From a virus: DNA of 49,817 nucleotides. Where the stretch lies: the IMG/VR virus record IMGVR_UViG_3300005340_000010. One strand, written 5' to 3'. Below the pieces are notes generated by a model that saw only the letters and a program-made list of their open reading frames with translations, did not search any database and had not been told where the DNA came from. Both the position numbers and the translations under genes were made by a program. Positions 1 to 49,817 of this stretch are shown one piece after another; within the stretch, counting starts at the first letter, position 1; each line of letters starts with the position of its first letter.

Positions 1-90
1 ATGGCTTTCGCGTCGTCGGGATTGACGCTTCCGGCCGGAACGCGCGCGGCGGCCATACCGGCGACCTTAACCTGCGTGGCGTTCGTCATC
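1..90. repeat. Terminal direct repeat, copy 1 (identical to 49728..49817)
   Basis: Bases 1-90 match the last 90 bases of the window exactly. A minus-strand ORF reads through the junction in frame. Confidence 0.95.
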
Positions 91-872
91 CCCGTCCGCC
101 TCGTCTCGCCCGCCTGCCGCATCCCCTCGGTAGTGACTTGCGTCTGCGAGGTGAGGCTGTCGGCGCTGGTCGGCATCGCCGATGTGGAACGCGCCTCGAA
201 GTCGCTGATGGCGTTTCCTGACGGCGACGGTACGGCCTTGGAGAGATTCGGCGTCGGCGTCCCTGCGCTGTCCGGCGCGGCATCGCGGCGCGCAAGGTCC
301 GTCGCCTGCTGCTGCGTGAACATCTGCGGAGTCGGGAATGCCTGCGCGGGACCGATCTTCATCGTCTGCGCGTAATCGTTAGGATCGGTGCCGCCCGCTG
401 CCGTGCGACCCGTTGCTGCCGCCGCCTGCACGTTTGCGTTGAGTCCGGCCTGCCGCTGAGGAGTGAGGACCGGCGCGAGCGTCGCCAGCTTCACGTACGG
501 CATCAGCTCTGGCGGGATGGCAGCGGCTTCCGCTTTCGCCTGCGTTTCAAGCGCGACGCGCTTTGGATCATTCTCCGGCAACGACTGGATGGCATCGTGA
601 TAGCTCCCCATCCGATCGATGTACTGTTTCGCCTCGACCTTTTTCTGCTCGTCGTTGTAGGTACGCTCCAGCAGGGCGAACTTATCCTGCGCTTCTTTCA
701 GCGTCCCCTGCTGGAAGCTGGCCGTATCCTGCCGCTGCCGCTCCCCGAGCGCGAGCTGTCCGCGTCCGAGCGCATCCTGTTGGTCAGCGCGCCGGTTGGC
801 GTTGTACTGATCGAGGAACTGCCCGATGATCGCCGGAGCAGGGCTTGGGCCGACTGAGATTACGTTAGGCAT
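1..872 (-). CDS. Internal virion/ejection-like protein, N-terminal 290 codons. The gene wraps the window junction and continues at 49727->49085 (504 aa in total).
   Basis: ATG at 872 overlaps the TAA of 872..2548 (TAATG). The frame stays open to base 1 and matches ORF 49085..49816 through the 90-bp repeat. It is absent from the ORF track because it has no stop before the window edge. Confidence 0.75.
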   Translation of the reverse strand, partial: MPNVISVGPSPAPAIIGQFLDQYNANRRADQQDALGRGQLALGERQRQDTASFQQGTLKEAQDKFALLERTYNDEQKKVEAKQYIDRMGSYHDAIQSLPENDPKRVALETQAKAEAAAIPPELMPYVKLATLAPVLTPQRQAGLNANVQAAAATGRTAAGGTDPNDYAQTMKIGPAQAFPTPQMFTQQQATDLARRDAAPDSAGTPTPNLSKAVPSPSGNAISDFEARSTSAMPTSADSLTSQTQVTTEGMRQAGETRRTGMTNATQVKVAGMAAARVPAGSVNPDDAKA

Positions 873-2548
873 TACGGTTTCGTCACCACGGTACCCGGCA
901 GGATTCCGTTGAGGATTCCATTCAGGGAGTTGAGATCCATGTTACCAACACCGAGCAGACCGAGAATGAACTGCCCGATGTTCTTTTCGCGATCAACGTT
1001 GAGGCCCTGCATGCCGAGTTGGAACTGAAGCTGCGCGTTCGCCTGTGACGCCTGAGCACTTGCGGCGGCGGCGGCATGCGCGGCGGCGGCTTGCAGCGCG
1101 GCGGCATCGACGCCCTTTTCCGCGCTGAACATCTGCCCCTTCAACTGAAGCTCCGACTGATACCGCGCGAGCACGTCTCCGGTGTCGATGCCGTACTTCT
1201 TCAGCGCGTTGTCCTGATTGTCGAGCCACTTTTGAAGGTCCGCGTTCGTGTTGACTTGGAACTTCGTCAGATCGGCGTTGAGGTCCGCGACATACTTCTG
1301 CATTCCGGCGTTGGTGCCGAGCGTGATGAGCGCCGTATTCTGCTGCATCTTCGCGAGGCTTTGTTGCTGGAGTGAATCGGCGAGCGTGGCCGACTGCTGG
1401 CCGCTGAGTGTGGCGAGGGCGTCGGCCTCGTTCTCTCCGAAGCCGCCGCTCTCCAGCCGCCCCGGAGTGAGCGCGGCTTCGGCGCGCAGCTTGTCGCTGA
1501 GGATCTGTTGCTGCCGCTGAAACATTGGGCTGAGCAACTTCTCCATATCCGGCCCGTTGTTCGAACCGGCTTCCTTCTGAAACATATCGATAAGCGACTG
1601 AATGTCAGGCGGCGGAGTTGCCGGTGGCTGCGTTCCGGCGGGAGGGGTTGTCCCGGTCCCCGTTCCGGCCGGGGGCGGCGTTGTTCCGGGCGGCGCGGTT
1701 GACGGCGGAGGAGTCGTTCCAGGCGTAGTCGTCGGAGTGGTCCCCATCGGCGGAGTCGTAGTAGCGGGCGGATTGTGCGTCGTCCCCGCCGCGATTGCCT
1801 GCTGATCCGGTTCCCATCGTGGGGCGACGAATCCTCCTCCGGCGGGATCGAAACCGGCAGCTCCGCCGCTCGGCTTTCCGGCCAGCGCCCATCTTCCGAT
1901 GTCATTCCACTCAGGGTGTCCCATTTCCGCGAACTTGCCGTTGGCGGCGAGAAGCCGCTGATTCGTCACGTCCTCCGTCGTGATGCTTCCGAAACTCGGG
2001 TCGAGAAACGCGAACCCCCGGTACCAGCCCGCGGCTACGGCAGGGTCTTCCGTTCCCGCCGGTTTCGGGTTGCGCTGGTCGAGGATCGCCTGCATGTCAG
2101 ACGTGAAGGCTTGTCCGCTTCTGAAGTGATCGCCGAGTTGCTGATCCGTGAACTGCGCCGCAGCGGAGGGTGGGGCTGAGGGCCGCGTGCGCGTTGACAC
2201 CGGCGTCTCACCCTGCGGCGTCGAAGGCGTCAGCGGGTTGCTGATGCTTGGCGCTGGCGTCGTAGTCGGCGTTTGTTGGCTCGTCCCGGCGTTCGGATTG
2301 CTGGTCGAAAACGCGCTGACCGGCATCGGCCCGCCGGAGCTGACGAAGCCCGAGGGAACGGCGTCCGTGTTCTTCGGCATCATGGCGTCGTTGAACGCGC
2401 TCACATGGTCAAGCACATCGGTAAATGGATTACCATTCTTGCCGGTCTGCGCTGGCATCGGCGTGAATCCGCCGCCAGTGAACGGTTGCGCGCCCGAGTT
2501 CGTGTTTGTCGTGTCGAGCGGATTATCGAAAGCGGTCATTCCTGCCAT
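872..2548 (-). CDS. Internal virion/ejection-like protein, 558 aa, with a Pro/Thr-rich linker and a Q/A/L-rich C-terminal region
   Basis: Long ORF in the late operon, downstream of the tail hub-like gene. A TTPP-type low-complexity stretch lies at about 1604..1777. No catalytic motif was seen. Confidence 0.6.
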   Translation of the reverse strand: MAGMTAFDNPLDTTNTNSGAQPFTGGGFTPMPAQTGKNGNPFTDVLDHVSAFNDAMMPKNTDAVPSGFVSSGGPMPVSAFSTSNPNAGTSQQTPTTTPAPSISNPLTPSTPQGETPVSTRTRPSAPPSAAAQFTDQQLGDHFRSGQAFTSDMQAILDQRNPKPAGTEDPAVAAGWYRGFAFLDPSFGSITTEDVTNQRLLAANGKFAEMGHPEWNDIGRWALAGKPSGGAAGFDPAGGGFVAPRWEPDQQAIAAGTTHNPPATTTPPMGTTPTTTPGTTPPPSTAPPGTTPPPAGTGTGTTPPAGTQPPATPPPDIQSLIDMFQKEAGSNNGPDMEKLLSPMFQRQQQILSDKLRAEAALTPGRLESGGFGENEADALATLSGQQSATLADSLQQQSLAKMQQNTALITLGTNAGMQKYVADLNADLTKFQVNTNADLQKWLDNQDNALKKYGIDTGDVLARYQSELQLKGQMFSAEKGVDAAALQAAAAHAAAAASAQASQANAQLQFQLGMQGLNVDREKNIGQFILGLLGVGNMDLNSLNGILNGILPGTVVTKP

Positions 2549-2560
2549 CAGTTTGCTCGC

Positions 2561-3352
2561 TTACGGCGCGTAGGTATCGCCGCCGCCTGTTGCCGGTGCC
2601 GCCGGTACGCTCATCTTCGTTCGGTTCGCGGCGTCAAGCCATGCCTGCTCGGCGGGCGTTGGATTATCAACGGACCATTTGCCAGTCGTCGGATCAACCT
2701 TGACGCGCTCCGGAGTGATACCAGGAGGGATGCTCGACACGGCTTGTGAGGTCTCGGGAGGTGCGCCGGAAATCGAAGGCATCTTGCCGAAGTCCACCGT
2801 TGGGACCTTCACGCCGCCCATGAAAGCAGGATTCCCGGTCGCGCTATTCGGCATCTTGAAATCTGGATTCAGGCCGTTCAAGCCTTTCAAATACTGCTCG
2901 GTATAACCAGACGCGAAATCGTAAAGACTTTTCGTCTTGTCGAGCCGGTAGGTTTCGGATGGCGATGGCGGAACGGGGTAGAAGTTCGGCGTCTGATCGG
3001 CCTTTTTGAGGCTGTAGATCGCCAGCGCGGCGTTGATGATGTCGCCCCACTTCAGAGATGAGCCGAGGATGCCCGCGCCGGTTGCGGCTCCGGCTCCAGT
3101 GGTGGCCGCCGTCCCCGCTGCCGGTGCGGCACCCGCTCCCATGTAGGTGTCGATGATGCTGTTGCCGCTGCCACTGCTTCCGCCGGGGAGTCCTCCGCCG
3201 CCGGGACCGGGAGGTGCATGCTGAGTCTTGCCGGAAGTATCCACGACTGGCGATGCGAGCGCTCCGGTTCCGCCGTCGCTGAATGGCGAGTAACCGCCCC
3301 ATCGAATATTCAGCGGGTCATTATCGGGATCGACCCATGCAGTGTTCGCCAT
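2561..3352 (-). CDS. Internal virion/ejection-like protein, 263 aa, with a Gly/Ala-rich hydrophobic segment
   Basis: ORF in the late operon, with GGAG 9 nt upstream of the ATG. The G/A-rich hydrophobic core resembles podovirus ejection proteins. Function is inferred from position only. Confidence 0.55.
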   Translation of the reverse strand: MANTAWVDPDNDPLNIRWGGYSPFSDGGTGALASPVVDTSGKTQHAPPGPGGGGLPGGSSGSGNSIIDTYMGAGAAPAAGTAATTGAGAATGAGILGSSLKWGDIINAALAIYSLKKADQTPNFYPVPPSPSETYRLDKTKSLYDFASGYTEQYLKGLNGLNPDFKMPNSATGNPAFMGGVKVPTVDFGKMPSISGAPPETSQAVSSIPPGITPERVKVDPTTGKWSVDNPTPAEQAWLDAANRTKMSVPAAPATGGGDTYAP

Positions 3353-3426
3353 CGCGCCACGGTCTCCGCTGTTACGTGAGCGCCTGCCTCCGAAAGCGAA
3401 GTGCGGCTAACGAGCGATAGTGTAAC

Positions 3427-5718
3427 TCAGGTTGCGTTCACTCGGCCCGGGTCGCCACGGTGGACGCGAAGCAGGGCGTCGGCTTTGCTGATGCACCAAT
3501 TACGTTTCCCGCCCGCTCCGACTCTGCTTATCTTGGCGGTCACACTCACCCCTGTTGCCGTCACCGGCAGCTTGATGCGTGGATCGGTCAGCCATGATGT
3601 GACCGGGTATCCGTCCGGCGTCGTGTAGGTCGCCCCGCGATCGTACGAGTAGGAGATCGACAGCGAGCCGTTCTGCACCGTTGCGAGGTGAAAGAGGCCG
3701 ACTTCCAGTAGCGTCGCTTCGTATCGAGCCGCGAACAGTTCGAACGGCTTTGGAACGATGTCATTCGCGATGCTCCAACTTGTCCCGCCGCCCGTCGCGA
3801 TCGTATCCGCCGCGTCGCTCGTTTCATCGAACCGAGTAGCCGCCGCTCCTCCGAACGAAACGAGCATTCGGTTGCTGGTCGGATCGAAGATCATCGCGCG
3901 GACTTCTGCGCTCGTTCCGGTAGGGTTTGTATCGAGGTAGGACCACAGGCCGGATTGAATCGAGTAGATGTAAATCTTCCCCTTCTGCGTGTAGACCCAT
4001 ACATCCTTGTTCGCGTGGTCGATCGCGAGGAGCGGCATGTTGTACGTCGATTGCGATTCGACCCAATTGCTCCCTCGCGCGAAGATTTCCTCGAACATAC
4101 CCGGCGAGTCGATCATCGTCGGTCCTGAGTCCTCGCCGACCTTCATTTTGTAGACGTGGTTTTCGCCGATCCAATAGAGGTCGTTGTCGCGCGAAACGTC
4201 GAGCGCGAGAGGGTTGATGCAGCCGACAGAGAGCGCGGGCGACTCGGGTAGGATTGGCTCGAACGGATCGGCGTTGCCCTTGAAAATCCACATGCCGGAG
4301 CGCTTGAAAACGATTAGGCGCCCGTTGCTCACGATGGATGCGGTTGCGAGGCCCGCGATCTCGGTGAGAGGGTAGGTGTTGCGGGCAAGAATTCGTTTCG
4401 GGTCGCTGATCTCGCTCCAGATTACAGCGTCAATGTTGATCGTCGCCACGTTAGTCAACTCTTTGTTGAAGAATGGGTAAAAAAAGTCACCTACAGTGAG
4501 CTGAAAACCGTAATTCTTTTTGCGCGGATCACCGTCCGGCACGCCGTCTTTCAGGCTGACATCAATAGGCGCTAACGTGTACGTCGGCGACGCCGAGTTG
4601 CCGAAACTAATCCTCGCGTATACGGAGACGAGGTTGGGCGTCGGTGGAAGTGAATATTGAACGTAGCCTGTCGTAAATCCAGGCGCGTCGGTGCTATTTC
4701 GCACAAAGAATTCGCTGCTCGCCATGACGTTGCCGCCTTCGCATATCCACGTCACGGTGCCATCCACCGTGGTCGTGCCGACTGTCGTAGCGAAGGCCGG
4801 AGCGGCAGCGGCGGAGGTTCCAGCGATCGTGCATCGCTGCCTATTCCCGGCCGCGTCAACGATCAACCACCCCGCCGTGTACGCTGTTAAATTATTCCTT
4901 CCGACAGAAAGTAATAGCGAAACCGTCATCGGCATGTCGTATGTGGCGCTGACCGATCGGAATGACCACGAAAACGTCACGGGCTGATTTGCGGCCGAGG
5001 GTGCCAACAAGAGACCCGAAGGACTGAACGTCACGCCGTTGACTACAGACGAACCGTCAAGTCTAAAAGTCGCTGCGGCCGCAGTAGGAGTGACACGGCA
5101 AATCGTGGATGTGCTGGATGTAACGTTGTTGGCTACGCAATTCGTGAGAAGCCATTCCCCTGCCGCGACCGTCAGATCGTAGGCTCTCGTTTGGTTGTAC
5201 CGATTCGTGACTGTGATTCGTGGATACACGAGGAAAATTCTATCGATATACGACACGATCGAGCGCGCGTTGATCGTCGAATTGAACGGCGCCATGCTCA
5301 GATTCGTCCCATCGTAGACCGCCATCGCAGTCGGCACGCCAGCGCCGTTATCGAAAGCCAGGTACAGCTTGCCGAGGATGTTGGTGTAACCGGTCAGCCG
5401 AATCGAAGCCGTCAGGCCCGCGAGGCCAGTTCCGTACCCCTGTCCGTTCGCATTTTTCGTGTAGAGCTTGTTGTCCGCGCTGCATGTCGCGACCGTCTTT
5501 TGCAGTTCGTTCGTCATATCCTGCCAGATAGCGAAACCGCTGACCGCATCGAGCGAGTCGTAGACGAACGGTGCGCGACCTTCGAAACGGTTGGGTCGGA
5601 TCATGTAGTTTCGGAGGACGGAGACGAAGCCCGGCGGAATGGTGCTTGGGTCGCCTGCTCCGAAAATTCCTCCGAGGTCAACCGGGATGGTGTTGTGCCG
5701 CTTGCCCTTCGGTTTCAC
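3427..5718 (-). CDS. Large tail structural protein, 763 aa (possible podovirus tail hub/nozzle)
   Basis: Largest ORF of the tail region, with beta-rich composition. It sits after an adaptor-like gene and before the ejection-like proteins. No motif-level identification. Confidence 0.5.
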   Translation of the reverse strand: MKPKGKRHNTIPVDLGGIFGAGDPSTIPPGFVSVLRNYMIRPNRFEGRAPFVYDSLDAVSGFAIWQDMTNELQKTVATCSADNKLYTKNANGQGYGTGLAGLTASIRLTGYTNILGKLYLAFDNGAGVPTAMAVYDGTNLSMAPFNSTINARSIVSYIDRIFLVYPRITVTNRYNQTRAYDLTVAAGEWLLTNCVANNVTSSTSTICRVTPTAAAATFRLDGSSVVNGVTFSPSGLLLAPSAANQPVTFSWSFRSVSATYDMPMTVSLLLSVGRNNLTAYTAGWLIVDAAGNRQRCTIAGTSAAAAPAFATTVGTTTVDGTVTWICEGGNVMASSEFFVRNSTDAPGFTTGYVQYSLPPTPNLVSVYARISFGNSASPTYTLAPIDVSLKDGVPDGDPRKKNYGFQLTVGDFFYPFFNKELTNVATINIDAVIWSEISDPKRILARNTYPLTEIAGLATASIVSNGRLIVFKRSGMWIFKGNADPFEPILPESPALSVGCINPLALDVSRDNDLYWIGENHVYKMKVGEDSGPTMIDSPGMFEEIFARGSNWVESQSTYNMPLLAIDHANKDVWVYTQKGKIYIYSIQSGLWSYLDTNPTGTSAEVRAMIFDPTSNRMLVSFGGAAATRFDETSDAADTIATGGGTSWSIANDIVPKPFELFAARYEATLLEVGLFHLATVQNGSLSISYSYDRGATYTTPDGYPVTSWLTDPRIKLPVTATGVSVTAKISRVGAGGKRNWCISKADALLRVHRGDPGRVNAT

Positions 5719-6008
5719 TGGATGCCAGCTCTCGCTTCGAATACTCCGGCGTGCGCCGTACGGAACGCCATCTGCGTTTCCGATTGCGGGTCATCGGGGT
5801 CAATCCACCACCGACTGTCCACGTGAGGTTCCACGTGCCACACGTTGGGGATGACTCCTAGATTGTGCGCCACCACGACCGCCGCGGCGGCGCCAGCAGC
5901 GACAACCGATACCGGCGTTGACCACCGGATGACGTTCGCGAGGTTCGCCGCCGCCGCAGTGTTGATTTCGTCGGCATTCGGTTTACGGACGAGCGAGCGC
6001 AGGTTCAC
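5715..6008 (-). CDS. Hypothetical virion-module protein, 97 aa
   Basis: 4-nt overlaps with both neighbours, on the same strand as the late operon. Confidence 0.6.
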   Translation of the reverse strand: MNLRSLVRKPNADEINTAAAANLANVIRWSTPVSVVAAGAAAAVVVAHNLGVIPNVWHVEPHVDSRWWIDPDDPQSETQMAFRTAHAGVFEARAGIQ

Positions 6009-6772
6009 GACGGCGACCCCGCCACTCGCGTAGTTGTTTTCTTCCTGGCGCGCTCTTTCTCGCCGGGGCTGATGAGGCGCCCCAACTTCGTTTCAACTTG
6101 CGTGCGTTTCTCGCTCGCTTCATCCCATCCCATTTTCTCCATCGAAACGGCGACGGAGAGATCAATTGCGAGGAGTTGAAGGCGCGGCGACATGAGGAGC
6201 GTATCCGTGTCGGCAGAAAGGATGTTGTCCATGCGCGTCCCCTGCAAAACGACCGTGGCGCGGTAGTCGGTCGGAGAGATCGAAGGCGTCGGCCAGAACT
6301 CCACGCGCGAACCTGCGCGGCGGTACAGCGTCGGCCAGCCGGTTGATGTGCGTGAGAAGAGGCCGAAGTCATCGTTTGCCCCCTGCGGCTCGGATGACGG
6401 CTTCAGAGTCACAGTGGAAGGATCGTACGCAGCCGTGCTCTCCGCGTAGAACATCGCCTCCAGCCAGAGCATGCGCTCGGGGAGCGGGAGCCAGTTCTGT
6501 CCCGCGATCGTCACATCCCACCAGCGCCAGTTTCGCAGGCGCGGAAGCTGATCCAACATCTCGCGCCCCATCGAAAGGCCGAGCGTCTGAATCTCCTCGA
6601 TGGCTTGATTGCAGTAGGTCGGGATGAGGGTGTAGTGGTCGTGCTGCGAAGGCAGGTTGTCAAGCTGCGCGCGGACGCGACCCTGAAACGATGTTTTCGT
6701 TCCAATCGGACCGAATGGAATGTCCGTCTCGGCGGGAGAAGTGGTCGCGCTGTCTACTTCGGTCCATGCCAC
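6005..6772 (-). CDS. Virion structural protein, 255 aa (possible head-tail adaptor)
   Basis: First gene of the tail sub-block and coupled to the downstream ORFs. Function is inferred from position only. Confidence 0.5.
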   Translation of the reverse strand: MAWTEVDSATTSPAETDIPFGPIGTKTSFQGRVRAQLDNLPSQHDHYTLIPTYCNQAIEEIQTLGLSMGREMLDQLPRLRNWRWWDVTIAGQNWLPLPERMLWLEAMFYAESTAAYDPSTVTLKPSSEPQGANDDFGLFSRTSTGWPTLYRRAGSRVEFWPTPSISPTDYRATVVLQGTRMDNILSADTDTLLMSPRLQLLAIDLSVAVSMEKMGWDEASEKRTQVETKLGRLISPGEKERARKKTTTRVAGSPS

Positions 6773-6819
6773 AAAAGAAAGTGTAGCAGATACCGTTTTC
6801 GGTTTCTTTCTTTTACCCC

Positions 6820-6848
6820 TTGCGCGCCACGAAAGAAGGACTTACATT
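6820..6848 (+). promoter_or_regulatory. Sigma70-like promoter for the plus-strand moron: TTGCGC-17-TACATT
   Basis: -35 at 6820..6825, a 17-bp spacer and -10 at 6843..6848. A 27-nt leader carrying GGAGG precedes ATG 6876. It lies in an AT-richer 100-bp gap. Confidence 0.4.
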
Positions 6849-6875
6849 TTTGCGTCTCACGAAAAAGGAGGAGAA

Positions 6876-7379
6876 ATGAAAAGATTAGTTTTCGCCGCAC
6901 TGCTCACCATCGCCGCACTGTCCGCAACCGCTCAGAGTTACCCGTCGAAGATCACCGTTCATCTTTACGGCACACCCGAAGCCGCATCGTACGCTCTGGA
7001 CCGCTCCTACGATCCAGATCAGCAGGACCGGATGAGTCTTGTTCCGACGCTTTCGCTGTATCGCTCCGGCACCTATTCTCGAAACGATCTGAGTTGGGCG
7101 CTCGTCTATACGCCAACGGATTCGGATACGTCGTGCTCGACGGATGCCGCCGGATACGACACGCCGGAGACGTGGATCGGCGGCCCGATCTGCGGAAGTG
7201 GCCTGTTCAACTGGACGCTTTCTCAGTTCACCACGATCGCCGACGCCAAAGCGTTCTACGACGGACTAGATTCTGCGCAAAAAACGACGGCTATAATTTA
7301 TCGCGTACCCGGAGAGAATCACTCCTTCAACCGCAAGTACATCGTGTTTTATCAGACGCACGGCGGATTTTGCTTCTGA
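6876..7379 (+). CDS. Secreted protein of unknown function, 167 aa (moron-like, opposite strand within the tail module)
   Basis: aaaaaGGAGGagaaATG start context. The N-terminus MKRLVFAALLTIAALSATA/QS looks like a Sec signal peptide. The 5' codons (AAA AGA TTA GTT) are atypical for this GC-rich genome. Its stop lies 1 nt from the stop of 7381..8172. Confidence 0.7.
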   Translation: MKRLVFAALLTIAALSATAQSYPSKITVHLYGTPEAASYALDRSYDPDQQDRMSLVPTLSLYRSGTYSRNDLSWALVYTPTDSDTSCSTDAAGYDTPETWIGGPICGSGLFNWTLSQFTTIADAKAFYDGLDSAQKTTAIIYRVPGENHSFNRKYIVFYQTHGGFCF

Positions 7380-7380
7380 C

Positions 7381-8172
7381 TCACGCCGTAACCCATGCGG
7401 CGCCGTTGTAAAAAACTGGCGTTACGACGGCGCCGCCACCCACGACCGGCTGACCGAACAAGGGCGCGTTAGCGTCAGTGACGAACGCCCGCATGCCCTG
7501 AGTGCCAGCCGGAAGAGTGGCGACGGTGTAGCTCTTCAGAATGATCGGCGCGACGACTTGGACGACCTGAGTTGTCGCGCCGATGATGATTGCCGCAGTC
7601 GCGTTTGTTCCGATGCGAACCGGCGCGGCATTCGTCGAGCCGAACGTGACACCTGCCGTCCCCATGCTACCGTTGTTGAAGCTGGATTGTCCGGCGAGGT
7701 TGAGTCCGAACAGGGTTCCGCTGAAGGACGAACCGAAAGCGCTGGTCTGCGCTATAGCGGAATCCGACTGCGCCACGATCACGGTAGCCGCTCCGGTGGA
7801 AGCGGCATCGGAGTTGTTCGCAATGATCTTTGTGATTTGATTTCCGTCTTGCTTCACGGAAACGCGAACGCCGTTTGTCCCCGATGGCGCAACTCCAACC
7901 CCTACGTTGCCGGAAGTTTGGAGCGTGTCGGTCGTTGGGCCGATCAGCGCTGGATTCGTCTGTATGACAAACGTAGTGCCGGTGCCGGTTTGCGAGGCGA
8001 TGGAGGTTGCGTTGCCGACCGAGGTAATCGGGCCGGTCAGGTTCGCGTTGACTGTCGCCGTCCCGGTCGTGTTGCCGGTGCCGCCCGCCGCGATCGGAAG
8101 AACGATGGTCGTATCAGTCGAGTCGGAGCGGACCCACCTACGGCTGTCGTAGATAGCGACATAGTTCGCCAT
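7381..8172 (-). CDS. Tail fibre protein, 263 aa
   Basis: N-terminal LPIAAGGTGNTTGTA motif and G/T/S/A-rich beta repeats typical of phage fibres. The C-terminal ATLPAGTQGMRAFVTDA...PVFYNGAAW segment looks like a fibre tip domain. Confidence 0.6.
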   Translation of the reverse strand: MANYVAIYDSRRWVRSDSTDTTIVLPIAAGGTGNTTGTATVNANLTGPITSVGNATSIASQTGTGTTFVIQTNPALIGPTTDTLQTSGNVGVGVAPSGTNGVRVSVKQDGNQITKIIANNSDAASTGAATVIVAQSDSAIAQTSAFGSSFSGTLFGLNLAGQSSFNNGSMGTAGVTFGSTNAAPVRIGTNATAAIIIGATTQVVQVVAPIILKSYTVATLPAGTQGMRAFVTDANAPLFGQPVVGGGAVVTPVFYNGAAWVTA

Positions 8173-8175
8173 GGC

Positions 8176-8550
8176 TCACACGAACCACATCGTTGTCACT
8201 TCGCTCGTCTCGCCGTTCGCATTGATGAACCTGAATTGCAAAAGCGTTTGCCGCTGATCCTCGAAACGGAGCAGTGTTCCTGTGGGGATGTACAGACCTT
8301 CATCGGCGGTGGGGTTCGTGCCGTCCGTACGAACGCGAATGCCGCCACCCTTGATGGAGATGAGAGCGTGTCGCGCGTCGGACGGCAGCGCGGTTCCAGC
8401 GGCGACGGTGCCGGTCAGGGGCTGCGCTGCCGTTGGCGTGTAGCGCGCGTACCCTTTGCCGGACCAATTGGCCTGCAACAGATCAGAAGCGCCCTGCTGG
8501 CTGATGTACGGCTGCCATTCTGCGGCAATGTTGATCTCGGCTGCTGACAT
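8176..8550 (-). CDS. Hypothetical virion-module protein, 124 aa
   Basis: Tightly packed ORF between the glycosyltransferase-like gene and the tail fibre gene. Confidence 0.6.
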   Translation of the reverse strand: MSAAEINIAAEWQPYISQQGASDLLQANWSGKGYARYTPTAAQPLTGTVAAGTALPSDARHALISIKGGGIRVRTDGTNPTADEGLYIPTGTLLRFEDQRQTLLQFRFINANGETSEVTTMWFV

Positions 8551-8562
8551 GATTCGTCTCCT

Positions 8563-9417
8563 TCAGAAAAGCTGACCGGTTGCCGCATCGAAGTGGCCTA
8601 CTCGCACGCCGCAATGCACCCCGAACCGCGCATGCGCTTCGAGCTTCGCGCGCTTGCAGAACCACAAGTCCTGTGTGAATGATGGCGTCGTTTTGAACCA
8701 CGGATTGTTCTTCGTATTCTTCACGCGACGGAAGAGGTCTTTACGCCATAAAGCGGCGCCCATCGCGATTCCGTTGCACTCGATGACTTTCCCGCGCTTG
8801 ATGGCATCGACGACGGAGAGCGGATGGAAGTTCAGCTTTCGCTTATCGAACGTCGGCTTACCGAACGCCATCGGAATCGGAGGGTCAGTCTTGATGAAGT
8901 AGAGACCGGAAACGGCATCGTATCCTTGATGGCCCTTCGCGCATTTCCATTTCGGCGAAAGCACCTCGCCGCCGCAATCGGGACAGGTCATGATCGCTTC
9001 GAGCAGACGGATCGGCGTCTCACTCGGAAGCACGTTGTCCTCTTCGGTCGTGAGGATGAACGGCGAATCGGCGAAGAGGTCCGCGTACTGCGGTTGAAAT
9101 CCTTGCCGGAGTTGCTTGCGGTCCATCGCCAGCTTGACGAGATAGTTGTAGGCCGAAGCTACTTCCATGTTCTCCGTCGCGAGGAGGGGGCTGCGCAGGT
9201 GGTTCGTCGGCCATTGCAGCGAGAGCCACGAGCAGACCACGTTCGTGTAGATGCGGCCGCGCGTCGGACTGATCCACACCACGCCTTGCTCGCGGAATAG
9301 CTTCGCCTTTTCGGTCGCGTCTACGTTCTTCGGTTTGAACGAGGTCGCGGAGAGGTGCTGTCGGCCCGCCATGATCGCCGTGGGATGCTTGATGATACCG
9401 CTGATAGGGCGCGTCAC
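8563..9417 (-). CDS. GT-A (GT2-like) glycosyltransferase with a zinc-ribbon-like insertion, 284 aa
   Basis: TTEEDNVLP (DxD-like) and TQDLWFCKRAKLEAHARFGVHCGVRVGH resemble GT2 signatures. There is a CPDCGG...C..GH insert. The gene is embedded in the structural operon. Confidence 0.5.
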   Translation of the reverse strand: MTRPISGIIKHPTAIMAGRQHLSATSFKPKNVDATEKAKLFREQGVVWISPTRGRIYTNVVCSWLSLQWPTNHLRSPLLATENMEVASAYNYLVKLAMDRKQLRQGFQPQYADLFADSPFILTTEEDNVLPSETPIRLLEAIMTCPDCGGEVLSPKWKCAKGHQGYDAVSGLYFIKTDPPIPMAFGKPTFDKRKLNFHPLSVVDAIKRGKVIECNGIAMGAALWRKDLFRRVKNTKNNPWFKTTPSFTQDLWFCKRAKLEAHARFGVHCGVRVGHFDAATGQLF

Positions 9418-9710
9418 TGCGTCACCTCGTGCGCGCTAGTCAGAGGGATCGACCGGTAAGCCTGAAAGGTTCCGCCGTTGCCATCATCGACGGTATCCAT
9501 GATTCCGCGAGCCATGAAGAATCCGCCGCAATGAGGGTTGTCGGTTCCCGGCCTGCAACGACAACGAACCGGCCAGATTCCATCGGCTTTCAACTCGTCA
9601 ACCGTTTTGCCAACCTTGACGGCATACTCCTCGGCGCAGGCCGTAAATCCGCTCTCGTCATTTGCCATGACGGTCATCTTACCGCACAGCGAACAGGCGC
9701 GGGTACTCAT
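9414..9710 (-). CDS. Cys-rich small protein, 98 aa
   Basis: CSLCG near the N-terminus plus a CRCRPG...HCGG cluster. ATGA-type coupling to the downstream gene. An alternative start at 9677 would remove the first CxxC. Confidence 0.55.
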   Translation of the reverse strand: MSTRACSLCGKMTVMANDESGFTACAEEYAVKVGKTVDELKADGIWPVRCRCRPGTDNPHCGGFFMARGIMDTVDDGNGGTFQAYRSIPLTSAHEVTQ

Positions 9711-10320
9711 GGCCCGACTGCGTCACCCCGTCAGCGATCGTGAAGCCGTACGAACCGGGAGTCATCCCTACAGACGCAGACAGGAGGCAAGTGATGAGCG
9801 AAGGGGCGATTACCGGAGTAGTGCTCGTGATACCGGACGGAAACGTGAGTACGTTCGCGGCTGTAAACCGCTGACCAATCAGCCGCAGAGTCCTGTTTGA
9901 AACTCCGCGAATGATGAGGAGTTGTCCTGTCGATTTCCCGTCCGCTGGAGACGGAAACGGAAGCACGCCGTTTTGGCTCAGCGTGTTTCCGTTTGTGTCC
10001 GTGATCGCCGTGACGATTCCAGGCTCACTCTCGTTCAGGTCGCGAAGGGAGTATTGCGGCGGGCTATTGAGCCGACGCGCGGATTCCGCCTGAACCTCAG
10101 CGACGTGGCGTTGCTCGTTCGCGAGCCATTCGGCTGTGTAGGTATCGACGCACATCGGGCAGTGCTCACGCCCATCTTCTACGGTGATGTCCTCTTCAGG
10201 GACTTCGAAGCGGCACGTATCGCAACGCTTCACTCGGTGCGAATCGAGGATGCGCTGCTTCTGATCCTGCGCGCGATACTCGAAAGGTTCGACGATGCGC
10301 CGCTTGATGAACCGGACCAC
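9679..10320 (-). CDS. Hypothetical virion-module protein with an N-terminal zinc ribbon, 213 aa
   Basis: CDTC...CPMC pairs, followed by a beta-rich C-terminal half. Confidence 0.6.
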   Translation of the reverse strand: MVRFIKRRIVEPFEYRAQDQKQRILDSHRVKRCDTCRFEVPEEDITVEDGREHCPMCVDTYTAEWLANEQRHVAEVQAESARRLNSPPQYSLRDLNESEPGIVTAITDTNGNTLSQNGVLPFPSPADGKSTGQLLIIRGVSNRTLRLIGQRFTAANVLTFPSGITSTTPVIAPSLITCLLSASVGMTPGSYGFTIADGVTQSGHEYPRLFAVR

Positions 10321-10321
10321 T

Positions 10322-10666
10322 TTAGACTCCGGTCACGACGAGATGTTGCCGCAGCTTCTGCCCGTATCGCCATGCCATCTCAATCGAACGAAAGGCATCA
10401 TCGTTGCTCACTTTCGGAAATTCGATTGTGAGCTCGCGGTACGGCATCGCGTACAGTTTTCCCGACTCGCAATAACGGTGCGGAACGTACTCGCCGTGCG
10501 TGGCCTGAACTAGCCTATCAAGCGCAGCCATCATCAAAGGAAGGTTTCGACGGAAATCCGCGAACGTGTCGGGGTGGGCGATAACGTAAGCGCGATTCGC
10601 GACTGTCTCAGCAAACCGCTCGAAGGTATCTTCCCTGTCGGAATGATCTTCACTCATGCCGAGCAA
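10322..10666 (-). CDS. Hypothetical protein, 114 aa
   Basis: ORF directly downstream of the capsid gene in the late operon. Confidence 0.6.
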   Translation of the reverse strand: MLGMSEDHSDREDTFERFAETVANRAYVIAHPDTFADFRRNLPLMMAALDRLVQATHGEYVPHRYCESGKLYAMPYRELTIEFPKVSNDDAFRSIEMAWRYGQKLRQHLVVTGV

Positions 10667-10707
10667 GTGTAGCAGGGAACCGCGACGGCTCCCTGCTACC
10701 GATCGGC

Positions 10708-11655
10708 TTACGAGGTCGGGTATCCGGCGATCCCGCGCCAGTCGCGATGATACGAGGCGCCGCGCATGGTCACCTTGTACTTCACGGCGTTGGCGTCGAA
10801 GTCAACGTTCTCGTCATACTTCGGTTTCTGGCGCCACTTCCAGTGAAGCGGGTTGCGGTTCTTCGAGATGAGCCACCAGCCAGCGTAGGACGCGCCGAGG
10901 TACTTGCACTGAACCGGCGTGATGTCCTCGGCCATCAGCATGTTCTTGTTCCAGTTGTGCGTATCGAGCTGGCGATCCGTCTTCAGGATTTCGCCGACAC
11001 GCATGTTGTTCGCGGGACCGTAGAGCAGGATGTAGCCACCCGTGTTTTCGATCCAGTCGCCGCGATCGTCGAGCTGCGTATCGAGCGCGGTGATGGCCGA
11101 GTAGAGGTTGGCCTGAGAAAGCGATGCGGCGGTCGTGACGTTGCTCTGCGTCTGCGGAGGATTCTTCAGCGTGACGTGCGAAGCGGACAGGAGCGCGAGT
11201 CCGTCGCGGCCCGCATACGCTCCAGCGGTCGTGCCGTTGAGGATCTTCGAAGCCATCGTCTGCTCGACGCGAATTGTGCAGGAGCGCTTCCAGCGCCGCA
11301 TCACGTCCTGATAGGAACCCATCTTCGCGAGGTTGGTTCCGTCCCATGGCCCGGAATCGGCGATGTCGTCAAGGTCTTCCTGCGCCATGCGGAATCCACG
11401 GCCATAGTTGACCGGGATCACGCGCAGCTCGGGGCCGACAACGTAGCTGTCGTAGTCGATGTCTTCCAGCGTCGCTCGCTGAAGCGGAGCACCGAGGCCG
11501 CCGATCTGGATGTCAACGAACTCGCCGCGACCGAACGAATCGACTTCGCAATACTTCGGGTAGACGGCGGTCTGCTCGGGCGTCTCAGCTTCCCATGCCT
11601 CGTCGATGAGGTCACGGACGATGTTAATTGCGTCTGCTTTAGTCCAGTAAGTCAT
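10708..11655 (-). CDS. Major capsid protein candidate, 315 aa
   Basis: TAAGGAGccgacgccATG start context. Size and position (after scaffold/decoration-like genes, before tail genes) fit an HK97-fold coat protein. No homology search was done. Confidence 0.55.
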   Translation of the reverse strand: MTYWTKADAINIVRDLIDEAWEAETPEQTAVYPKYCEVDSFGRGEFVDIQIGGLGAPLQRATLEDIDYDSYVVGPELRVIPVNYGRGFRMAQEDLDDIADSGPWDGTNLAKMGSYQDVMRRWKRSCTIRVEQTMASKILNGTTAGAYAGRDGLALLSASHVTLKNPPQTQSNVTTAASLSQANLYSAITALDTQLDDRGDWIENTGGYILLYGPANNMRVGEILKTDRQLDTHNWNKNMLMAEDITPVQCKYLGASYAGWWLISKNRNPLHWKWRQKPKYDENVDFDANAVKYKVTMRGASYHRDWRGIAGYPTS

Positions 11656-11667
11656 GGCGTCGGCTCC

Positions 11668-12162
11668 TTACATCGCAATCGCGGCGTCAGCCGGGACGAA
11701 GTAGACGAGAGGGTTGCCATCGCCATCGGCAACCGCGACTCCGGTGTCCCACTCGACAGCGTCGATGATCGTGCCGCAGGTGGACGCGCCGCCGGACTTC
11801 ACGACGACGGAACCGTTGGAGAACATATAGAAGCCAGCGGTGAGGCCGCGATGAACGGAGCCGATCCATGACGCGATCGAAAATGTGAGCTTCACAGGGA
11901 GGCCCTTTTCGAACGCGAAATAGACGGCGTTGACGAGGCCGTTGGCGGTCTGATTCTGGCCGGTCGATACGGCGAGACCGACAAGGCCGGTGGATTGCGC
12001 CTGCGATGTCGCGCCCATGCCGATGAACTGGCCGGTAGTGCGAACGAGCAGTGCGCCCGCGGGATAAGTCTGCGATGAGGCTTCCGGTTGGCTGCGCACG
12101 ATCGCGCCGGTTTTACGACGACCGGGGCGTGCGATTACGGCGGTTGCGCCAGTGACGGCCAT
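11668..12162 (-). CDS. Head decoration-like protein, 164 aa
   Basis: GGAGGacagcATG start. Small beta-rich protein immediately upstream of the capsid gene. Function is inferred from position. Confidence 0.45.
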   Translation of the reverse strand: MAVTGATAVIARPGRRKTGAIVRSQPEASSQTYPAGALLVRTTGQFIGMGATSQAQSTGLVGLAVSTGQNQTANGLVNAVYFAFEKGLPVKLTFSIASWIGSVHRGLTAGFYMFSNGSVVVKSGGASTCGTIIDAVEWDTGVAVADGDGNPLVYFVPADAAIAM

Positions 12163-12287
12163 GCTGTCCTCCGAACATCAACGTTGAGAAGTCGATGCGT
12201 AGCTCGTGAAGGACAGGTTCCGCCGAGGTTCAGGCTGGACCCGAATGCGAGTCTCGCGGGTGCTGCGTTACGAAAAGTGTTGCACGC

Positions 12288-12566
12288 TCATCCGTTTTTT
12301 GCAAGCCAGCTTGTCATGACGGCGAGCATGGGGCCGAACTGACCCCACGGAAGCGAAGCGGATTCGGGGGTAACCCACGGCATGTTCGGAGCGCCAGCGC
12401 CTGGAGGCGGCGCACTGGGCGGCATCGCGGCTGATGGCGGCGGCATCGGGCGCGGCGGAAGGCCCTGCGGCTTTCCGTACGGACTCGGTTCGCGACCCGG
12501 AGGTTCCGGCATCGGCGGCTTCGGTTCTTGCGGCGGAGGGGCGCCCGGAGGCATTGGCATCGGCAT
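12288..12566 (-). CDS. Proline-rich protein with a hydrophobic C-terminal tail, 92 aa
   Basis: ATG at 12566 lies 1 nt after the TGA of 12568..13305. About 40 percent Pro (MPMPMPPGAPPPQEPKPPMPEPP...), ending in ...GPMLAVMTSWLAKNG. Confidence 0.45.
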   Translation of the reverse strand: MPMPMPPGAPPPQEPKPPMPEPPGREPSPYGKPQGLPPRPMPPPSAAMPPSAPPPGAGAPNMPWVTPESASLPWGQFGPMLAVMTSWLAKNG

Positions 12567-12567
12567 G

Positions 12568-13305
12568 TCAGTAGGTGTCACAGATGGGGCCGAGGCCGGT
12601 CACGAAAGTTCCAAGGAGTGATGCGACGGTCGTAAACGTGCCATACGTTCCGCCGGTCAGCTTTCCGGCGGTAAAGTTGCCGAGGACGTGCGTGCGGACC
12701 TTGTAGCCGGTGTTGTTGGCCTGAAGCACGACGAAGTACTTACCAGCTTTCGCGGCGTACGCGACGGCGAACGGAACCTGCTGGTATGCGGCGGTCCCAG
12801 AAGCGGCCGTCGATGCGGTCTGCGCGGCGGTGATGATGGCCCCCGTCGAGTCGGCGAGCGAGATTTGAATGTTCCCCGCCACGGCGGTTGCGTTCAGAAC
12901 CGCGATGCCGGTGATGGTGCAATTGTACGGAATGAGCATCTCGACGACGTACGATTCCGTAGTGACGGCTACGAGTTCGGTGCCGGTTGTCGTTGTCGTT
13001 GGAGCAACGCCGCCGGAGTGAAAGACGGTGGATGTGCTCGGAATGGCGAGTCCTCCAGCGCCAGCGGTGAGCGCGCCCGATCCGCCGACGATGCCGCCGG
13101 AACCGAGCGTGAGAATGCCGGTTCCGAGCGTCAGATCAACACCGGGATCGAGCACGATGTCATGCTTGAACGTGACGCCCGCGCCGGATGTTGCTTCGCT
13201 GATCGTATCGGTACGCAGGTTGCCGCTACCTGATGGGCCGGTCGTTGACGTTTCGACGTTCGATCCGAAGTTGGTCGGAAGGGATGCGCTGTTCTGAGTA
13301 GCCAT
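12568..13305 (-). CDS. Fibre/decoration-like structural protein, 245 aa
   Basis: G/T/S/A/V-rich beta-type sequence similar in composition to the neighbouring fibre-like genes. Confidence 0.5.
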   Translation of the reverse strand: MATQNSASLPTNFGSNVETSTTGPSGSGNLRTDTISEATSGAGVTFKHDIVLDPGVDLTLGTGILTLGSGGIVGGSGALTAGAGGLAIPSTSTVFHSGGVAPTTTTTGTELVAVTTESYVVEMLIPYNCTITGIAVLNATAVAGNIQISLADSTGAIITAAQTASTAASGTAAYQQVPFAVAYAAKAGKYFVVLQANNTGYKVRTHVLGNFTAGKLTGGTYGTFTTVASLLGTFVTGLGPICDTY

Positions 13306-13339
13306 TCGTCACCTCGATTCAGAAGATGGTAGCACGCGC

Positions 13340-13633
13340 TTACGTTGTAGCGATGACTTGCACGAAGTCGCCTTCGCCGTGCACAAACACCCACAGCAGC
13401 GACGGATCACAGGTGATCGGAAGTGAGGGTGAGACGGCGGTGAGAAAGTACCCTGGCGTTGACTGGACAGATTCCGAAAGATGAATTGTTGCGGCGTCTC
13501 CCGGCTCGGTACCGGGGTCAGCGTCGTTGACTAGTTGCAGCGTCATCGCCGCCGATGAGCCAGAAATGAGGGTTCCGAGATTGACACCGGATGAGCCATC
13601 GGTGTACGGGACGGTTACGATTTGGACAGACAT
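13340..13633 (-). CDS. Hypothetical structural-module protein, 97 aa
   Basis: Compact ORF between fibre-like genes with beta-rich composition. Confidence 0.55.
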   Translation of the reverse strand: MSVQIVTVPYTDGSSGVNLGTLISGSSAAMTLQLVNDADPGTEPGDAATIHLSESVQSTPGYFLTAVSPSLPITCDPSLLWVFVHGEGDFVQVIATT

Positions 13634-13643
13634 TTACTTCTCC

Positions 13644-14147
13644 TTACGTTTTCTTGTGTGCTTCGAATGAGGACCCGATGAGAACAGAGGACGCCCCCGC
13701 ATCAGCGACGAACTGCGCAAATTGAATCGTTAAGGTTCCGGCGGCGTTGACGGTGATTGTGCCCGTGATCGTGACATTAGTGTCTGCCCCAAAACCCTGC
13801 GCTTCGGTGGCTGAAAATACCCCCGGACTCGTGTTCGTGGAAGTTGAGACGCCATCCGTTAGTATCGTCACGCGAGCCTTAAATGACGTACTGGTTGCGG
13901 TCCCACCAACCCCGTACTTTGATCCGCCAATGGCTGAAGAATTTACATACAAATCGGCACGAAATACCCAAGTTTCTCCGGCGCCGACTGTGATGCTCAG
14001 ACCAGGGATGTTGGCAAGGGTGTTGTTCGTCTTGTCAAACTGTGTTGATACAACAGCGACGACGTCGCTTGTGACGAGCGTGTAGCGCGCATCCGCAGTC
14101 GCCTGCGATATCCCGCTCCCGCCTAACTGGAAATCGACGCCTGGCAT
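13644..14147 (-). CDS. Receptor-binding-domain-like protein, 167 aa (paralogue of the C-terminus of 14147..15124)
   Basis: Shares SAIGG.K...GGTAT...AGTLTIQFAQ...ASSVL..S.F with the upstream gene. Its ATG overlaps that gene's stop. Confidence 0.55.
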   Translation of the reverse strand: MPGVDFQLGGSGISQATADARYTLVTSDVVAVVSTQFDKTNNTLANIPGLSITVGAGETWVFRADLYVNSSAIGGSKYGVGGTATSTSFKARVTILTDGVSTSTNTSPGVFSATEAQGFGADTNVTITGTITVNAAGTLTIQFAQFVADAGASSVLIGSSFEAHKKT

Positions 14148-15124
14148 TAGTTCGCCACCACTTGCACCTGAAACGCGCTGTTCGCGAGCACCGAAGATGC
14201 GCCGCTCGCAACATTCTGCGCGAACTGAATTGTAAGAGTTCCCGCGACGGATACGACGACGGTGCCGAAGATGCGCACGAAAATGTCCGTTCCCGCAACG
14301 GCGCCGACAGCCGATCCGAGAGCCGTAACCGCCGAGTTCAATACTGCCGTCAGGACGTTGTTCGCGACGATGCGCGCGAGCAGGGCGGTTGCTGTCGCGG
14401 TGCCACCGATTGCGAGTTTGTAGCCGCCGATCGCCGAGGCCGAAAGCTGAAGCACGGCTTCGAACGCATGAACGCCGGGGAGCACGTTGACGGATAGGCC
14501 GGTCACATCCGCGAGCGTCGTATCGCTTTTCGTGAAGATCAGCGGATTGCGCACTGAGATCATGCGCTGCGTCGTCGTGGACGGATTCACGAAGATCTGA
14601 CCGAGGGTTGCGTGCGACCGCGCCACGACTCCGACGCGGGATTTGAAGTATGGGAACGTTGGCGCCGTCGATGTCAGCACGCCCGCCGAAGTCGGATGTG
14701 CGTATAGGATCGCACCATTCGAAAAGCCGGACGTGTCGAGGCCATGAACGATGCCCTGCGTCGTGACGAAACCGGTCACGGTGTCAGCGATTGATTCCGT
14801 TGTTAGACCCACCGTGTAGGCGTTCGGATCAGCATTTCCGGCAGCCGGAGCGATCGTTGGCAGCGAGCCATCCGATCCGCTGATGTAGACCGGTACGCCG
14901 TTGCCGATCGTAGAACCGGTGACATTCTTCGCGCGCAGCCAGAACTCCTGCCCGACTTGCATCCCGACGCCGGAGTCCGAGTTGAAGAACGTCAGGCTGT
15001 CGTTGTCGGAATCGAATACCAGTTTTCCGGCGGCGTACGAAGGAGACGCGGCGGGCGTCAGCAGAACCGAATCCATCGGCTTCCCAACTTGCAATCCGAT
15101 GGTGCTGGTTTCGACTCCCGCCAT
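14147..15124 (-). CDS. Fibre / receptor-binding protein, 325 aa
   Basis: N-terminal pattern QVGQEFWLRAKNVTGSTIGNGVPVYISG...GFVTTQGIVHGLDTSGF...ILYAHPTSAGVLT resembles a widespread phage fibre module. The C-terminal domain carries AGTLTIQFAQ. Confidence 0.6.
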   Translation of the reverse strand: MAGVETSTIGLQVGKPMDSVLLTPAASPSYAAGKLVFDSDNDSLTFFNSDSGVGMQVGQEFWLRAKNVTGSTIGNGVPVYISGSDGSLPTIAPAAGNADPNAYTVGLTTESIADTVTGFVTTQGIVHGLDTSGFSNGAILYAHPTSAGVLTSTAPTFPYFKSRVGVVARSHATLGQIFVNPSTTTQRMISVRNPLIFTKSDTTLADVTGLSVNVLPGVHAFEAVLQLSASAIGGYKLAIGGTATATALLARIVANNVLTAVLNSAVTALGSAVGAVAGTDIFVRIFGTVVVSVAGTLTIQFAQNVASGASSVLANSAFQVQVVAN

Positions 15125-15136
15125 CCGCGCCCCTCC

Positions 15137-15673
15137 TTATTTCGGCGGGAGCGGCTTGAGCGGCCTGCCCCGTTCGTCCTCAAGGATAGCACCTTGCGAT
15201 TCGAGACGGCGCAGCGTGTTCTCTTCGTCCGCCGACGTGGCACGCTTCCCGTCGCGCTCCCGCTGGAGTCGCACTTGCTCGGCCTGATCCTGATCGTAGA
15301 ATACTTTCTCGCGCGCCCAGACCTGTTGCCCGTTATGAACGATGTGGCCTTCGCCATCCCATTCCCAGAGGTGCGGATTCTTCGTCCAGTCGGTCGAGCA
15401 GAGAACGTAGTGATTCGAACGGAGCACCGAAACCTTGTTCTGGTCCTTCGGGTCGCACCATGTGAACTGATGCGCCTGACCGGGATTCATCGTTAGGAAA
15501 ACGTCCGACACGCCGCCCTCGTGGCCGATCGTGGTCAGGACGAAAGACGCATCGCCCACCATGCGCGAGCGCGACCAGTCGGGCGGAAGATTCAGCGCGC
15601 AATCGCCGTAATTCGTGTAGTCGCGCGGATTCGGTACTACGCTCTCTTCTGATTTCGCGGTTGCGGTTGCCAT
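15137..15673 (-). CDS. Hypothetical protein, 178 aa
   Basis: ORF adjacent to the scaffold-like gene, with a charged C-terminal tail. Confidence 0.6.
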   Translation of the reverse strand: MATATAKSEESVVPNPRDYTNYGDCALNLPPDWSRSRMVGDASFVLTTIGHEGGVSDVFLTMNPGQAHQFTWCDPKDQNKVSVLRSNHYVLCSTDWTKNPHLWEWDGEGHIVHNGQQVWAREKVFYDQDQAEQVRLQRERDGKRATSADEENTLRRLESQGAILEDERGRPLKPLPPK

Positions 15674-16693
15674 CTAGTTCCCCTTTTCTCGCGCGAGCCG
15701 GTCGCGTCGGCGTTGCAGCATCTTGTCTTTATCGTAACCGAACGCTTCGGCCATGTGCGCGATGTCGCGCTGAGCGTCGGATGTGAGCGGCACGGCGCGA
15801 GCGTTTCCCGGCGGCACGGCGGCGGGCGCGGGACGCGACGACCCAGGCGGCGCGATGATCGTTGGCGGAGGAGGCGGCGGAACTGGCGGCGGCGGTGGCG
15901 TTCCGGCAGTCGCGCTGCTCCGTCCCGTCAAATCGAGCCATGCTTTCGCGATGACATCGGCCTTCATCGGGCCGCCATCCGTGTAGTACGGATTGGGCGC
16001 TTCCGGCGTCGGCTTCAACGTGATGGCCGAGTAGACGGAGACGAGACGTACGCGGTCATTCAACTCAGATTCCGGAACTCCGGCAGCGCGCAACTTCTGC
16101 ATGGCGGCATCGAAGGCCGCATTCGCGGTCTGCCGATCGGCTGCCTCGCGCTCGCGCTGTTGCTTCGCGGTCAACTCTGTGAACACTTCGCGCTTCGTCA
16201 CTTCGCGTTCGTCGGCGAGCCGCTTGTTGACTTTCTCGTCGTTCATCTCGGCGAGCAACCGCCGCGCTTCAGTCGGATCAGTCCACCAAAGTTCCTCGAT
16301 TTTCGCTTCGCGCGGATCGGGTGGCGGTGGGGCCTGCGGAGTCGCCGGACGCGCTTGCTGCTGTTGCTCAGCGATGATGCGGCGCGAGGTTTCTTCGATC
16401 TGCGATTGCGTCTGCTGGCGCTGAAGCGCTTCCCGCGCCTCTTTTGCGTCCTTTTCGGCCTGTTCGCGTTTCTCGCGCTCCGAAGTCGCCGCGGCGATGA
16501 TCTGCTCCGGCGTTTGACCTTCGTAACCGGTCGGCGTTGCCGTTGGAGTGGCAGGCGGCGCGGCGGCTTCCGGCTCTTCGGGTTCCGATGACGATGCCGG
16601 GAACGACTGCACGAAATCGGCGAGATTCGCTACTGAGTCGATCTCGCTTCCGTCGTGCCGCTTGCGGCGTTCACGGGTTGTTGGGGTCTGCAT
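15674..16693 (-). CDS. Scaffolding-like protein, 339 aa
   Basis: cAGGAGGaagcgATG at 16693. The core is highly charged, E/Q/R/A-rich and helical-looking, and the C-terminus is poly-Pro. It lies between the portal and capsid genes. Confidence 0.5.
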   Translation of the reverse strand: MQTPTTRERRKRHDGSEIDSVANLADFVQSFPASSSEPEEPEAAAPPATPTATPTGYEGQTPEQIIAAATSEREKREQAEKDAKEAREALQRQQTQSQIEETSRRIIAEQQQQARPATPQAPPPPDPREAKIEELWWTDPTEARRLLAEMNDEKVNKRLADEREVTKREVFTELTAKQQREREAADRQTANAAFDAAMQKLRAAGVPESELNDRVRLVSVYSAITLKPTPEAPNPYYTDGGPMKADVIAKAWLDLTGRSSATAGTPPPPPVPPPPPPTIIAPPGSSRPAPAAVPPGNARAVPLTSDAQRDIAHMAEAFGYDKDKMLQRRRDRLAREKGN

Positions 16694-16871
16694 CGCTTCC
16701 TCCTGCCTGAGCGTCGCGTTTCCGCGCAGCTTCGGCCAATACGCTATCAATTCGCTTCGTCATCTCCGTTGCGCCATGAGCTGCGCCAGCATCGAATTCG
16801 TACGCGCCGCGCTCATTCGACTGCCGCGCAATCGCCAACTCCAAAGAGCGGAGCTGAAGGCTTCGGATCAC
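16671..16871 (-). CDS. Small hypothetical protein, 66 aa (start uncertain)
   Basis: GTG 16871 lies 1 nt after the portal TAA. The ATG of tracked ORF 16671..16973 would overlap the portal gene by 100 nt. Confidence 0.3.
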   Translation of the reverse strand: MIRSLQLRSLELAIARQSNERGAYEFDAGAAHGATEMTKRIDSVLAEAARKRDAQAGGSDADPNNP

Positions 16872-16872
16872 G

Positions 16873-19179
16873 TTACGAAACAGGGGGTTGCTGAGGAGGT
16901 CCCGAAGGTGCTCCGGCGTTGTTTCCTCCGGCTGCGGGAAGATTCGGGTTAGGTCCACCTGTGCTTTGAGCATTCATTTCTCCTGCGCCGATTCCTGCAT
17001 TCTCGGCTGCGGCTGCTTCCTGTTCGGGCGTCATCTTACCGGTGATGCTGAGCTTCACCGGCACTTTGGGCGGTTGCGGAGGCTGCTGGAGCTTGGCTTT
17101 CAGCGCCTCGTTCCGTTCATGACTGATCGCTTCGATTTCCGGCATGAGGTCGTAGTTTTCCTCGTCCGTGACAATCTGACCCATCAGCTTGCGCATCATC
17201 TGCTGATCGCGTTCGATGATCTTCGCGAATGCGGAGACGGCACTCTGCGGAAGCGGCTTGTCGATGTTGACGATGGCGGCGATGATCTTCGCGATGTACT
17301 CGCCGTCCGACATGAGCGCTTGCTTGCGCATCATGATCTGCTGCGGGTCTTTTTCCTCGCTCAGCGCTTCATCGGCAGCGGTCAGGGCGATGCGGAAGTT
17401 ATCGAGCACGTCGCCAACAGGAAAGCGGAACGGAATCTCGATTGTGGCCTTCGACTCCTCATCCCACACCGGCAGCGTTTCTCCGAGCGGCTGAAACTGA
17501 CGGCGCGTTTCGGCGTCGAGACGAAGCAGGCGGCTCAGCTTCAGCGAAAGCCGCGCGAGAAACATCGTCTTCACCTGCTCGGCGTGTTCGTAAGCCTTTT
17601 CCGCTGTTCCGACTGGCGTTCTGCCGGATGGGCGACCGCCAGCCGTGAACTCGTTTTCCTTTGAATCGAGTTGCGACATCGACAGGAAAAACTTCAACAA
17701 CTCCAGCATGGAGTAGTGCTTCTCGCCCGCCGCGCAAGTTCCCCATTCCTTGTCTTTGATGCCAGGAATGTGCTCGCCAGGATAGATGACCTTGTGATTG
17801 TCGAAGTAGGCCGCCACGTCGGGCGCATTCGGGTCGTACCAGTAGAGCAGCGTTCCGGCGATGTGCGCGCCCTTGATTTCGCTCTGCGCCGCGTACGTGA
17901 ACATGGTCTGGTGATAGAGCATGCGATCAACGGTACAGTCGCCCTCGTCCATTTGATCGACCAGCTCGTACGGGCGGCAACGGTGCTCATAGTCGTTCAT
18001 CCAGCACGTCATCAGCTTGCCCGAGCCGAGGTGGAAATCACCGAGGAGAGAGAGCCGCTTCTGTTTCCACTTCTTCTTTCCGTCAAGCGTCGTCGGGTCT
18101 TGCGGGTCAATGTACTTCACGTCCCAAAAGAACCACGTCAACCAATTCGGGACCATCTGCGTTTGCTTCGATGCCGACTTGCGTTCCGTCGATTGCGCGG
18201 CGCGCGTCCGGAACTCATCGACTGCATCGACGGTTGCGGCGGAAAGCGAAAGCGCCTCAGCGTCATCCTTGACGAGGAACAACTCGCCCGCCGCAAATCG
18301 CTTCGCCGTTTCGTCGGGACGCATGTACTTCCGCTCGGCGAACCACGGCGCTCGGTCGATACCATCTTCGTCGTAAAGGAACTCCACCGGCATCATTCCA
18401 TTCGTGAATGGGACGAGATACCACTTGATGAGATCGCCCTGCATCCGCGTCTCTTCGAACTTGTCGTCGAGGTCGATGTAAACGCCGTCGCTCTTTGCGT
18501 TGGCGCTCGTTCGCTCGCTCGGATCGGCGACGACTTTCCACCAATACGGCGAACCGGTGACAGCGCCCTTGATGCCGCGCATGAGTTTCGGGCCGATCTG
18601 AATTCGCTCACGCATCACGAAGTCATAGGATTGCTCCAGACGGTGTGCGACCAGTTCGGCGGTCTGCTTTTCGGCGGTGACGACATTGTGTGGCGCAGGC
18701 GGCGCTTCCATTCCCGGCGCGGCAGGCTCCGGCGGCATCGATACTTGCTCGCCGGGAACGTCATAGACAGCCTTGAGGTACGCATCAATCGAGAAAACAG
18801 GCCGTGGCCGCATGCTCGCGTTGTAGACGCTGGCGATGATCTGGTCCGCCGGAATGCGCGCGATCGGAGCGGGGTACATCGAACGTCCGCCGTCCGGAAT
18901 CGGCACTTTGATCGTGCGATAGGTCTCTTTGTTTTCGACGGAGCGATTCCAGATCGGAATCCAATCTTCGTAGGTCGTGTCCATCGACGTTTTGAGGAAA
19001 GCGTTGACCTTTATCAACTCTTCGTCGCTGAAGATGACGCGTGTGTGACCGTTCGTGTCCATCTCCAACTCGACGGCTTCGACTTCGTAGGAGAGGAGAT
19101 CGGAGAGCTTCAATTCGGACCCCGAAACAATGGCGCCCAGTGCGTTGGATTGACAACTTGGCACTCGTCGTTTTCCCAA
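16873..19179 (-). CDS. Portal protein candidate, 768 aa (start may be TTG 19113 or a downstream ATG)
   Basis: Large ORF immediately after terL, of a size typical for P22-type portals. The annotated ATG overlaps the upstream ORF by 70 nt. TTG 19113 forms a TTGA overlap with that ORF's stop. Confidence 0.65.
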   Translation of the reverse strand: MGKRRVPSCQSNALGAIVSGSELKLSDLLSYEVEAVELEMDTNGHTRVIFSDEELIKVNAFLKTSMDTTYEDWIPIWNRSVENKETYRTIKVPIPDGGRSMYPAPIARIPADQIIASVYNASMRPRPVFSIDAYLKAVYDVPGEQVSMPPEPAAPGMEAPPAPHNVVTAEKQTAELVAHRLEQSYDFVMRERIQIGPKLMRGIKGAVTGSPYWWKVVADPSERTSANAKSDGVYIDLDDKFEETRMQGDLIKWYLVPFTNGMMPVEFLYDEDGIDRAPWFAERKYMRPDETAKRFAAGELFLVKDDAEALSLSAATVDAVDEFRTRAAQSTERKSASKQTQMVPNWLTWFFWDVKYIDPQDPTTLDGKKKWKQKRLSLLGDFHLGSGKLMTCWMNDYEHRCRPYELVDQMDEGDCTVDRMLYHQTMFTYAAQSEIKGAHIAGTLLYWYDPNAPDVAAYFDNHKVIYPGEHIPGIKDKEWGTCAAGEKHYSMLELLKFFLSMSQLDSKENEFTAGGRPSGRTPVGTAEKAYEHAEQVKTMFLARLSLKLSRLLRLDAETRRQFQPLGETLPVWDEESKATIEIPFRFPVGDVLDNFRIALTAADEALSEEKDPQQIMMRKQALMSDGEYIAKIIAAIVNIDKPLPQSAVSAFAKIIERDQQMMRKLMGQIVTDEENYDLMPEIEAISHERNEALKAKLQQPPQPPKVPVKLSITGKMTPEQEAAAAENAGIGAGEMNAQSTGGPNPNLPAAGGNNAGAPSGPPQQPPVS

Positions 19180-19385
19180 GTCGCACCATTGCCGCCCTCA
19201 GGCGCAGCCACAAACTTATTCACGCCAATCGGGCACACCAAGTCGGCGACTTCGCTCGGTTCGTACGTGAAGGTGAACTCGCCAGCGCTAGGCAAGGCGT
19301 CATGAACATTGATCCATTTGGTTTCGCGATTCGGGGACGCCCATTTTTCATCAACGGCATCCGAGATAACATCCTTGATGCTCAT
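19110..19385 (-). CDS. DUF551-like small protein, 91 aa
   Basis: KWINVHDALPSAG...PTHWAPL matches the W-I-x-V-x-x-x-L-P ... THW-x-PL pattern also seen in 23863..24096. It lies between terL and portal. Confidence 0.5.
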   Translation of the reverse strand: MSIKDVISDAVDEKWASPNRETKWINVHDALPSAGEFTFTYEPSEVADLVCPIGVNKFVAAPEGGNGATWENDECQVVNPTHWAPLFRGPN

Positions 19386-21352
19386 CGCGCATACCTCGTC
19401 GGCGGCGGAACAAACGCTCGCGAATCAACCGGAATCCCGAGAATCGGATCAATCGAAACGCGAGGCGCAACCGCTTTCGGCTCCGCATCAATCCGCCTCG
19501 CCGCGCGAAGCACCGATCCGGCCATCGCGAGCGTGTCGGCGATTCCGTCCTGATCGGCAACCTCGTTTTTCGGCGTGGACTTTATCAACTTAAGCTCTTG
19601 GCGCGTGATGTTACCACCGAAGCGGTCAGCGCCTCGCGAATCGCGGTACGGCGGCGCAAGGAGGAATCGGTAGACGTTCATCGGCTCGGCGACGGCTTCT
19701 TTCAGCCTCACGGCCTTGATTCCGCGCATTTGCTTGACCTTCGTCATTCGCGAGGCCATGCGCCGAAGCCGTCGATCCGTTTTGATGAGGTGTTGAATGT
19801 AGGCATCCTGGTTTGCCGCTCCGTCGAAGCCGATGATGCGCGGATGCCAGATTTCATCGACGTAAACGAGCGCGTTGATCCATCCTTCGACGCCGGATCG
19901 GTCGCTCAGCGTTTCGAGTTGAAATTTCACGCCGTCTGGGTCTTGACCGATGCACGACACGCCCCAATTGTCCGTGAACTTCTGCTCGGACCACGCGGGG
20001 TCAACAAGAATCGCGCGGTCGAGCTCCTGCCACGGATCGTAGCTGATGATGTCCGCATTCTGCCGCCAATCCTCCAATAGCTCGCCCTTCGCGTCGTAGA
20101 TCGGCGGACGTTTCGGATTGCGAACCGGCTTGCCGAATTTGTCGCGGCGAAAACGGGCGACAAGGAAGTGCCCGCGCTTCTGCCAATTCGGATTCGGATG
20201 CTCGTACGGGCCAAGCCACCAACGGTTCGGATCATCGACCATATCGGGAGGAAACAGACGCAGAGTGCCGCCGGTCGCCGACAGGAGATACTGATTCCAC
20301 CAGACGCGGTAGCCGTCCTCGTCTTCCTCGCCGGAAAGAACGTGTTCCTGCTCAGTCGTGATGCGCTCGGATGGAAAAATCTGCGGACACGTCGGTTTGC
20401 CGCGCTCCAGAATGTTTGTGATCTTGCCTTCGTGCTCTTCGATCGGAACGCGGAGCGTGAAACAATCGGGGATCTTACAAAGTTCGGTGTCGTCGTCGTC
20501 TTCATCGTGCTTCGTGCCGACTTCCAGCCGCCGGATGACGCGCGTCGGCATGTAGAAGCCGGTCATGCGCTTCATGTACTTTTTCACTTCGCGCATTTCG
20601 GCGATGGAGGTCAGGTCGGTGATTAAATCGTCAGTCACGAAGGTGTCGTAGTGCGCGGCTTCGTCCGTGGAGTTGTATCCACCCGCCTGGATCGTTTTCT
20701 GTGGATGTGAGATCGTTCTGCCGCCGAGGGTGATGCGTTTCTGCCCGATCAGCTTCGTAAGGTCCCCGTCAGGGATGCGCTCGGGGAAAAAATCGCGATA
20801 CGTGCCCGACAAAATCGTCTGCGCGATCTGTTCGCAGAACGCCCATGCCATCGGGTCAATCGCATGCGTGATTTTGATCGTCCTGTTCGGGTCTTTCGTG
20901 GCGATGAAAGTGGTTCCGCCGTGCGTGATGGTCGAAGATTTGTAGAGACGACGGAAAAGGCGGAAATTGAGGATCGCCGGACGCATCAGCGAGCCGTTGA
21001 TGAGCAGGTCAATCTCCGCGCGACCCTCGGGGGTCCTCCACGGACGCGCCCCGAACTGCGAAAAGCGCGTCGCGAAGCCGAGACGCAGCTTTCGCGTCAC
21101 GTACCCGTCGAGTTTCGGATTTTCGAGCGTTTCGATCAGCCGATCCGTGAGGCCGCACGCCATGTAGGAGAGTGGCATGTGAATCTCTGGCACAAGATCG
21201 GTGTGCTTGCAGATTCGCTTCGTGAAAAGGTAAGAATCTTCAAGGATTGCGGCCTTCAGACGCTCGAAAGCGCCAGTTGAGAGGCTTCGGCGGCGGTCGC
21301 GGGAGACGATCGCCGCTTCGGCGTCCTCTTGATCGTCGATCGGGTCGCTCAT
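19382..21352 (-). CDS. terL: Terminase large subunit candidate, 656 aa
   Basis: Sits directly upstream of portal and has an ATGA overlap with the terS-like gene. The C-terminal ILVDPAWSE...VSCIGQDPDG resembles the terminase RNase-H-like nuclease motif. The Walker A region is not clean by eye (RRLYKSST). Confidence 0.65.
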   Translation of the reverse strand: MSDPIDDQEDAEAAIVSRDRRRSLSTGAFERLKAAILEDSYLFTKRICKHTDLVPEIHMPLSYMACGLTDRLIETLENPKLDGYVTRKLRLGFATRFSQFGARPWRTPEGRAEIDLLINGSLMRPAILNFRLFRRLYKSSTITHGGTTFIATKDPNRTIKITHAIDPMAWAFCEQIAQTILSGTYRDFFPERIPDGDLTKLIGQKRITLGGRTISHPQKTIQAGGYNSTDEAAHYDTFVTDDLITDLTSIAEMREVKKYMKRMTGFYMPTRVIRRLEVGTKHDEDDDDTELCKIPDCFTLRVPIEEHEGKITNILERGKPTCPQIFPSERITTEQEHVLSGEEDEDGYRVWWNQYLLSATGGTLRLFPPDMVDDPNRWWLGPYEHPNPNWQKRGHFLVARFRRDKFGKPVRNPKRPPIYDAKGELLEDWRQNADIISYDPWQELDRAILVDPAWSEQKFTDNWGVSCIGQDPDGVKFQLETLSDRSGVEGWINALVYVDEIWHPRIIGFDGAANQDAYIQHLIKTDRRLRRMASRMTKVKQMRGIKAVRLKEAVAEPMNVYRFLLAPPYRDSRGADRFGGNITRQELKLIKSTPKNEVADQDGIADTLAMAGSVLRAARRIDAEPKAVAPRVSIDPILGIPVDSRAFVPPPTRYAR

Positions 21353-21963
21353 TCCTGCACGATTTCGGCGTCCCGTACGCCTTCGATCAGCGCCGTGGGC
21401 CTGCGAAGCTGATTGATCTGCGCCATCTCGCGCAGAATCTCGTCCAACTCGCCGCCGTCCACTTCCCGTCGTGTTACGTTTTCGTTACGGGTCATGATGG
21501 CCTTACGGTCAAGCGGCTTACCCTCGGTCCGCTCGATACCCATCTCGGCGGCGCGGAGATGAACGGGGTCCGGCATCTTTTCGTCGGGCTGGTTGAGGCC
21601 ATGATTGACCGCTTTCGCCACCAGTTTGTAGGACTTTTTGTGCAACTCCTTTTTCATCTCGCGCATGTCCTCTTCGGCGGCGCGCAAACGGTCCTCGATG
21701 TAACGATCCAGCGCCGTGCGCACCCACGTCCGAACCTGCGGGATCACGTCGGAGTGCGGATAGCGGTCGAAACGGTGCCGGATCGCGTTGATGTGCAGGC
21801 CGAAGTGATCGGCGATGTCTTGGTGCTTCCAGTCGCAGGCCAGCATCGCCGCGATCTTGATATCCATCACGACGGCATCGTAGGTGATCTCTTTGGCGCC
21901 CGGAATCTCTTTCGGTCGCCCGACTGGTCGGCCTGTTCCCATTTCGAGGAATGAGTGTAACAT
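21349..21963 (-). CDS. terS: Terminase small subunit candidate, 204 aa
   Basis: HTH-like HQDIADHFGLHINAIRHRF near the N-terminus and a charged helical middle region. It is coupled to terL. The start may be ATG 21942. Confidence 0.5.
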   Translation of the reverse strand: MLHSFLEMGTGRPVGRPKEIPGAKEITYDAVVMDIKIAAMLACDWKHQDIADHFGLHINAIRHRFDRYPHSDVIPQVRTWVRTALDRYIEDRLRAAEEDMREMKKELHKKSYKLVAKAVNHGLNQPDEKMPDPVHLRAAEMGIERTEGKPLDRKAIMTRNENVTRREVDGGELDEILREMAQINQLRRPTALIEGVRDAEIVQE

Positions 21964-21964
21964 T
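21936..21964 (+). promoter_or_regulatory. Promoter-like element TTCCCA-17-AACATT, 7 nt before ATG 21972 (leaderless)
   Basis: Same 17-bp spacer and nAnnTT -10 as the other early promoters. The -35 is weaker. There is no SD before ATG 21972. Confidence 0.35.
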
Positions 21965-21971
21965 CTGCCCC

Positions 21972-22400
21972 ATGGCGACTGAACAGACGGCGACCGCTCC
22001 TTTCCTCAATCCCGCCCCCGGACGTTGCGTAGTGCGAATCGTGCCGCGACTCCTCCAGACCGAAACCGCTGACGGAATTGTCGTCGAGCTCGACGGACGA
22101 TACGAAAATCAGCCGATGGTGGGTGTTCTCCTCGTCGTCGGCGATCCGTGCAACTCCGTCGAAGAAGTGAAGGCGAAATGGGCCGTCGAGCGCGCGAAAC
22201 TCGGCGAGCTTTTCGTGTTCAGCCAGTACGGCAGCGGGTCGCCTTACTGGAATGACGAGATGCGCAAGATGTTGCCGCTCGGCTACGACTTCCGATGGTT
22301 GCAAGGGCTGCGGCTCTTCGACATCGGCCAGCTCGGGGCGACCATTTCGGGCGCGGGCCAGTACGGAGAGGTTCCGGTGCCGCCGGAGGCCGCGAATTGA
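21972..22400 (+). CDS. GroES/Cpn10-like co-chaperonin, 142 aa
   Basis: GRCVVRIVP..TETADGIVVELDG..PMVGVLLVVGDP and ELFVFSQYGSGSP...LRLFDIGQLGATI align by eye with the Cpn10 pattern (RVLV, GIVLP, G.VVAVG, KVLF.KYAGTE, L.E.DILAVI). Confidence 0.5.
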   Translation: MATEQTATAPFLNPAPGRCVVRIVPRLLQTETADGIVVELDGRYENQPMVGVLLVVGDPCNSVEEVKAKWAVERAKLGELFVFSQYGSGSPYWNDEMRKMLPLGYDFRWLQGLRLFDIGQLGATISGAGQYGEVPVPPEAAN

Positions 22401-22618
22401 GCGCGCAAATCGGTCGCGTCCAGTGGTCGAAGCTCGGAATCACGATCTACGACGGCGAAGGTTCGTTCGTCAGCCGGATCGAGCATCCGAAGGACCGCCA
22501 TTTCTTCAACGAAATGATCGTCGCGGCGCTGCGCAAGGTCAGCGAAGAGCAGGCCAAGCGGCGGATGTTTCGGATGGATGAGGCGGAAGTTGCCGAAGTT
22601 GTAGTGGCGGCGGTCTAG
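22397..22618 (+). CDS. Hypothetical protein, 73 aa
   Basis: TTG 22397 forms a TTGA overlap with the upstream stop. Its TAG overlaps the stop of the convergent gene 22615..22836 within CTAG. Confidence 0.45.
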   Translation: MSAQIGRVQWSKLGITIYDGEGSFVSRIEHPKDRHFFNEMIVAALRKVSEEQAKRRMFRMDEAEVAEVVVAAV

Positions 22619-22836
22619 TGAGAACGCAGTAGTGGTTTGAGCCGCGCCGCCGTGAAGCGATCGTGAACCACAACCCCGCTGTCAAACCGAGGCCGACACG
22701 GGCAAGCCGAACTGAGGATGTGCATCTTTCGCTCCGGCAGATAGAGCACATGCGGATGATCGTCGTATCCGGTAGTGCGCAGCCATTTTCCGCCGAGAGG
22801 CATGATCGTGTGTCGAAGGTCGAGAGGCTGAGCCAT
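22615..22836 (-). CDS. Small H-C-C-H motif protein, 73 aa (paralogue of 43258..43437)
   Basis: DDHPHVLYLPERKMHILSSACPCRPRFDSGVVVHD aligns with DDGRPHVIYKPEASKHESRASCACGTSIERGVVTH in the other ORF. Confidence 0.55.
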   Translation of the reverse strand: MAQPLDLRHTIMPLGGKWLRTTGYDDHPHVLYLPERKMHILSSACPCRPRFDSGVVVHDRFTAARLKPLLRSH

Positions 22837-22840
22837 GCCG

Positions 22841-23206
22841 TTACGTGTACGCGATCCGCACCGTAATCGCCGTCGAAGGTCCGGTGCTGCCAGCCGTACC
22901 GCCCGCCGTGGTCGAAGCGCACGAAAGCGCCGTTCCGAACACGAGGCCAGCGGGAATCGGAATGTTGACGATCGTAGACGCGGGCAACAGGATCACCATA
23001 TCCGGCACTGTCGTTCCGACCGTGACCGATCCTGCTGCTACGTTCCAGAGCTTCAAGTACGTTGCTGTACCATTGGCCGAATTGTCGGCGTAGATGTAGC
23101 TCACGGTCGCGGAGGAGGCTTTCACGGCGACGGCGGTTGAGGAGTTCGCCGTGTCAGTGAAGAGCGAGGTGGAGAGGGTGGAAATGGTTTGGTTCGTGAC
23201 GGCCAT
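22841..23206 (-). CDS. Hypothetical beta-rich S/T/A-rich protein, 121 aa
   Basis: ORF in the 24287->22615 operon with composition like a structural or decoration protein. Confidence 0.55.
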   Translation of the reverse strand: MAVTNQTISTLSTSLFTDTANSSTAVAVKASSATVSYIYADNSANGTATYLKLWNVAAGSVTVGTTVPDMVILLPASTIVNIPIPAGLVFGTALSCASTTAGGTAGSTGPSTAITVRIAYT

Positions 23207-23400
23207 CAGCGGCTCCCGTTTTCGTCCGGCTGTTTTTGCGCGGCGGCGATGAATTCAGATAGTTGCGATGGAGTCAGGCGTGTCGTCTGTTCGTCGTCAT
23301 CGCTCGGGATGTAGCCGACGATGCCGCCCTTGTAGTCATCGAAGCGGATAGTGGTCGTCATCTTCGCCGAGGCGAGAATCATCCCTTGCTCGCGCCTCAC
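23206..23400 (-). CDS. Hypothetical protein, 64 aa
   Basis: 1-nt and 4-nt overlaps with its neighbours. Confidence 0.5.
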   Translation of the reverse strand: MRREQGMILASAKMTTTIRFDDYKGGIVGYIPSDDDEQTTRLTPSQLSEFIAAAQKQPDENGSR

Positions 23401-23642
23401 GGCAAATCCTTTGCCGGAATCCGCACGGCTCGCGCACCAGCTCCGACCGAATAGGCGTCGGGATTTTCGGAGAGTAGCTTGATCGCTTTGCGCTTCGCCT
23501 CGTCAATGGCTCGCGGGTTGTCATCGAGTTCATCACGAGGAATGATGACCGCAACGGCGGCGCGGAATCGGGCGTGAACGGTTACATCGAGCGTGTCGAT
23601 ACTGCGCTCGGCCTCAACGTCGATGTTTTGCGGGTCGATCAT
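23397..23642 (-). CDS. Hypothetical protein, 81 aa
   Basis: ATG 23642 was chosen (MIDPQNIDVE...). The tracked upstream extension is Arg-rich and overlaps other ORFs. Confidence 0.45.
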   Translation of the reverse strand: MIDPQNIDVEAERSIDTLDVTVHARFRAAVAVIIPRDELDDNPRAIDEAKRKAIKLLSENPDAYSVGAGARAVRIPAKDLP

Positions 23643-23713
23643 GTCGGGAGTGTAGCAGAGTCGGCGGGGACGTACGGTATCGGCTGAACGCCGAGTATGC
23701 GGCAGGCGACCTC

Positions 23714-23866
23714 TCATCGGGTGGCTACGACAAGACGGACGATTAACTCCATGCCGATTTCGCGGCAGACAACCCACTCGCGAACGCCGTTGACGAAGAG
23801 CACTTCATCGCAGGTGCATTCCTGAACCAGCTTTCCGAAGTAGCCGAAGCTGACATCGCCCCTCAT
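23714..23866 (-). CDS. Hypothetical protein, 50 aa
   Basis: ATGA overlap with the stop of 23863..24096. It is below the ORF-track size cut-off as an independent ORF. Confidence 0.4.
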   Translation of the reverse strand: MRGDVSFGYFGKLVQECTCDEVLFVNGVREWVVCREIGMELIVRLVVATR

Positions 23867-24096
23867 TCCGGCGGCTCCGGCAGCGGCATCCAGTGGGTAA
23901 CGTTGCCAGGCGGATAGCGCGACAAACCTTCGGCTTCGTACACGCGAAAGAAGCCTTCTGAGTTGAAGGCGAGCACCACGCCCACCTCCGGCAGGCGTTC
24001 GGTGACGGGAATCCAGTGGGGCCAGCAAAGTCCCGTAGGCGTGTGGTCGTTGACGAGATCGCGTCCGCAGTTGGCGCAACTCACGGCAGCCTCCAT
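23863..24096 (-). CDS. DUF551 domain protein, 77 aa
   Basis: HWIPVTERLPEVG...VTHWMPLPEPPE is the hallmark DUF551 pattern. CANCG lies at the N-terminus. Confidence 0.65.
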   Translation of the reverse strand: MEAAVSCANCGRDLVNDHTPTGLCWPHWIPVTERLPEVGVVLAFNSEGFFRVYEAEGLSRYPPGNVTHWMPLPEPPE

Positions 24097-24287
24097 TCGG
24101 ACTTCAGAACGTCAACAGTCGCGCCAGCCGAAAACGTCAACATCTTGAAGTTTGCGGCCTGAACTTCCGTGAGTTCTAGGCGTTCTCCGGCGGCGAGTTG
24201 CTTTCCGGTCGCCATGCTCGGTTCGCGACCGTCCAACGTGTAGCAGATGCTTGAATCGCGAGGGGTGACATAGGTCCAAGTAGTCAT
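24081..24287 (-). CDS. Small protein, 68 aa, first gene of the operon (leaderless start)
   Basis: ATG 24287 lies 8 nt after a -10 element and has no SD. ICYTLDGREPS resembles the YTxDGSxP motif of chitobiase/Fn3-associated domains. Confidence 0.5.
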   Translation of the reverse strand: MTTWTYVTPRDSSICYTLDGREPSMATGKQLAAGERLELTEVQAANFKMLTFSAGATVDVLKSEWRLP

Positions 24288-24294
24288 ACCGAGC

Positions 24295-24323
24295 AATTTG
24301 GGTCCGAGGGGGCGGATTGTCAA
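24295..24323 (-). promoter_or_regulatory. Sigma70-like promoter TTGACA-17-CAAATT, 7 nt before ATG 24287
   Basis: The minus strand reads ttggaccTTGACAatccgccccctcggaccCAAATTgctcggtATG. Confidence 0.55.
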
Positions 24324-24439
24324 GGTCCAAAGTTGGGCATTTTTTGTGGTGTCGAATGGACGTTTCCGACCACCCTCCTCTCGGGGTACCGGGGGAGGGG
24401 GTCTACTACCCCCTCTTCGGCGACTCACCCGCTGACCAC

Positions 24440-24468
24440 TTTACGCTTCAAAGTACTCTCGAAACTTT
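24440..24468 (+). promoter_or_regulatory. Promoter-like element TTTACG-17-AACTTT pointing into the ORF-poor island
   Basis: 17-bp spacer and nAnnTT -10. ATG 24478 of a doubtful 85-aa Cys/Gly-rich ORF follows after 9 nt. Confidence 0.3.
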
Positions 24469-24583
24469 TCACCGAGAATGTGCCGGTTCATGAGGAAAAA
24501 ACGAAGCAATTCCGTGTCAGAAGCGGAAGCGTGCCAAGCCTGTCGATGCGCCGATGTTTCGTTCGCTCGGCCTGACTGCTGGC

Positions 24584-24600
24584 GGGAGGGCGGGAGGGGG
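24584..24600 (+). other. Canonical G-quadruplex motif GGGaGGGcGGGaGGGGG
   Basis: Four G3+ tracts separated by single-nucleotide loops, read directly from the sequence. Confidence 0.6.
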
Positions 24601-25226
24601 ATCGGGTCCGAAATCAGCCCTGAATTCCATGGGACACCAAGATTCATGTGTGGAGTTGGCACGGATTCGCTCTCGATAGGAGGCGGCGGGGAAATTGGCA
24701 GGATTGGAGGGGGAGAGGGGAAAGGTTTCCGCTAGTCCGAGCACCTTCCCCCGTCATAGTACGAGACGGGCGGCCACAGTGAAGCCGGATGTCCCCTCAG
24801 CCGAGAGACGGACGTGTTGCCACGTATGACAGGGACCGGGACGCAGTGCTCGTGAGCGGATCGACTACCGCAGCGTTGCCCGGATTTGAGTGCTGAGAGG
24901 GTGCCTGACTCTTCGCAGGAAGTCGCCCTGCGCGCCCGACCGTTCGTGTTAGGGAGGAACCGTCTGTCGAACTCCCCGCGGGGACCTGTGGTATCCTTTT
25001 TCCGCGTTTGTGCATTGACGGCGCCACGATACGCTTCGTTGCGCGCGCTACGCAAGTGTGGTGAATAAGCCACACTCCTCTGCGGCCCGTCGTTGGCCGC
25101 CTCGCCGAACAAAACGGTTCGAGGCGGCCCGACACCTTGCTTTTTCGCCGCTTCGAACCGACATTGCTGTATGCCAGCTCTGCTCCCAACGGCGACCAGC
25201 CATCGCGGCCTTCGCGGTTGCACGCC

Positions 25227-25255
25227 TTGACTTTCCCTCATCGCGGACCTACGTT
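25227..25255 (+). promoter_or_regulatory. Sigma70-like promoter TTGACT-17-TACGTT, 6 nt before ATG 25262
   Basis: ccTTGACTttccctcatcgcggaccTACGTTccttggATG. No SD. Confidence 0.5.
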
Positions 25256-25261
25256 CCTTGG

Positions 25262-25444
25262 ATGGCTATGCGTCGTGGTGATTCTCCCTTTCGATGCCGG
25301 TGCGAAGTTGCGTTGCGGGCCGCATCAACGCTCGCGGTTCGGGCTATTGATGAACTCTCGAAACTGGCGCCCGAGATGGCCGCGGAACTCCTGAAGGATG
25401 CGAACGAGCACGCGGCGCGCGCGAGGCTTCAATGCCGATGCTAA
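25262..25444 (+). CDS. Small hypothetical protein, 60 aa (leaderless start)
   Basis: ATG at +7 from the -10. The helical-looking middle region is AIDELSKLAPEMAAELLKDANEH. Confidence 0.35.
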   Translation: MAMRRGDSPFRCRCEVALRAASTLAVRAIDELSKLAPEMAAELLKDANEHAARARLQCRC

Positions 25445-25686
25445 TCGACTACGCTTTACTGCTGCTTTCACGGTTGCGCCTTCTGAAGATCACGAGCCGG
25501 TCAGCGCACGTTTATCCTCGCCATCTTAACCTCGGGCGAATCGCCGTCCGCCGCAAGCGTGGCGAGGAATTGGCGGCGATGATCCTGCGATTGGCGGCAA
25601 AGGCCGAGCCGTTCGATCGTGAGCTGTCCACGGCTGAAATCGCGCTGCTCTACGATCGCCTAGAGCCGAATCAACCGACGCAATGA
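25432..25686 (+). CDS. Small hypothetical protein, 84 aa
   Basis: Overlaps the previous ORF by 13 nt. The C-terminal half (EELAAMILRLAAKAEPFDRELSTAEIALLYDRLE) looks protein-like. Confidence 0.4.
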   Translation: MPMLIDYALLLLSRLRLLKITSRSAHVYPRHLNLGRIAVRRKRGEELAAMILRLAAKAEPFDRELSTAEIALLYDRLEPNQPTQ

Positions 25687-25783
25687 GCGCCTATATACCG
25701 AGCACTCCCCTGAGAGCTGAACGGCGACTTATCCGCCATCTTCCTGAACCCTACCCTTCAATCGCACAGAGGATGATGCAGCA

Positions 25784-25981
25784 ATGAAGCGCCGAACGAA
25801 AGCCGACACCGCCCCGAGCGAACTGGAGATTGTCGTAGGCTACGTCACGCCGTTCGTTGTTCAGGACCGCAATCGCGTTCCGGTGCATGCGTTCGGAACT
25901 CTCCGTGAGGCTCGTGCGCACTTTCCAAGCGCCAAGGTCAGCGACGGGGTGGAACGGAAGGCGCGGGAGTTGGGGGAGTGA
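25784..25981 (+). CDS. Small hypothetical protein, 65 aa
   Basis: GAGGA 9 nt upstream of the ATG. Its 3' end overlaps the convergent lipoprotein gene by 44 nt. Confidence 0.45.
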   Translation: MKRRTKADTAPSELEIVVGYVTPFVVQDRNRVPVHAFGTLREARAHFPSAKVSDGVERKARELGE

Positions 25982-26210
25982 CGCCAACCTTCGCTGGCGG
26001 CTTGAAGCACATCGGCTCCGGCGGATGGTTCTGCCATCCGTTGCGCTTGAATGCCGGACAGAGGCTCTCTTTTGGCGTCCAATTGGACGGCGCTCGACCG
26101 GTCGCAAGGTAGGAGTCTCGGTTGACGCGCTCGATGATGCGCTCGCGAACTGATGCGCACGATGTCAGCGCGATGAGGGCGATGGTGAAGAGGATGCGGG
26201 TGGGGGTCAT
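25938..26210 (-). CDS. Lipoprotein, 90 aa (last gene of the early-left operon)
   Basis: MTPTRILFTIALIALTSC has a signal peptide with lipobox LTSC. ATGA overlap with the upstream gene. Confidence 0.65.
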   Translation of the reverse strand: MTPTRILFTIALIALTSCASVRERIIERVNRDSYLATGRAPSNWTPKESLCPAFKRNGWQNHPPEPMCFKPPAKVGVTPPTPAPSVPPRR

Positions 26211-26413
26211 GTCGTTGGCTCCTTCGGGGTGTCGGTCGATTGGTATGCGACTCCGTAATCACGACCGGTCATTTCACGGATGGTATCCATGCGCTCAGCA
26301 AGGCATGTCGGACAAACGGGGCGCCTCGGCTCGCCGGGATCCTTTCCGCGAATGCTCACCATGACCCCACCGCAGATGCCACAACTCGAAGCGTCTTTCT
26401 GATCTAACGCCAT
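26207..26413 (-). CDS. Zinc-ribbon small protein, 68 aa
   Basis: AAGGAGaacgtaATG at 26413. CGICGG...CPTC pairs. Confidence 0.6.
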   Translation of the reverse strand: MALDQKDASSCGICGGVMVSIRGKDPGEPRRPVCPTCLAERMDTIREMTGRDYGVAYQSTDTPKEPTT

Positions 26414-26423
26414 TACGTTCTCC

Positions 26424-26642
26424 TTATCCTTCCGCGCACGTGCAGCCGGGCTCACAGCCGGTCTTCGGATCACGACCCTCCGGCGTAAGAAGCCTCACGC
26501 AGTCTTCGTGAGCACGACGACCGTACCCGCCGTCGTAATACGTTTGGCCGAGCAGGATGTCTTTGTTGCACAACGCGCACTCATGCATCGAGCAGCACGT
26601 GCGCACCTTGTAACTCCGCCACGGTCTACCCTTCGCCATCAC
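26424..26642 (-). CDS. Cys-rich small protein, 72 aa
   Basis: Nine Cys residues (CC..HECALC...C...C..GC.C). Coupled to the upstream ORF. Confidence 0.55.
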   Translation of the reverse strand: MMAKGRPWRSYKVRTCCSMHECALCNKDILLGQTYYDGGYGRRAHEDCVRLLTPEGRDPKTGCEPGCTCAEG

Positions 26643-26893
26643 TTCGCCCCACCATGCGACAGCGCCCGAGCGCTAGTGTCGGAGTCGTTCCATCCGCCAA
26701 TCCTGTCGTCCTGCACCCCGAAACAGGTTCGCTCGTTCTTCCACGCTCGCAACTCGCGGATGACGCGGATAGCAGTATCGACGGCACCTTCGTTTTGCGA
26801 CGGCTCGCCGGGGACTTCTTCCATGATGAAGGCGGCCAGCCGATCAATCTGCGACTTCAGAGATTCTACTTGCGAAACAAGTAGTGGCAACAT
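26639..26893 (-). CDS. Hypothetical protein, 84 aa
   Basis: ATG 26893 forms a TGATG overlap with the lipoprotein gene's stop. The N-terminus is coiled-coil-like. Confidence 0.55.
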   Translation of the reverse strand: MLPLLVSQVESLKSQIDRLAAFIMEEVPGEPSQNEGAVDTAIRVIRELRAWKNERTCFGVQDDRIGGWNDSDTSARALSHGGAK

Positions 26894-27261
26894 CAGTGCA
26901 CCGCCTGCCCGAGCAATCCGAGTTGCCCGAGCATCCATCCGAAGAATGAGCACTTCTCCGCGACGGTCGGCTTGATCTTCAGCGCTTCGTGTTTCGCGTC
27001 GGCCAGTGCGAGCGACGAAAAGATGCCGGTCACCTGCACCTTGTCGAGATCTTCGAGCGGCGGGAGTTGGTCGGTCAGCACGGCGTCGGCGCAGTCGATG
27101 AGTTTCTGATTCTTCGACGCGACGCCGACTTCCTTCACGCTGACGATGTCAGTCTTGACCTTGCTGACGACTTGCGCGTGAATGGCGTTGATCTGATTGG
27201 TGACGGTTCCGCAGGCGGTCAGGCAGAGGGTGAGGATTGCGAGAGTGAGTGTGCGTTTCAT
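26893..27261 (-). CDS. Lipoprotein, 122 aa
   Basis: AAGGAGcacccacATG start. MKRTLTLAILTLCLTAC has lipobox LTAC. Confidence 0.7.
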   Translation of the reverse strand: MKRTLTLAILTLCLTACGTVTNQINAIHAQVVSKVKTDIVSVKEVGVASKNQKLIDCADAVLTDQLPPLEDLDKVQVTGIFSSLALADAKHEALKIKPTVAEKCSFFGWMLGQLGLLGQAVH

Positions 27262-27278
27262 GTGGGTGCTCCTTTCCG

Positions 27279-27470
27279 TTAAAAGACTAATTCGCCGAGT
27301 TCTTCGGCGATCGTTACACGAGGGCCTTCAGTGAAGTTCGCCTCCGCACATTTCGATGCGTACGCAATCGCCTTTTCGGTGGCCTCGTTGATAGTCTTAG
27401 CTTTGCCGATGATGTCCCTGTGCCAGTTGGGATTGTCGTCCCCTTCGATTCGAATCTTGAATACCTTCAT
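27279..27470 (-). CDS. Hypothetical protein, 63 aa
   Basis: AAGGAGaaagcgATG start, 30 nt downstream of the tRNA-like element. Confidence 0.6.
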   Translation of the reverse strand: MKVFKIRIEGDDNPNWHRDIIGKAKTINEATEKAIAYASKCAEANFTEGPRVTIAEELGELVF

Positions 27471-27510
27471 CGCTTTCTCCTTTTCGTGTTCAACTTCTCA
27501 GTGCTCAGAT

Positions 27511-27583
27511 GCGAGCCGGAAGGAATCGAACCCTCGACTGACCCCGCGCGTTGGTCAATGCGCTCCAGCCGCATCGCAGCCCG
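27511..27583 (-). tRNA. tRNA-like cloverleaf (73 nt, nominal anticodon GCG) with a non-canonical core and anticodon loop, embedded in a 94-nt extended hairpin (27501..27594)
   Basis: Hand-folded. Acceptor CGGGCTG/CGGCTCG, D arm ATGC-GGCTGGAGC-GCAT, anticodon arm GACCA-ACGCGCG-GGGTC, variable AGTC, T arm GAGGG-TTCGATT-CCTTC, discriminator C. Deviant bases: C8, G14, C33, C37. No CCA is encoded. Confidence 0.45.
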
Positions 27584-27594
27584 CATCCGAGCAC

Positions 27595-27756
27595 TCAAAA
27601 GTCGATACTTCTGCCTACCCTCCATCCCATAATCGCACACAGCCCGCACGCCACACTCGCAGGAACGATCGGCAGCGGATGGCCGGATAGCTCCGACGAG
27701 GCGCAGGTCAGGAGCGCGAGCAGGAATACGATGAAGCCGAGAGTGTGGCGGGTCAT
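27595..27756 (-). CDS. Small lipoprotein-like membrane protein, 53 aa
   Basis: ATGA overlap with the upstream stop. MTRHTLGFIVFLLALLTC has a lipobox-like LLTC. A second hydrophobic stretch follows. Below the ORF-track size cut-off. Confidence 0.5.
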   Translation of the reverse strand: MTRHTLGFIVFLLALLTCASSELSGHPLPIVPASVACGLCAIMGWRVGRSIDF

Positions 27757-27938
27757 GGCTTGTGCTCTTCCGAACCGTACCGAATGTTCAGCACAGCCTC
27801 AACCCAGGTTGCGTGACCGGTAGCATCGTGGTGTCTCGCGGCTACGGCCTGAGCGTTAGGAGCCAGCCAATGCGCTTCAATACCGAAGCACTGAAAGCAG
27901 CCCGCTCGCACGTCCCGTGACGTGTAGGTGCGTCGCAT
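27753..27938 (-). CDS. Small Cys/His protein, 61 aa
   Basis: TGATG overlap with the RHH gene. CFQCFG...HHDATGH motif. Confidence 0.5.
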   Translation of the reverse strand: MRRTYTSRDVRAGCFQCFGIEAHWLAPNAQAVAARHHDATGHATWVEAVLNIRYGSEEHKP

Positions 27939-28258
27939 CACTTCCGCCCCCTTCCTCGCCGCGCAACGGGCTTCTTCGCCGTTCGAATCGGCGGCGGAAT
28001 GGTCCACTTCGGAGCATCGGCATACACACGCTCGCATGTCATCTGATGCATCCGCGTCCAAGTCATTGCGCCGCAGTGGTCGCACTTCCTATCCTCGGCG
28101 GCATCAAGCCCCGGCATCGGCGAATTCACGTAGGTTTGGAGCGCCCGCACCACCACGTAATTGAGGCTCAGCTTCGGTGCGGTCTGCTCCGCCTCCCGTT
28201 TGAGGGCGGCGTGAACGGAGGCGGGGATGCGGAAGGAGACGGTGACGGTTGGAGTCAA
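27938..28258 (-). CDS. Ribbon-helix-helix (Arc/CopG-like) DNA-binding protein with a C-terminal Cys/His cluster, 106 aa
   Basis: GGAGGctgcgTTG start, with a TTGA overlap with the upstream stop. VSFRIPASVHAALKREAEQTAPKLSLNYVVVRALQTYV fits a strand-helix-helix pattern. CDHCG...H...C lies in the tail. Confidence 0.55.
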   Translation of the reverse strand: MTPTVTVSFRIPASVHAALKREAEQTAPKLSLNYVVVRALQTYVNSPMPGLDAAEDRKCDHCGAMTWTRMHQMTCERVYADAPKWTIPPPIRTAKKPVARRGRGRK

Positions 28259-28464
28259 CGCAGCCTCCCCTTTGCGGCGCCGTTCCAGTGGCCTTTTTCC
28301 TTCGCGTGCGCGGCCAGCTTCTTGACGAGATATAGAACTTCTGGCAGATCGCGCCACTCCAATTCCAAACTGAAGCCTTCACCGTAATCGCCATAGATCG
28401 AGAAAGACTCACGGCGGGCTTCCGCGTGAATACCCTTCCCGTGATCATCCAAGATTAATCCCAT
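28255..28464 (-). CDS. Hypothetical protein, 69 aa (leaderless start)
   Basis: ATG 28464 lies 7 nt after a -10 element and has no SD. Confidence 0.55.
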   Translation of the reverse strand: MGLILDDHGKGIHAEARRESFSIYGDYGEGFSLELEWRDLPEVLYLVKKLAAHAKEKGHWNGAAKGRLR

Positions 28465-28470
28465 GCGTGC

Positions 28471-28499
28471 ATCCTATCACCATTTGCAGCGACTTGCAA
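28471..28499 (-). promoter_or_regulatory. Internal sigma70-like promoter TTGCAA-17-TAGGAT, 6 nt before ATG 28464
   Basis: The minus strand reads TTGCAAgtcgctgcaaatggtgaTAGGATgcacgcATG. It starts 1 nt after the stop of 28500..29600. Confidence 0.5.
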
Positions 28500-29600
28500 T
28501 CACTTCGACCGCACCGCCCTCTTCCGCACCGGCAGCGCCTTCTTCGGCGGATCGGCCGGCCTGTTGATCTCCGCGATTGCTGCGGCGAACGCCCGACCGC
28601 CATCGCTCACGACCGGCTCGGCGAGGTAGAACGAGCAGCACGTCAGGCCGGTGCCAGAGATCGTTCCACGCTCGAAAAAGTAATCGGGGCAGCCAAGCAT
28701 GAACCGCGTGCAGTCGCGGAACTCGCGTCCAACGCGGCGCAGCAGATCGACCAGCGCCATCGTCTCTTCGGGAGCGGGGCGGAGGCGAGCGAGGGCGCCG
28801 ACGATAGCAGCCTCGGAATCCGATTCTCCTCGCGCGCGCGCCGACGCCGCAGCGAAAACGGCACGCTTAATCGCCGATGGAAACTGCTGATGGTCAATCT
28901 CGCTGATCCCCATCGGCCGCGATGTCCGCACGTCAAGGAATCCGGGATCGTCAGGCTCGCCGCGGAGTCGCGCGTAGTGGCCGCCGCCGACGTCACCGTA
29001 ATTGTGAATCCATTCCTCATCGCAGATAGGGCCGAGCGGATGCAATTCTGCGCCAGCGTTCGAGAACATGTGGTCAATAAGATCCGTGTACCTTTTCTGG
29101 ATCGTCGCGCTATCGCTGTCGCACCCACCAATCCACGCATCCGGTATAGCCCGCCGAATCCCGCGCACGAACGCAAGACACATTGGCATGTAAACGTCGC
29201 GCATGTAGTCGCGCGTCGCAGTCGGCCCGTCGTCGCCCTCGTACGCCTGCGCCTTCGGCCCCGGCTCGTTTTCGAACGACCACGACTTGACCATGCGGCC
29301 GAATTCTTTGGCGAGTTCGAACGCGGCTCGTTCATGGAATACCGGAGCGTACGACTGAGGCCCCGCGCCGACGCAGTAGTTCGCGTTGATGTTCATTCCG
29401 GCTTCGAAGGCAGGCTCGATCCACGCGCGGAACAAGCTCCTGTCCCACTTGTCCGGCAGCGGCGCGGCAATCGAGAGGTCGAACTGCAACCGCAGCCCGT
29501 CAACCCCAAGTGCGCGCAACGCCCGGTACGACGCGACAGTGGGGAACGGCTGCGGTGATGCGCCTTGCGGGTAGGGGACTTGGCACAGGCCTACAATCAC
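28500..29600 (-). CDS. Clan GH-A (GH5-like) TIM-barrel glycoside hydrolase, 366 aa, no signal peptide
   Basis: SWSFENEPG (Asn-Glu acid/base, E112), IHNYGD (H-x-Y) and PMGISEID (nucleophile candidate E234, 122 residues later) match the 4/7 superfamily layout. Confidence 0.55.
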   Translation of the reverse strand: MIVGLCQVPYPQGASPQPFPTVASYRALRALGVDGLRLQFDLSIAAPLPDKWDRSLFRAWIEPAFEAGMNINANYCVGAGPQSYAPVFHERAAFELAKEFGRMVKSWSFENEPGPKAQAYEGDDGPTATRDYMRDVYMPMCLAFVRGIRRAIPDAWIGGCDSDSATIQKRYTDLIDHMFSNAGAELHPLGPICDEEWIHNYGDVGGGHYARLRGEPDDPGFLDVRTSRPMGISEIDHQQFPSAIKRAVFAAASARARGESDSEAAIVGALARLRPAPEETMALVDLLRRVGREFRDCTRFMLGCPDYFFERGTISGTGLTCCSFYLAEPVVSDGGRAFAAAIAEINRPADPPKKALPVRKRAVRSK

Positions 29601-29779
29601 GGCTGCGCCTCCAGTTCTTCACTGGGCGCCATGCACACTACGCAGACACAATCGCGAACCGCAGAGCCGTCCCATCCGGCTCGATCAGAAGCGATCACTT
29701 CTCCACGAAAATTAAGTCTGCCTTCTACTGTCAGCCCGCAACCAATACATTTAAACCGCTGCCTTCCGTTCATGTGCAT
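29597..29779 (-). CDS. Zinc-ribbon small protein, 60 aa
   Basis: CIGCG...CVCVVC. ATGA overlap with the downstream gene. Confidence 0.55.
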   Translation of the reverse strand: MHMNGRQRFKCIGCGLTVEGRLNFRGEVIASDRAGWDGSAVRDCVCVVCMAPSEELEAQP

Positions 29780-30072
29780 GCCTCGTCAATCTGATCGTGG
29801 TACTTTCGATATTCGCCTACGAATTCCGGTTCAATGACATCAACTCGCAGCGGTTGTAGCGGTTGCTTGAATGCCATAACGCTGACGTAGATACCGCACC
29901 CGAACAGCAGGCGAATTCGATCGCGCCATGTCAACGAAAATAGAAAGGTGAGCGTGCCCGCTTCGTCGCCGATTGAAATCCCTTCAAGTTGACGGTACTC
30001 AACGCCGCCGTACGACCAGCGACGATAGTTGGGCCAGTCGTGGATACGTTTTGCCGCAAGTGGCTCACTCAC
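29770..30072 (-). CDS. Hypothetical protein, 100 aa
   Basis: Coupled ORF in the early-left operon. Confidence 0.55.
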   Translation of the reverse strand: MSEPLAAKRIHDWPNYRRWSYGGVEYRQLEGISIGDEAGTLTFLFSLTWRDRIRLLFGCGIYVSVMAFKQPLQPLRVDVIEPEFVGEYRKYHDQIDEACT

Positions 30073-31556
30073 TTTCCACCTCCCGCTTTCGCGAGGGCTA
30101 CGCGGAGTTCTTCCATGCGTACATAAACGACATCAGAATCCTCAGACTCGTTGAACTCTTTAAGCGCCCGCTTCGCTACCTCCACGACGGTGCGCAAGGC
30201 ATCAATCTCTGGCTGGCGGGCGTTCCACGCTTTCTGTGCAACGTGCGCAGCGTAGTCGCGACGATCGTGGTTACGGAATACCTCGCCATAGTTGATGCGC
30301 TCCCACTCTTCAAACGTCAACACCATCACATCTCCGTCCGGCTGTTGCGTGGGAATGGGGCGCACGTAATCCTCATCAAAATCACTGTGCATGGCTCGCC
30401 TCCACCAAATCGGCGGAGCGGAGGGCGGTACCTCTTTCACGCCGACTGTCGGATGGTCGAACGGTTTCCATACGGTGCCACAACCACCATCGCTCGGCTT
30501 ACAGAGATGCTTCCGATGCGTCCGCGTCGTTGCCCAGTTTCCGGTTTCGTCGTCTACGTCGATGTGCTGCAACCCGCACTTCAGGCAGTGCAACACCATC
30601 GGAACAGGCGCCGCCTCGCTCCTCTGCGCGTTCGCCGGTTCGGGAGGTGTGACGGGGCGCCTCTCGGCTAACCTTTCAGCATCAGACGTGACGGTGCCGC
30701 CGTCTGGGCCGCCGCTACCGTCATCGCGGCCATCTTTGTCCTCCGCTGCCGGTGCGTCGATCGCAGCGAGGGCTTCCCGCGCCGTTCTATGAGCGCAGAG
30801 GTCGTTCATGTCTGCGGGGCCGGGACATCTCCCGCCACCGAAGGACGGACCGCTTCCCGGCTGATCGTAGACGCAGAATCGGGCGCCGATCTTCTGCAAC
30901 CCATTCCGCGCCGTTTCGAGTTGGCGGGTCAGGGTGGCGTTCTGATTGCCCAAAGTGTAGACGTGAGCGCGAAGCCCCTCAATTTCCGCATCGCGCGTCT
31001 TACGCCCATCACAAACGCAAGTCTTGCGATCCGGCTGAGCGAAGCATGTAGAGCACGTCCGCTCAATCGCTAGCACACGTTCCGCCTCATTCGCATGCTG
31101 TTCGGCCTCGTCGAGGGTGGCGAGGAGAGGCGCAAAACGTCGGATTAATTTGCATTCGTTTGAGGCTTTCAACCCGCGACCGTGTTCACGCCAGTGCGAG
31201 GCCGGGGTATGGCCTTCATACGTATGCGCGGCCAGCAACTCAACCGCCTCCTTCACCGCATCCGCTCGAAACGCATCGGGGGCGGGCGGTTCGGTCGCGG
31301 CGCGATAAGGGTGGCACGTCGGCGTGTGATCGCACGGTCCGCAGCCCACCCCGAACAACTGATGCGGACGAGCGTCGCAATCCAAGCCGCAGTCAGCACA
31401 CGGCACACCCGTATCATCCATCGCCATCGCCTGCGCAATCGCCGCAGGACACGCCTCGTCAGCATGCGCCGTGAGCCATCGCGCGAATTCGGGCTGACCG
31501 TTCGCTTCGGCCTGTGATCGGGCGGCGTGGATTTGATCGAGCAGGGATTCAGGCAT
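30069..31556 (-). CDS. Multi-zinc-ribbon protein with a coiled-coil segment, 495 aa
   Basis: ATG 31556 was chosen (8-nt overlap with the upstream stop). Several C-x2-C / C-x-C clusters, an acidic Gly-rich linker, and HCLKCG...HLC...GGCG in the C-terminal half. Confidence 0.6.
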   Translation of the reverse strand: MPESLLDQIHAARSQAEANGQPEFARWLTAHADEACPAAIAQAMAMDDTGVPCADCGLDCDARPHQLFGVGCGPCDHTPTCHPYRAATEPPAPDAFRADAVKEAVELLAAHTYEGHTPASHWREHGRGLKASNECKLIRRFAPLLATLDEAEQHANEAERVLAIERTCSTCFAQPDRKTCVCDGRKTRDAEIEGLRAHVYTLGNQNATLTRQLETARNGLQKIGARFCVYDQPGSGPSFGGGRCPGPADMNDLCAHRTAREALAAIDAPAAEDKDGRDDGSGGPDGGTVTSDAERLAERRPVTPPEPANAQRSEAAPVPMVLHCLKCGLQHIDVDDETGNWATTRTHRKHLCKPSDGGCGTVWKPFDHPTVGVKEVPPSAPPIWWRRAMHSDFDEDYVRPIPTQQPDGDVMVLTFEEWERINYGEVFRNHDRRDYAAHVAQKAWNARQPEIDALRTVVEVAKRALKEFNESEDSDVVYVRMEELRVALAKAGGGK

Positions 31557-31851
31557 TATCGCCTCCCGTTTCAACAACGCGGTTCTGATCTGACTGCGCG
31601 AGTGCTTCGATGCCGAAGATTGCTTTGTTCGCAGCCGCGCGGGCGTCGTAAGCCATCTGACGCATCTGTTTGATAACGGCGCGTTCGCACTGAAGCTCGA
31701 TCCGCATCTCGGCGATCTCGGACTGCGCGGCGAGGATGTAAGCGCGGGCGGCCATCAGCGTGATCGTCGAGTCACGATGCGGTACGTAGTTGATTACGTC
31801 ATTCAACGCCGCGACCATCTCCTCGACACTGACCTTCGTTTCGTCGCTCAT
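31549..31851 (-). CDS. Hypothetical helical protein, 100 aa
   Basis: Coupled ORF (ATGA with the upstream gene). Confidence 0.6.
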   Translation of the reverse strand: MSDETKVSVEEMVAALNDVINYVPHRDSTITLMAARAYILAAQSEIAEMRIELQCERAVIKQMRQMAYDARAAANKAIFGIEALAQSDQNRVVETGGDNA

Positions 31852-32069
31852 TCAATCCTCCGACGATTCCACGCCGTGATCGGATTTTCGCCGCCGGGGC
31901 CTTCCGCGCCGCACCACATGCATCGAACTATCGGGTCGGCGCGCAGCACACCAGCGGGCGCCCTGCTCGCATGCCAGAACGGGCACGGAGCTAATTGAAT
32001 CTCAACGCTGCCCGGATAGCATTTCCAGCAGACGCCGTTAGGTCCATACACGTGTTTGTGGTCCGTCAT
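31848..32069 (-). CDS. Lar-family (restriction alleviation)-like protein, 73 aa
   Basis: LAPCPFWH...VRCMWCGAEGP...ENPITAWNRR follows the Lar pattern (PCPFCG...C..CGA...A.AWNRR). The first CxxC is degenerate. Confidence 0.55.
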   Translation of the reverse strand: MTDHKHVYGPNGVCWKCYPGSVEIQLAPCPFWHASRAPAGVLRADPIVRCMWCGAEGPGGENPITAWNRRRIE

Positions 32070-32248
32070 CCCTTCTCCGATCCGCGATGCGACGCGGCTT
32101 CAAACGAATGTGACCGGATCGGGCCTGCGCACCTACGGCATTCAGCACCTCGCCCCGTTGCGCCACTGATCGAAACATATTGGCCGTGATGCCATATGCG
32201 CAGATGCCCGCATATCCTGCAATGATCCACTGTCATATCCGCCTTCAC
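32066..32248 (-). CDS. Zinc-ribbon small protein, 60 aa
   Basis: CRICGH...CRRC. Coupled on both sides. Confidence 0.55.
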   Translation of the reverse strand: MKADMTVDHCRICGHLRIWHHGQYVSISGATGRGAECRRCAGPIRSHSFEAASHRGSEKG

Positions 32249-33801
32249 TGCCCACCCCCACTACAAACCGCCCGCGCCACCCACAACTCAGCAAACGGCA
32301 CATCACGTATCGTCCTGTGCTCGCCGCCCGTCAGCTTCGTTTCGATCATCTTGTACCAGTCGGCGGAGTGGCTGGCGTCGGCGCGGAAGGGGCCGACGAC
32401 GATGCACGGAACAACTTCTGAGGTTGCGGGCCGGGCTTGAGTACCGGCTCCCTTCGCACTACCAGCCATCAGTCGCGGAGGCCCTGATAGCGTTGCGGTC
32501 ATGCTCGCGAGGCGAACATCGGAAGGGGCTGCTCCGTCCCGCGTTTCCTTCAACGCCGTCGCAACCTCAGAAGACTTTTCAACCATTTCAAACGACGGCT
32601 CTACGATCGAGAAATCCAGACTCTTGCTATCCGTCACGCTCGCCCACGCATAGAACCTCGGGCATCCCGACTCACACCCCACCGTGCGTGCCGCCAGCTC
32701 ATTCGGCATCACTGCGGTCTGCTGCACCTCGACCCACGCGCTCTGTATCGCCGCAGTTCGGTTGAGCCGGTTCGCCGCGAACGCATCGGCTCCGAACATC
32801 TCCTCGGCGCTCCGCTTGACCGATTCAAACGGCCCGAGCGTTTCGGTCCAGCGCCGACCGCGCTCGACACCCGACCCGTCATGCAGGATGGCCGTCAGTA
32901 CGGTCGTGGAGTAGACGGACGCGTTGTTGAGGCCGATCTGCGTAGTGAAATGGCCCTCGTTGCGAATGCCGACGATCTGCACGCGGTTCATTCCAGCGGC
33001 GCCGTCAAGTCCTGGTAGCGCGTACCACGGAATGGCGGTCATCGAATCGCCGTGCGTGCCACCTGTCGCACTCACCGAGTAGATGCGCACCGACGCGCTG
33101 ATCTTCCGAATCGCAGCGGGGTTGAAGTTCTGGAGCACATGCGGGTTAATCGGATCGCTAGTCTGGTCGATGGCATCGCCACACGGGATGAACTCTTTGC
33201 ATGCATTGATGACGAGCTGCCCCTGCCCGCTGATACCGATCTCGCCGACTTCCACCGTGAGCGACTGCCTCGGATTGAGGTAGCGCACGTCCACCCGCTG
33301 TTGCAGCAATGGCGCATTCGGATCGGCGTCGTGCGAGTTCGCTGACCGGAAGGTGTAGCTGATGCTCACGCGGTCGGCGGTCAGGTTGGTCAGCGTCAGG
33401 TCGGTTAAGTAGGGCGCAGAGTGGACGACGTAGGGGATGTGGAGCTGTTCGGAGGGGTATTGAGCGAGAATCTGAGGCGCCAAAATGAGGCAGAGAAATA
33501 ATACGGCGAAGATGCTGCCCGCGAATTTGTCCCGCATTGCTTTCCAGTCTGCCACGTACTTTTCCGCGCCGCGCTCCTCCGGCCATCCAGTGATGAAATC
33601 GGTGCGGCATGTCGGGCACGTTCCAAGATCGTGATGAAAGCATTGGCAGCAAACGCGGCGGCGGCATTCTTGGCAACGATGACCGCGATAGTTCTGCTCC
33701 TCGCCGCACCGATCACACCACCAACGTTTCGGCGCGCGCATGTAGCGGGCCAGCACGCCACCGTTGCGATCGCACTTCCAGCGCTCGTTGGTGTAACTCA
33801 T
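32245..33801 (-). CDS. Membrane-anchored protein, 518 aa: N-terminal RING/treble-clef-like double zinc finger, one TM helix, large extracytoplasmic domain
   Basis: GGAGGcccgATG at 33801. CDRCG-x10-CQEC-x4-CCQC-x7-CPTC, TM segment SIFAVLFLCLILAPQILA, then a ~400-aa beta-rich domain (IPYVVHSAPYLTDLTLTNL...). Confidence 0.65.
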   Translation of the reverse strand: MSYTNERWKCDRNGGVLARYMRAPKRWWCDRCGEEQNYRGHRCQECRRRVCCQCFHHDLGTCPTCRTDFITGWPEERGAEKYVADWKAMRDKFAGSIFAVLFLCLILAPQILAQYPSEQLHIPYVVHSAPYLTDLTLTNLTADRVSISYTFRSANSHDADPNAPLLQQRVDVRYLNPRQSLTVEVGEIGISGQGQLVINACKEFIPCGDAIDQTSDPINPHVLQNFNPAAIRKISASVRIYSVSATGGTHGDSMTAIPWYALPGLDGAAGMNRVQIVGIRNEGHFTTQIGLNNASVYSTTVLTAILHDGSGVERGRRWTETLGPFESVKRSAEEMFGADAFAANRLNRTAAIQSAWVEVQQTAVMPNELAARTVGCESGCPRFYAWASVTDSKSLDFSIVEPSFEMVEKSSEVATALKETRDGAAPSDVRLASMTATLSGPPRLMAGSAKGAGTQARPATSEVVPCIVVGPFRADASHSADWYKMIETKLTGGEHRTIRDVPFAELWVARAVCSGGGQ

Positions 33802-33844
33802 CGGGCCTCCAAATGCGCGGCGGGTTCGGCGATGCGGCGGGAGG

Positions 33845-34132
33845 TCATGCGATCTCCTCGGCCCATCTCGCGGCGGCTTCGTCCACTCGATCTGCAAGCG
33901 CCGATAGGCCACGTTGCCTGCGAAGAAGTAGGGCGGCATTGCGCAGGGTTTGAATGTTGCGCATCGCCCACTTCCTATCGAAATGCTTGCGCGACTTATC
34001 AGAACGCGACTTCTTCGCGCCGGGATGATGGACGCCGCACTTGCCATCTTTCGTTGCGCGACGCGAGCATTGGTGACCGGTAACATCTAACGGGTCACTG
34101 TCATAGACTCGCTCGCTGCATTGCTCTTTCAT
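33845..34132 (-). CDS. Basic small protein with an N-terminal Cys/His cluster, 95 aa
   Basis: C...HQC...DGKCGVHH, then a basic helical tail. ATGA overlap with the upstream ORF. Confidence 0.55.
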   Translation of the reverse strand: MKEQCSERVYDSDPLDVTGHQCSRRATKDGKCGVHHPGAKKSRSDKSRKHFDRKWAMRNIQTLRNAALLLRRQRGLSALADRVDEAAARWAEEIA

Positions 34133-34251
34133 GATCTCCTCCGCGCAGCAACAAACGTCACGATCGCCAACATCAGCAACACCGCACCGATGGTGAACGG
34201 ATCAAACCGCACGGCGATGTTGCGCTGTTCGAACCAATCGGGGCGGGTCAT
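34129..34251 (-). CDS. Small single-TM membrane protein, 40 aa
   Basis: ATGA overlaps at both ends. TM segment FTIGAVLLMLAIVTFVAA. Below the ORF-track cut-off. Confidence 0.45.
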   Translation of the reverse strand: MTRPDWFEQRNIAVRFDPFTIGAVLLMLAIVTFVAARRRS

Positions 34252-34400
34252 TGAGGCTCCATTCGTGCGCCAATCGGAACGTCAACTGCCAAGCGCCAGA
34301 GTATCCTAGCGGCATCCCTGCGCGCCTCCAACCCGAATTGCTGATCCACGATAACGTGATCGTGCGCATGCACTAGAAACCAAAACACGCTGATGTCCAT
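34248..34400 (-). CDS. First gene of the early-left operon, 50 aa (leaderless start)
   Basis: ATG 34400 lies 7 nt after a -10 element. The tracked GTG 34442 start would lie upstream of the promoter. Confidence 0.45.
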   Translation of the reverse strand: MDISVFWFLVHAHDHVIVDQQFGLEARRDAARILWRLAVDVPIGARMEPQ

Positions 34401-34406
34401 CACCCC

Positions 34407-34435
34407 AACTTGGGTCCCGACTGGAGCAAAGTCAA
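34407..34435 (-). promoter_or_regulatory. Sigma70-like promoter TTGACT-17-CAAGTT, 6 nt before ATG 34400
   Basis: The minus strand reads gccacTTGACTttgctccagtcgggaccCAAGTTggggtgATG. Confidence 0.5.
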
Positions 34436-34444
34436 GTGGCACTC

Positions 34445-34466
34445 AAAGAAAAAGGCCGACCTTTCG
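34445..34466 (-). terminator. Weak hairpin plus T-rich tract (GAAAGG-tcgg-CCTTTT-TCTTTGA), possible attenuator after the mini-ORF
   Basis: 5-6 bp stem followed by a T-rich run on the minus strand. It lies between the upstream promoter/mini-ORF and the 34435 promoter. Low predicted stability. Confidence 0.2.
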
Positions 34467-34507
34467 ATCAGCCTTCCAGTAATCCAAACTTCGTGGCGAT
34501 GATTCGA

Positions 34508-34546
34508 CTACTCCGGGGGATCTTCGGGACCGTAACCGTTCTTCAT
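34508..34546 (-). CDS. 12-codon mini-ORF (MKNGYGPEDPPE) with a strong SD
   Basis: AAGGAGGGcgaccATG. Located 40 nt downstream of promoter 34615->34587. Possibly a leader peptide, or not translated. Confidence 0.25.
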   Translation of the reverse strand: MKNGYGPEDPPE

Positions 34547-34586
34547 GGTCGCCCTCCTTTTCGGTTCGTTCGGGTGTTGCGGGATC

Positions 34587-34615
34587 AATCTGCGTTCGCG
34601 TCGGCGCGTTGTCAA
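34587..34615 (-). promoter_or_regulatory. Sigma70-like promoter TTGACA-17-CAGATT (leftward)
   Basis: The minus strand reads ggcTTGACAacgcgccgacgcgaacgCAGATTgatcc. It sits back-to-back with the rightward promoter, 40 bp away. Confidence 0.5.
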
Positions 34616-34655
34616 GCCGTCCGCAACATTTTCTTTCGATCGGCGCGCGGACCCC

Positions 34656-34684
34656 TTGACAAACTGAAGTGGCGAACCGAAGTT
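34656..34684 (+). promoter_or_regulatory. Sigma70-like promoter TTGACA-17-GAAGTT (rightward), 7 nt before ATG 34692
   Basis: ccccTTGACAaactgaagtggcgaaccGAAGTTgagggatATG. A second in-frame ATG at 34704 has GGAGG. Confidence 0.5.
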
Positions 34685-34691
34685 GAGGGAT

Positions 34692-34985
34692 ATGGAGGCA
34701 ACAATGCAGACCACGACCACGACACCCGAGCCGTTCATTCCGGAAGGGCTTCGCAAAGCAACGCGAATGGCTGGGCGCGCAGCACGCAATCGAGCAGCCG
34801 TGTTTGGGCGTGCGGCGTGCCCTTGTCGCAGAATACGGCTATCACGCACGGCAGTGCGGGCACGCGAATGTGATGCCGAAACCTTGACTATCGGTGCGCG
34901 ATGTGCCGATGGTCGCGAGCGTACCGCTCGTTTCCGTTGGTCCGGTGCTACTGGTACTGGTCGCGGCCTGAAGGTCTCGTCGTGA
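34692..34985 (+). CDS. Arg-rich basic protein, 97 aa, first gene of the early-right operon (start 34692 or 34704)
   Basis: It has both promoter-proximal and SD-supported starts. The Arg/Ala-rich composition leaves its coding status uncertain. Confidence 0.4.
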   Translation: MEATMQTTTTTPEPFIPEGLRKATRMAGRAARNRAAVFGRAACPCRRIRLSRTAVRARECDAETLTIGARCADGRERTARFRWSGATGTGRGLKVSS

Positions 34986-34995
34986 CCGCAACGGA

Positions 34996-35250
34996 ATGGC
35001 GTTCCAGCGAGCTCGCATGACCGCCGACACCCCCGAATCCCGCCTCCTTCGCGCAATCGCTGGCGAGCCGCAACCCTGCGGCCACATCGAGCGTTTCGTG
35101 GAGCACGTTGCAGCCCATCCCGAAGTCGTCATTTCGACCGGCGAGGATGAGGGTACGGCTCCGGCGGTTGAGTGCCAGCTTTGCGAGGTGGTTATTCCGT
35201 GGCGGACGTTTTTGAAGCTGGTTGTTACGGAATTGCAGGAGAGGAGCTGA
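34996..35250 (+). CDS. Hypothetical protein, 84 aa
   Basis: ORF with ordinary composition and an ATGA overlap with the next gene. Confidence 0.55.
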   Translation: MAFQRARMTADTPESRLLRAIAGEPQPCGHIERFVEHVAAHPEVVISTGEDEGTAPAVECQLCEVVIPWRTFLKLVVTELQERS

Positions 35251-35684
35251 TGGTCACATTTCCCGAAGGTACAACGCCGCTTCAGGAGCTTCATTCGCAC
35301 CTCAACGGGTACTGCGGCGAGCATGAGGATTTGAATGCGTGCCTCCGGCGCGTTCGTGAACTGGTCGAAGAGTTGATGCCGCTGGAGGCGAAGCAGGAGC
35401 CTCCGAAGATGCCGAGCGATCAGCACTTTACCTACGCGGCACACGTCCTCGCTCCAGTGTTTCGCGAGAACGGGTGGAAATGGGCGATGCCGAGCGGCGA
35501 ACTCCGCGTACCGACCGCAGCGGAGATTACAAAAACGCTTTGCATGTTGGCGGGAATGGTTCACGAGAACGGCGAACGCGCCGGAACCGGAAGGCTTGTG
35601 GCATTCGAACACCGATGGACCGACGCGGACGCTGATGTGCGCCTCGGCCTGGAAATCATGCCGCCAAGCGCGGCGTCGGATTGA
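35250..35684 (+). CDS. Hypothetical protein, 144 aa
   Basis: GAGGAGctgATG, overlapping the upstream stop. Confidence 0.6.
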   Translation: MVTFPEGTTPLQELHSHLNGYCGEHEDLNACLRRVRELVEELMPLEAKQEPPKMPSDQHFTYAAHVLAPVFRENGWKWAMPSGELRVPTAAEITKTLCMLAGMVHENGERAGTGRLVAFEHRWTDADADVRLGLEIMPPSAASD

Positions 35685-35860
35685 AGGGGGAGTAGATGGA
35701 TTCGAAGGTTTCGTGATCGGCTGCAACTCCAGTGCGGACGAGGGGTCGCCGCTAGTGATCTGTGGGATGTGAGAAGCGAGTTGTCCGCCACACAGCGCGC
35801 CGAAGTGAACACAGGAACGACTCGGCAGCCGGTCACGAAGTTTTCGAAAAGGAGAAACGC

Positions 35861-36046
35861 ATGAGCAGAAAATCTTTGGAACAGACAATCGCAACAACCT
35901 TCCTATCCGGCGCCGGACTGAAGGTCGCACAACGAGTCGCCGAGGAGATGCTGACGACGGCGATGGCAGAGAAGGATATGGATGCCGTCGAACAGCTCAG
36001 CAAGGTTCGGGGCGATCTGCGGAAGTTGGCGGGAGGTGGCAAGTGA
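35861..36046 (+). CDS. Hypothetical protein, 61 aa
   Basis: AAAGGAGaaacgcATG after a 176-bp gap. Confidence 0.55.
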   Translation: MSRKSLEQTIATTFLSGAGLKVAQRVAEEMLTTAMAEKDMDAVEQLSKVRGDLRKLAGGGK

Positions 36047-36483
36047 GCGCGCGGAAGGGTGAAGCCCTGAAGCCGCTAAGGGAGCGTTCCATCAATCGGC
36101 GTGACTCGCAGCCCGAGATCGGCGAAGGGATCGGCGTCAACTGCGTCGGCCCGGGCAATCACCACGACGACTGCTCGGTAGCGGGAGCGCCGCAACCCCG
36201 TAACGACCAAGAAATGAAAGGCAGCCCCGTCGTTGTCACTATAACCTTGACACCGCGCGCGGCGGAGTTTTTCGGCGCATTGGTCTGCAAGATCGGCGGC
36301 TCCCATTCTGGCCCTCGCGGTGAGATTGTCGAATCGTTCCGTCAGCAACTGATTGCGCAAGGCATCGAGTCTGCGAATGGTAGCGTGACGCCTCGTGAGT
36401 GGCGCGAATACTGGCTGGAAGAAAAGGTGCCCACGCTCGGCTCACTGCTGGCCAACCAGTGGCCGCGCTGGAGTCGCAAGTGA
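36043..36483 (+). CDS. Hypothetical protein, 146 aa
   Basis: GTG start overlapping the upstream stop (GTGA). Confidence 0.55.
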   Translation: MSARKGEALKPLRERSINRRDSQPEIGEGIGVNCVGPGNHHDDCSVAGAPQPRNDQEMKGSPVVVTITLTPRAAEFFGALVCKIGGSHSGPRGEIVESFRQQLIAQGIESANGSVTPREWREYWLEEKVPTLGSLLANQWPRWSRK

Positions 36484-37433
36484 CCGACACGCTCGCCCCC
36501 GGCCTTCATCGCGATGTGCCGATGGATCTCTATTTGTCGGACGAATTAACCCCCCAACCGGCCCTCAGTGCTTCCGGTATTCGCACGCTGATCGAAGCAA
36601 CCCCGCTCACCTTTGCGGCGCGGAATCCGCGATTGTGGCGGGAGTTGAATCTGTGGCCCGGAGAGTTCAAGCGGAAGGAATCGAAGCAGACCAAGATGGG
36701 AACGGCCATCCATTCGATTCTGCTCGGCGCCGGTCAAGCCATCTGCGTTTTCCGGCCCGAGGATTTCAAGACAAAGAGCGGCAAGCCGGGGAGAAATCTC
36801 GGGACGGACGAGGCGAAGGCGGCAATCGCGGCGGCAATCGAAGATGGCCTACTACCGCTCAGCGAAGCGGAGAACATCATCGCGACAAGCGCCGCCGCCT
36901 TCGCCGAAAAGAAGATTCTCGCGAATCCCATCTACGGCGAAGCATGGGAGCGCGGAGAGTCCGAAGTTACCCTCGTGTGGCAGCGCGAGACATCGAGCGG
37001 GCCAATCTGGTGCCGGGCGCGGCCTGACCGCTTCGACATCGCGACCGGAACCGCGTTCGATCCAAAGACGACAGCGAAGGCGATCGACGCTCCGGCGCTC
37101 GCGCGAAAGTTCGCCGGCGAGGGAGCTGACTATCAGGCCGCATGGATATGTGACGGCATCGAGACCATCTTTCCGGCCCTTCGCGGTCGCTCACGCTTCG
37201 TTCCGATTGCCGTCGAGGTTGAGCCTCCGTACGACTCCCGATTCGTCCGCTTTCCGACTTCCACATTACAGCTCATTGGTCAACAGATTGACCTTGCCTG
37301 CGAGCTGTTCGCGAAGTGCATCTACTCGGGAGTTTGGCTCGGGTGGGATGACTCGGAAGGGGAGACGGTGCTCCCCGAGGTTGCGTGGCGTGAGCGGTCC
37401 ATCATCGAAGCATTGGAGGCTGAAGAGTCATGA
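36480..37433 (+). CDS. PD-(D/E)xK exonuclease, RecE/DUF3799-like, 317 aa
   Basis: GTG 36480 overlaps the upstream stop. N-terminal GLHRDVPMDLYLSDE...ALSASGIRTL, core RARPDRFDI...FDPKTT (D...D-x-K) and a YQAAW motif fit DUF3799-type recombination exonucleases. Confidence 0.7.
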   Translation: MTDTLAPGLHRDVPMDLYLSDELTPQPALSASGIRTLIEATPLTFAARNPRLWRELNLWPGEFKRKESKQTKMGTAIHSILLGAGQAICVFRPEDFKTKSGKPGRNLGTDEAKAAIAAAIEDGLLPLSEAENIIATSAAAFAEKKILANPIYGEAWERGESEVTLVWQRETSSGPIWCRARPDRFDIATGTAFDPKTTAKAIDAPALARKFAGEGADYQAAWICDGIETIFPALRGRSRFVPIAVEVEPPYDSRFVRFPTSTLQLIGQQIDLACELFAKCIYSGVWLGWDDSEGETVLPEVAWRERSIIEALEAEES

Positions 37434-37645
37434 ACGAAAAAGAACGTAATCTCGCATTCTGGACAATTCGCGGAAGCATCCTGAACGCGATCACGGGGAC
37501 CGATGTTCAGGTGCTCGTTGAATATGGCCGCGAGAAAGAAATCGCTAACGCCATCATCGAGGGCATTATTGAGGACAGCGGCGCGCGCGAGGAGATGCTG
37601 CGGCTCCTGAATGAGGAGAAAGCGCTACAGGTCGAATCGCTATGA
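37430..37645 (+). CDS. Hypothetical protein, 71 aa
   Basis: Coupled ORF between the exonuclease and ATPase genes. Confidence 0.55.
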   Translation: MNEKERNLAFWTIRGSILNAITGTDVQVLVEYGREKEIANAIIEGIIEDSGAREEMLRLLNEEKALQVESL

Positions 37646-38916
37646 AAGTTCCCGAGCGAACCTTCGAAACCGTGAAAGCCGAACCGGGTACGCGCCCGCT
37701 GTGGATCGGACTGATGGGGCCAAGCGGCGGCGGAAAGACGTTCTCTGCGCTCCGGCTCGCGGTCGGAATTCAGTCGGTCATCGGCGGGCAAATTGAGATC
37801 ATCGACACCGAGAGCGGACGCGGCAAACACTACGCGGAGATGTTCGACTATCAATACACTGCGTTTCCTCCGCCGCACGGATCACTCGACTATCAGGCGG
37901 CAATTGACCATGCCGTGAAGGTCAATAAATCCTCCATCATCATCATCGACTCAGCATCACATGAACATGAAGGGGATGGCGGAATGATCGAGTCTCACGA
38001 AAGGGAACTCGACCGGATGGCTGGCGACGACTGGAAGAAGCGCGACGCTGTCGCGATGCTCGCGTGGACGAAACCAAAAGCGGCGCGCAAGCAACTGTTG
38101 CGGTCCATGCTGGCGCACGGAACTTCGGTCGTATTCATCCTCTGTTTCCGCGCCGACGAATCTTCGAAGCCGGTCAAGAAAGGCGGGAAAACCGAGGTCA
38201 TTCAGATGGGCTTCATGCCGATCGCAGGCAAGGGCTTCGTCTACGAGTGCACGGTCTGCGCGCTTCTGATGCCCGGAGCAAACGGCGTCCCGACGTGGAA
38301 CCCGGAAAACGTCGGGGAGAAGATGATGAAGAAGCTCCCCGAGCAATTCAAAGAGATGTTCGCCGAGTCGGAGGGTAAGCCGATGAGCGAGGAGCACGGA
38401 GTCGCGCTGGCGAAATGGTCACTCGGCGGATCGAAAGCCGCGCCGGTCGCCAAACAGGCCGAGAAACCGCCCCAAACGCTCGCTGAGCGCGCCAAAGCCG
38501 CAGAAGGCTTCCTGATGCGTGCCACGTCGTCTGAAGCGTTGGAGAAGCGCTGGAAGAACGCCAAGCCGCTTTGTGACGAGCTGCGTGACCCGGTCGCCCA
38601 GGTTGACCCGCATCTATACGCCGATCTGAAGAAGGTCTACGACGAATGCGCGGCGAAGTTCAGGCCGGGATTCGTGCCGCCAGAAGCGGGCGGCGAGCCT
38701 CCCGATGGCGCCATGTCCATCGAATACGCGAAGGATCTGGCGAACCGCGTGGAAACGCACCTGATGGCGGAAAACGACGGCAGCAAGTCGAAGGCCGAAC
38801 TGGCACTTTCGGAGTTGACGAGCGGGAAGGTGCAAACGTTCGCTGCCCTACCGCTGTACATTTTCGACCACAACGAAATCTCCGGCAAGTTGATCGCCGC
38901 GATGGAGGAAGGATGA
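37642..38916 (+). CDS. Sak4-like (AAA_24/RecA-fold) recombination ATPase with a ~190-aa C-terminal extension, 424 aa
   Basis: Walker A GPSGGGKT and Walker B IIIIDS. The N-terminal ~230 aa resembles phage Sak4-type ATPases, and the neighbouring gene is an exonuclease. Confidence 0.65.
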   Translation: MKVPERTFETVKAEPGTRPLWIGLMGPSGGGKTFSALRLAVGIQSVIGGQIEIIDTESGRGKHYAEMFDYQYTAFPPPHGSLDYQAAIDHAVKVNKSSIIIIDSASHEHEGDGGMIESHERELDRMAGDDWKKRDAVAMLAWTKPKAARKQLLRSMLAHGTSVVFILCFRADESSKPVKKGGKTEVIQMGFMPIAGKGFVYECTVCALLMPGANGVPTWNPENVGEKMMKKLPEQFKEMFAESEGKPMSEEHGVALAKWSLGGSKAAPVAKQAEKPPQTLAERAKAAEGFLMRATSSEALEKRWKNAKPLCDELRDPVAQVDPHLYADLKKVYDECAAKFRPGFVPPEAGGEPPDGAMSIEYAKDLANRVETHLMAENDGSKSKAELALSELTSGKVQTFAALPLYIFDHNEISGKLIAAMEEG

Positions 38917-39227
38917 AAACCGGAGCGGAACTTATCACCGAAGAACGGCAGCGCCAGATCGTCGAAGAGGAGTGGACCGCCGAGCATGACGACGAACACT
39001 CGCTCGGCGAGATGGCCGTCGCTGCCGCGTGCTACGCGTGGCCGCCTCCGCGCCCTGTTGATGTGAAAAAGGCATGGCCTTGGGACCGCAGATGGTGGAA
39101 GCCATCGCCGCTCCCGCTCGGCGCAACAGCGGGCGAAAAACTGGATGGACGAATCCGCGAACTCGTCAAGGCCGGAGCGCTCATTGCCGCAGAAATCGAC
39201 CGACTATCGCGGACGGTGAAGCCATGA
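38913..39227 (+). CDS. Conserved-looking phage protein, 104 aa
   Basis: ITEERQRQIVEEEWTAEHDDEHSLGEMAVAAACYA...GALIAAEIDRL is a pattern I recall from many phage genomes. The family name is not certain. Confidence 0.55.
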   Translation: MKTGAELITEERQRQIVEEEWTAEHDDEHSLGEMAVAAACYAWPPPRPVDVKKAWPWDRRWWKPSPLPLGATAGEKLDGRIRELVKAGALIAAEIDRLSRTVKP

Positions 39228-39403
39228 AGCCCTTCAGCGCATGGCTAGCGATGGACGGCTCTGAGCCTAACGGTGACGCTGTGTTTTCGAACGAGACTAC
39301 AGCGGAAAAATGGTCGGAGGACGGACACGAGCCCCAGCGCGTCCTCATCGTCGCCGACACGCCGGAGAATCGGAAGCTGCTTGGAATGGAGGAAGGATCG
39401 TGA
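39224..39403 (+). CDS. Hypothetical protein, 59 aa
   Basis: ATGA overlap upstream and a GTGA overlap downstream. Confidence 0.5.
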   Translation: MKPFSAWLAMDGSEPNGDAVFSNETTAEKWSEDGHEPQRVLIVADTPENRKLLGMEEGS

Positions 39404-39912
39404 GGTACTTTTTCGACACCGAGTTTATCGAGCGCGGTCCCGAGCATCCAATCCGGTTGCTGTCAATCGGCATTGTTTCGGAAGATGACCGCGAACTGTA
39501 TTGCGAGATCGTGAATGCGGACAATCTGATCGAGCAGGATTTCCGGCGCTTCGCCGATCCATGGCTGAAGATAAACGTCCAGCCGCATCTTCGCAGCGTC
39601 GGTATGCGGCTCGATGAAATCCGATCGCACATCCTCGCTTTCATCGGTGACGACAAGCCCGAGTTTTGGGCCTACTTCGCCGACTACGATTGGGTCGTGC
39701 TCTGCCAAATCTTCGGGCGCATGATCGACCTTCCTAAGGGCTGGCCGATGCACTGCCTTGACGTGAAGCAGGAGATGAAAACGCGCGGCGTGAAGCGCGA
39801 GCAACTGCCGGAGCAGGGCAACGCGGAACACTCGGCGCTGAACGATGCCCGCTGGACTCGCGACGCGTGGCAATTCGTAACGAAGCAAGTGGATGCCGGA
39901 GATTACCTGTGA
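39400..39912 (+). CDS. DEDDh 3'-5' exonuclease (Rv2179c-like), 170 aa
   Basis: YFFDTEFIE (ExoI), FADYDW (ExoII-like) and EHSALNDARW (ExoIII, H-x4-D). Confidence 0.7.
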   Translation: MRYFFDTEFIERGPEHPIRLLSIGIVSEDDRELYCEIVNADNLIEQDFRRFADPWLKINVQPHLRSVGMRLDEIRSHILAFIGDDKPEFWAYFADYDWVVLCQIFGRMIDLPKGWPMHCLDVKQEMKTRGVKREQLPEQGNAEHSALNDARWTRDAWQFVTKQVDAGDYL

Positions 39913-40028
39913 CCACCCTCGGAGCCTTCTTTCTCGGCGTCTTCATCGGTGCGTTCCTGATGACGGTCGCGTACGTTTCGCTCATGCTGTACATCGCCAA
40001 CAGGTCCGGCGCGAAGGTGGGGGAGTAG
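39909..40028 (+). CDS. Small single-TM membrane protein, 39 aa
   Basis: GTGA overlap with the upstream stop. Hydrophobic core LGAFFLGVFIGAFLMTVAYVSLMLYI. Confidence 0.4.
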   Translation: MTTLGAFFLGVFIGAFLMTVAYVSLMLYIANRSGAKVGE

Positions 40029-40031
40029 GAC

Positions 40032-40208
40032 ATGAGTTACGAATCCCAGTACGAGCGCGAGGAGAACGAAATCTACGCCGCGTATGAGCGCGGAGAGATT
40101 ACGAATGCGCAGCTTCAGAAGGAATTGCGCGAGCTGCGTCTCGACTACCAAAGCGCCGCAAGAGAAGCCGCACAGGATGCCTACGATGCGGAACTGGAGC
40201 GCTGGTAA
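40032..40208 (+). CDS. Small acidic helical protein, 58 aa
   Basis: ATG 3 nt after the upstream TAG. TAATG overlap with the next ORF. Confidence 0.5.
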   Translation: MSYESQYEREENEIYAAYERGEITNAQLQKELRELRLDYQSAAREAAQDAYDAELERW

Positions 40209-40828
40209 TGTTCCTCATCTGCTCAATTGATCGCATCCTCTTTCGCTTTGATGAGGAAGTTCTCGCAATGGCCTCGCTGAGCGCCGCGCAACGCGATTAC
40301 CCGGACGCCTTTCTCGCGGAAATCATGATCCCATCATTCGTCGGACGAGGCGCCGCGATACCCGGTGAACTCGACCGCGCAATCGACGCATGGAACGCGA
40401 TGACGGAGCGGGTGAACATCCATATCGACAAGGTGCAGAATCGAGCGAGACTTGTTGCGCCCTACCGAAAGTGGAAGAAGGCAATCGGCAAACGTGACTA
40501 TCTCCTAGAGCAACTGATCGCCGACGTGGAAGTGCAACCGTACATCTGGCCGACAATCCGCTTTCCGTGGCTGTTCCGCGTCAAGGATGGAGACTTCAAT
40601 TCGGACAAGATTCATGCGCGGGCGTTCGGGAAGGCGAACGGAAACGGGCAGATAACCGAGAGGGCGTTCCTTGAGCTTTCGCGACGGGCTACGACATGGA
40701 TTCGCGAGTGCGGGAATCTTTATTCTGGCGATGGCAGCTTCGCGGAAGCCTTCGAGCGGAACGTCGGCATCAACTCGGCGCGCTACTATGAGCTACAGAA
40801 GCGCTTCAACGGCGGTGCGCCATCGTAA
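40208..40828 (+). CDS. Hypothetical protein, 206 aa (start may be 40268)
   Basis: Coupled ORF. No motif was recognised. It is one of the few candidates for an unrecognised replication function. Confidence 0.55.
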   Translation: MFLICSIDRILFRFDEEVLAMASLSAAQRDYPDAFLAEIMIPSFVGRGAAIPGELDRAIDAWNAMTERVNIHIDKVQNRARLVAPYRKWKKAIGKRDYLLEQLIADVEVQPYIWPTIRFPWLFRVKDGDFNSDKIHARAFGKANGNGQITERAFLELSRRATTWIRECGNLYSGDGSFAEAFERNVGINSARYYELQKRFNGGAPS

Positions 40829-40863
40829 ACCCCGCAAAATGCGAACTCTGCCAAAGGCCAGCT

Positions 40864-41034
40864 ATGTTCGACGACATTCTCTGCGGTAAGTGCCTCGCGT
40901 CGTTTGATCCGACCAGTGGCGCAAGCCGTATCGCGGCGGAGGCGATTGATCCGTCAGCCAGAAACATGGCGGCGGCGGAGTGGATCGTGGACACGTACGG
41001 GCCGGTGTTCGCGGCGAGGTTCGGCAAGGAATGA
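40864..41034 (+). CDS. Hypothetical protein, 56 aa
   Basis: ATGA overlap with the rusA start. Below the ORF-track cut-off. Confidence 0.4.
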   Translation: MFDDILCGKCLASFDPTSGASRIAAEAIDPSARNMAAAEWIVDTYGPVFAARFGKE

Positions 41035-41489
41035 GAATCGTCGTCCACGGAACTCCCGCCCCGCAAGGCTCGAAGAAGTTCGTCGGCATGCGCGCTGGAC
41101 ACGCGGTCCTCGTCGAGTCGTCGAAGAAGGTAGGACCGTGGCGAAAAGCCGTGAAAGACGCAGCAACGACGGCTATGCGATGGGATCAGCCGGGCGCCGA
41201 AATTCCGTCGTTCTCAGGCCCGCTGCGCGTCTGGATGACGTTCTACCTCGTCCGCCCGAAGAATCACTACCGCGACGGGAAGTTCAGCCACCTACTACGC
41301 GACGATGCGCCGATCCATCCAACCGTTTACCCCGACGTGTCGAAACTGGCGCGCTCCACCGAGGACGCGCTGACCGATGCGGGTGTTTGGTTCGACGATG
41401 CGCAGGTGGTCGCATACGCCATCCTTGAAAAGAGATACGCGACGGCGGAGAACGCTCCGGGCGCGGTAATCACGATCGAGAAGTTCTAA
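41031..41489 (+). CDS. rusA: RusA-family Holliday junction resolvase, 152 aa
   Basis: MRIVVHGTPAPQGSKK... and PDVSKLARSTEDALTDAGVWFDDAQV match RusA signatures (G.P.pkgr; PD.DNl.K...Dal...g...DD.qv). Confidence 0.75.
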   Translation: MRIVVHGTPAPQGSKKFVGMRAGHAVLVESSKKVGPWRKAVKDAATTAMRWDQPGAEIPSFSGPLRVWMTFYLVRPKNHYRDGKFSHLLRDDAPIHPTVYPDVSKLARSTEDALTDAGVWFDDAQVVAYAILEKRYATAENAPGAVITIEKF

Positions 41490-41521
41490 TCGCAGTTCAA
41501 CAAAAGCAAGAGGAGAATCAA

Positions 41522-41821
41522 ATGTCAGAGCACGTAACCGAGTTGATTACCGACGAGACGAGCACGATCGCGATTCGGCGCGACCTGAATCAGGAAATCG
41601 CCGCAATCGCGATGGCGATTCTCGACAAAGAAGGCGAGCGTACGGAGTGGAACAAGCGCGCCAACACGGACCTGAAAAAGCTGAAGAAACGCCTGCTCGA
41701 AGTCGCACACGAGATCAAAGCTGGCGGTAATCAGGTGCCGTTTCAGTTCGAAGCCATGACGCAACGTGCGGCGAACGACGGCCACGACGAAGAGCATGAC
41801 GACGACGAGCAGGCGGAATAG
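41522..41821 (+). CDS. Acidic protein, 99 aa
   Basis: GAGGAGaatcaaATG start. The C-terminal tail is DGHDEEHDDDEQAE. Confidence 0.6.
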   Translation: MSEHVTELITDETSTIAIRRDLNQEIAAIAMAILDKEGERTEWNKRANTDLKKLKKRLLEVAHEIKAGGNQVPFQFEAMTQRAANDGHDEEHDDDEQAE

Positions 41822-41826
41822 CCCCG

Positions 41827-42048
41827 ATGAAATCCTCAGCCGCCGCCGATCCCAACCGTCTCCGCATCGTCGATCTGGAGCAAACGTGCGGGAACTGCGC
41901 GCGGAAAGAGTCCGCTCTGGAGCTGTCCCGCACGCTAATGCTCGCTGAGATCGAACGGCTCGAAACGGAGCTGGACCGTGCGCTCGCTGGCCTACGCCGC
42001 GATTCGCATGTGATGGACCCGAGAGAGCCGCACAGGAGGAAGGTGTAA
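41827..42048 (+). CDS. Hypothetical protein, 73 aa
   Basis: Coupled ORF. CGNC near the N-terminus, then coiled-coil-like. Confidence 0.55.
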   Translation: MKSSAAADPNRLRIVDLEQTCGNCARKESALELSRTLMLAEIERLETELDRALAGLRRDSHVMDPREPHRRKV

Positions 42049-42464
42049 TGGTTACAGCCGATCAAATCGTCGCGCACCTCATCGGCGACTACGTGCTTCA
42101 GTCGGACTGGATGGCGACGGAGAAAACGCGAAAGTCCATAGCCGCCACTGCGCATGCCCTCTGCTATTCGATCCCGTTCGCGGTGTGCCGCCCCTCATTC
42201 GAAGCATGGGCGTTCATCGTCGTGACTCACTTCGTCATCGACCGATGGCGGCTCGCGCGTTACGTGGTATGGGCGAAGAACTGGCTTGCTCCGGTTGGCT
42301 TCACATCCGATCGCGTGCCGTGGATTTGGCAGCGACCATGGCGCGATTGCGTCGGCACCGGCTACCCGCCCGACCGCCCCGTGTGGCTCGCGACATGGCT
42401 GCTCATCATCGCGGACAACACGATGCACCTGCTCTGCAACGGAATCGCGTTGAGGTGGATGTGA
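42048..42464 (+). CDS. DUF3307-like membrane protein, 138 aa
   Basis: HLIGDYVLQSDWMATEK at the N-terminus plus several hydrophobic helices fit DUF3307. Confidence 0.6.
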   Translation: MVTADQIVAHLIGDYVLQSDWMATEKTRKSIAATAHALCYSIPFAVCRPSFEAWAFIVVTHFVIDRWRLARYVVWAKNWLAPVGFTSDRVPWIWQRPWRDCVGTGYPPDRPVWLATWLLIIADNTMHLLCNGIALRWM

Positions 42465-42667
42465 GCCGCCAACTCTGCGTCGCCTGCGCCCGCTTCCCGC
42501 AACACTGGCGCTCCCTCTGTTCGATCTGCGCTACATGGATCGGCGTTGCTGGCAGGCGCCGCATCACCGAGGGCGGCGAAGTAGAGCGGCGACGGGCGAT
42601 CCGGCGGATACAGACGCACCTTGCGAGTGTTCGGTCGCCGGGGATTGAAGGAGGGCGCGTGCGATGA
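42461..42667 (+). CDS. Cys-rich basic protein, 68 aa
   Basis: GTGA overlap. CVAC...CSIC pairs. Confidence 0.45.
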   Translation: MSRQLCVACARFPQHWRSLCSICATWIGVAGRRRITEGGEVERRRAIRRIQTHLASVRSPGIEGGRVR

Positions 42668-42900
42668 GCGATCCTCGTTTCACACACAAACCGTCGCCAC
42701 CCTGCCACGTCATAACGACGTCTGGCGATTTCTACGCGGTCTATTGCCGTGGATGTCGTAACTCGTGGCCATGCCCGACCATCCTTGCATTCCGGAATCC
42801 GAAACGCCCGACACTACCACCGCACACGTTCGCGGGATTCACGCGACGTTGCGCCGAGGTCGGGTGCTACCGAGGATTGCGAGCGAGGTGTCACCAATGA
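42664..42900 (+). CDS. Cys-rich protein, 78 aa
   Basis: ATGA overlaps on both sides. Seven Cys residues. Confidence 0.5.
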   Translation: MSDPRFTHKPSPPCHVITTSGDFYAVYCRGCRNSWPCPTILAFRNPKRPTLPPHTFAGFTRRCAEVGCYRGLRARCHQ

Positions 42901-43106
42901 AGCCGGTCTACCTCGCAGCCGTCCAATCCGGCGCGCATCGCTTATACCTCTCCATCGCTGGCACATGGATCGTCCGCTCCGCATTCGAAGCTCGCAATTC
43001 GCCGCAGAAGTTGCGGACATTCGTTCACGCGGAATCGGCGAAGGGCGTTGCGGAAGAGTGGGCAGCGCGGACTGGATATGAGGCGTGCGTTGAGGAGGTG
43101 CGGTGA
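42897..43106 (+). CDS. Hypothetical protein, 69 aa
   Basis: ATGA overlap with the upstream stop. Confidence 0.5.
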   Translation: MKPVYLAAVQSGAHRLYLSIAGTWIVRSAFEARNSPQKLRTFVHAESAKGVAEEWAARTGYEACVEEVR

Positions 43107-43258
43107 TGGCCGAGCGGGAACAGAAGTGCTGGCACTGCGGAGTAATCTTCGAAAATGATGACGACGAAGTCTTCCACTTCTGTCGCGACCTTCAAGAAGA
43201 TGACGAGCGCGATTTCGACTGGAATGACTACGATGCGAATGACGGGACGGAGGGGTGA
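43106..43258 (+). CDS. Acidic zinc-ribbon-like protein, 50 aa
   Basis: TGATG overlap. CWHCG...HFC, then a D/E-rich tail. Confidence 0.45.
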   Translation: MAEREQKCWHCGVIFENDDDEVFHFCRDLQEDDERDFDWNDYDANDGTEG

Positions 43259-43437
43259 TGAAACGATGGCTCCTCGTTCATCGTGGCGACGACGGAAGGC
43301 CGCACGTCATCTATAAACCGGAAGCGTCGAAGCATGAAAGCCGCGCGTCCTGTGCTTGCGGGACGAGCATTGAGCGAGGGGTCGTTACGCATTCAGTTTT
43401 AACTAGCGCCAACAGGAAGCAAGAAAGAGGGATGTGA
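43258..43437 (+). CDS. Small H-C-C-H motif protein, 59 aa (paralogue of 22615..22836)
   Basis: See 22615..22836. Shared features are DD..PHV.Y.PE...H....C.C.......GVV.H. Confidence 0.5.
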   Translation: MKRWLLVHRGDDGRPHVIYKPEASKHESRASCACGTSIERGVVTHSVLTSANRKQERGM

Positions 43438-43766
43438 TGGAAATCGAAACGCGCGAGGGACAGAAGGGCTACGAGTGGGTTTGCCCGGCAAAATACTGCG
43501 GCGTAGAACGAACCGACTACGAAGGCAAGGATGCCCATCTGCCTCGCTGTCCGAACTGCGACAGTGACGCGGTTCCGGTTCTGCGCCCTTCAGGTTGGAT
43601 CGTGCGGTGTCTGCGGCGGAATGATCTCTGCCGCTCTGCGCGTGAATGTCGTCCATCCGATCAGCAAGACAGACACGGGCAAACGATTCGCTTTGGATCG
43701 CCGGGGTGTCTGCCTCTTAACTACGGGGTCGCGTTCCAATCGTCGGGACCACTGAAGACCGAATGA
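43437..43766 (+). CDS. Zinc-ribbon protein, 109 aa, last gene of the early-right operon
   Basis: CPAKYCG...CPNC. TGATG overlap with the upstream stop. The C-terminal half has poorer composition. Confidence 0.45.
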   Translation: MEIETREGQKGYEWVCPAKYCGVERTDYEGKDAHLPRCPNCDSDAVPVLRPSGWIVRCLRRNDLCRSARECRPSDQQDRHGQTIRFGSPGCLPLNYGVAFQSSGPLKTE

Positions 43767-43921
43767 CAAATCGGCGCGGCGACACCGACGCGCGGGCAGC
43801 CTGAATGGCAGACGGCGACTTATGGCGTCGACACCTCAAGATTGCAACAGGCCAAAGCGTTCCCGACTCTGCCGACAAGGGGCGCTCATTCGTTCGGACA
43901 ATCCGAACCGCGCCGATTACT

Positions 43922-44317
43922 TCAGGTCAGCTTCCAAGCGCGCGTATCGTCCGCGCCTTCGTCCATCACCGAAACATGCATGTGATGGTCGTGCTTACTC
44001 GCCCCGTTGTAAACCCGCCACTTCCACGGGCTGACGAGTGACGAGAAAATGCGCCCGTTCCAAATGCAGTACTTCAACCGAGAGTCTTTCCCTTTCCGTA
44101 GCGCTTCGGTCAGCACGTTCGCATCGCAGCCGCGCTTCGGGTCGTGCGTTACGTCGATCGCGTGAACGACTCCATCAGCGTCGGGATCGTGATCGGACTT
44201 GCGGGCCTGATGCGATGCGTCGCCAATCGAGCCATCCCATCCGCGCGCCCGTCCCGGCGCGAGAGTATTGATCTGATCGCGCAGGACTTCGAGGGACTTT
44301 GCGAGGCGCCAGCCCAT
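43922..44317 (-). CDS. Zn-dependent peptidoglycan peptidase-like endolysin candidate, 131 aa
   Basis: ATG 44317 forms a TGATG overlap with the holin-like ORF. SIGDASHQARKSDHDP...HAIDVTHD and C-terminal KHDHHMHVS give H/D metal-ligand motifs like M15-type cell-wall peptidases. It is the last gene of the late operon. Confidence 0.5.
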   Translation of the reverse strand: MGWRLAKSLEVLRDQINTLAPGRARGWDGSIGDASHQARKSDHDPDADGVVHAIDVTHDPKRGCDANVLTEALRKGKDSRLKYCIWNGRIFSSLVSPWKWRVYNGASKHDHHMHVSVMDEGADDTRAWKLT

Positions 44318-44460
44318 CAGTGCGGCCAGTGCTGAATGAGCAGGCCGAGCATGGCGCACGCAGCGCCCGCCCAACCGAGGCTGAACCGTGTACTCGGAAC
44401 GTTCAGCGCGGCGAGGACGAACAGGATGAAGGCGGCGACGAAGAGGATGAGGACCAACAT
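44317..44460 (-). CDS. Holin-like 2-TM membrane protein, 47 aa
   Basis: AAAGGAacgcgcgcATG start. MLVLILFVAAFILFVLAAL..NVPSTR..FSLGWAGAACAMLGLLI gives two hydrophobic helices. Below the ORF-track cut-off. Confidence 0.5.
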   Translation of the reverse strand: MLVLILFVAAFILFVLAALNVPSTRFSLGWAGAACAMLGLLIQHWPH

Positions 44461-44527
44461 GCGCGCGTTCCTTTCGGCGAGATGGGGAGCGAACGGCCTA
44501 TCAACCGCCGCTCCCGTTCGGTGGAGG

Positions 44528-44755
44528 TTAGGTGGCCGGAGGCGTGTCTGGCGCGGCAGGCGTGTTCGCAGCGACGGCGGCCGCCAGAGCCGAGGAGTTC
44601 TGCTTGAGCTGCGCGCTCAGCGCAGTCAGCGCGGCGGGATCGTTCTTGGCGGCGTCGATCTTTGCAGCCAGACCATTGATGAGGGTGATGGCCGACTGAT
44701 CGACCGAGGTGTCGTCGGCAACTGCTTGGGTGAGGGCGTCGAGTTCTTGGCTCAT
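44528..44755 (-). CDS. Small helical protein, 75 aa (may extend to ATG 44878)
   Basis: MSQELDALTQAVADD... has coiled-coil-like composition. The upstream extension is Cys/Arg-rich with a poor RBS. Confidence 0.45.
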   Translation of the reverse strand: MSQELDALTQAVADDTSVDQSAITLINGLAAKIDAAKNDPAALTALSAQLKQNSSALAAAVAANTPAAPDTPPAT

Positions 44756-44955
44756 GATGTATTCGTTCCTTTCGATGTGGGTGAGTTTGTGAAGGATGAG
44801 AGCAAGCGTGTCGTCGATCCGATCGAACCGGCAGTCCGGGATGGAACAGTTGGCGCGTTCGTGTCGGCGGCATTTCATGGGAGGGATGATACTCCTGAAC
44901 GGGGAGGGATGCGGTTTCGGTGCCGCGTCGAGCAGTCAAGTCCCGCCGCGTTGGT

Positions 44956-45594
44956 TTAGACGCTTGCCGGTACTGAATGATCGGTCGCGAACGGGAACGC
45001 CGGGATGCACTGCGAAGGTTCGTTCGTCGGCGTCAGTCGAACGGTCGCAACCTCGGCCCATTCACGTACAGCATCGTAATGTTCCGTCCACATCGCTGCG
45101 TGAACGAGGTCTTTCACGGCTTTGTTCTGCTGTGGGTCGGAGATTGCCGCATCGACGATCGTCTTGATTCGACCGGTGAGATGTTGCGTGTAGTCGCGAA
45201 CCTCGCGCAGGGCCATCGTGCGGAAGGTGTAGGCGCTGGATGGTAATGCGACTCCCTGTAGCGGCGGCTTTGCTTCGATGCGCGACACTTCGACGCCCTG
45301 CGGATCACTGACCCCAAGCTCTTCTTCCATCGCGAGCACACAATCTTCAACTCCACGATCGTATTCAGGTGACGGATTCTCGCCGGGAAAATTGCGGCTG
45401 CCCTTCAGGTCTCGCATACTGCGAGCGAGACCGACGATGACCCGCACCATCTCTTCCGTGCGATTGCGCAGAAAGTCGATGCTCGGGGTGAGGAGTTCGT
45501 TGTTGCCGACGAACCTAGCGCGCCCTACGCCCTCATGAAAACACGAACCGAGAATGGGATTGATTTTGGACTTCACGAATTCGGATGGTTCCAT
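44956..45594 (-). CDS. Hypothetical protein, 212 aa
   Basis: AGGAGagaaagATG start. Confidence 0.6.
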   Translation of the reverse strand: MEPSEFVKSKINPILGSCFHEGVGRARFVGNNELLTPSIDFLRNRTEEMVRVIVGLARSMRDLKGSRNFPGENPSPEYDRGVEDCVLAMEEELGVSDPQGVEVSRIEAKPPLQGVALPSSAYTFRTMALREVRDYTQHLTGRIKTIVDAAISDPQQNKAVKDLVHAAMWTEHYDAVREWAEVATVRLTPTNEPSQCIPAFPFATDHSVPASV

Positions 45595-45605
45595 CTTTCT
45601 CTCCT

Positions 45606-45638
45606 GACTTGACTGGTTACGGCGACGGGACTTGACTG
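45606..45638. repeat. Two copies of GACTTGACTG with a 23-bp period, in the gap upstream of 44956..45594
   Basis: Exact 10-mers at 45606..45615 and 45629..45638. The first abuts the SD of the downstream gene. Confidence 0.6.
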
Positions 45639-45681
45639 AGGACAGGATACACCCGAATCGCGTTACTCTTTCGGCGCCGTG

Positions 45682-46050
45682 TTACCGCCGTTCCGGTATC
45701 TGTTCGATATGCGACCGCTCTGCCTCGGTGCGATCGTTCGGCGCAATCTGCCCGATCCGTCTGCTCTCGTTTGCGTCGGACTGCTCGCCGAGTTTCAGCG
45801 CGTTGCCGGTCTTCACTTCCTGATGCACCTGCTCGACGGCAGCCATGATCGTGTCCCGCCCTGCTGTCGCACGCTGCACCTCGACGAGGTTCTGGACGTG
45901 CTCGCGATGACTGATGAATCCGCGCACAACGGTGGCCGCCACCGGGACAAGCGACACGATCAAAGCCATGATGATGTGCTCGGCGGGTGCTGCCCACCAC
46001 GGGGCGATTGGAGCCGTTGCGATGACGATCGCGATGACGAGTAAGGTCAT
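45682..46050 (-). CDS. 2-TM membrane protein with a charged helical C-terminus, 122 aa
   Basis: LLVIAIVIATAPIAPWW and IIMALIVSLVPVAATVV are hydrophobic helices. Confidence 0.6.
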   Translation of the reverse strand: MTLLVIAIVIATAPIAPWWAAPAEHIIMALIVSLVPVAATVVRGFISHREHVQNLVEVQRATAGRDTIMAAVEQVHQEVKTGNALKLGEQSDANESRRIGQIAPNDRTEAERSHIEQIPERR

Positions 46051-46054
46051 TCGT

Positions 46055-46396
46055 CTACGTCGGCATCTTCCCGGCGGCGAGGTCGGCGCAGGCTTTCCAG
46101 ATAGCGGTGGTCCATTCGTTCATCTGCGCAACCTTGTTCGCGATATCGCCAGAGGGACCGTTCTCGCTGGTCCACTGCATCAGCAATTGCGCCTGCTCGC
46201 AGCCCTCCCAATCGCCATCGACCTTCACCGAAACGCCGACAGCCGCCAACATCTTCGAATAGGCGGCGGCGACTTCGCCGAGATGCGTTGCTGCGACCCG
46301 GAGCGGATGCCAGCCAGAGCGGGCGGCCAACACTGGCGCGAGCGCGGCGATGAAGCCGCCGTTGTTGAGGATCTTCTTTACGCTCGGATCAATCAT
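46055..46396 (-). CDS. Hypothetical protein, 113 aa
   Basis: Coupled ORF (ATGA with the upstream gene). Confidence 0.55.
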   Translation of the reverse strand: MIDPSVKKILNNGGFIAALAPVLAARSGWHPLRVAATHLGEVAAAYSKMLAAVGVSVKVDGDWEGCEQAQLLMQWTSENGPSGDIANKVAQMNEWTTAIWKACADLAAGKMPT

Positions 46397-46800
46397 TGCT
46401 GTCCTCCAAATTTCGGGGGGTCTGGAACATTCGGGGCGGGAATGCCACGTTGCCTCAGCGTCGTGACAATCTCGGTCATCTTGGTGTTCATGTTGAGATT
46501 GTATGCGCTTTGGTCGCGAAGATCAGATCGCGTTTCTTTCTGCGCATCTTTCAGGTAGCTGATGTCTTTACCCTGCTCGGTGAAAGTCCTGATCTGTGTA
46601 TCGTTGAGCCTCTGAAGGTCGGTGTGCAGGTCGCTGAGTTGCCGCGACACATAGCCGCCGATGATGCCGCAGATTGCGAGTAGAAGGCCGAGGATCGAAA
46701 CCCACAATCCAGGATTCTGCCAGACGCTTGGCCTGTCGCTTTCTCTACGACCGGGACCGTTGCGCTCAATCCTTTCGTCACGCTCCTCGCGCTCTTCCAT
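46393..46800 (-). CDS. Single-TM (N-in) membrane protein with a coiled-coil ectodomain, 135 aa
   Basis: GGAGGGtaatgcATG start. Charged N-terminus, TM segment LWVSILGLLLAICGIIGGYV, then a helical region. The topology resembles an i-spanin, but no partner lipoprotein lies nearby. Confidence 0.55.
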   Translation of the reverse strand: MEEREERDERIERNGPGRRESDRPSVWQNPGLWVSILGLLLAICGIIGGYVSRQLSDLHTDLQRLNDTQIRTFTEQGKDISYLKDAQKETRSDLRDQSAYNLNMNTKMTEIVTTLRQRGIPAPNVPDPPKFGGQQ

Positions 46801-46839
46801 GCATTACCCTCCGTTGTGGGACATAGTGCCATAGAAATC

Positions 46840-46995
46840 TCAGCCAGCCTGCCCCGACTTCTTGTTGATGAAGAGCAGTCGCCCTCCCGGTTTGATGCGC
46901 TTCGCCTTTTCCATCGCAGCCAGCCATGCTTTGATCGAAGTGTCGAAGGTGCCGCTGCCTTTTGGTGGCCCGTTCTGATCCTGCGCCGCCATCAT
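46840..46995 (-). CDS. Small basic protein, 51 aa
   Basis: ATGA overlap with the stop of 46992..49085. Below the ORF-track cut-off. Confidence 0.4.
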   Translation of the reverse strand: MMAAQDQNGPPKGSGTFDTSIKAWLAAMEKAKRIKPGGRLLFINKKSGQAG

Positions 46996-49085
46996 TTCGC
47001 TCCGACGTATTCCTTGCCGCCGAACAGGTTTCGGAAGTAATCGTAGACGCCCGGATACGTCGATTTGAACGCGCTCGGATTCGCCATATACTGACCGAAC
47101 AACTCGGCGAAAGACTCCGCGTATTTGCCGTCGCCGTGGTAGCTCATGATCGCCTTCGGATACTGCGCGACAATCTCGCTGATCCGGGCGTCGGCGTCGG
47201 GCTGGCTCTGCTTAATCCCGGCAGCCGTTACCTTGCGCTTCATGTCCTGCCAAGCGCTGTCGTAGATGTTCTGCCATGCGGCACGCTGAGCGTCGGACAT
47301 GTCTTTGAAATAAACGGCGTGCCCTGTTTCGTGCGCGTAAACGTCCGTGTCGTTGGCGTTCTTTCGAGAGATCAGGGCCGTGTTGTCGTAGTCGTTCTGG
47401 TTCGGATCAAACTTGCCCGAGTTGGGACCGAACGTGAACTGCGCGCCGTAGAGGCCAGAAGTTCCTGGTTCACCATTAACGACGCCGCTGATCGGCGATC
47501 CGTACTTGATGCTTCTCCCGGCCTTGAACTGATCCGGAAGAAGGGTCGCGGGAAGCGACTTCGAAAGAAGCGGGTCGTTTTCGTTGGCATCTCCAGTTTT
47601 CGGCCATTCCGTGTAGTAACGACCACTCGCGTGCCGCGTTGGCCCGAGCGCATCCACGGTGCTCTTCTGAACGTGAAACGGGACAGGGATCTGTGATCCA
47701 TCTGGATTCACGTACACGGCAGCGTAATCCTGCATGGCCTGTTGCCGCGCGACGGGATCAGCCGGAAGCGAAGAGACGAGTTTGTGAAGCGCTTCGTCAT
47801 GGCCGTAGGAATCTTCCAAGCCCACCCCGCCGAGAACGCGCGCGGCGATCGTCGTGACCGTTCCGAAGTCTCCGGCTTGCATTGCTTTTCCGAGCGAGGT
47901 TTTCACGACGCCTGAAGTTGTACGCCAGAGCGGGGACTGCACGACGCTCTTCACGACGAGCGGCGCTTCTGCTGCTGTCACGAGCCCCGATCCGATCTCG
48001 GCCCCGAGCGCGGCTCCGGCTGGCCCGCCGAGCATGAAGCCGACTCCACCGCCAACGCTGCCACCAGCCGCAGGACCGAACGCCGCCTTCGCCATTCTCC
48101 ACCAATCAGTTACGGCGGGCGGGATGGAAGAGGCGAGCGCATCAGCTTGCACCCGTTCGGCAGTGCGGCGACGAACGATGAAATCCGTTCCGGCATCCGT
48201 GATCTGCGCGTCTGGATATTTCGTTTGGAGCGCTTCGAGTTGCTTGTCTGCGGCAGTTGTCTTGGCGAACTTCTGGACAGGGATGTCGGCCGTTCCGCCT
48301 ACAGCGGGGCCGAGTTGCTTGGCCGGATCGCCGAGGACTTTGCCCTCTCCCGCCAGTTTCGAGCCGATCGTCTCTGCGAGCGGGCGCATCGGGGCGTCAC
48401 GCGGCGCCAAAGCGTCGGCATAGGTTCGCGCTCCGGAGGCTTCCAGTGATGCGCCAGCGCGCGAACCTGCGCCCTCGATGGCTCCGGCGAGCGCAGGGTG
48501 CGCCATGGCAGCCATTCCGGCGAGTGCCGTGCCCGATTCGACGGCCCCTAGGTTCTCGTCGCGTGTAGGGGCGTTTCCGTGCGCGTAGGCCATAGCCGGA
48601 CGCGCGGTCTCCAGTGCTGGCCTGCCGATGATCGGAACGGCTCCGGCGTTCTGTTTCGCGGTTGGGGCCTGTCCTGATGCGTAGGCCCGAGCCGGAGCGG
48701 TTACGTCGGCAGCGATACCGCCAACCGTTTTCGCGGCTCCGTATCCGCCCATCGTCGCGACGTTGAGCGCCCAATCTCTGACCGCCGCAGGGACTTCGGC
48801 CATGGAAGTCGGAACGCCTGCGAGATGCGCTATTCCTTTTCCTGCCGCGCCGAGCACGTCTCCGGCGCTGATATCACTTTGTCCCGCCGCCGGATCGCCA
48901 TGCGCCGTAGCGGGCGGATTCTCCTTCCGCATCGCAATCTCGGTGCGCGGGTCGAGTGTCACCCATGACCGGTATTCGGGATGCTTGGCGACAACCTCGG
49001 AAACGAGGTGATCCGTAGGCCAGTTCGCATATTCGGGGAACTTGGCCTTGATCTGTGCTGCGAACTCGTCAACCGAGTAGGGCAT
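46992..49085 (-). CDS. Large internal virion-like protein with a C-terminal HExxH (gluzincin-like) metallopeptidase module, 697 aa
   Basis: HETGH at 47319..47333, with ESFAELF about 65-70 residues downstream as a candidate third ligand. The middle is G/A-rich. TGATG overlap with the junction-spanning gene. Confidence 0.6.
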   Translation of the reverse strand: MPYSVDEFAAQIKAKFPEYANWPTDHLVSEVVAKHPEYRSWVTLDPRTEIAMRKENPPATAHGDPAAGQSDISAGDVLGAAGKGIAHLAGVPTSMAEVPAAVRDWALNVATMGGYGAAKTVGGIAADVTAPARAYASGQAPTAKQNAGAVPIIGRPALETARPAMAYAHGNAPTRDENLGAVESGTALAGMAAMAHPALAGAIEGAGSRAGASLEASGARTYADALAPRDAPMRPLAETIGSKLAGEGKVLGDPAKQLGPAVGGTADIPVQKFAKTTAADKQLEALQTKYPDAQITDAGTDFIVRRRTAERVQADALASSIPPAVTDWWRMAKAAFGPAAGGSVGGGVGFMLGGPAGAALGAEIGSGLVTAAEAPLVVKSVVQSPLWRTTSGVVKTSLGKAMQAGDFGTVTTIAARVLGGVGLEDSYGHDEALHKLVSSLPADPVARQQAMQDYAAVYVNPDGSQIPVPFHVQKSTVDALGPTRHASGRYYTEWPKTGDANENDPLLSKSLPATLLPDQFKAGRSIKYGSPISGVVNGEPGTSGLYGAQFTFGPNSGKFDPNQNDYDNTALISRKNANDTDVYAHETGHAVYFKDMSDAQRAAWQNIYDSAWQDMKRKVTAAGIKQSQPDADARISEIVAQYPKAIMSYHGDGKYAESFAELFGQYMANPSAFKSTYPGVYDYFRNLFGGKEYVGAK

Positions 49086-49817
49086 CAGTGCCCCCCAGGT
49101 GGCGTGAGGCCGAGGGGATTTCCGCCAGAAGCCGGAGCGGGCGAGCCGCCCGGTGCGGCAATCGACACATTTGGCGCGTAACTGTTTCCCGCGTTCGTCG
49201 CCACACCGGCCGAAACGATTGAATTGCGGCGGATGAGAAGGTTCTGCTGCAAGAGGCCGAGCGCGGATTGAAGCGTCGGCAGCGACCAGTTCGTTTGAAG
49301 AATGTGCGCGGCCTGCTTCATCGCCTCATCAGTCGGCGAGTTCCCGCCACGGTAGACGACGGCGAGCTCCGCCTGCATCTCGACGATCTGCTGATCGAGT
49401 TTCGTGGCGATCTGCTGCGCTTGCGGGCCGAGTAGGCCCTGCTTCGCGCCGATGAGCCGCGCGCTATTCAGGAGTGGGAATCCGCCGCCCTGCCATTCCT
49501 TCGCGAGGTTATCGACAAGCGGGATCGATTCGTAAGCGAAATCGACGGCCTGACGAAGCCGTACCTGCCCCGGCCCGTTCAGCGTCGAGAGGTACTTCTG
49601 AGTCGATGTCCAGTCCTGCGTAGCTTTCGTGAGGTCGTATCCGTCGCGGGCAAGAGCGGCACGCACCGGTCCTTCGATGCGGGCATGAACGACTGGCGGT
49701 TGACGACCAGCGACGATCTCTCCGGCAATGGCTTTCGCGTCGTCGGGATTGACGCTTCCGGCCGGAACGCGCGCGGCGGCCATACCGGCGACCTTAACCT
49801 GCGTGGCGTTCGTCATC
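49085..49817 (-). CDS. C-terminal part of the junction-spanning 504-aa internal virion-like protein (see 1..872)
   Basis: The tracked ORF 49085..49816 begins at an internal Met. The frame stays open to the window end and continues from ATG 872 through the repeat. Confidence 0.75.
   Translation of the reverse strand, partial: MTNATQVKVAGMAAARVPAGSVNPDDAKAIAGEIVAGRQPPVVHARIEGPVRAALARDGYDLTKATQDWTSTQKYLSTLNGPGQVRLRQAVDFAYESIPLVDNLAKEWQGGGFPLLNSARLIGAKQGLLGPQAQQIATKLDQQIVEMQAELAVVYRGGNSPTDEAMKQAAHILQTNWSLPTLQSALGLLQQNLLIRRNSIVSAGVATNAGNSYAPNVSIAAPGGSPAPASGGNPLGLTPPGGH
49728..49817. repeat. Terminal direct repeat, copy 2 (identical to 1..90)
   Basis: Exact 90-bp identity with the window start. 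Confidence 0.95.

What the first reader, a model, noticed from the sequence alone, without database searches (positions are those of the whole stretch)
27501..27594. Operon-embedded tRNA-like cloverleaf clamped by an 18-bp extended acceptor helix, with non-canonical invariant positions
Minus strand 27583->27511 folds by hand into a 73-nt cloverleaf:
- Acceptor CGGGCTG/CGGCTCG, with two G-U pairs.
- D arm ATGC-GGCTGGAGC-GCAT.
- Anticodon arm GACCA-ACGCGCG-GGGTC.
- Variable AGTC.
- T arm GAGGG-TTCGATT-CCTTC, a canonical T-loop.
- Discriminator C, and no encoded CCA.

Positions that are nearly invariant in elongator tRNAs deviate. These are C8, G14, C33 (normally U) and C37 (normally a purine), and an A-G mismatch closes the anticodon stem. 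The nominal anticodon is GCG (Arg).

The acceptor helix continues for 11 more base pairs (GTGCTCGGATG / CATCTGAGCAC, one G-U). The whole 94-nt element starts on the nucleotide after the TGA of the upstream lipoprotein ORF and ends 30 nt before the next ATG (AAGGAG RBS). The complete genome has no integrase, so an attP relic is unlikely.

Three hypotheses:
1. A divergent but functional phage tRNA.
2. A tRNA-like processing signal (RNase P/Z or RNase III entry site) that splits the polycistron.
3. A decoy or substitute for host tRNA-targeting defence nucleases, a role already proposed for some phage tRNAs.
Basis: partly seen in the sequence, partly recalled or inferred. Interest (0 to 1): 0.7.

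Follow-up and report, generated by a model that had tools for sequence, protein, structure and literature searches.

The report
Clamped tRNA-shaped RNA in phage operon
A 94-base stretch between two phage genes folds into a tRNA-shaped RNA held shut by a long helix, and compensating mutations in two other soil phages show the fold is selected; it is not a working tRNA, matches no catalogued RNA family, and its job is untested.

Summary
Window 27501-27594 (minus, the coding strand) folds into a cloverleaf closed by an 18-bp helix, the only such helix in the 49.8-kb window.

It is not a normal tRNA. ARAGORN finds nothing at default settings, and the best Rfam match is 21 bits against a threshold of 47.

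It is a real, selected RNA structure. I found two further versions in other soil-phage contigs. One, L059, shares nothing else with this window. Across the three sequences 96.8% of pair cells are standard pairs, and 12 pairs changed on both sides. RNAalifold returns the same fold on its own.

The "wrong" tRNA positions (C8, G14, C33, the A-G mismatch) are conserved. The nominal anticodon is not (GCG versus CAU). The "discriminator" simply co-varies as one more base pair of the helix, so there is no tRNA end.

The anticodon-like loop is AA + a 6-nt palindrome + G in both variants (CGCGCG, CCAUGG). This is the layout of the HIV-1 dimerisation loop.

My best reading is a tRNA-derived structural module in the mRNA that host RNases process, or that stabilises the transcript. 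The mechanism is inferred, not shown. A self-dimerising tRNA mimic is the most novel reading still open.

The parts
27501..27594 (-). Whole 94-nt element: a four-way junction RNA made of closing helix P1 and three hairpins
   Evidence: Sequence. R1 covariance model scores 110.9 bits here. RNAalifold gives the same consensus fold.
27577..27594 (-). P1 5' strand. 27594-27584 is the outer clamp; 27583-27577 is the acceptor-like part.
   Evidence: 18 of 18 positions pair, 3 of them G-U. 9 of the 18 pairs changed on both sides among the homologs.
27501..27518 (-). P1 3' strand. 27518-27512 is the acceptor-like part, 27511 is the 'discriminator' C, and 27510-27501 is the outer clamp.
   Evidence: Column 11:84 (position -1:73) is G-C in the window and L008 and C-G in L059.
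27557..27575 (-). P2, the D-like hairpin: a 4-6 bp stem with loop GCUGGAG or GGCUGGAGC. Together with the adjacent C at 27576, it is 100% identical in all three versions.
   Evidence: Alignment A2: columns 18-39 are invariant, while 11 of 18 positions of the P1 5' strand differ. RNAalifold gives a 6-bp stem.
27540..27556 (-). P3, the anticodon-like hairpin: 4-bp stem GACC/GGUC plus the 9-nt loop AACGCGCGG
   Evidence: 2 of its 4 pairs changed on both sides. The A31-G39 mismatch is conserved.
27545..27550 (-). 6-nt palindrome CGCGCG in the P3 loop, flanked by AA on the 5' side and G on the 3' side
   Evidence: L059 has CCAUGG at the same loop positions. Self-duplex energies are -13.1 and -11.0 kcal/mol, against -13.9 and -10.7 for HIV-1 DIS loops.
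27536..27539 (-). Variable-loop-like linker AGUC. C48 could pair with G15.
   Evidence: Invariant in A2. The tertiary pair is inferred from tRNA rules.
27519..27535 (-). P4, the T arm: GAGGG-UUCGAUU-CCUUC with a canonical T-loop
   Evidence: The stem varies while keeping its pairs.
27595..27756 (-). Upstream 53-aa ORF, a small hydrophobic protein. Its stop codon abuts the element. It is not an obligate partner of the element.
   Evidence: L082 has the ORF without the element. L059 has the element behind an unrelated ORF.
27471..27500 (-). 30-nt spacer with the RBS AAGGAG (27482-27477). It travels with the element and is followed by the 63-aa ORF at 27279-27470.
   Evidence: The spacer is conserved in L008, where the downstream gene is replaced, and partly conserved in L059.

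Best explanation
The element is a tRNA-derived, tRNA-shaped structural RNA module that is transcribed as part of the phage polycistronic mRNA. It does not decode.

Shown:
- Its fold is a four-way junction. P1 is an 18-bp closing helix that takes the place of the acceptor stem and runs on without any break.
- The D-like hairpin is invariant in sequence.
- The anticodon-like hairpin is short, with a 9-nt loop.
- The T arm is canonical.
- Selection maintains this fold.

Inferred from tRNA rules: G18/G19 and G15 in the D-loop, the T-loop and C48 allow the tRNA elbow to form, which would give an L-shape with a coaxial arm of about 23 bp.

Inferred function: it acts as intercistronic 'punctuation'. 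Host enzymes that recognise double-stranded RNA or tRNA shape would act on it. These are RNase III on the clamp, then RNase P or 3' trimming enzymes, and tRNA-modifying enzymes on the T and D loops. The outcome would be either a split transcript with a compact, nuclease-resistant tRNA-like RNA released, or protection of the neighbouring cistrons from exonucleases if the element stays uncleaved. The spacer and RBS that follow belong to the same portable module.
For: - Sequence and position.
- Covariation: 96.8% of pair cells are standard pairs, 12 pairs changed on both sides, 0 of 500 shuffles reach this, and slid registers give 33-52%.
- RNAalifold finds the same fold independently.
- The cloverleaf lies within about 1 kcal/mol of the MFE in the window and in L008.
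- G-U pairs fall on the sense strand, and the sense strand folds better than the antisense strand.
- The element has the orientation of the genes, with no promoter or terminator beside it.
- The element plus its RBS spacer are kept where both flanking genes are replaced.
- It is the only similarity between L059 and the window, and L059 is phage DNA.
- Columns 18-39 of the alignment (the D-like hairpin plus the bases next to it) are invariant, whereas 11 of 18 positions of the P1 5' strand differ. This suggests sequence-specific recognition.
- Precedent for tRNA-like modules cut by RNase P or modified by tRNA enzymes: PMC4201824. Precedent for plant mitochondrial t-elements: PMC1920247 (listed).
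Against: - There is no expression or cleavage data.
- There are only three distinct sequences, two of them about 95% identical.
- Nothing marks the -1/+1 junction. The helix is continuous, position 73 is paired, and there is no CCA or single-stranded leader, so direct RNase P cleavage is doubtful.
- At 18 bp the helix is at the short end for RNase III.
- The position of the upstream stop codon varies: 0, about 10 and about 21 nt from the helix.
- The palindromic loop and the invariant D hairpin are not explained by a simple punctuation role.
Confidence: 0.4

Rival explanations
1. It is a trans-acting tRNA mimic that forms homodimers. The 9-nt loop (two A, a 6-nt palindrome, one G) would form a kissing complex with a second copy, as the HIV-1 dimerisation initiation site does. 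That would join two L-shaped modules or two transcripts. The dimer or monomer could act as a decoy or sponge for host tRNA-binding or tRNA-cleaving defence proteins.
For: - The loops are AA-CGCGCG-G (window, L008) and AA-CCAUGG-G (L059). Four of the six positions changed, yet self-complementarity is kept at the same loop positions.
- An intramolecular pairing cannot explain this, because the loop left over would be only 2 nt.
- A random 9-nt loop has this layout about 0.2% of the time, and 9 of 81 four-base changes keep a palindrome.
- The self-duplex energies equal those of HIV-1 DIS loops.
- For DIS, the review PMC7357161 states that the palindrome and its flanking purines are both required.
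- The possible relatives L073 and L019 carry a 10-nt palindrome at the same place.
Against: - This is a post hoc observation on two independent loops.
- CGCGCG is also a simple CG repeat.
- Membership of L073 and L019 is uncertain, because real tRNAs picked by the same kind of pattern reach 28-36 bits.
- There is no biochemical evidence, and no defence target is known.
- The loops do not resemble any host anticodon loop (C33, no conserved anticodon).
Confidence: 0.22
2. It is a cis-acting regulator of the downstream gene. It could be a 5'-UTR structure that sets translation or mRNA half-life, or an RNA that modifies RNA polymerase in the manner of phage put or nut antitermination sites.
For: - The element always lies 20-30 nt upstream of an RBS and start codon, and the spacer travels with it.
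- It sits in a run of small same-strand genes.
- In the window, L008 and L059 the second gene downstream is a predicted lipoprotein.
Against: - The downstream genes are unrelated to one another.
- The RBS lies outside the structure.
- The tRNA-specific T-loop and D-loop features are not needed for such roles.
- It has no similarity to any Rfam cis-regulatory family.
Confidence: 0.13
3. It is a decaying tRNA gene with no present function.
For: - The 3' half resembles real phage tRNAs.
- ARAGORN calls tRNA-Arg(GCG) at 80% of its threshold.
Against: - The non-canonical positions are conserved rather than scattered.
- 12 compensatory pairs, 9 of them in the helix P1 (several in its 11-bp extension, which no tRNA has), show purifying selection on the fold.
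- It persists in two unrelated phage backbones.
Confidence: 0.07
4. It is a DNA-level element: a small mobile or recombinogenic unit whose 18-bp terminal inverted repeats are kept for a transposase, a recombinase or a cruciform, rather than for RNA pairing.
For: - It is present in unrelated backbones.
- In L008/L013 a 10-nt direct repeat, GTTGAACGCG, flanks it and occurs nowhere else in that 13.8-kb locus.
- Inverted repeats that change in concert would mimic covariation.
Against: - Of 8 DNA-level mismatches in P1, 5 are G-U on the sense strand and 1 is G-U on the antisense strand.
- The internal hairpins also co-vary.
- The T-loop is a strand-specific RNA signature.
- No transposase or integrase was detected.
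- There is only one copy per genome.
- The direct repeat is absent from the window and from L059.
Confidence: 0.06
5. It is a divergent but functional decoding tRNA, excised from a helical precursor.
For: - It has a cloverleaf, a canonical T-loop and G18/G19.
- ARAGORN makes a sub-threshold call.
Against: - The anticodon is GCG in two versions and CAU in the third, on the same body.
- All versions have C33, a pyrimidine or G at 37, and A31-G39.
- There is no conserved discriminator and no CCA.
- Rfam scores are at most 21 bits.
Confidence: 0.03

Closest known systems
Canonical tRNA (Rfam RF00005, clan CL00001)
   Same: - Cloverleaf order: D, anticodon, variable, T.
- 7-nt T-loop UUCGAUU.
- GG in the D-loop.
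- A possible G15-C48 pair.
- A 4-nt variable region.
- No spacer between the T stem and the closing helix.
   Different: - It fails ARAGORN at default settings and the Rfam thresholds.
- It has C8, G14, C33 and A31-G39.
- The anticodon is not conserved.
- The acceptor stem runs on for 11 more pairs.
- Position 73 is paired.
- There is no CCA.
Bacterial Y RNAs with tRNA-like domains (YrlA; D. radiodurans Yrn1), PMC4201824
   Same: - A tRNA-like T arm and D arm closed by a long stem formed by the 5' and 3' ends.
- Invariant D- and T-stem sequences beyond what the fold needs.
- Some members occur in phages.
- In Yrn1, if I read the paper's comparison with YrlA correctly, the closing stem sits at the acceptor position, as here.
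   Different: - YrlA is circularly permuted: its closing stem sits at the anticodon position.
- Y RNAs have a bulged Ro60-binding helix and lie next to a Ro60 gene. Here the helix is perfect and no TROVE-domain protein was found among the ORFs tested.
- There is no Rfam match to any Y RNA family.
tRNA-like processing signals inside longer transcripts (plant mitochondrial t-elements; MALAT1 mascRNA)
   Same: - A tRNA-shaped module embedded in a longer RNA.
- mascRNA is the second-best Rfam match, at 18 bits.
- The proposed punctuation role is the same.
   Different: - Those elements have free or loosely structured flanks, so RNase P and RNase Z can cut. Here both flanks are locked in a helix.
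- They are eukaryotic or organellar.
- There is no sequence homology.
HIV-1 dimerisation initiation site (DIS) kissing loop
   Same: - A 9-nt apical loop with two 5' purines, a 6-nt GC-rich palindrome and one 3' purine.
- The predicted self-duplex energy is the same.
   Different: - The DIS stem is longer and is not part of a tRNA-like fold.
- Dimerisation here is untested.
RNase III processing stalks (rRNA operons, phage T7 intercistronic sites)
   Same: - Flanking sequences pair into a long helix that brackets a structured RNA between cistrons.
   Different: - The helix has 18-19 bp without internal loops. That is shorter than rRNA stalks and unlike the bulged T7 sites.
- No cleavage data exist.

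Membership tests
tRNA (decoding) | Detected by tRNA covariance or heuristic models above their thresholds | tested here: not met
   - ARAGORN at default settings finds 0 genes in the window, and calls one only at 80% of its threshold.
- Rfam gives no match at gathering scores.
- The best clan match is tRNA-Sec, at 21 bits against 47 and 20 bits in L008.
- In L059 only the T arm matches.
tRNA (decoding) | Conserved U8, A14, U33 and purine 37, with a 5-bp anticodon stem | tested here: not met
   C8, G14, C33 and A31-G39 occur in all three versions. Position 37 is C or G.
tRNA (decoding) | Anticodon kept among orthologs, with a free acceptor end that has a discriminator base (and CCA or a site for adding it) | tested here: not met
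   The anticodon is GCG versus CAU. Column 11:84 co-varies as a pair (G-C to C-G). No CCA is present. G3-U70 is not conserved.
tRNA (decoding) | Cloverleaf with a canonical T-loop and GG in the D-loop | tested here: met
tmRNA | tRNA-like domain plus a tag reading frame, detected by ARAGORN or Rfam RF00023 | tested here: not met
   (the -m run).
Y RNA / YrlA | A neighbouring Ro60 (TROVE) gene and a Ro60-binding bulged helix | tested here: not met
   No TROVE hit in 40 window ORFs. P1 has no bulge.
Y RNA / YrlA | Arm order T arm, acceptor-like hairpin, D arm, with the closing stem at the anticodon position | tested here: not met
   The order here is D, anticodon, T, with the closing stem at the acceptor position. 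The YrlA order is taken from PMC4201824.
tRNA-like processing signal (t-element or mascRNA type) | Cleavage by RNase P and/or RNase Z at the ends of the module in vivo | not testable with these tools
   This needs RNA end mapping or in vitro cleavage.
DIS-type kissing loop | An apical loop with a 6-nt self-complementary sequence flanked by purines | tested here: met
DIS-type kissing loop | Loop-dependent homodimer formation | not testable with these tools
   This needs native PAGE or SEC with loop mutants.
attP / tRNA 3'-fragment relic | Only the 3' part of a tRNA is present, it is identical to a host tRNA, and it lies next to an integrase | tested here: not met
   - The full cloverleaf is present, with a co-varying 5' half.
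- No integrase was detected.
- The D-loop-to-T-loop pattern scan of 185,579 genomes recovered no copy of the element. The 3' half alone was not searched against them.

The most novel reading that the evidence does not exclude
The element founds a class of phage-borne, tRNA-shaped RNAs whose anticodon loop has been replaced by a DIS-like palindromic kissing loop. Two L-shaped modules, or two mRNAs, would then pair head-to-head into a symmetric RNA homodimer. Its long clamped arms and invariant D hairpin would present a bivalent tRNA-like surface to host tRNA-binding or tRNA-cleaving (defence) proteins.
Probability: 0.15. Interest if true: 0.8.

Novelty: new variant of a known kind. Interest (0 to 1): 0.55.

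Why it matters
tRNA-shaped modules that do not decode are known from tmRNA, Y RNAs, viral 3' ends, mascRNA and plant mitochondrial t-elements. A clamped, operon-embedded version in phages is not catalogued. It has no Rfam match and no match in GenBank phages, in plasmids or in 185,579 reference genomes.

It is the only sequence shared by two otherwise unrelated soil phages whose proteins are almost all unannotatable. This suggests a portable RNA function under strong selection.

If host RNases process it, this would show tRNA punctuation of mRNAs in phages. If it dimerises, it would be a small natural RNA homodimer built on the tRNA fold. Either reading can be tested directly with a transcript of about 100-190 nt.

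Tried and rejected
- **Ordinary tRNA or tmRNA.** Rejected.
- **ARAGORN's 94-nt 'tRNA-Pro(UGG)' in L008**. It uses the D-like hairpin as the anticodon arm and breaks P1. I rejected it because P1 is the best-supported helix.
- **Obligate link to the upstream 53-aa ORF.** Rejected: L082 has the ORF without the element, and L059 has the element without the ORF.
- **Homologs in relatives of the 366-aa neighbour protein.** None in L002-L007 or L152-L156.
- **IMG/VR pattern scans.** Only one relative phage turned up.
- **Reference-genome scan.** Only coding-sequence and tmRNA chance hits.
- **Protein-database trick.** I queried with the open frame that runs through the element. It returned only the identical phage.
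- **GenBank phages and plasmids by blastn.** Only T-arm hits to real tRNAs, or nothing.
- **Nearby promoter or terminator.** None convincing.
- **The flanking motif GTTGAACRCG as a genome-wide signal.** It occurs at chance level.
- **Alanine identity from G3-U70, and histidine identity from G-1:C73.** Neither is conserved.
- **Function of the neighbouring proteins.** Pfam, PHROGs and NCBIfam gave essentially nothing.

Full report
**1. The observation**

The minus strand of window 27594-27501 reads:

GUGCUCGGAUG-CGGGCUG-CG-AUGC-GGCUGGAGC-GCAU-U-GACCA-ACGCGCG-GGGUC-AGUC-GAGGG-UUCGAUU-CCUUC-CGGCUCG-C-AUCUGAGCAC.

- The TGA of the upstream 53-aa ORF (27595-27756) ends at 27595.
- The next ATG is at 27470, preceded by the RBS AAGGAG at 27482-27477.
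- The sense strand folds at -50.2 kcal/mol, z = -4.2. The antisense strand folds at -37.7, z = -2.4.
- My own scan shows this is the only 18-bp helix (G-U allowed) with a 30-90 nt spacer on either strand of the 49.8-kb window.
- The cloverleaf with the clamp costs -48.9 kcal/mol against an MFE of -50.2.

**2. It is not an ordinary tRNA**

- ARAGORN finds no tRNA or tmRNA in the window. Only at 80% of its threshold does it call tRNA-Arg(GCG) at 27510-27584.
- Rfam 15 has no match at gathering scores.
- With permissive settings on 301 nt, the best matches are tRNA-Sec at 21 bits (threshold 47) and mascRNA at 18 bits.

**3. Relatives**

- The window is an ENA soil-metagenome contig of 49,868 bp. 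An identical copy exists in another sequencing run.
- It has no relative among GenBank phages.
- Pfam recognises almost none of 40 ORFs. It finds no integrase, no Ro60 and no RNA ligase. The only clear hit is an Rv2179c-like exoribonuclease at 39310-39912.
- Relatives found through the 366-aa neighbour protein lack the element.
- Two other versions turned up.

*Version (a): L008/L013/L083/L084, a mosaic relative of about 50.6 kb*
- The element differs at 5 positions.
- The gene downstream is replaced by an unrelated one, and the sequence upstream of the 53-aa ORF is unrelated.
- The element and its 30-nt RBS spacer are kept.

*Version (b): L059, a 10.8-kb phage-like contig (PHROG hits)*
- It was found with a D-loop-to-T-loop pattern.
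- The element is again exactly 94 nt.
- tblastx finds no protein similarity between L059 and the window.
- The only blastn hit is the 61-nt core of the element.

The 53-aa ORF is not an obligate partner. L082 has the ORF without the element, and L059 has the element behind a different ORF.

**4. The fold is selected**

- On the ungapped three-way alignment A2, the proposed structure has 96.8% of its cells in standard pairs.
- 12 pairs changed on both sides: 9 of the 18 in P1, 2 of the 4 in the anticodon-like stem, and 1 in the T stem.
- None of 500 column shuffles reaches these values. Sliding the 3' partners by 1-3 columns drops pairing to 33-52%.
- RNAalifold, given no structure, returns the same four-way junction with an 18-bp P1. 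It draws the D-like hairpin with a 6-bp stem and a 7-nt loop.
- G-U pairs fall mostly on the sense strand.
- A covariance model built from A2 scores above 100 bits only on these loci.
- Caveat: there are only three distinct sequences, and two are about 95% alike.

**5. What is conserved and what is not**

- Columns 18-39, that is C8, G9 and the whole D-like hairpin, are identical in all three. By contrast, 11 of 18 positions in the P1 5' strand differ between the window and L059.
- AGUC and the T-loop are also invariant.
- The nominal anticodon is GCG in two versions and CAU in L059.
- G3-U70 becomes G-C or C-G.
- Position -1:73 goes from G-C to C-G like any other pair of the helix.
- There is therefore no conserved tRNA terminus, no identity set and no decoding function.
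- In L059, Rfam sees only the T arm.

**6. The loop**

- With the A-G pair left open, the anticodon-like hairpin is a 4-bp stem with a 9-nt loop.
- The loop is AA-CGCGCG-G in the window and L008, and AA-CCAUGG-G in L059.
- Both carry a 6-nt palindrome at the same loop positions, between two 5' A and one 3' G.
- Four of the six bases changed without loss of self-complementarity.
- Pairing within one loop cannot explain this, because only 2 nt would be left unpaired.
- The layout is that of the HIV-1 dimerisation initiation site, where the palindrome and its flanking purines are both needed for the kissing dimer (PMC7357161).
- Predicted self-duplex energies are -13.1 and -11.0 kcal/mol, against -13.9 and -10.7 for two DIS variants.
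- A random loop has this layout about 0.2% of the time, and 9 of 81 four-base changes preserve a palindrome.
- This is a post hoc observation on two independent loops. I treat it as a lead.

**7. Possible wider class**

- L073 and L019 have a 13-14-bp closing helix (14 bp in L073), the same D-loop, a T arm, and a 10-nt palindrome UGCGCGCGCA where the anticodon arm would be.
- They score 39 and 29 bits with R1.
- Real tRNAs pulled out by a similar pattern reach 28-36 bits, so their membership is uncertain.

**8. Comparison with known systems**

- The nearest architecture is the tRNA-like domain of bacterial Y RNAs.
- YrlA has invariant D and T stems and a closing stem, and M. smegmatis YrlA is cut by RNase P (PMC4201824).
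- However, YrlA is permuted, needs a bulged Ro60-binding helix, and lies next to Ro60. None of this holds here.
- Plant mitochondrial t-elements and mascRNA are the functional analogues for a tRNA-like processing signal, but their flanks are free.
- An attP relic is excluded by the co-varying 5' half and by the absence of an integrase.
- Scans of GenBank phages, plasmids and 185,579 reference genomes gave no homolog.

**9. Mechanism**

- Shown: a selected, sense-strand, tRNA-shaped fold with a clamp. It sits in an intergenic spacer and is portable between phage backbones together with the RBS spacer.
- Inferred: an L-shaped fold formed through the D-loop/T-loop contact.
- Inferred: a role as an RNA-level punctuation or stability module handled by host RNase III and tRNA-processing enzymes. 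I give this about 0.4.
- The continuous helix, with no marked -1/+1 junction, argues against simple RNase P cleavage.
- Rivals, all with lower weight, are:
  - a dimerising trans-acting tRNA mimic or decoy;
  - a cis regulator of the downstream gene;
  - a DNA-level mobile unit (L008 has a flanking 10-nt direct repeat);
  - a dead tRNA gene;
  - a true tRNA.

**10. Verdict**

- The functional-tRNA reading is rejected. The processing-signal and decoy readings remain open.
- The element is a new, small, well-supported structured-RNA motif of the tRNA-like kind, with unknown function.

Noticed in passing
L013 9525-9534 and 9647-9656 (the same phage as L008): A 10-nt direct repeat, GTTGAACGCG, flanks the element at a distance of 122 nt and occurs nowhere else in that 13.8-kb locus. 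The window keeps only the downstream copy (27485-27494), and L059 keeps only a diverged upstream copy. It could be a scar of insertion or recombination.
   Followed up: partly
L008 about 2640-2684 and L059 about 1891-1935 (upstream of the element): About 30-45 nt upstream of the helix (GGGGGxAG...GATGGTTGARCGCGGTYGAAG) are conserved between L008 and L059. They are read in different frames by unrelated upstream ORFs, so the conservation is at the nucleotide level. The window lacks most of this stretch.
   Followed up: partly
L073 89-180 (-) and L019 85-176 (-): Another closed tRNA-like RNA. It has a 13-14-bp closing helix (14 bp in L073), the D-loop GGCUGGAGC, a canonical T arm, and a 10-nt palindrome UGCGCGCGCA where the anticodon arm would be. 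It has no Rfam or ARAGORN match.
   Followed up: partly
L021, L025, L030, L033, L035, L040, L043, L047, L064, L065, L070, L076 (peat and bog metagenome contigs): A recurrent tRNA-like sequence of about 75 nt: GGGGTGGCTGGAGCTGCGCTGGGCTATACATCCACGGCTGCATGAGGTTCGATTCCTCACACCCCAAACC. Its flanks are AT-rich. In the representatives tested, neither ARAGORN nor Rfam called it. It seems to have a minimal D arm and a long anticodon stem.
   Followed up: no
L155 5931-7091 and L153 1875-2684: Related phages, found through the 366-aa protein, encode an RtcB RNA ligase and an RNA_ligase-family protein. L153 and L154 also carry an Acb5-family gene. The window has none of these among the ORFs tested.
   Followed up: no
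window 27595-27756 (-): A 53-aa hydrophobic ORF, possibly with a signal peptide or two membrane segments, is conserved at 80-85% identity in three different gene contexts. Its C-terminal tail differs in each. Its lipobox-like LLTC is not conserved in L082.
   Followed up: partly
window 26893-27261 (-) and L059 972-1568 (-): In the window, L008 and L059, the second gene downstream of the element is a predicted lipoprotein (MKRTLTLAILTLCLTAC... and MKTLTIAVLAAVLLAGC...). The mature parts are unrelated between the window and L059.
   Followed up: partly
whole window: Of 40 ORFs scanned against Pfam, one passes its curated cut-off (Rv2179c-like 3'-5' exoribonuclease at 39310-39912). Only sub-threshold hits appear otherwise (DUF4082, AAA_24, zinc-finger domains). 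The phage has no relative in GenBank phages. Gene orientation switches near 36,000.
   Followed up: partly
window 27757-27937: A 181-nt stretch without a called gene lies between the 106-aa and the 53-aa ORFs on the minus strand. It is overlapped only by an alternative 110-aa ORF in another frame. It could hold a promoter for the 53-aa ORF and the element.
   Followed up: no

What the first reader, a model, noticed from the sequence alone, without database searches (positions are those of the whole stretch)
32245..33801. Membrane-anchored protein with an N-terminal RING/treble-clef-like double zinc finger and a ~400-aa extracytoplasmic domain
The ORF starts at GGAGGcccgATG (33801), not at the tracked 34086. 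The first ~70 residues contain CDRCG-x10-CQEC-x4-CCQC-x7-CPTC plus flanking His residues. That is four C-x2-C-type knuckles in a RING- or B-box-like cross-brace spacing. A basic linker and one TM helix (SIFAVLFLCLILAPQILA) follow. Then comes a large beta-rich domain beginning IPYVVHSAPYLTDLTLTNLTADRVSISYTF, a pattern I associate with secreted beta-sandwich domains of soil bacteria. A cytoplasmic zinc finger coupled through the membrane to a large outside domain is the topology of anti-sigma factors and transmembrane signal transducers. I know of no described phage protein with this combination. It is the largest early gene and could sense or modify the envelope while acting on a cytoplasmic target.
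Basis: partly seen in the sequence, partly recalled or inferred. Interest (0 to 1): 0.65.

Follow-up and report, generated by a model that had tools for sequence, protein, structure and literature searches.

The report
Zinc-finger gene fused to secreted protein
This phage gene is a one-off in-frame fusion of a small zinc-finger gene, found elsewhere only on its own, to a secreted all-beta protein that these phages share with Acidobacteriota, so the "membrane anchor" is most likely that protein's signal peptide and not part of a signalling device.

Summary
The ORF (32245-33801, minus strand, 518 aa) is real. The ATG at 33801, the Cys/His-rich N-terminus, the single hydrophobic segment and the beta-rich C-terminal part are all present.

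The protein is a chimera of two families that occur separately everywhere else I looked.
- Residues 1-67 belong to an unnamed family of stand-alone 80-107 aa phage proteins. There are 12 homologues and 21 invariant positions, and none has a helix or an ectodomain.
- Residues 89-405 belong to an unnamed family of about 80 cluster representatives. Typical members are 300-350 aa secreted proteins of Thermoanaerobaculia (Acidobacteriota) and related phage-like contigs.

The "TM helix" aligns with that family's N-terminal signal peptide. The signal-peptidase motif is conserved: position -1 is Ala or Gly in 51 of 53 sequences, and the window reads I-L-A|Q. DNA homology to a sister phage starts at the cleavage-site codon. 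In that phage the protein starts at the position of the window's Met89.

No anti-sigma, RING, B-box or ZZ model matches. The structure searches returned only generic beta-sandwich and weak cross-brace zinc-finger matches.

Best reading: a recombination-generated fusion at a mosaic hot spot whose two halves work independently. A functional bitopic protein is not excluded (about 15%). The biochemical function of both modules is unknown. Interest is modest.

The parts
32245..33801 (-). Complete chimeric ORF, 518 aa plus stop codon
   Evidence: Translation. An independent gene caller called the same 518-aa protein on two contigs.
33806..33810 (-). Shine-Dalgarno sequence GGAGG, 4 nt upstream of ATG 33801
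   Evidence: Sequence.
33798..33848 (-). 16-codon mini-ORF MTSRRIAEPAAHLEAR*. It is the relic of the ancestral start (signal-peptide n-region) of the secreted-protein gene. It overlaps both neighbours by ATGA.
   Evidence: Sequence. 'MT(S/A)RRIA' starts at least 9 phage-type family members. The stretch is 27/29 nt identical to the L001 gene start.
33601..33801 (-). Zinc-finger module, residues 1-67. It belongs to a family of stand-alone 80-107 aa phage proteins.
   Evidence: 12 homologues, 49-73% identity, 21 invariant positions. hmmsearch E = 9e-34, residues 4-67 on profile positions 2-64. AF2 pLDDT 88 for residues 30-60.
33526..33600 (-). Junction/linker, residues 68-92. It replaces the C-terminal tail of the stand-alone zinc-finger proteins. 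It contains Met89 (33535-33537), a possible internal start.
   Evidence: Alignment A5: similarity to the zinc-finger family ends near residue 70. P0002 starts at the position of Met89. The upstream sequence GGAAAGCA is a weak SD.
33463..33525 (-). Hydrophobic segment, residues 93-113. It corresponds to the h- and c-regions of the family's signal peptide. The predicted signal peptidase I site is ILA|QY, between codons 113 and 114.
   Evidence: Only hydrophobic segment in the protein. It aligns with the N-terminal signal peptides of the family. Position -1 is A 43/53 and G 8/53; position -3 is A, L, V or I in 47/53. DNA homology with L001 resumes at 33466.
32587..33462 (-). Conserved all-beta ectodomain, residues 114-405, probably two tandem beta-sandwiches. 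It has conserved Cys pairs C201/C207 and C376/C380.
   Evidence: Profile hit E = 2.4e-108. Family of 80 representatives. AF2 pLDDT about 90. Conserved Cys.
32416..32586 (-). Variable, disordered linker, residues 406-462. It ends in the conserved motif RPATSEV.
   Evidence: AF2 pLDDT below 50. Variable in alignments A1 and A4.
32248..32415 (-). Small C-terminal domain, residues 463-518 (three strands plus one helix, C466...C513). It is found only in phage-type members.
   Evidence: AF2 pLDDT 73-90. Present in P0002-P0006, P0008, P0010 and P0088, and absent from bacterial members.

Best explanation
**What it is.** The ORF is a lineage-specific in-frame fusion of two unrelated genes. Recombination at a mosaic hot spot in the leftward early operon of a ~50-kb tailed phage created it. 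The phage probably infects Thermoanaerobaculia (Acidobacteriota).

**The two modules.**
- Module 1 (residues 1-67) is a small Cys/His-rich protein, presumably zinc-binding. Elsewhere it is always a free-standing 80-107 aa early gene product.
- Module 2 (from about residue 89) is a complete Sec-type pre-protein. It has a 25-residue signal peptide (MRDKFAGSIFAVLFLCLILAPQILA|QY), a ~290-aa all-beta domain shared with chromosomal secreted proteins of Thermoanaerobaculia, and a phage-specific linker and ~50-aa C-terminal domain.

**Shown.**
- The two modules are separate in every other sequence found.
- The helix is homologous in position to the family's signal peptide, and the cleavage motif is retained.
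- The recombination boundaries are codon 8 of the ancestral start and the cleavage-site codon.

**Inferred.**
- Translation from the strong SD at 33801 makes the fusion protein.
- The former signal peptide then acts as an internal signal sequence that exports the C-terminal part.
- Signal peptidase I cuts after Ala113. This releases the mature beta domain into the periplasm or envelope and leaves the zinc finger on a ~113-aa membrane-tethered stub. Some plain pre-protein may also be made from Met89.
- The two halves then work independently and no information crosses the membrane.

**Most likely role of the exported domain (weakest step).** It is an envelope-directed accessory function of a host-derived binding protein, such as receptor masking, superinfection exclusion or surface/matrix binding.
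For: **Module separation**
- None of the 5 close homologues (47-82% identity) has the Cys-rich region.
- Among about 100 family members only the window protein matches the zinc-finger profile, and about 85% have their hydrophobic core starting by residue 25.
- All 12 homologues of the N-terminus are stand-alone 80-107 aa proteins.
- These homologues lie in phage replication or early-gene modules (helicases, primase and a single-strand annealing protein where the neighbours could be identified) with no ectodomain gene nearby.
- Conversely, the sister-phage locus L001 and the IMG/VR contig L009 carry the ectodomain gene without any zinc-finger module.

**Signal peptide**
- Family N-termini are classic n-h-c signal peptides.
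- Position -1 is A or G in 51/53 sequences, position -3 is A, L, V or I in 47/53, and Pro is common at -4 to -6. The window reads P-Q-I-L-A|Q.
- Met89 to Ala113 is 25 aa, against 26 aa in P0002.

**Mosaic boundaries**
- blastn of the window against L001 shows synteny with short conserved junctions.
- The longest conserved block, 32244-33466 (84.6%), starts at the cleavage-site codon.
- The 16-codon relic MTSRRIAE... lies upstream.
- P0003 carries the same mature domain behind a different short N-terminus in another genomic context.

**Export**
- Conserved Cys pairs and the all-beta model fit an exported protein.
- Multidomain relatives carry PKD and matrixin domains.

**Host family**
- 11 of 12 genome loci are Thermoanaerobaculia/Acidobacteriota MAGs (names).

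**The fusion is real**
- The same 518-aa protein is called on two contigs.
- There is a strong SD.
- All 21 invariant zinc-finger-family positions are retained.
Against: - No dedicated signal-peptide or topology predictor was available. Cleavage of an internal signal sequence placed 88 residues from the N-terminus is inferred, not shown.
- A rapidly folding zinc domain upstream could interfere with targeting.
- Several other phage-type members also have Cys-containing N-terminal tails before the helix: P0003, P0012 and P0018. This could mean that cytoplasmic tails are selected and not accidental.
- The proposed envelope function rests only on localisation, gene position and generic beta-sandwich matches. 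RbmA scores E = 2e-4 but TM-score is only 0.1-0.2.
- Bacterial gene neighbourhoods gave no functional clue.
Confidence: 0.65

Rival explanations
1. It is a genuine bitopic signal-anchor protein. The zinc finger stays in the cytoplasm and is covalently coupled through an uncleaved helix to the outside beta domain. The protein acts as a transmembrane coupling device, either anti-sigma-like or by tethering a cytoplasmic target to the membrane.
For: - The primary product has this topology: net +6 before the helix, a single hydrophobic segment, and Cys pairs in the C-terminal part.
- The zinc-finger module keeps all invariant residues and has a strong SD.
- Other phage-type members carry shorter Cys-containing N-terminal tails: P0003, P0012 and P0018.
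Against: - The fusion is unique among about 100 ectodomain relatives and 12 zinc-finger relatives.
- The signal-peptidase motif is retained.
- There is no match to zf-HC2, RING or B-box models.
- No sigma-factor gene lies next to it. The only hint is a sub-threshold Sigma70_r2 hit about 8 kb away on the other strand.
- Sequence conservation between phages begins only at the cleavage site.
Confidence: 0.15
2. Only the secreted protein is functional. It is made from the internal Met89, and the upstream zinc-finger reading frame is a decaying remnant of a recombination event, like the 16-codon relic and the MazG-like fragment on P0004.
For: - Met89 aligns with the start of P0002 and gives a canonical 25-aa signal peptide.
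- The locus carries other in-frame scars: the mini-ORF and the N-terminus of P0004.
Against: - All 21 invariant positions of the zinc-finger family are intact.
- ATG 33801 has a perfect GGAGG, while Met89 has only GGAAAG. Ribosomes should therefore translate the whole fusion.
Confidence: 0.1
3. It is an assembly or sequencing artefact. A lost stop codon or a frameshift has joined two adjacent genes.
For: The zinc-finger homologues all end about 20-40 residues after the last conserved Cys.
Against: - The identical 518-aa protein is recorded on two contigs.
- The junction is not a simple stop-codon loss. The zinc-finger tail is replaced by unrelated sequence, and the neighbouring genes of the sister phage are different.
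Confidence: 0.05

Closest known systems
Zinc-binding anti-sigma factors (ZAS; zf-HC2, e.g. RslA, ChrR and membrane-bound relatives)
   Same: The order of parts in the primary product matches: a cytoplasmic N-terminal Cys/His metal-binding domain, one hydrophobic helix, and an extracytoplasmic C-terminal domain.
   Different: - There is no H-x3-C-x2-C anti-sigma domain (Pfam: no hit at E<=10).
- There is no adjacent ECF sigma gene.
- The two halves are separate genes in all relatives.
- The helix is a signal peptide with a conserved cleavage motif.
Cross-brace binuclear zinc fingers (ZZ, RING, PHD, DC1/C1, B-box)
   Same: Three conserved CxxC-type knuckles plus His ligands lie within about 35 residues. 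The spacing C-x2-C-x10-C-x2-C-x4-C-x2-C resembles ZZ (from memory, not tested). The top but non-significant Foldseek hits are DC1, PHD, ZZ and RING domains.
   Different: - No Pfam model reaches threshold; the best is zf-RING_4 at 9.3 bits against 27.
- The best Foldseek E-value is 0.85, with TM-score at or below 0.29.
- The family has its own invariant features (C10, DRNGG, FHHD) and occurs in phages of bacteria.
Phage-encoded exported or membrane-anchored accessory proteins of early/lysogeny regions (superinfection-exclusion proteins such as lactococcal Sie2009, T5 Llp, Cor). This comparison rests on general knowledge.
   Same: It is a phage non-structural gene in the early region, and its product is targeted to the envelope by an N-terminal hydrophobic signal. 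It is the most conserved early gene between two mosaic sister phages.
   Different: There is no sequence or structural similarity to any of them. There is no lipobox (LFLC is not a lipobox). The function is untested.
Vibrio cholerae RbmA (biofilm matrix scaffold, tandem FnIII domains)
   Same: It is the best PDB Foldseek match, aligned over about 320 columns. Both are secreted, all-beta, two-domain proteins.
   Different: E-values are only 2e-4, TM-score is 0.10-0.20, rmsd is 17-19 A and identity is about 10%. This is generic beta-sandwich resemblance, and GH2 Ig-like domains and arrestins score similarly.

Membership tests
ZAS / zf-HC2 anti-sigma factor | N-terminal anti-sigma domain with an H-x3-C-x2-C zinc motif (Pfam PF13490) | tested here: not met
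   Pfam scan of the full protein returned 0 families at E<=10. Pfam scan of the 13 zinc-finger-family members returned no zf-HC2.
ZAS / zf-HC2 anti-sigma factor | Co-transcribed cognate ECF sigma factor gene | tested here: not met
   The neighbours 33845-34132, 32066-32248 and 31848-32069 have no Pfam or PADLOC hits. The only Sigma70_r2 trace is sub-threshold (18.2 bits against 24) at 42048-42464 on the other strand.
RING / B-box / ZZ cross-brace zinc finger | Match to the family profile at the curated threshold | tested here: not met
   Best hit is zf-RING_4 at E = 1.3 and 9.3 bits against a cutoff of 27. No ZZ or B-box hit was listed. The PDB profile search found only ribosomal and RanBP2-type zinc ribbons at E >= 0.03.
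RING / B-box / ZZ cross-brace zinc finger | Cross-brace fold in which two zinc sites are formed by alternating ligand pairs | tested here: inconclusive
   AF2 pLDDT is 88 for residues 30-60. The top Foldseek hits are DC1, PHD, ZZ and RING, but all have E >= 0.85.
Unnamed stand-alone phage Cys/His-rich protein family (P0102-P0113) | Conserved core ER(Y/W)KCDRNGG...W.C..C...GH.C..C.RRVC.xCFHHD...C | tested here: met
   E-values run from 5e-24 to 2.5e-13 at 49-73% identity. There are 21 invariant columns including the window sequence. hmmsearch gives 9e-34.
Unnamed stand-alone phage Cys/His-rich protein family (P0102-P0113) | Free-standing 80-107 aa protein with the conserved C-terminal tail (SDV.P...C) | tested here: not met
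   The window matches only profile positions 2-64 of 89. The tail is replaced by a linker, the helix and the ectodomain.
Sec-type signal peptide cleaved by signal peptidase I | Positively charged n-region, hydrophobic h-region, c-region with small residues at -1 and -3, at the start of the mature domain | tested here: met
   Residues 89-113 read MRDKFAGS-IFAVLFLCLILAP-QILA|Q. In the family, -1 is A/G in 51/53 and -3 is A/L/V/I in 47/53. This is a heuristic assessment only, because no SignalP was available.
Sec-type signal peptide cleaved by signal peptidase I | Located at the N-terminus of the translated protein | tested here: not met
   In the 518-aa product the segment begins at residue 89-93. 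It is N-terminal only if translation starts at Met89.
Sec-type signal peptide cleaved by signal peptidase I | Actual cleavage and export | not testable with these tools
   This needs N-terminal sequencing or mass spectrometry, or PhoA fusions.
Bacterial lipoprotein signal | Lipobox [LVI][ASTVI][GAS]C at the end of the h-region | tested here: not met
   The only Cys in the helix is in L-F-L-C104. Position -1 is Leu and the Cys is not conserved.
Unnamed Thermoanaerobaculia secreted all-beta protein family | Profile match over the ~300-aa domain, with the conserved mature N-terminus (..ADQ.Y.P...H), invariant N139 and N293, W259 and the Cys pairs | tested here: met
   hmmsearch gives 2.4e-108 over profile positions 8-332. 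The family has 80 representatives, 21 of them at E<1e-30.
RbmA-like / FnIII tandem matrix proteins | Significant structural superposition on tandem FnIII domains | tested here: inconclusive
   Foldseek E = 2e-4 but TM-score is 0.10-0.20 and rmsd is above 17 A. There is no sequence signal.

The most novel reading that the evidence does not exclude
The fusion is not an accident. It is a working single-pass protein in which a phage zinc-finger effector is tethered to the inner face of the membrane and physically coupled to a host-derived envelope-binding domain. Such a device could link events at the cell surface to a cytoplasmic target. The Cys-containing N-terminal tails seen in other phage copies of the ectodomain gene (P0003, P0012, P0018) would then be independent solutions to the same selection.
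Probability: 0.13. Interest if true: 0.6.

Novelty: new variant of a known kind. Interest (0 to 1): 0.3.

Why it matters
- The apparent "phage transmembrane zinc-finger sensor" is most likely a mosaic fusion. This is a caution against reading function from the domain order of a single sequence.
- Two uncharacterised families were defined. One is a small Cys/His-rich early protein of soil phages. The other is a Thermoanaerobaculia-specific secreted all-beta protein that phages have captured, and it is the best-conserved early gene between two mosaic sister phages.
- These are concrete targets for work on phage-host interactions in Acidobacteriota, a group with almost no characterised phage biology.
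- The locus also offers a natural test of whether a signal peptide still works, and is still cleaved, when it is moved about 90 residues into a protein behind a metal-binding domain.

Tried and rejected
**Database searches that gave nothing**
- Pfam, PHROGs, NCBIfam and PADLOC scans of the protein and of both families gave nothing at threshold.
- tblastn against 50,697 GenBank phages found no match.
- PDB sequence-profile searches for both modules found nothing significant.
- Foldseek of the ectodomain model gave only generic beta-sandwich and jelly-roll matches with TM-score below 0.2, against both PDB and BFVD.
- Foldseek of the zinc-finger model gave nothing better than E = 0.85.
- One literature search on Acidobacteria prophages and superinfection exclusion found nothing relevant.

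**Searches for a second fusion or a linked pair of genes**
- None was found in the loci of the zinc-finger homologues.
- None was found in IMG/VR.

**Context searches**
- One subgroup of bacterial homologues lies upstream of rimP-nusA and another lies between beta-lactamase-family genes. This is housekeeping synteny and gives no functional clue.
- The promoter/terminator scan around the gene was at or below the shuffled expectation.

**Technical failures and discarded material**
- A combined alignment of both families (A6) misaligned the zinc-finger proteins and was not used for structure prediction.
- GC3 did not discriminate the frames upstream of 33801.
- The genome scan with the wide alignment A4 failed because it has no conserved stretch. 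It was repeated with A8.

**Readings rejected**
- Lipoprotein: there is no lipobox.
- Tail or structural protein: the gene lies in the early operon and has a signal peptide.
Full report
**1. The observation**

The minus-strand ORF ending at 32245 can be read back to 34086.
- It is preceded by GGAGG plus a 4-nt spacer.
- The stretch 33845-34132 is occupied by a separate 95-aa ORF.
- An independent gene caller made the same two calls on the source contig.

The product is 518 aa.
- Its first 70 residues hold 10 Cys and 3 His. Against the 1.5% Cys frequency of this window's ORFs, the binomial P is 1e-7.
- There is one hydrophobic segment, residues 93-113, with a Kyte-Doolittle 19-residue mean of 2.31.
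- AlphaFold2, run on a 28-sequence alignment, models residues 120-405 as all-beta at pLDDT about 90. Residues 407-462 are disordered. Residues 466-513 form a small three-strand-plus-helix domain.

Two corrections apply. The linker is not basic (net charge about 0 for residues 66-95). The fourth "knuckle" is only half conserved.

**2. The protein is a chimera**

A search of 5.8 billion proteins with the whole protein found only five homologues, at 47-82% identity. All are 394-473 aa, and none has the Cys-rich N-terminus.

A profile search of 1.84 billion cluster representatives enlarged this to a family of 80 representatives.
- Typical members are 300-350 aa. They begin with a textbook signal peptide, followed directly by a conserved mature N-terminus with consensus A|(Q/S)NFRAADQVYLPAAGH.

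A separate search with residues 1-95 found 12 proteins at E = 5e-24 to 2.5e-13 and 49-73% identity.
- Every one is a free-standing protein of 80-107 aa.
- 21 positions are invariant across the 13 sequences: C10, D11, R12, G14, G15, W27, C29, C32, G40, H41, C43, C46, R49, V50, C51, C54, F55, H56, H57, D58 and C62.

- The zinc-finger homologues lie in phage replication or early-gene modules, next to SNF2 and UvrD helicases, a primase or a Mgm101-type annealing protein where the neighbours could be identified. No ectodomain gene is within reach.
- The ectodomain genes of the sister phages have no zinc-finger gene nearby.

**3. The helix is the family's signal peptide**

In alignment A4, the position before the residue aligned with the window's Gln114 is Ala in 43 and Gly in 8 of 53 sequences.
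- Position -3 is A, L, V or I in 47 of 53.
- Position -2 is bulky.
- Pro is common at -4 to -6.

This is the classical signal peptidase I pattern (established knowledge: the -3/-1 rule). The window reads A-P-Q-I-L-A|Q-Y.

About 85% of family members have the hydrophobic core starting by residue 25. The closest homologue, P0002, starts at the position of the window's Met89. Met89 to Ala113 would be a canonical 25-residue signal peptide. There is no lipobox.

Conserved short-loop Cys pairs (C201/C207, C376/C380, and C466/C513 in phage-type members) fit an exported protein. Multidomain relatives carry PKD and matrixin domains.

**4. How the fusion arose**

The window is a tailed-phage genome. It encodes a large terminase, a major head protein, a tape-measure protein, RusA and an exonuclease.

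It is syntenic with a ~50-kb contig (L001; the same phage type is in IMG/VR as L009). The pattern is typical phage mosaicism, with short junctions at about 90% identity flanking different cassettes.
- The longest conserved block is 32244-33466 at 84.6% identity. It is the mature ectodomain, and it starts at the codon of the cleavage site.
- Upstream, both phages share the 25-nt start ATGACCTCCCGCCGCAT(C/T)GCCGAAC, encoding MTSRRIAE. This is the signal-peptide n-region of at least nine phage-type family members.
- In the window this start is now a 16-codon mini-ORF (33798-33848) that overlaps ATG 33801 by ATGA.
- In L001 the same start opens an unrelated 152-aa gene, and the secreted protein restarts at "MLRRIAEL".

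The stretch between codon 8 of the ancestral gene and the cleavage site is thus a slot in which cassettes are exchanged.
- In the window the cassette is a zinc-finger gene that lost its C-terminal tail. Only profile positions 2-64 of 89 are matched. It runs in frame into a linker and a signal peptide.
- P0004 shows another scar at this locus, a MazG-like fragment fused in frame.
- P0003 carries the same mature domain behind a different short N-terminus in a different genomic context, with its own AT-rich upstream region.

The fusion is unlikely to be an assembly error. The identical protein is recorded on two contigs, and the junction is a sequence replacement, not a lost stop codon.

**5. What the modules are**

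Neither module is in Pfam, PHROGs, NCBIfam or PADLOC.

*Zinc-finger module.*
- The AF2 model is moderately confident (pLDDT 88 for residues 30-60).
- It has no significant structural neighbour. The weak top hits are cross-brace fingers (DC1, PHD, ZZ, RING) at E >= 0.85.
- Profile searches give only sub-threshold zinc-ribbon hits.
- "RING/treble-clef-like" therefore remains a lead and not a result.

*Ectodomain.*
- The model matches only generic two-domain beta-sandwich proteins. RbmA scores E = 2e-4 with TM-score 0.1-0.2. GH2 Ig-like domains, arrestins, tail fibres and capsid jelly rolls score similarly.
- Two invariant Asn residues lie in similar strand-N-x-S/T-strand motifs (N139 and N293). 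This suggests two homologous repeats, which is inference.

*Taxonomy and context.*
- The cellular members are from Thermoanaerobaculia/Acidobacteriota MAGs: 11 of 12 genome loci, with names. The phage's host is probably in that class.
- In bacteria the gene lies either upstream of rimP-nusA or between beta-lactamase-family genes. This says nothing about function.

**6. Mechanism**

Shown:
- The modules are independent.
- The helix is positionally homologous to the signal peptide, and the cleavage motif is retained.
- The recombination boundaries are identified.

Inferred:
- Ribosomes starting at the strong SD at 33801 make the 518-aa fusion.
- The zinc domain stays in the cytoplasm (net +6 before the helix).
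- The former signal peptide works as an internal export signal.
- Signal peptidase I releases the mature domain from Gln114.
- A minor amount of ordinary pre-protein may start at Met89, which has only a weak GGAAAG upstream.
- The two parts then act separately.

For the exported part I commit, with low confidence, to an envelope-directed accessory role of a host-derived binding protein, such as receptor masking, superinfection exclusion or surface/matrix binding. The grounds are that it is exported, it is encoded in the early operon, and it is the best-conserved early gene between the two mosaic phages.

For the zinc-finger part the most that can be said is that it is a small early protein of the kind that usually binds a host or nucleic-acid target (general knowledge).

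**7. Rivals**

- *Functional uncleaved bitopic protein (about 15%).* This cannot be excluded. Three other phage-type members (P0003, P0012, P0018) have short Cys-containing tails before the helix, which is more than I would expect by chance and remains unexplained.
- *Translation only from Met89, with a decaying upstream frame (about 10%).* The intact invariant residues and the strong SD argue against this.
- *Artefact (about 5%).*

**8. Comparison and novelty**

The product has the part order of a membrane ZAS anti-sigma factor but fails the defining features that could be tested. It has no HxxxCxxC domain and no sigma partner.

It resembles cross-brace zinc fingers in ligand spacing only. 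It resembles phage exported accessory proteins in kind but not in sequence.

Both families are undescribed, and the fusion is unique so far. I rate it a new variant of a known kind, namely a phage-encoded exported accessory protein with an unusual zinc-finger gene fused ahead of its signal peptide. Interest is modest (0.3).

Noticed in passing
window 33798-33848 (-); L001 9549-9575: A 16-codon mini-ORF, MTSRRIAEPAAHLEAR*, is linked by ATGA overlaps to both neighbouring genes. The same MTSRRIAE(L) start opens an unrelated 152-aa gene in the sister phage, and it is the signal-peptide n-region of many phage-type family members. It looks like a conserved recombination boundary.
   Followed up: partly
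window 24284-42627 vs L001: The two ~50-kb phages are syntenic mosaics. Conserved junctions of 30-200 bp at about 90% identity flank non-homologous gene cassettes across the whole early region. This resembles the boundary sequences of lambdoid phages.
   Followed up: partly
window 30069-31577, 31848-32069, 32066-32248, 33845-34132, 26424-26642 (all -): The leftward early operon is unusually rich in Cys-containing proteins with CxxC pairs. One is a 502-aa protein with four CxxC motifs and 19 Cys. None has a Pfam or PADLOC hit.
   Followed up: partly
window 34129-34251 (-); L001 9054-9179: A 40-41 aa ORF encoding a single hydrophobic helix (MTRPDWFEQRNI.VRFDPFTIGAVLLMLA...) is conserved at 91% DNA identity between the two phages, two genes upstream of the target.
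   Followed up: no
bacterial family members P0022, P0024, P0027, P0029, P0033, P0035, P0037, P0041, P0046, P0048, P0050 (C-termini): Cellular members end in a short basic tail (G..x[VIL]RRxVxR/H, or H[RK]RMEKE) at the very C-terminus with no hydrophobic segment. This may be an unrecognised sorting or retention signal. Phage-type members replace it with a linker (RPATSEV) and a ~50-aa Cys-bounded domain ending in GGGQ.
   Followed up: no
L014, L015, L016, L019, L020, L021; L004, L010-L013: In six MAG loci (five Thermoanaerobaculia/Acidobacteriota, one binned as Rhodothermales) the family gene lies immediately upstream of rimP-nusA and downstream of a pseudouridine synthase. In another subgroup it lies between serine-hydrolase (beta-lactamase family) genes next to a LytTR two-component system.
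   Followed up: partly
P0003, P0012, P0018, P0007 (N-termini): Several phage-type copies of the ectodomain protein have N-terminal extensions of 15-75 aa before the signal-peptide helix that contain Cys knuckles (CPCCG; CQNCG; CECG...CPG...HCG). None matches the window's zinc-finger family.
   Followed up: partly
window 872-2548, 3427-5718, 14147-15124, 15674-16750, 16873-19179 and others: Ten of the largest ORFs have no Pfam hit at E<=0.001, and only four get weak-to-moderate PHROG hits (terminase, head, tape measure, one of unknown function). No integrase was seen. This phage lineage is very poorly covered by current databases.
   Followed up: partly
P0100, P0101 (JGI annotation): Two bacterial members of the secreted beta-domain family are labelled 'ferredoxin' by JGI. 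Nothing in the sequences supports this, because the signal peptide, the all-beta model and the absence of any Pfam hit all point elsewhere. It is probably a mis-annotation.
   Followed up: no
L002 8135-8668 (+): A 135-aa ORF lies about 2 kb downstream of a stand-alone zinc-finger gene. It gives a weak hit to the zinc-finger profile (E = 7e-5) and may be a distant paralogue.
   Followed up: no
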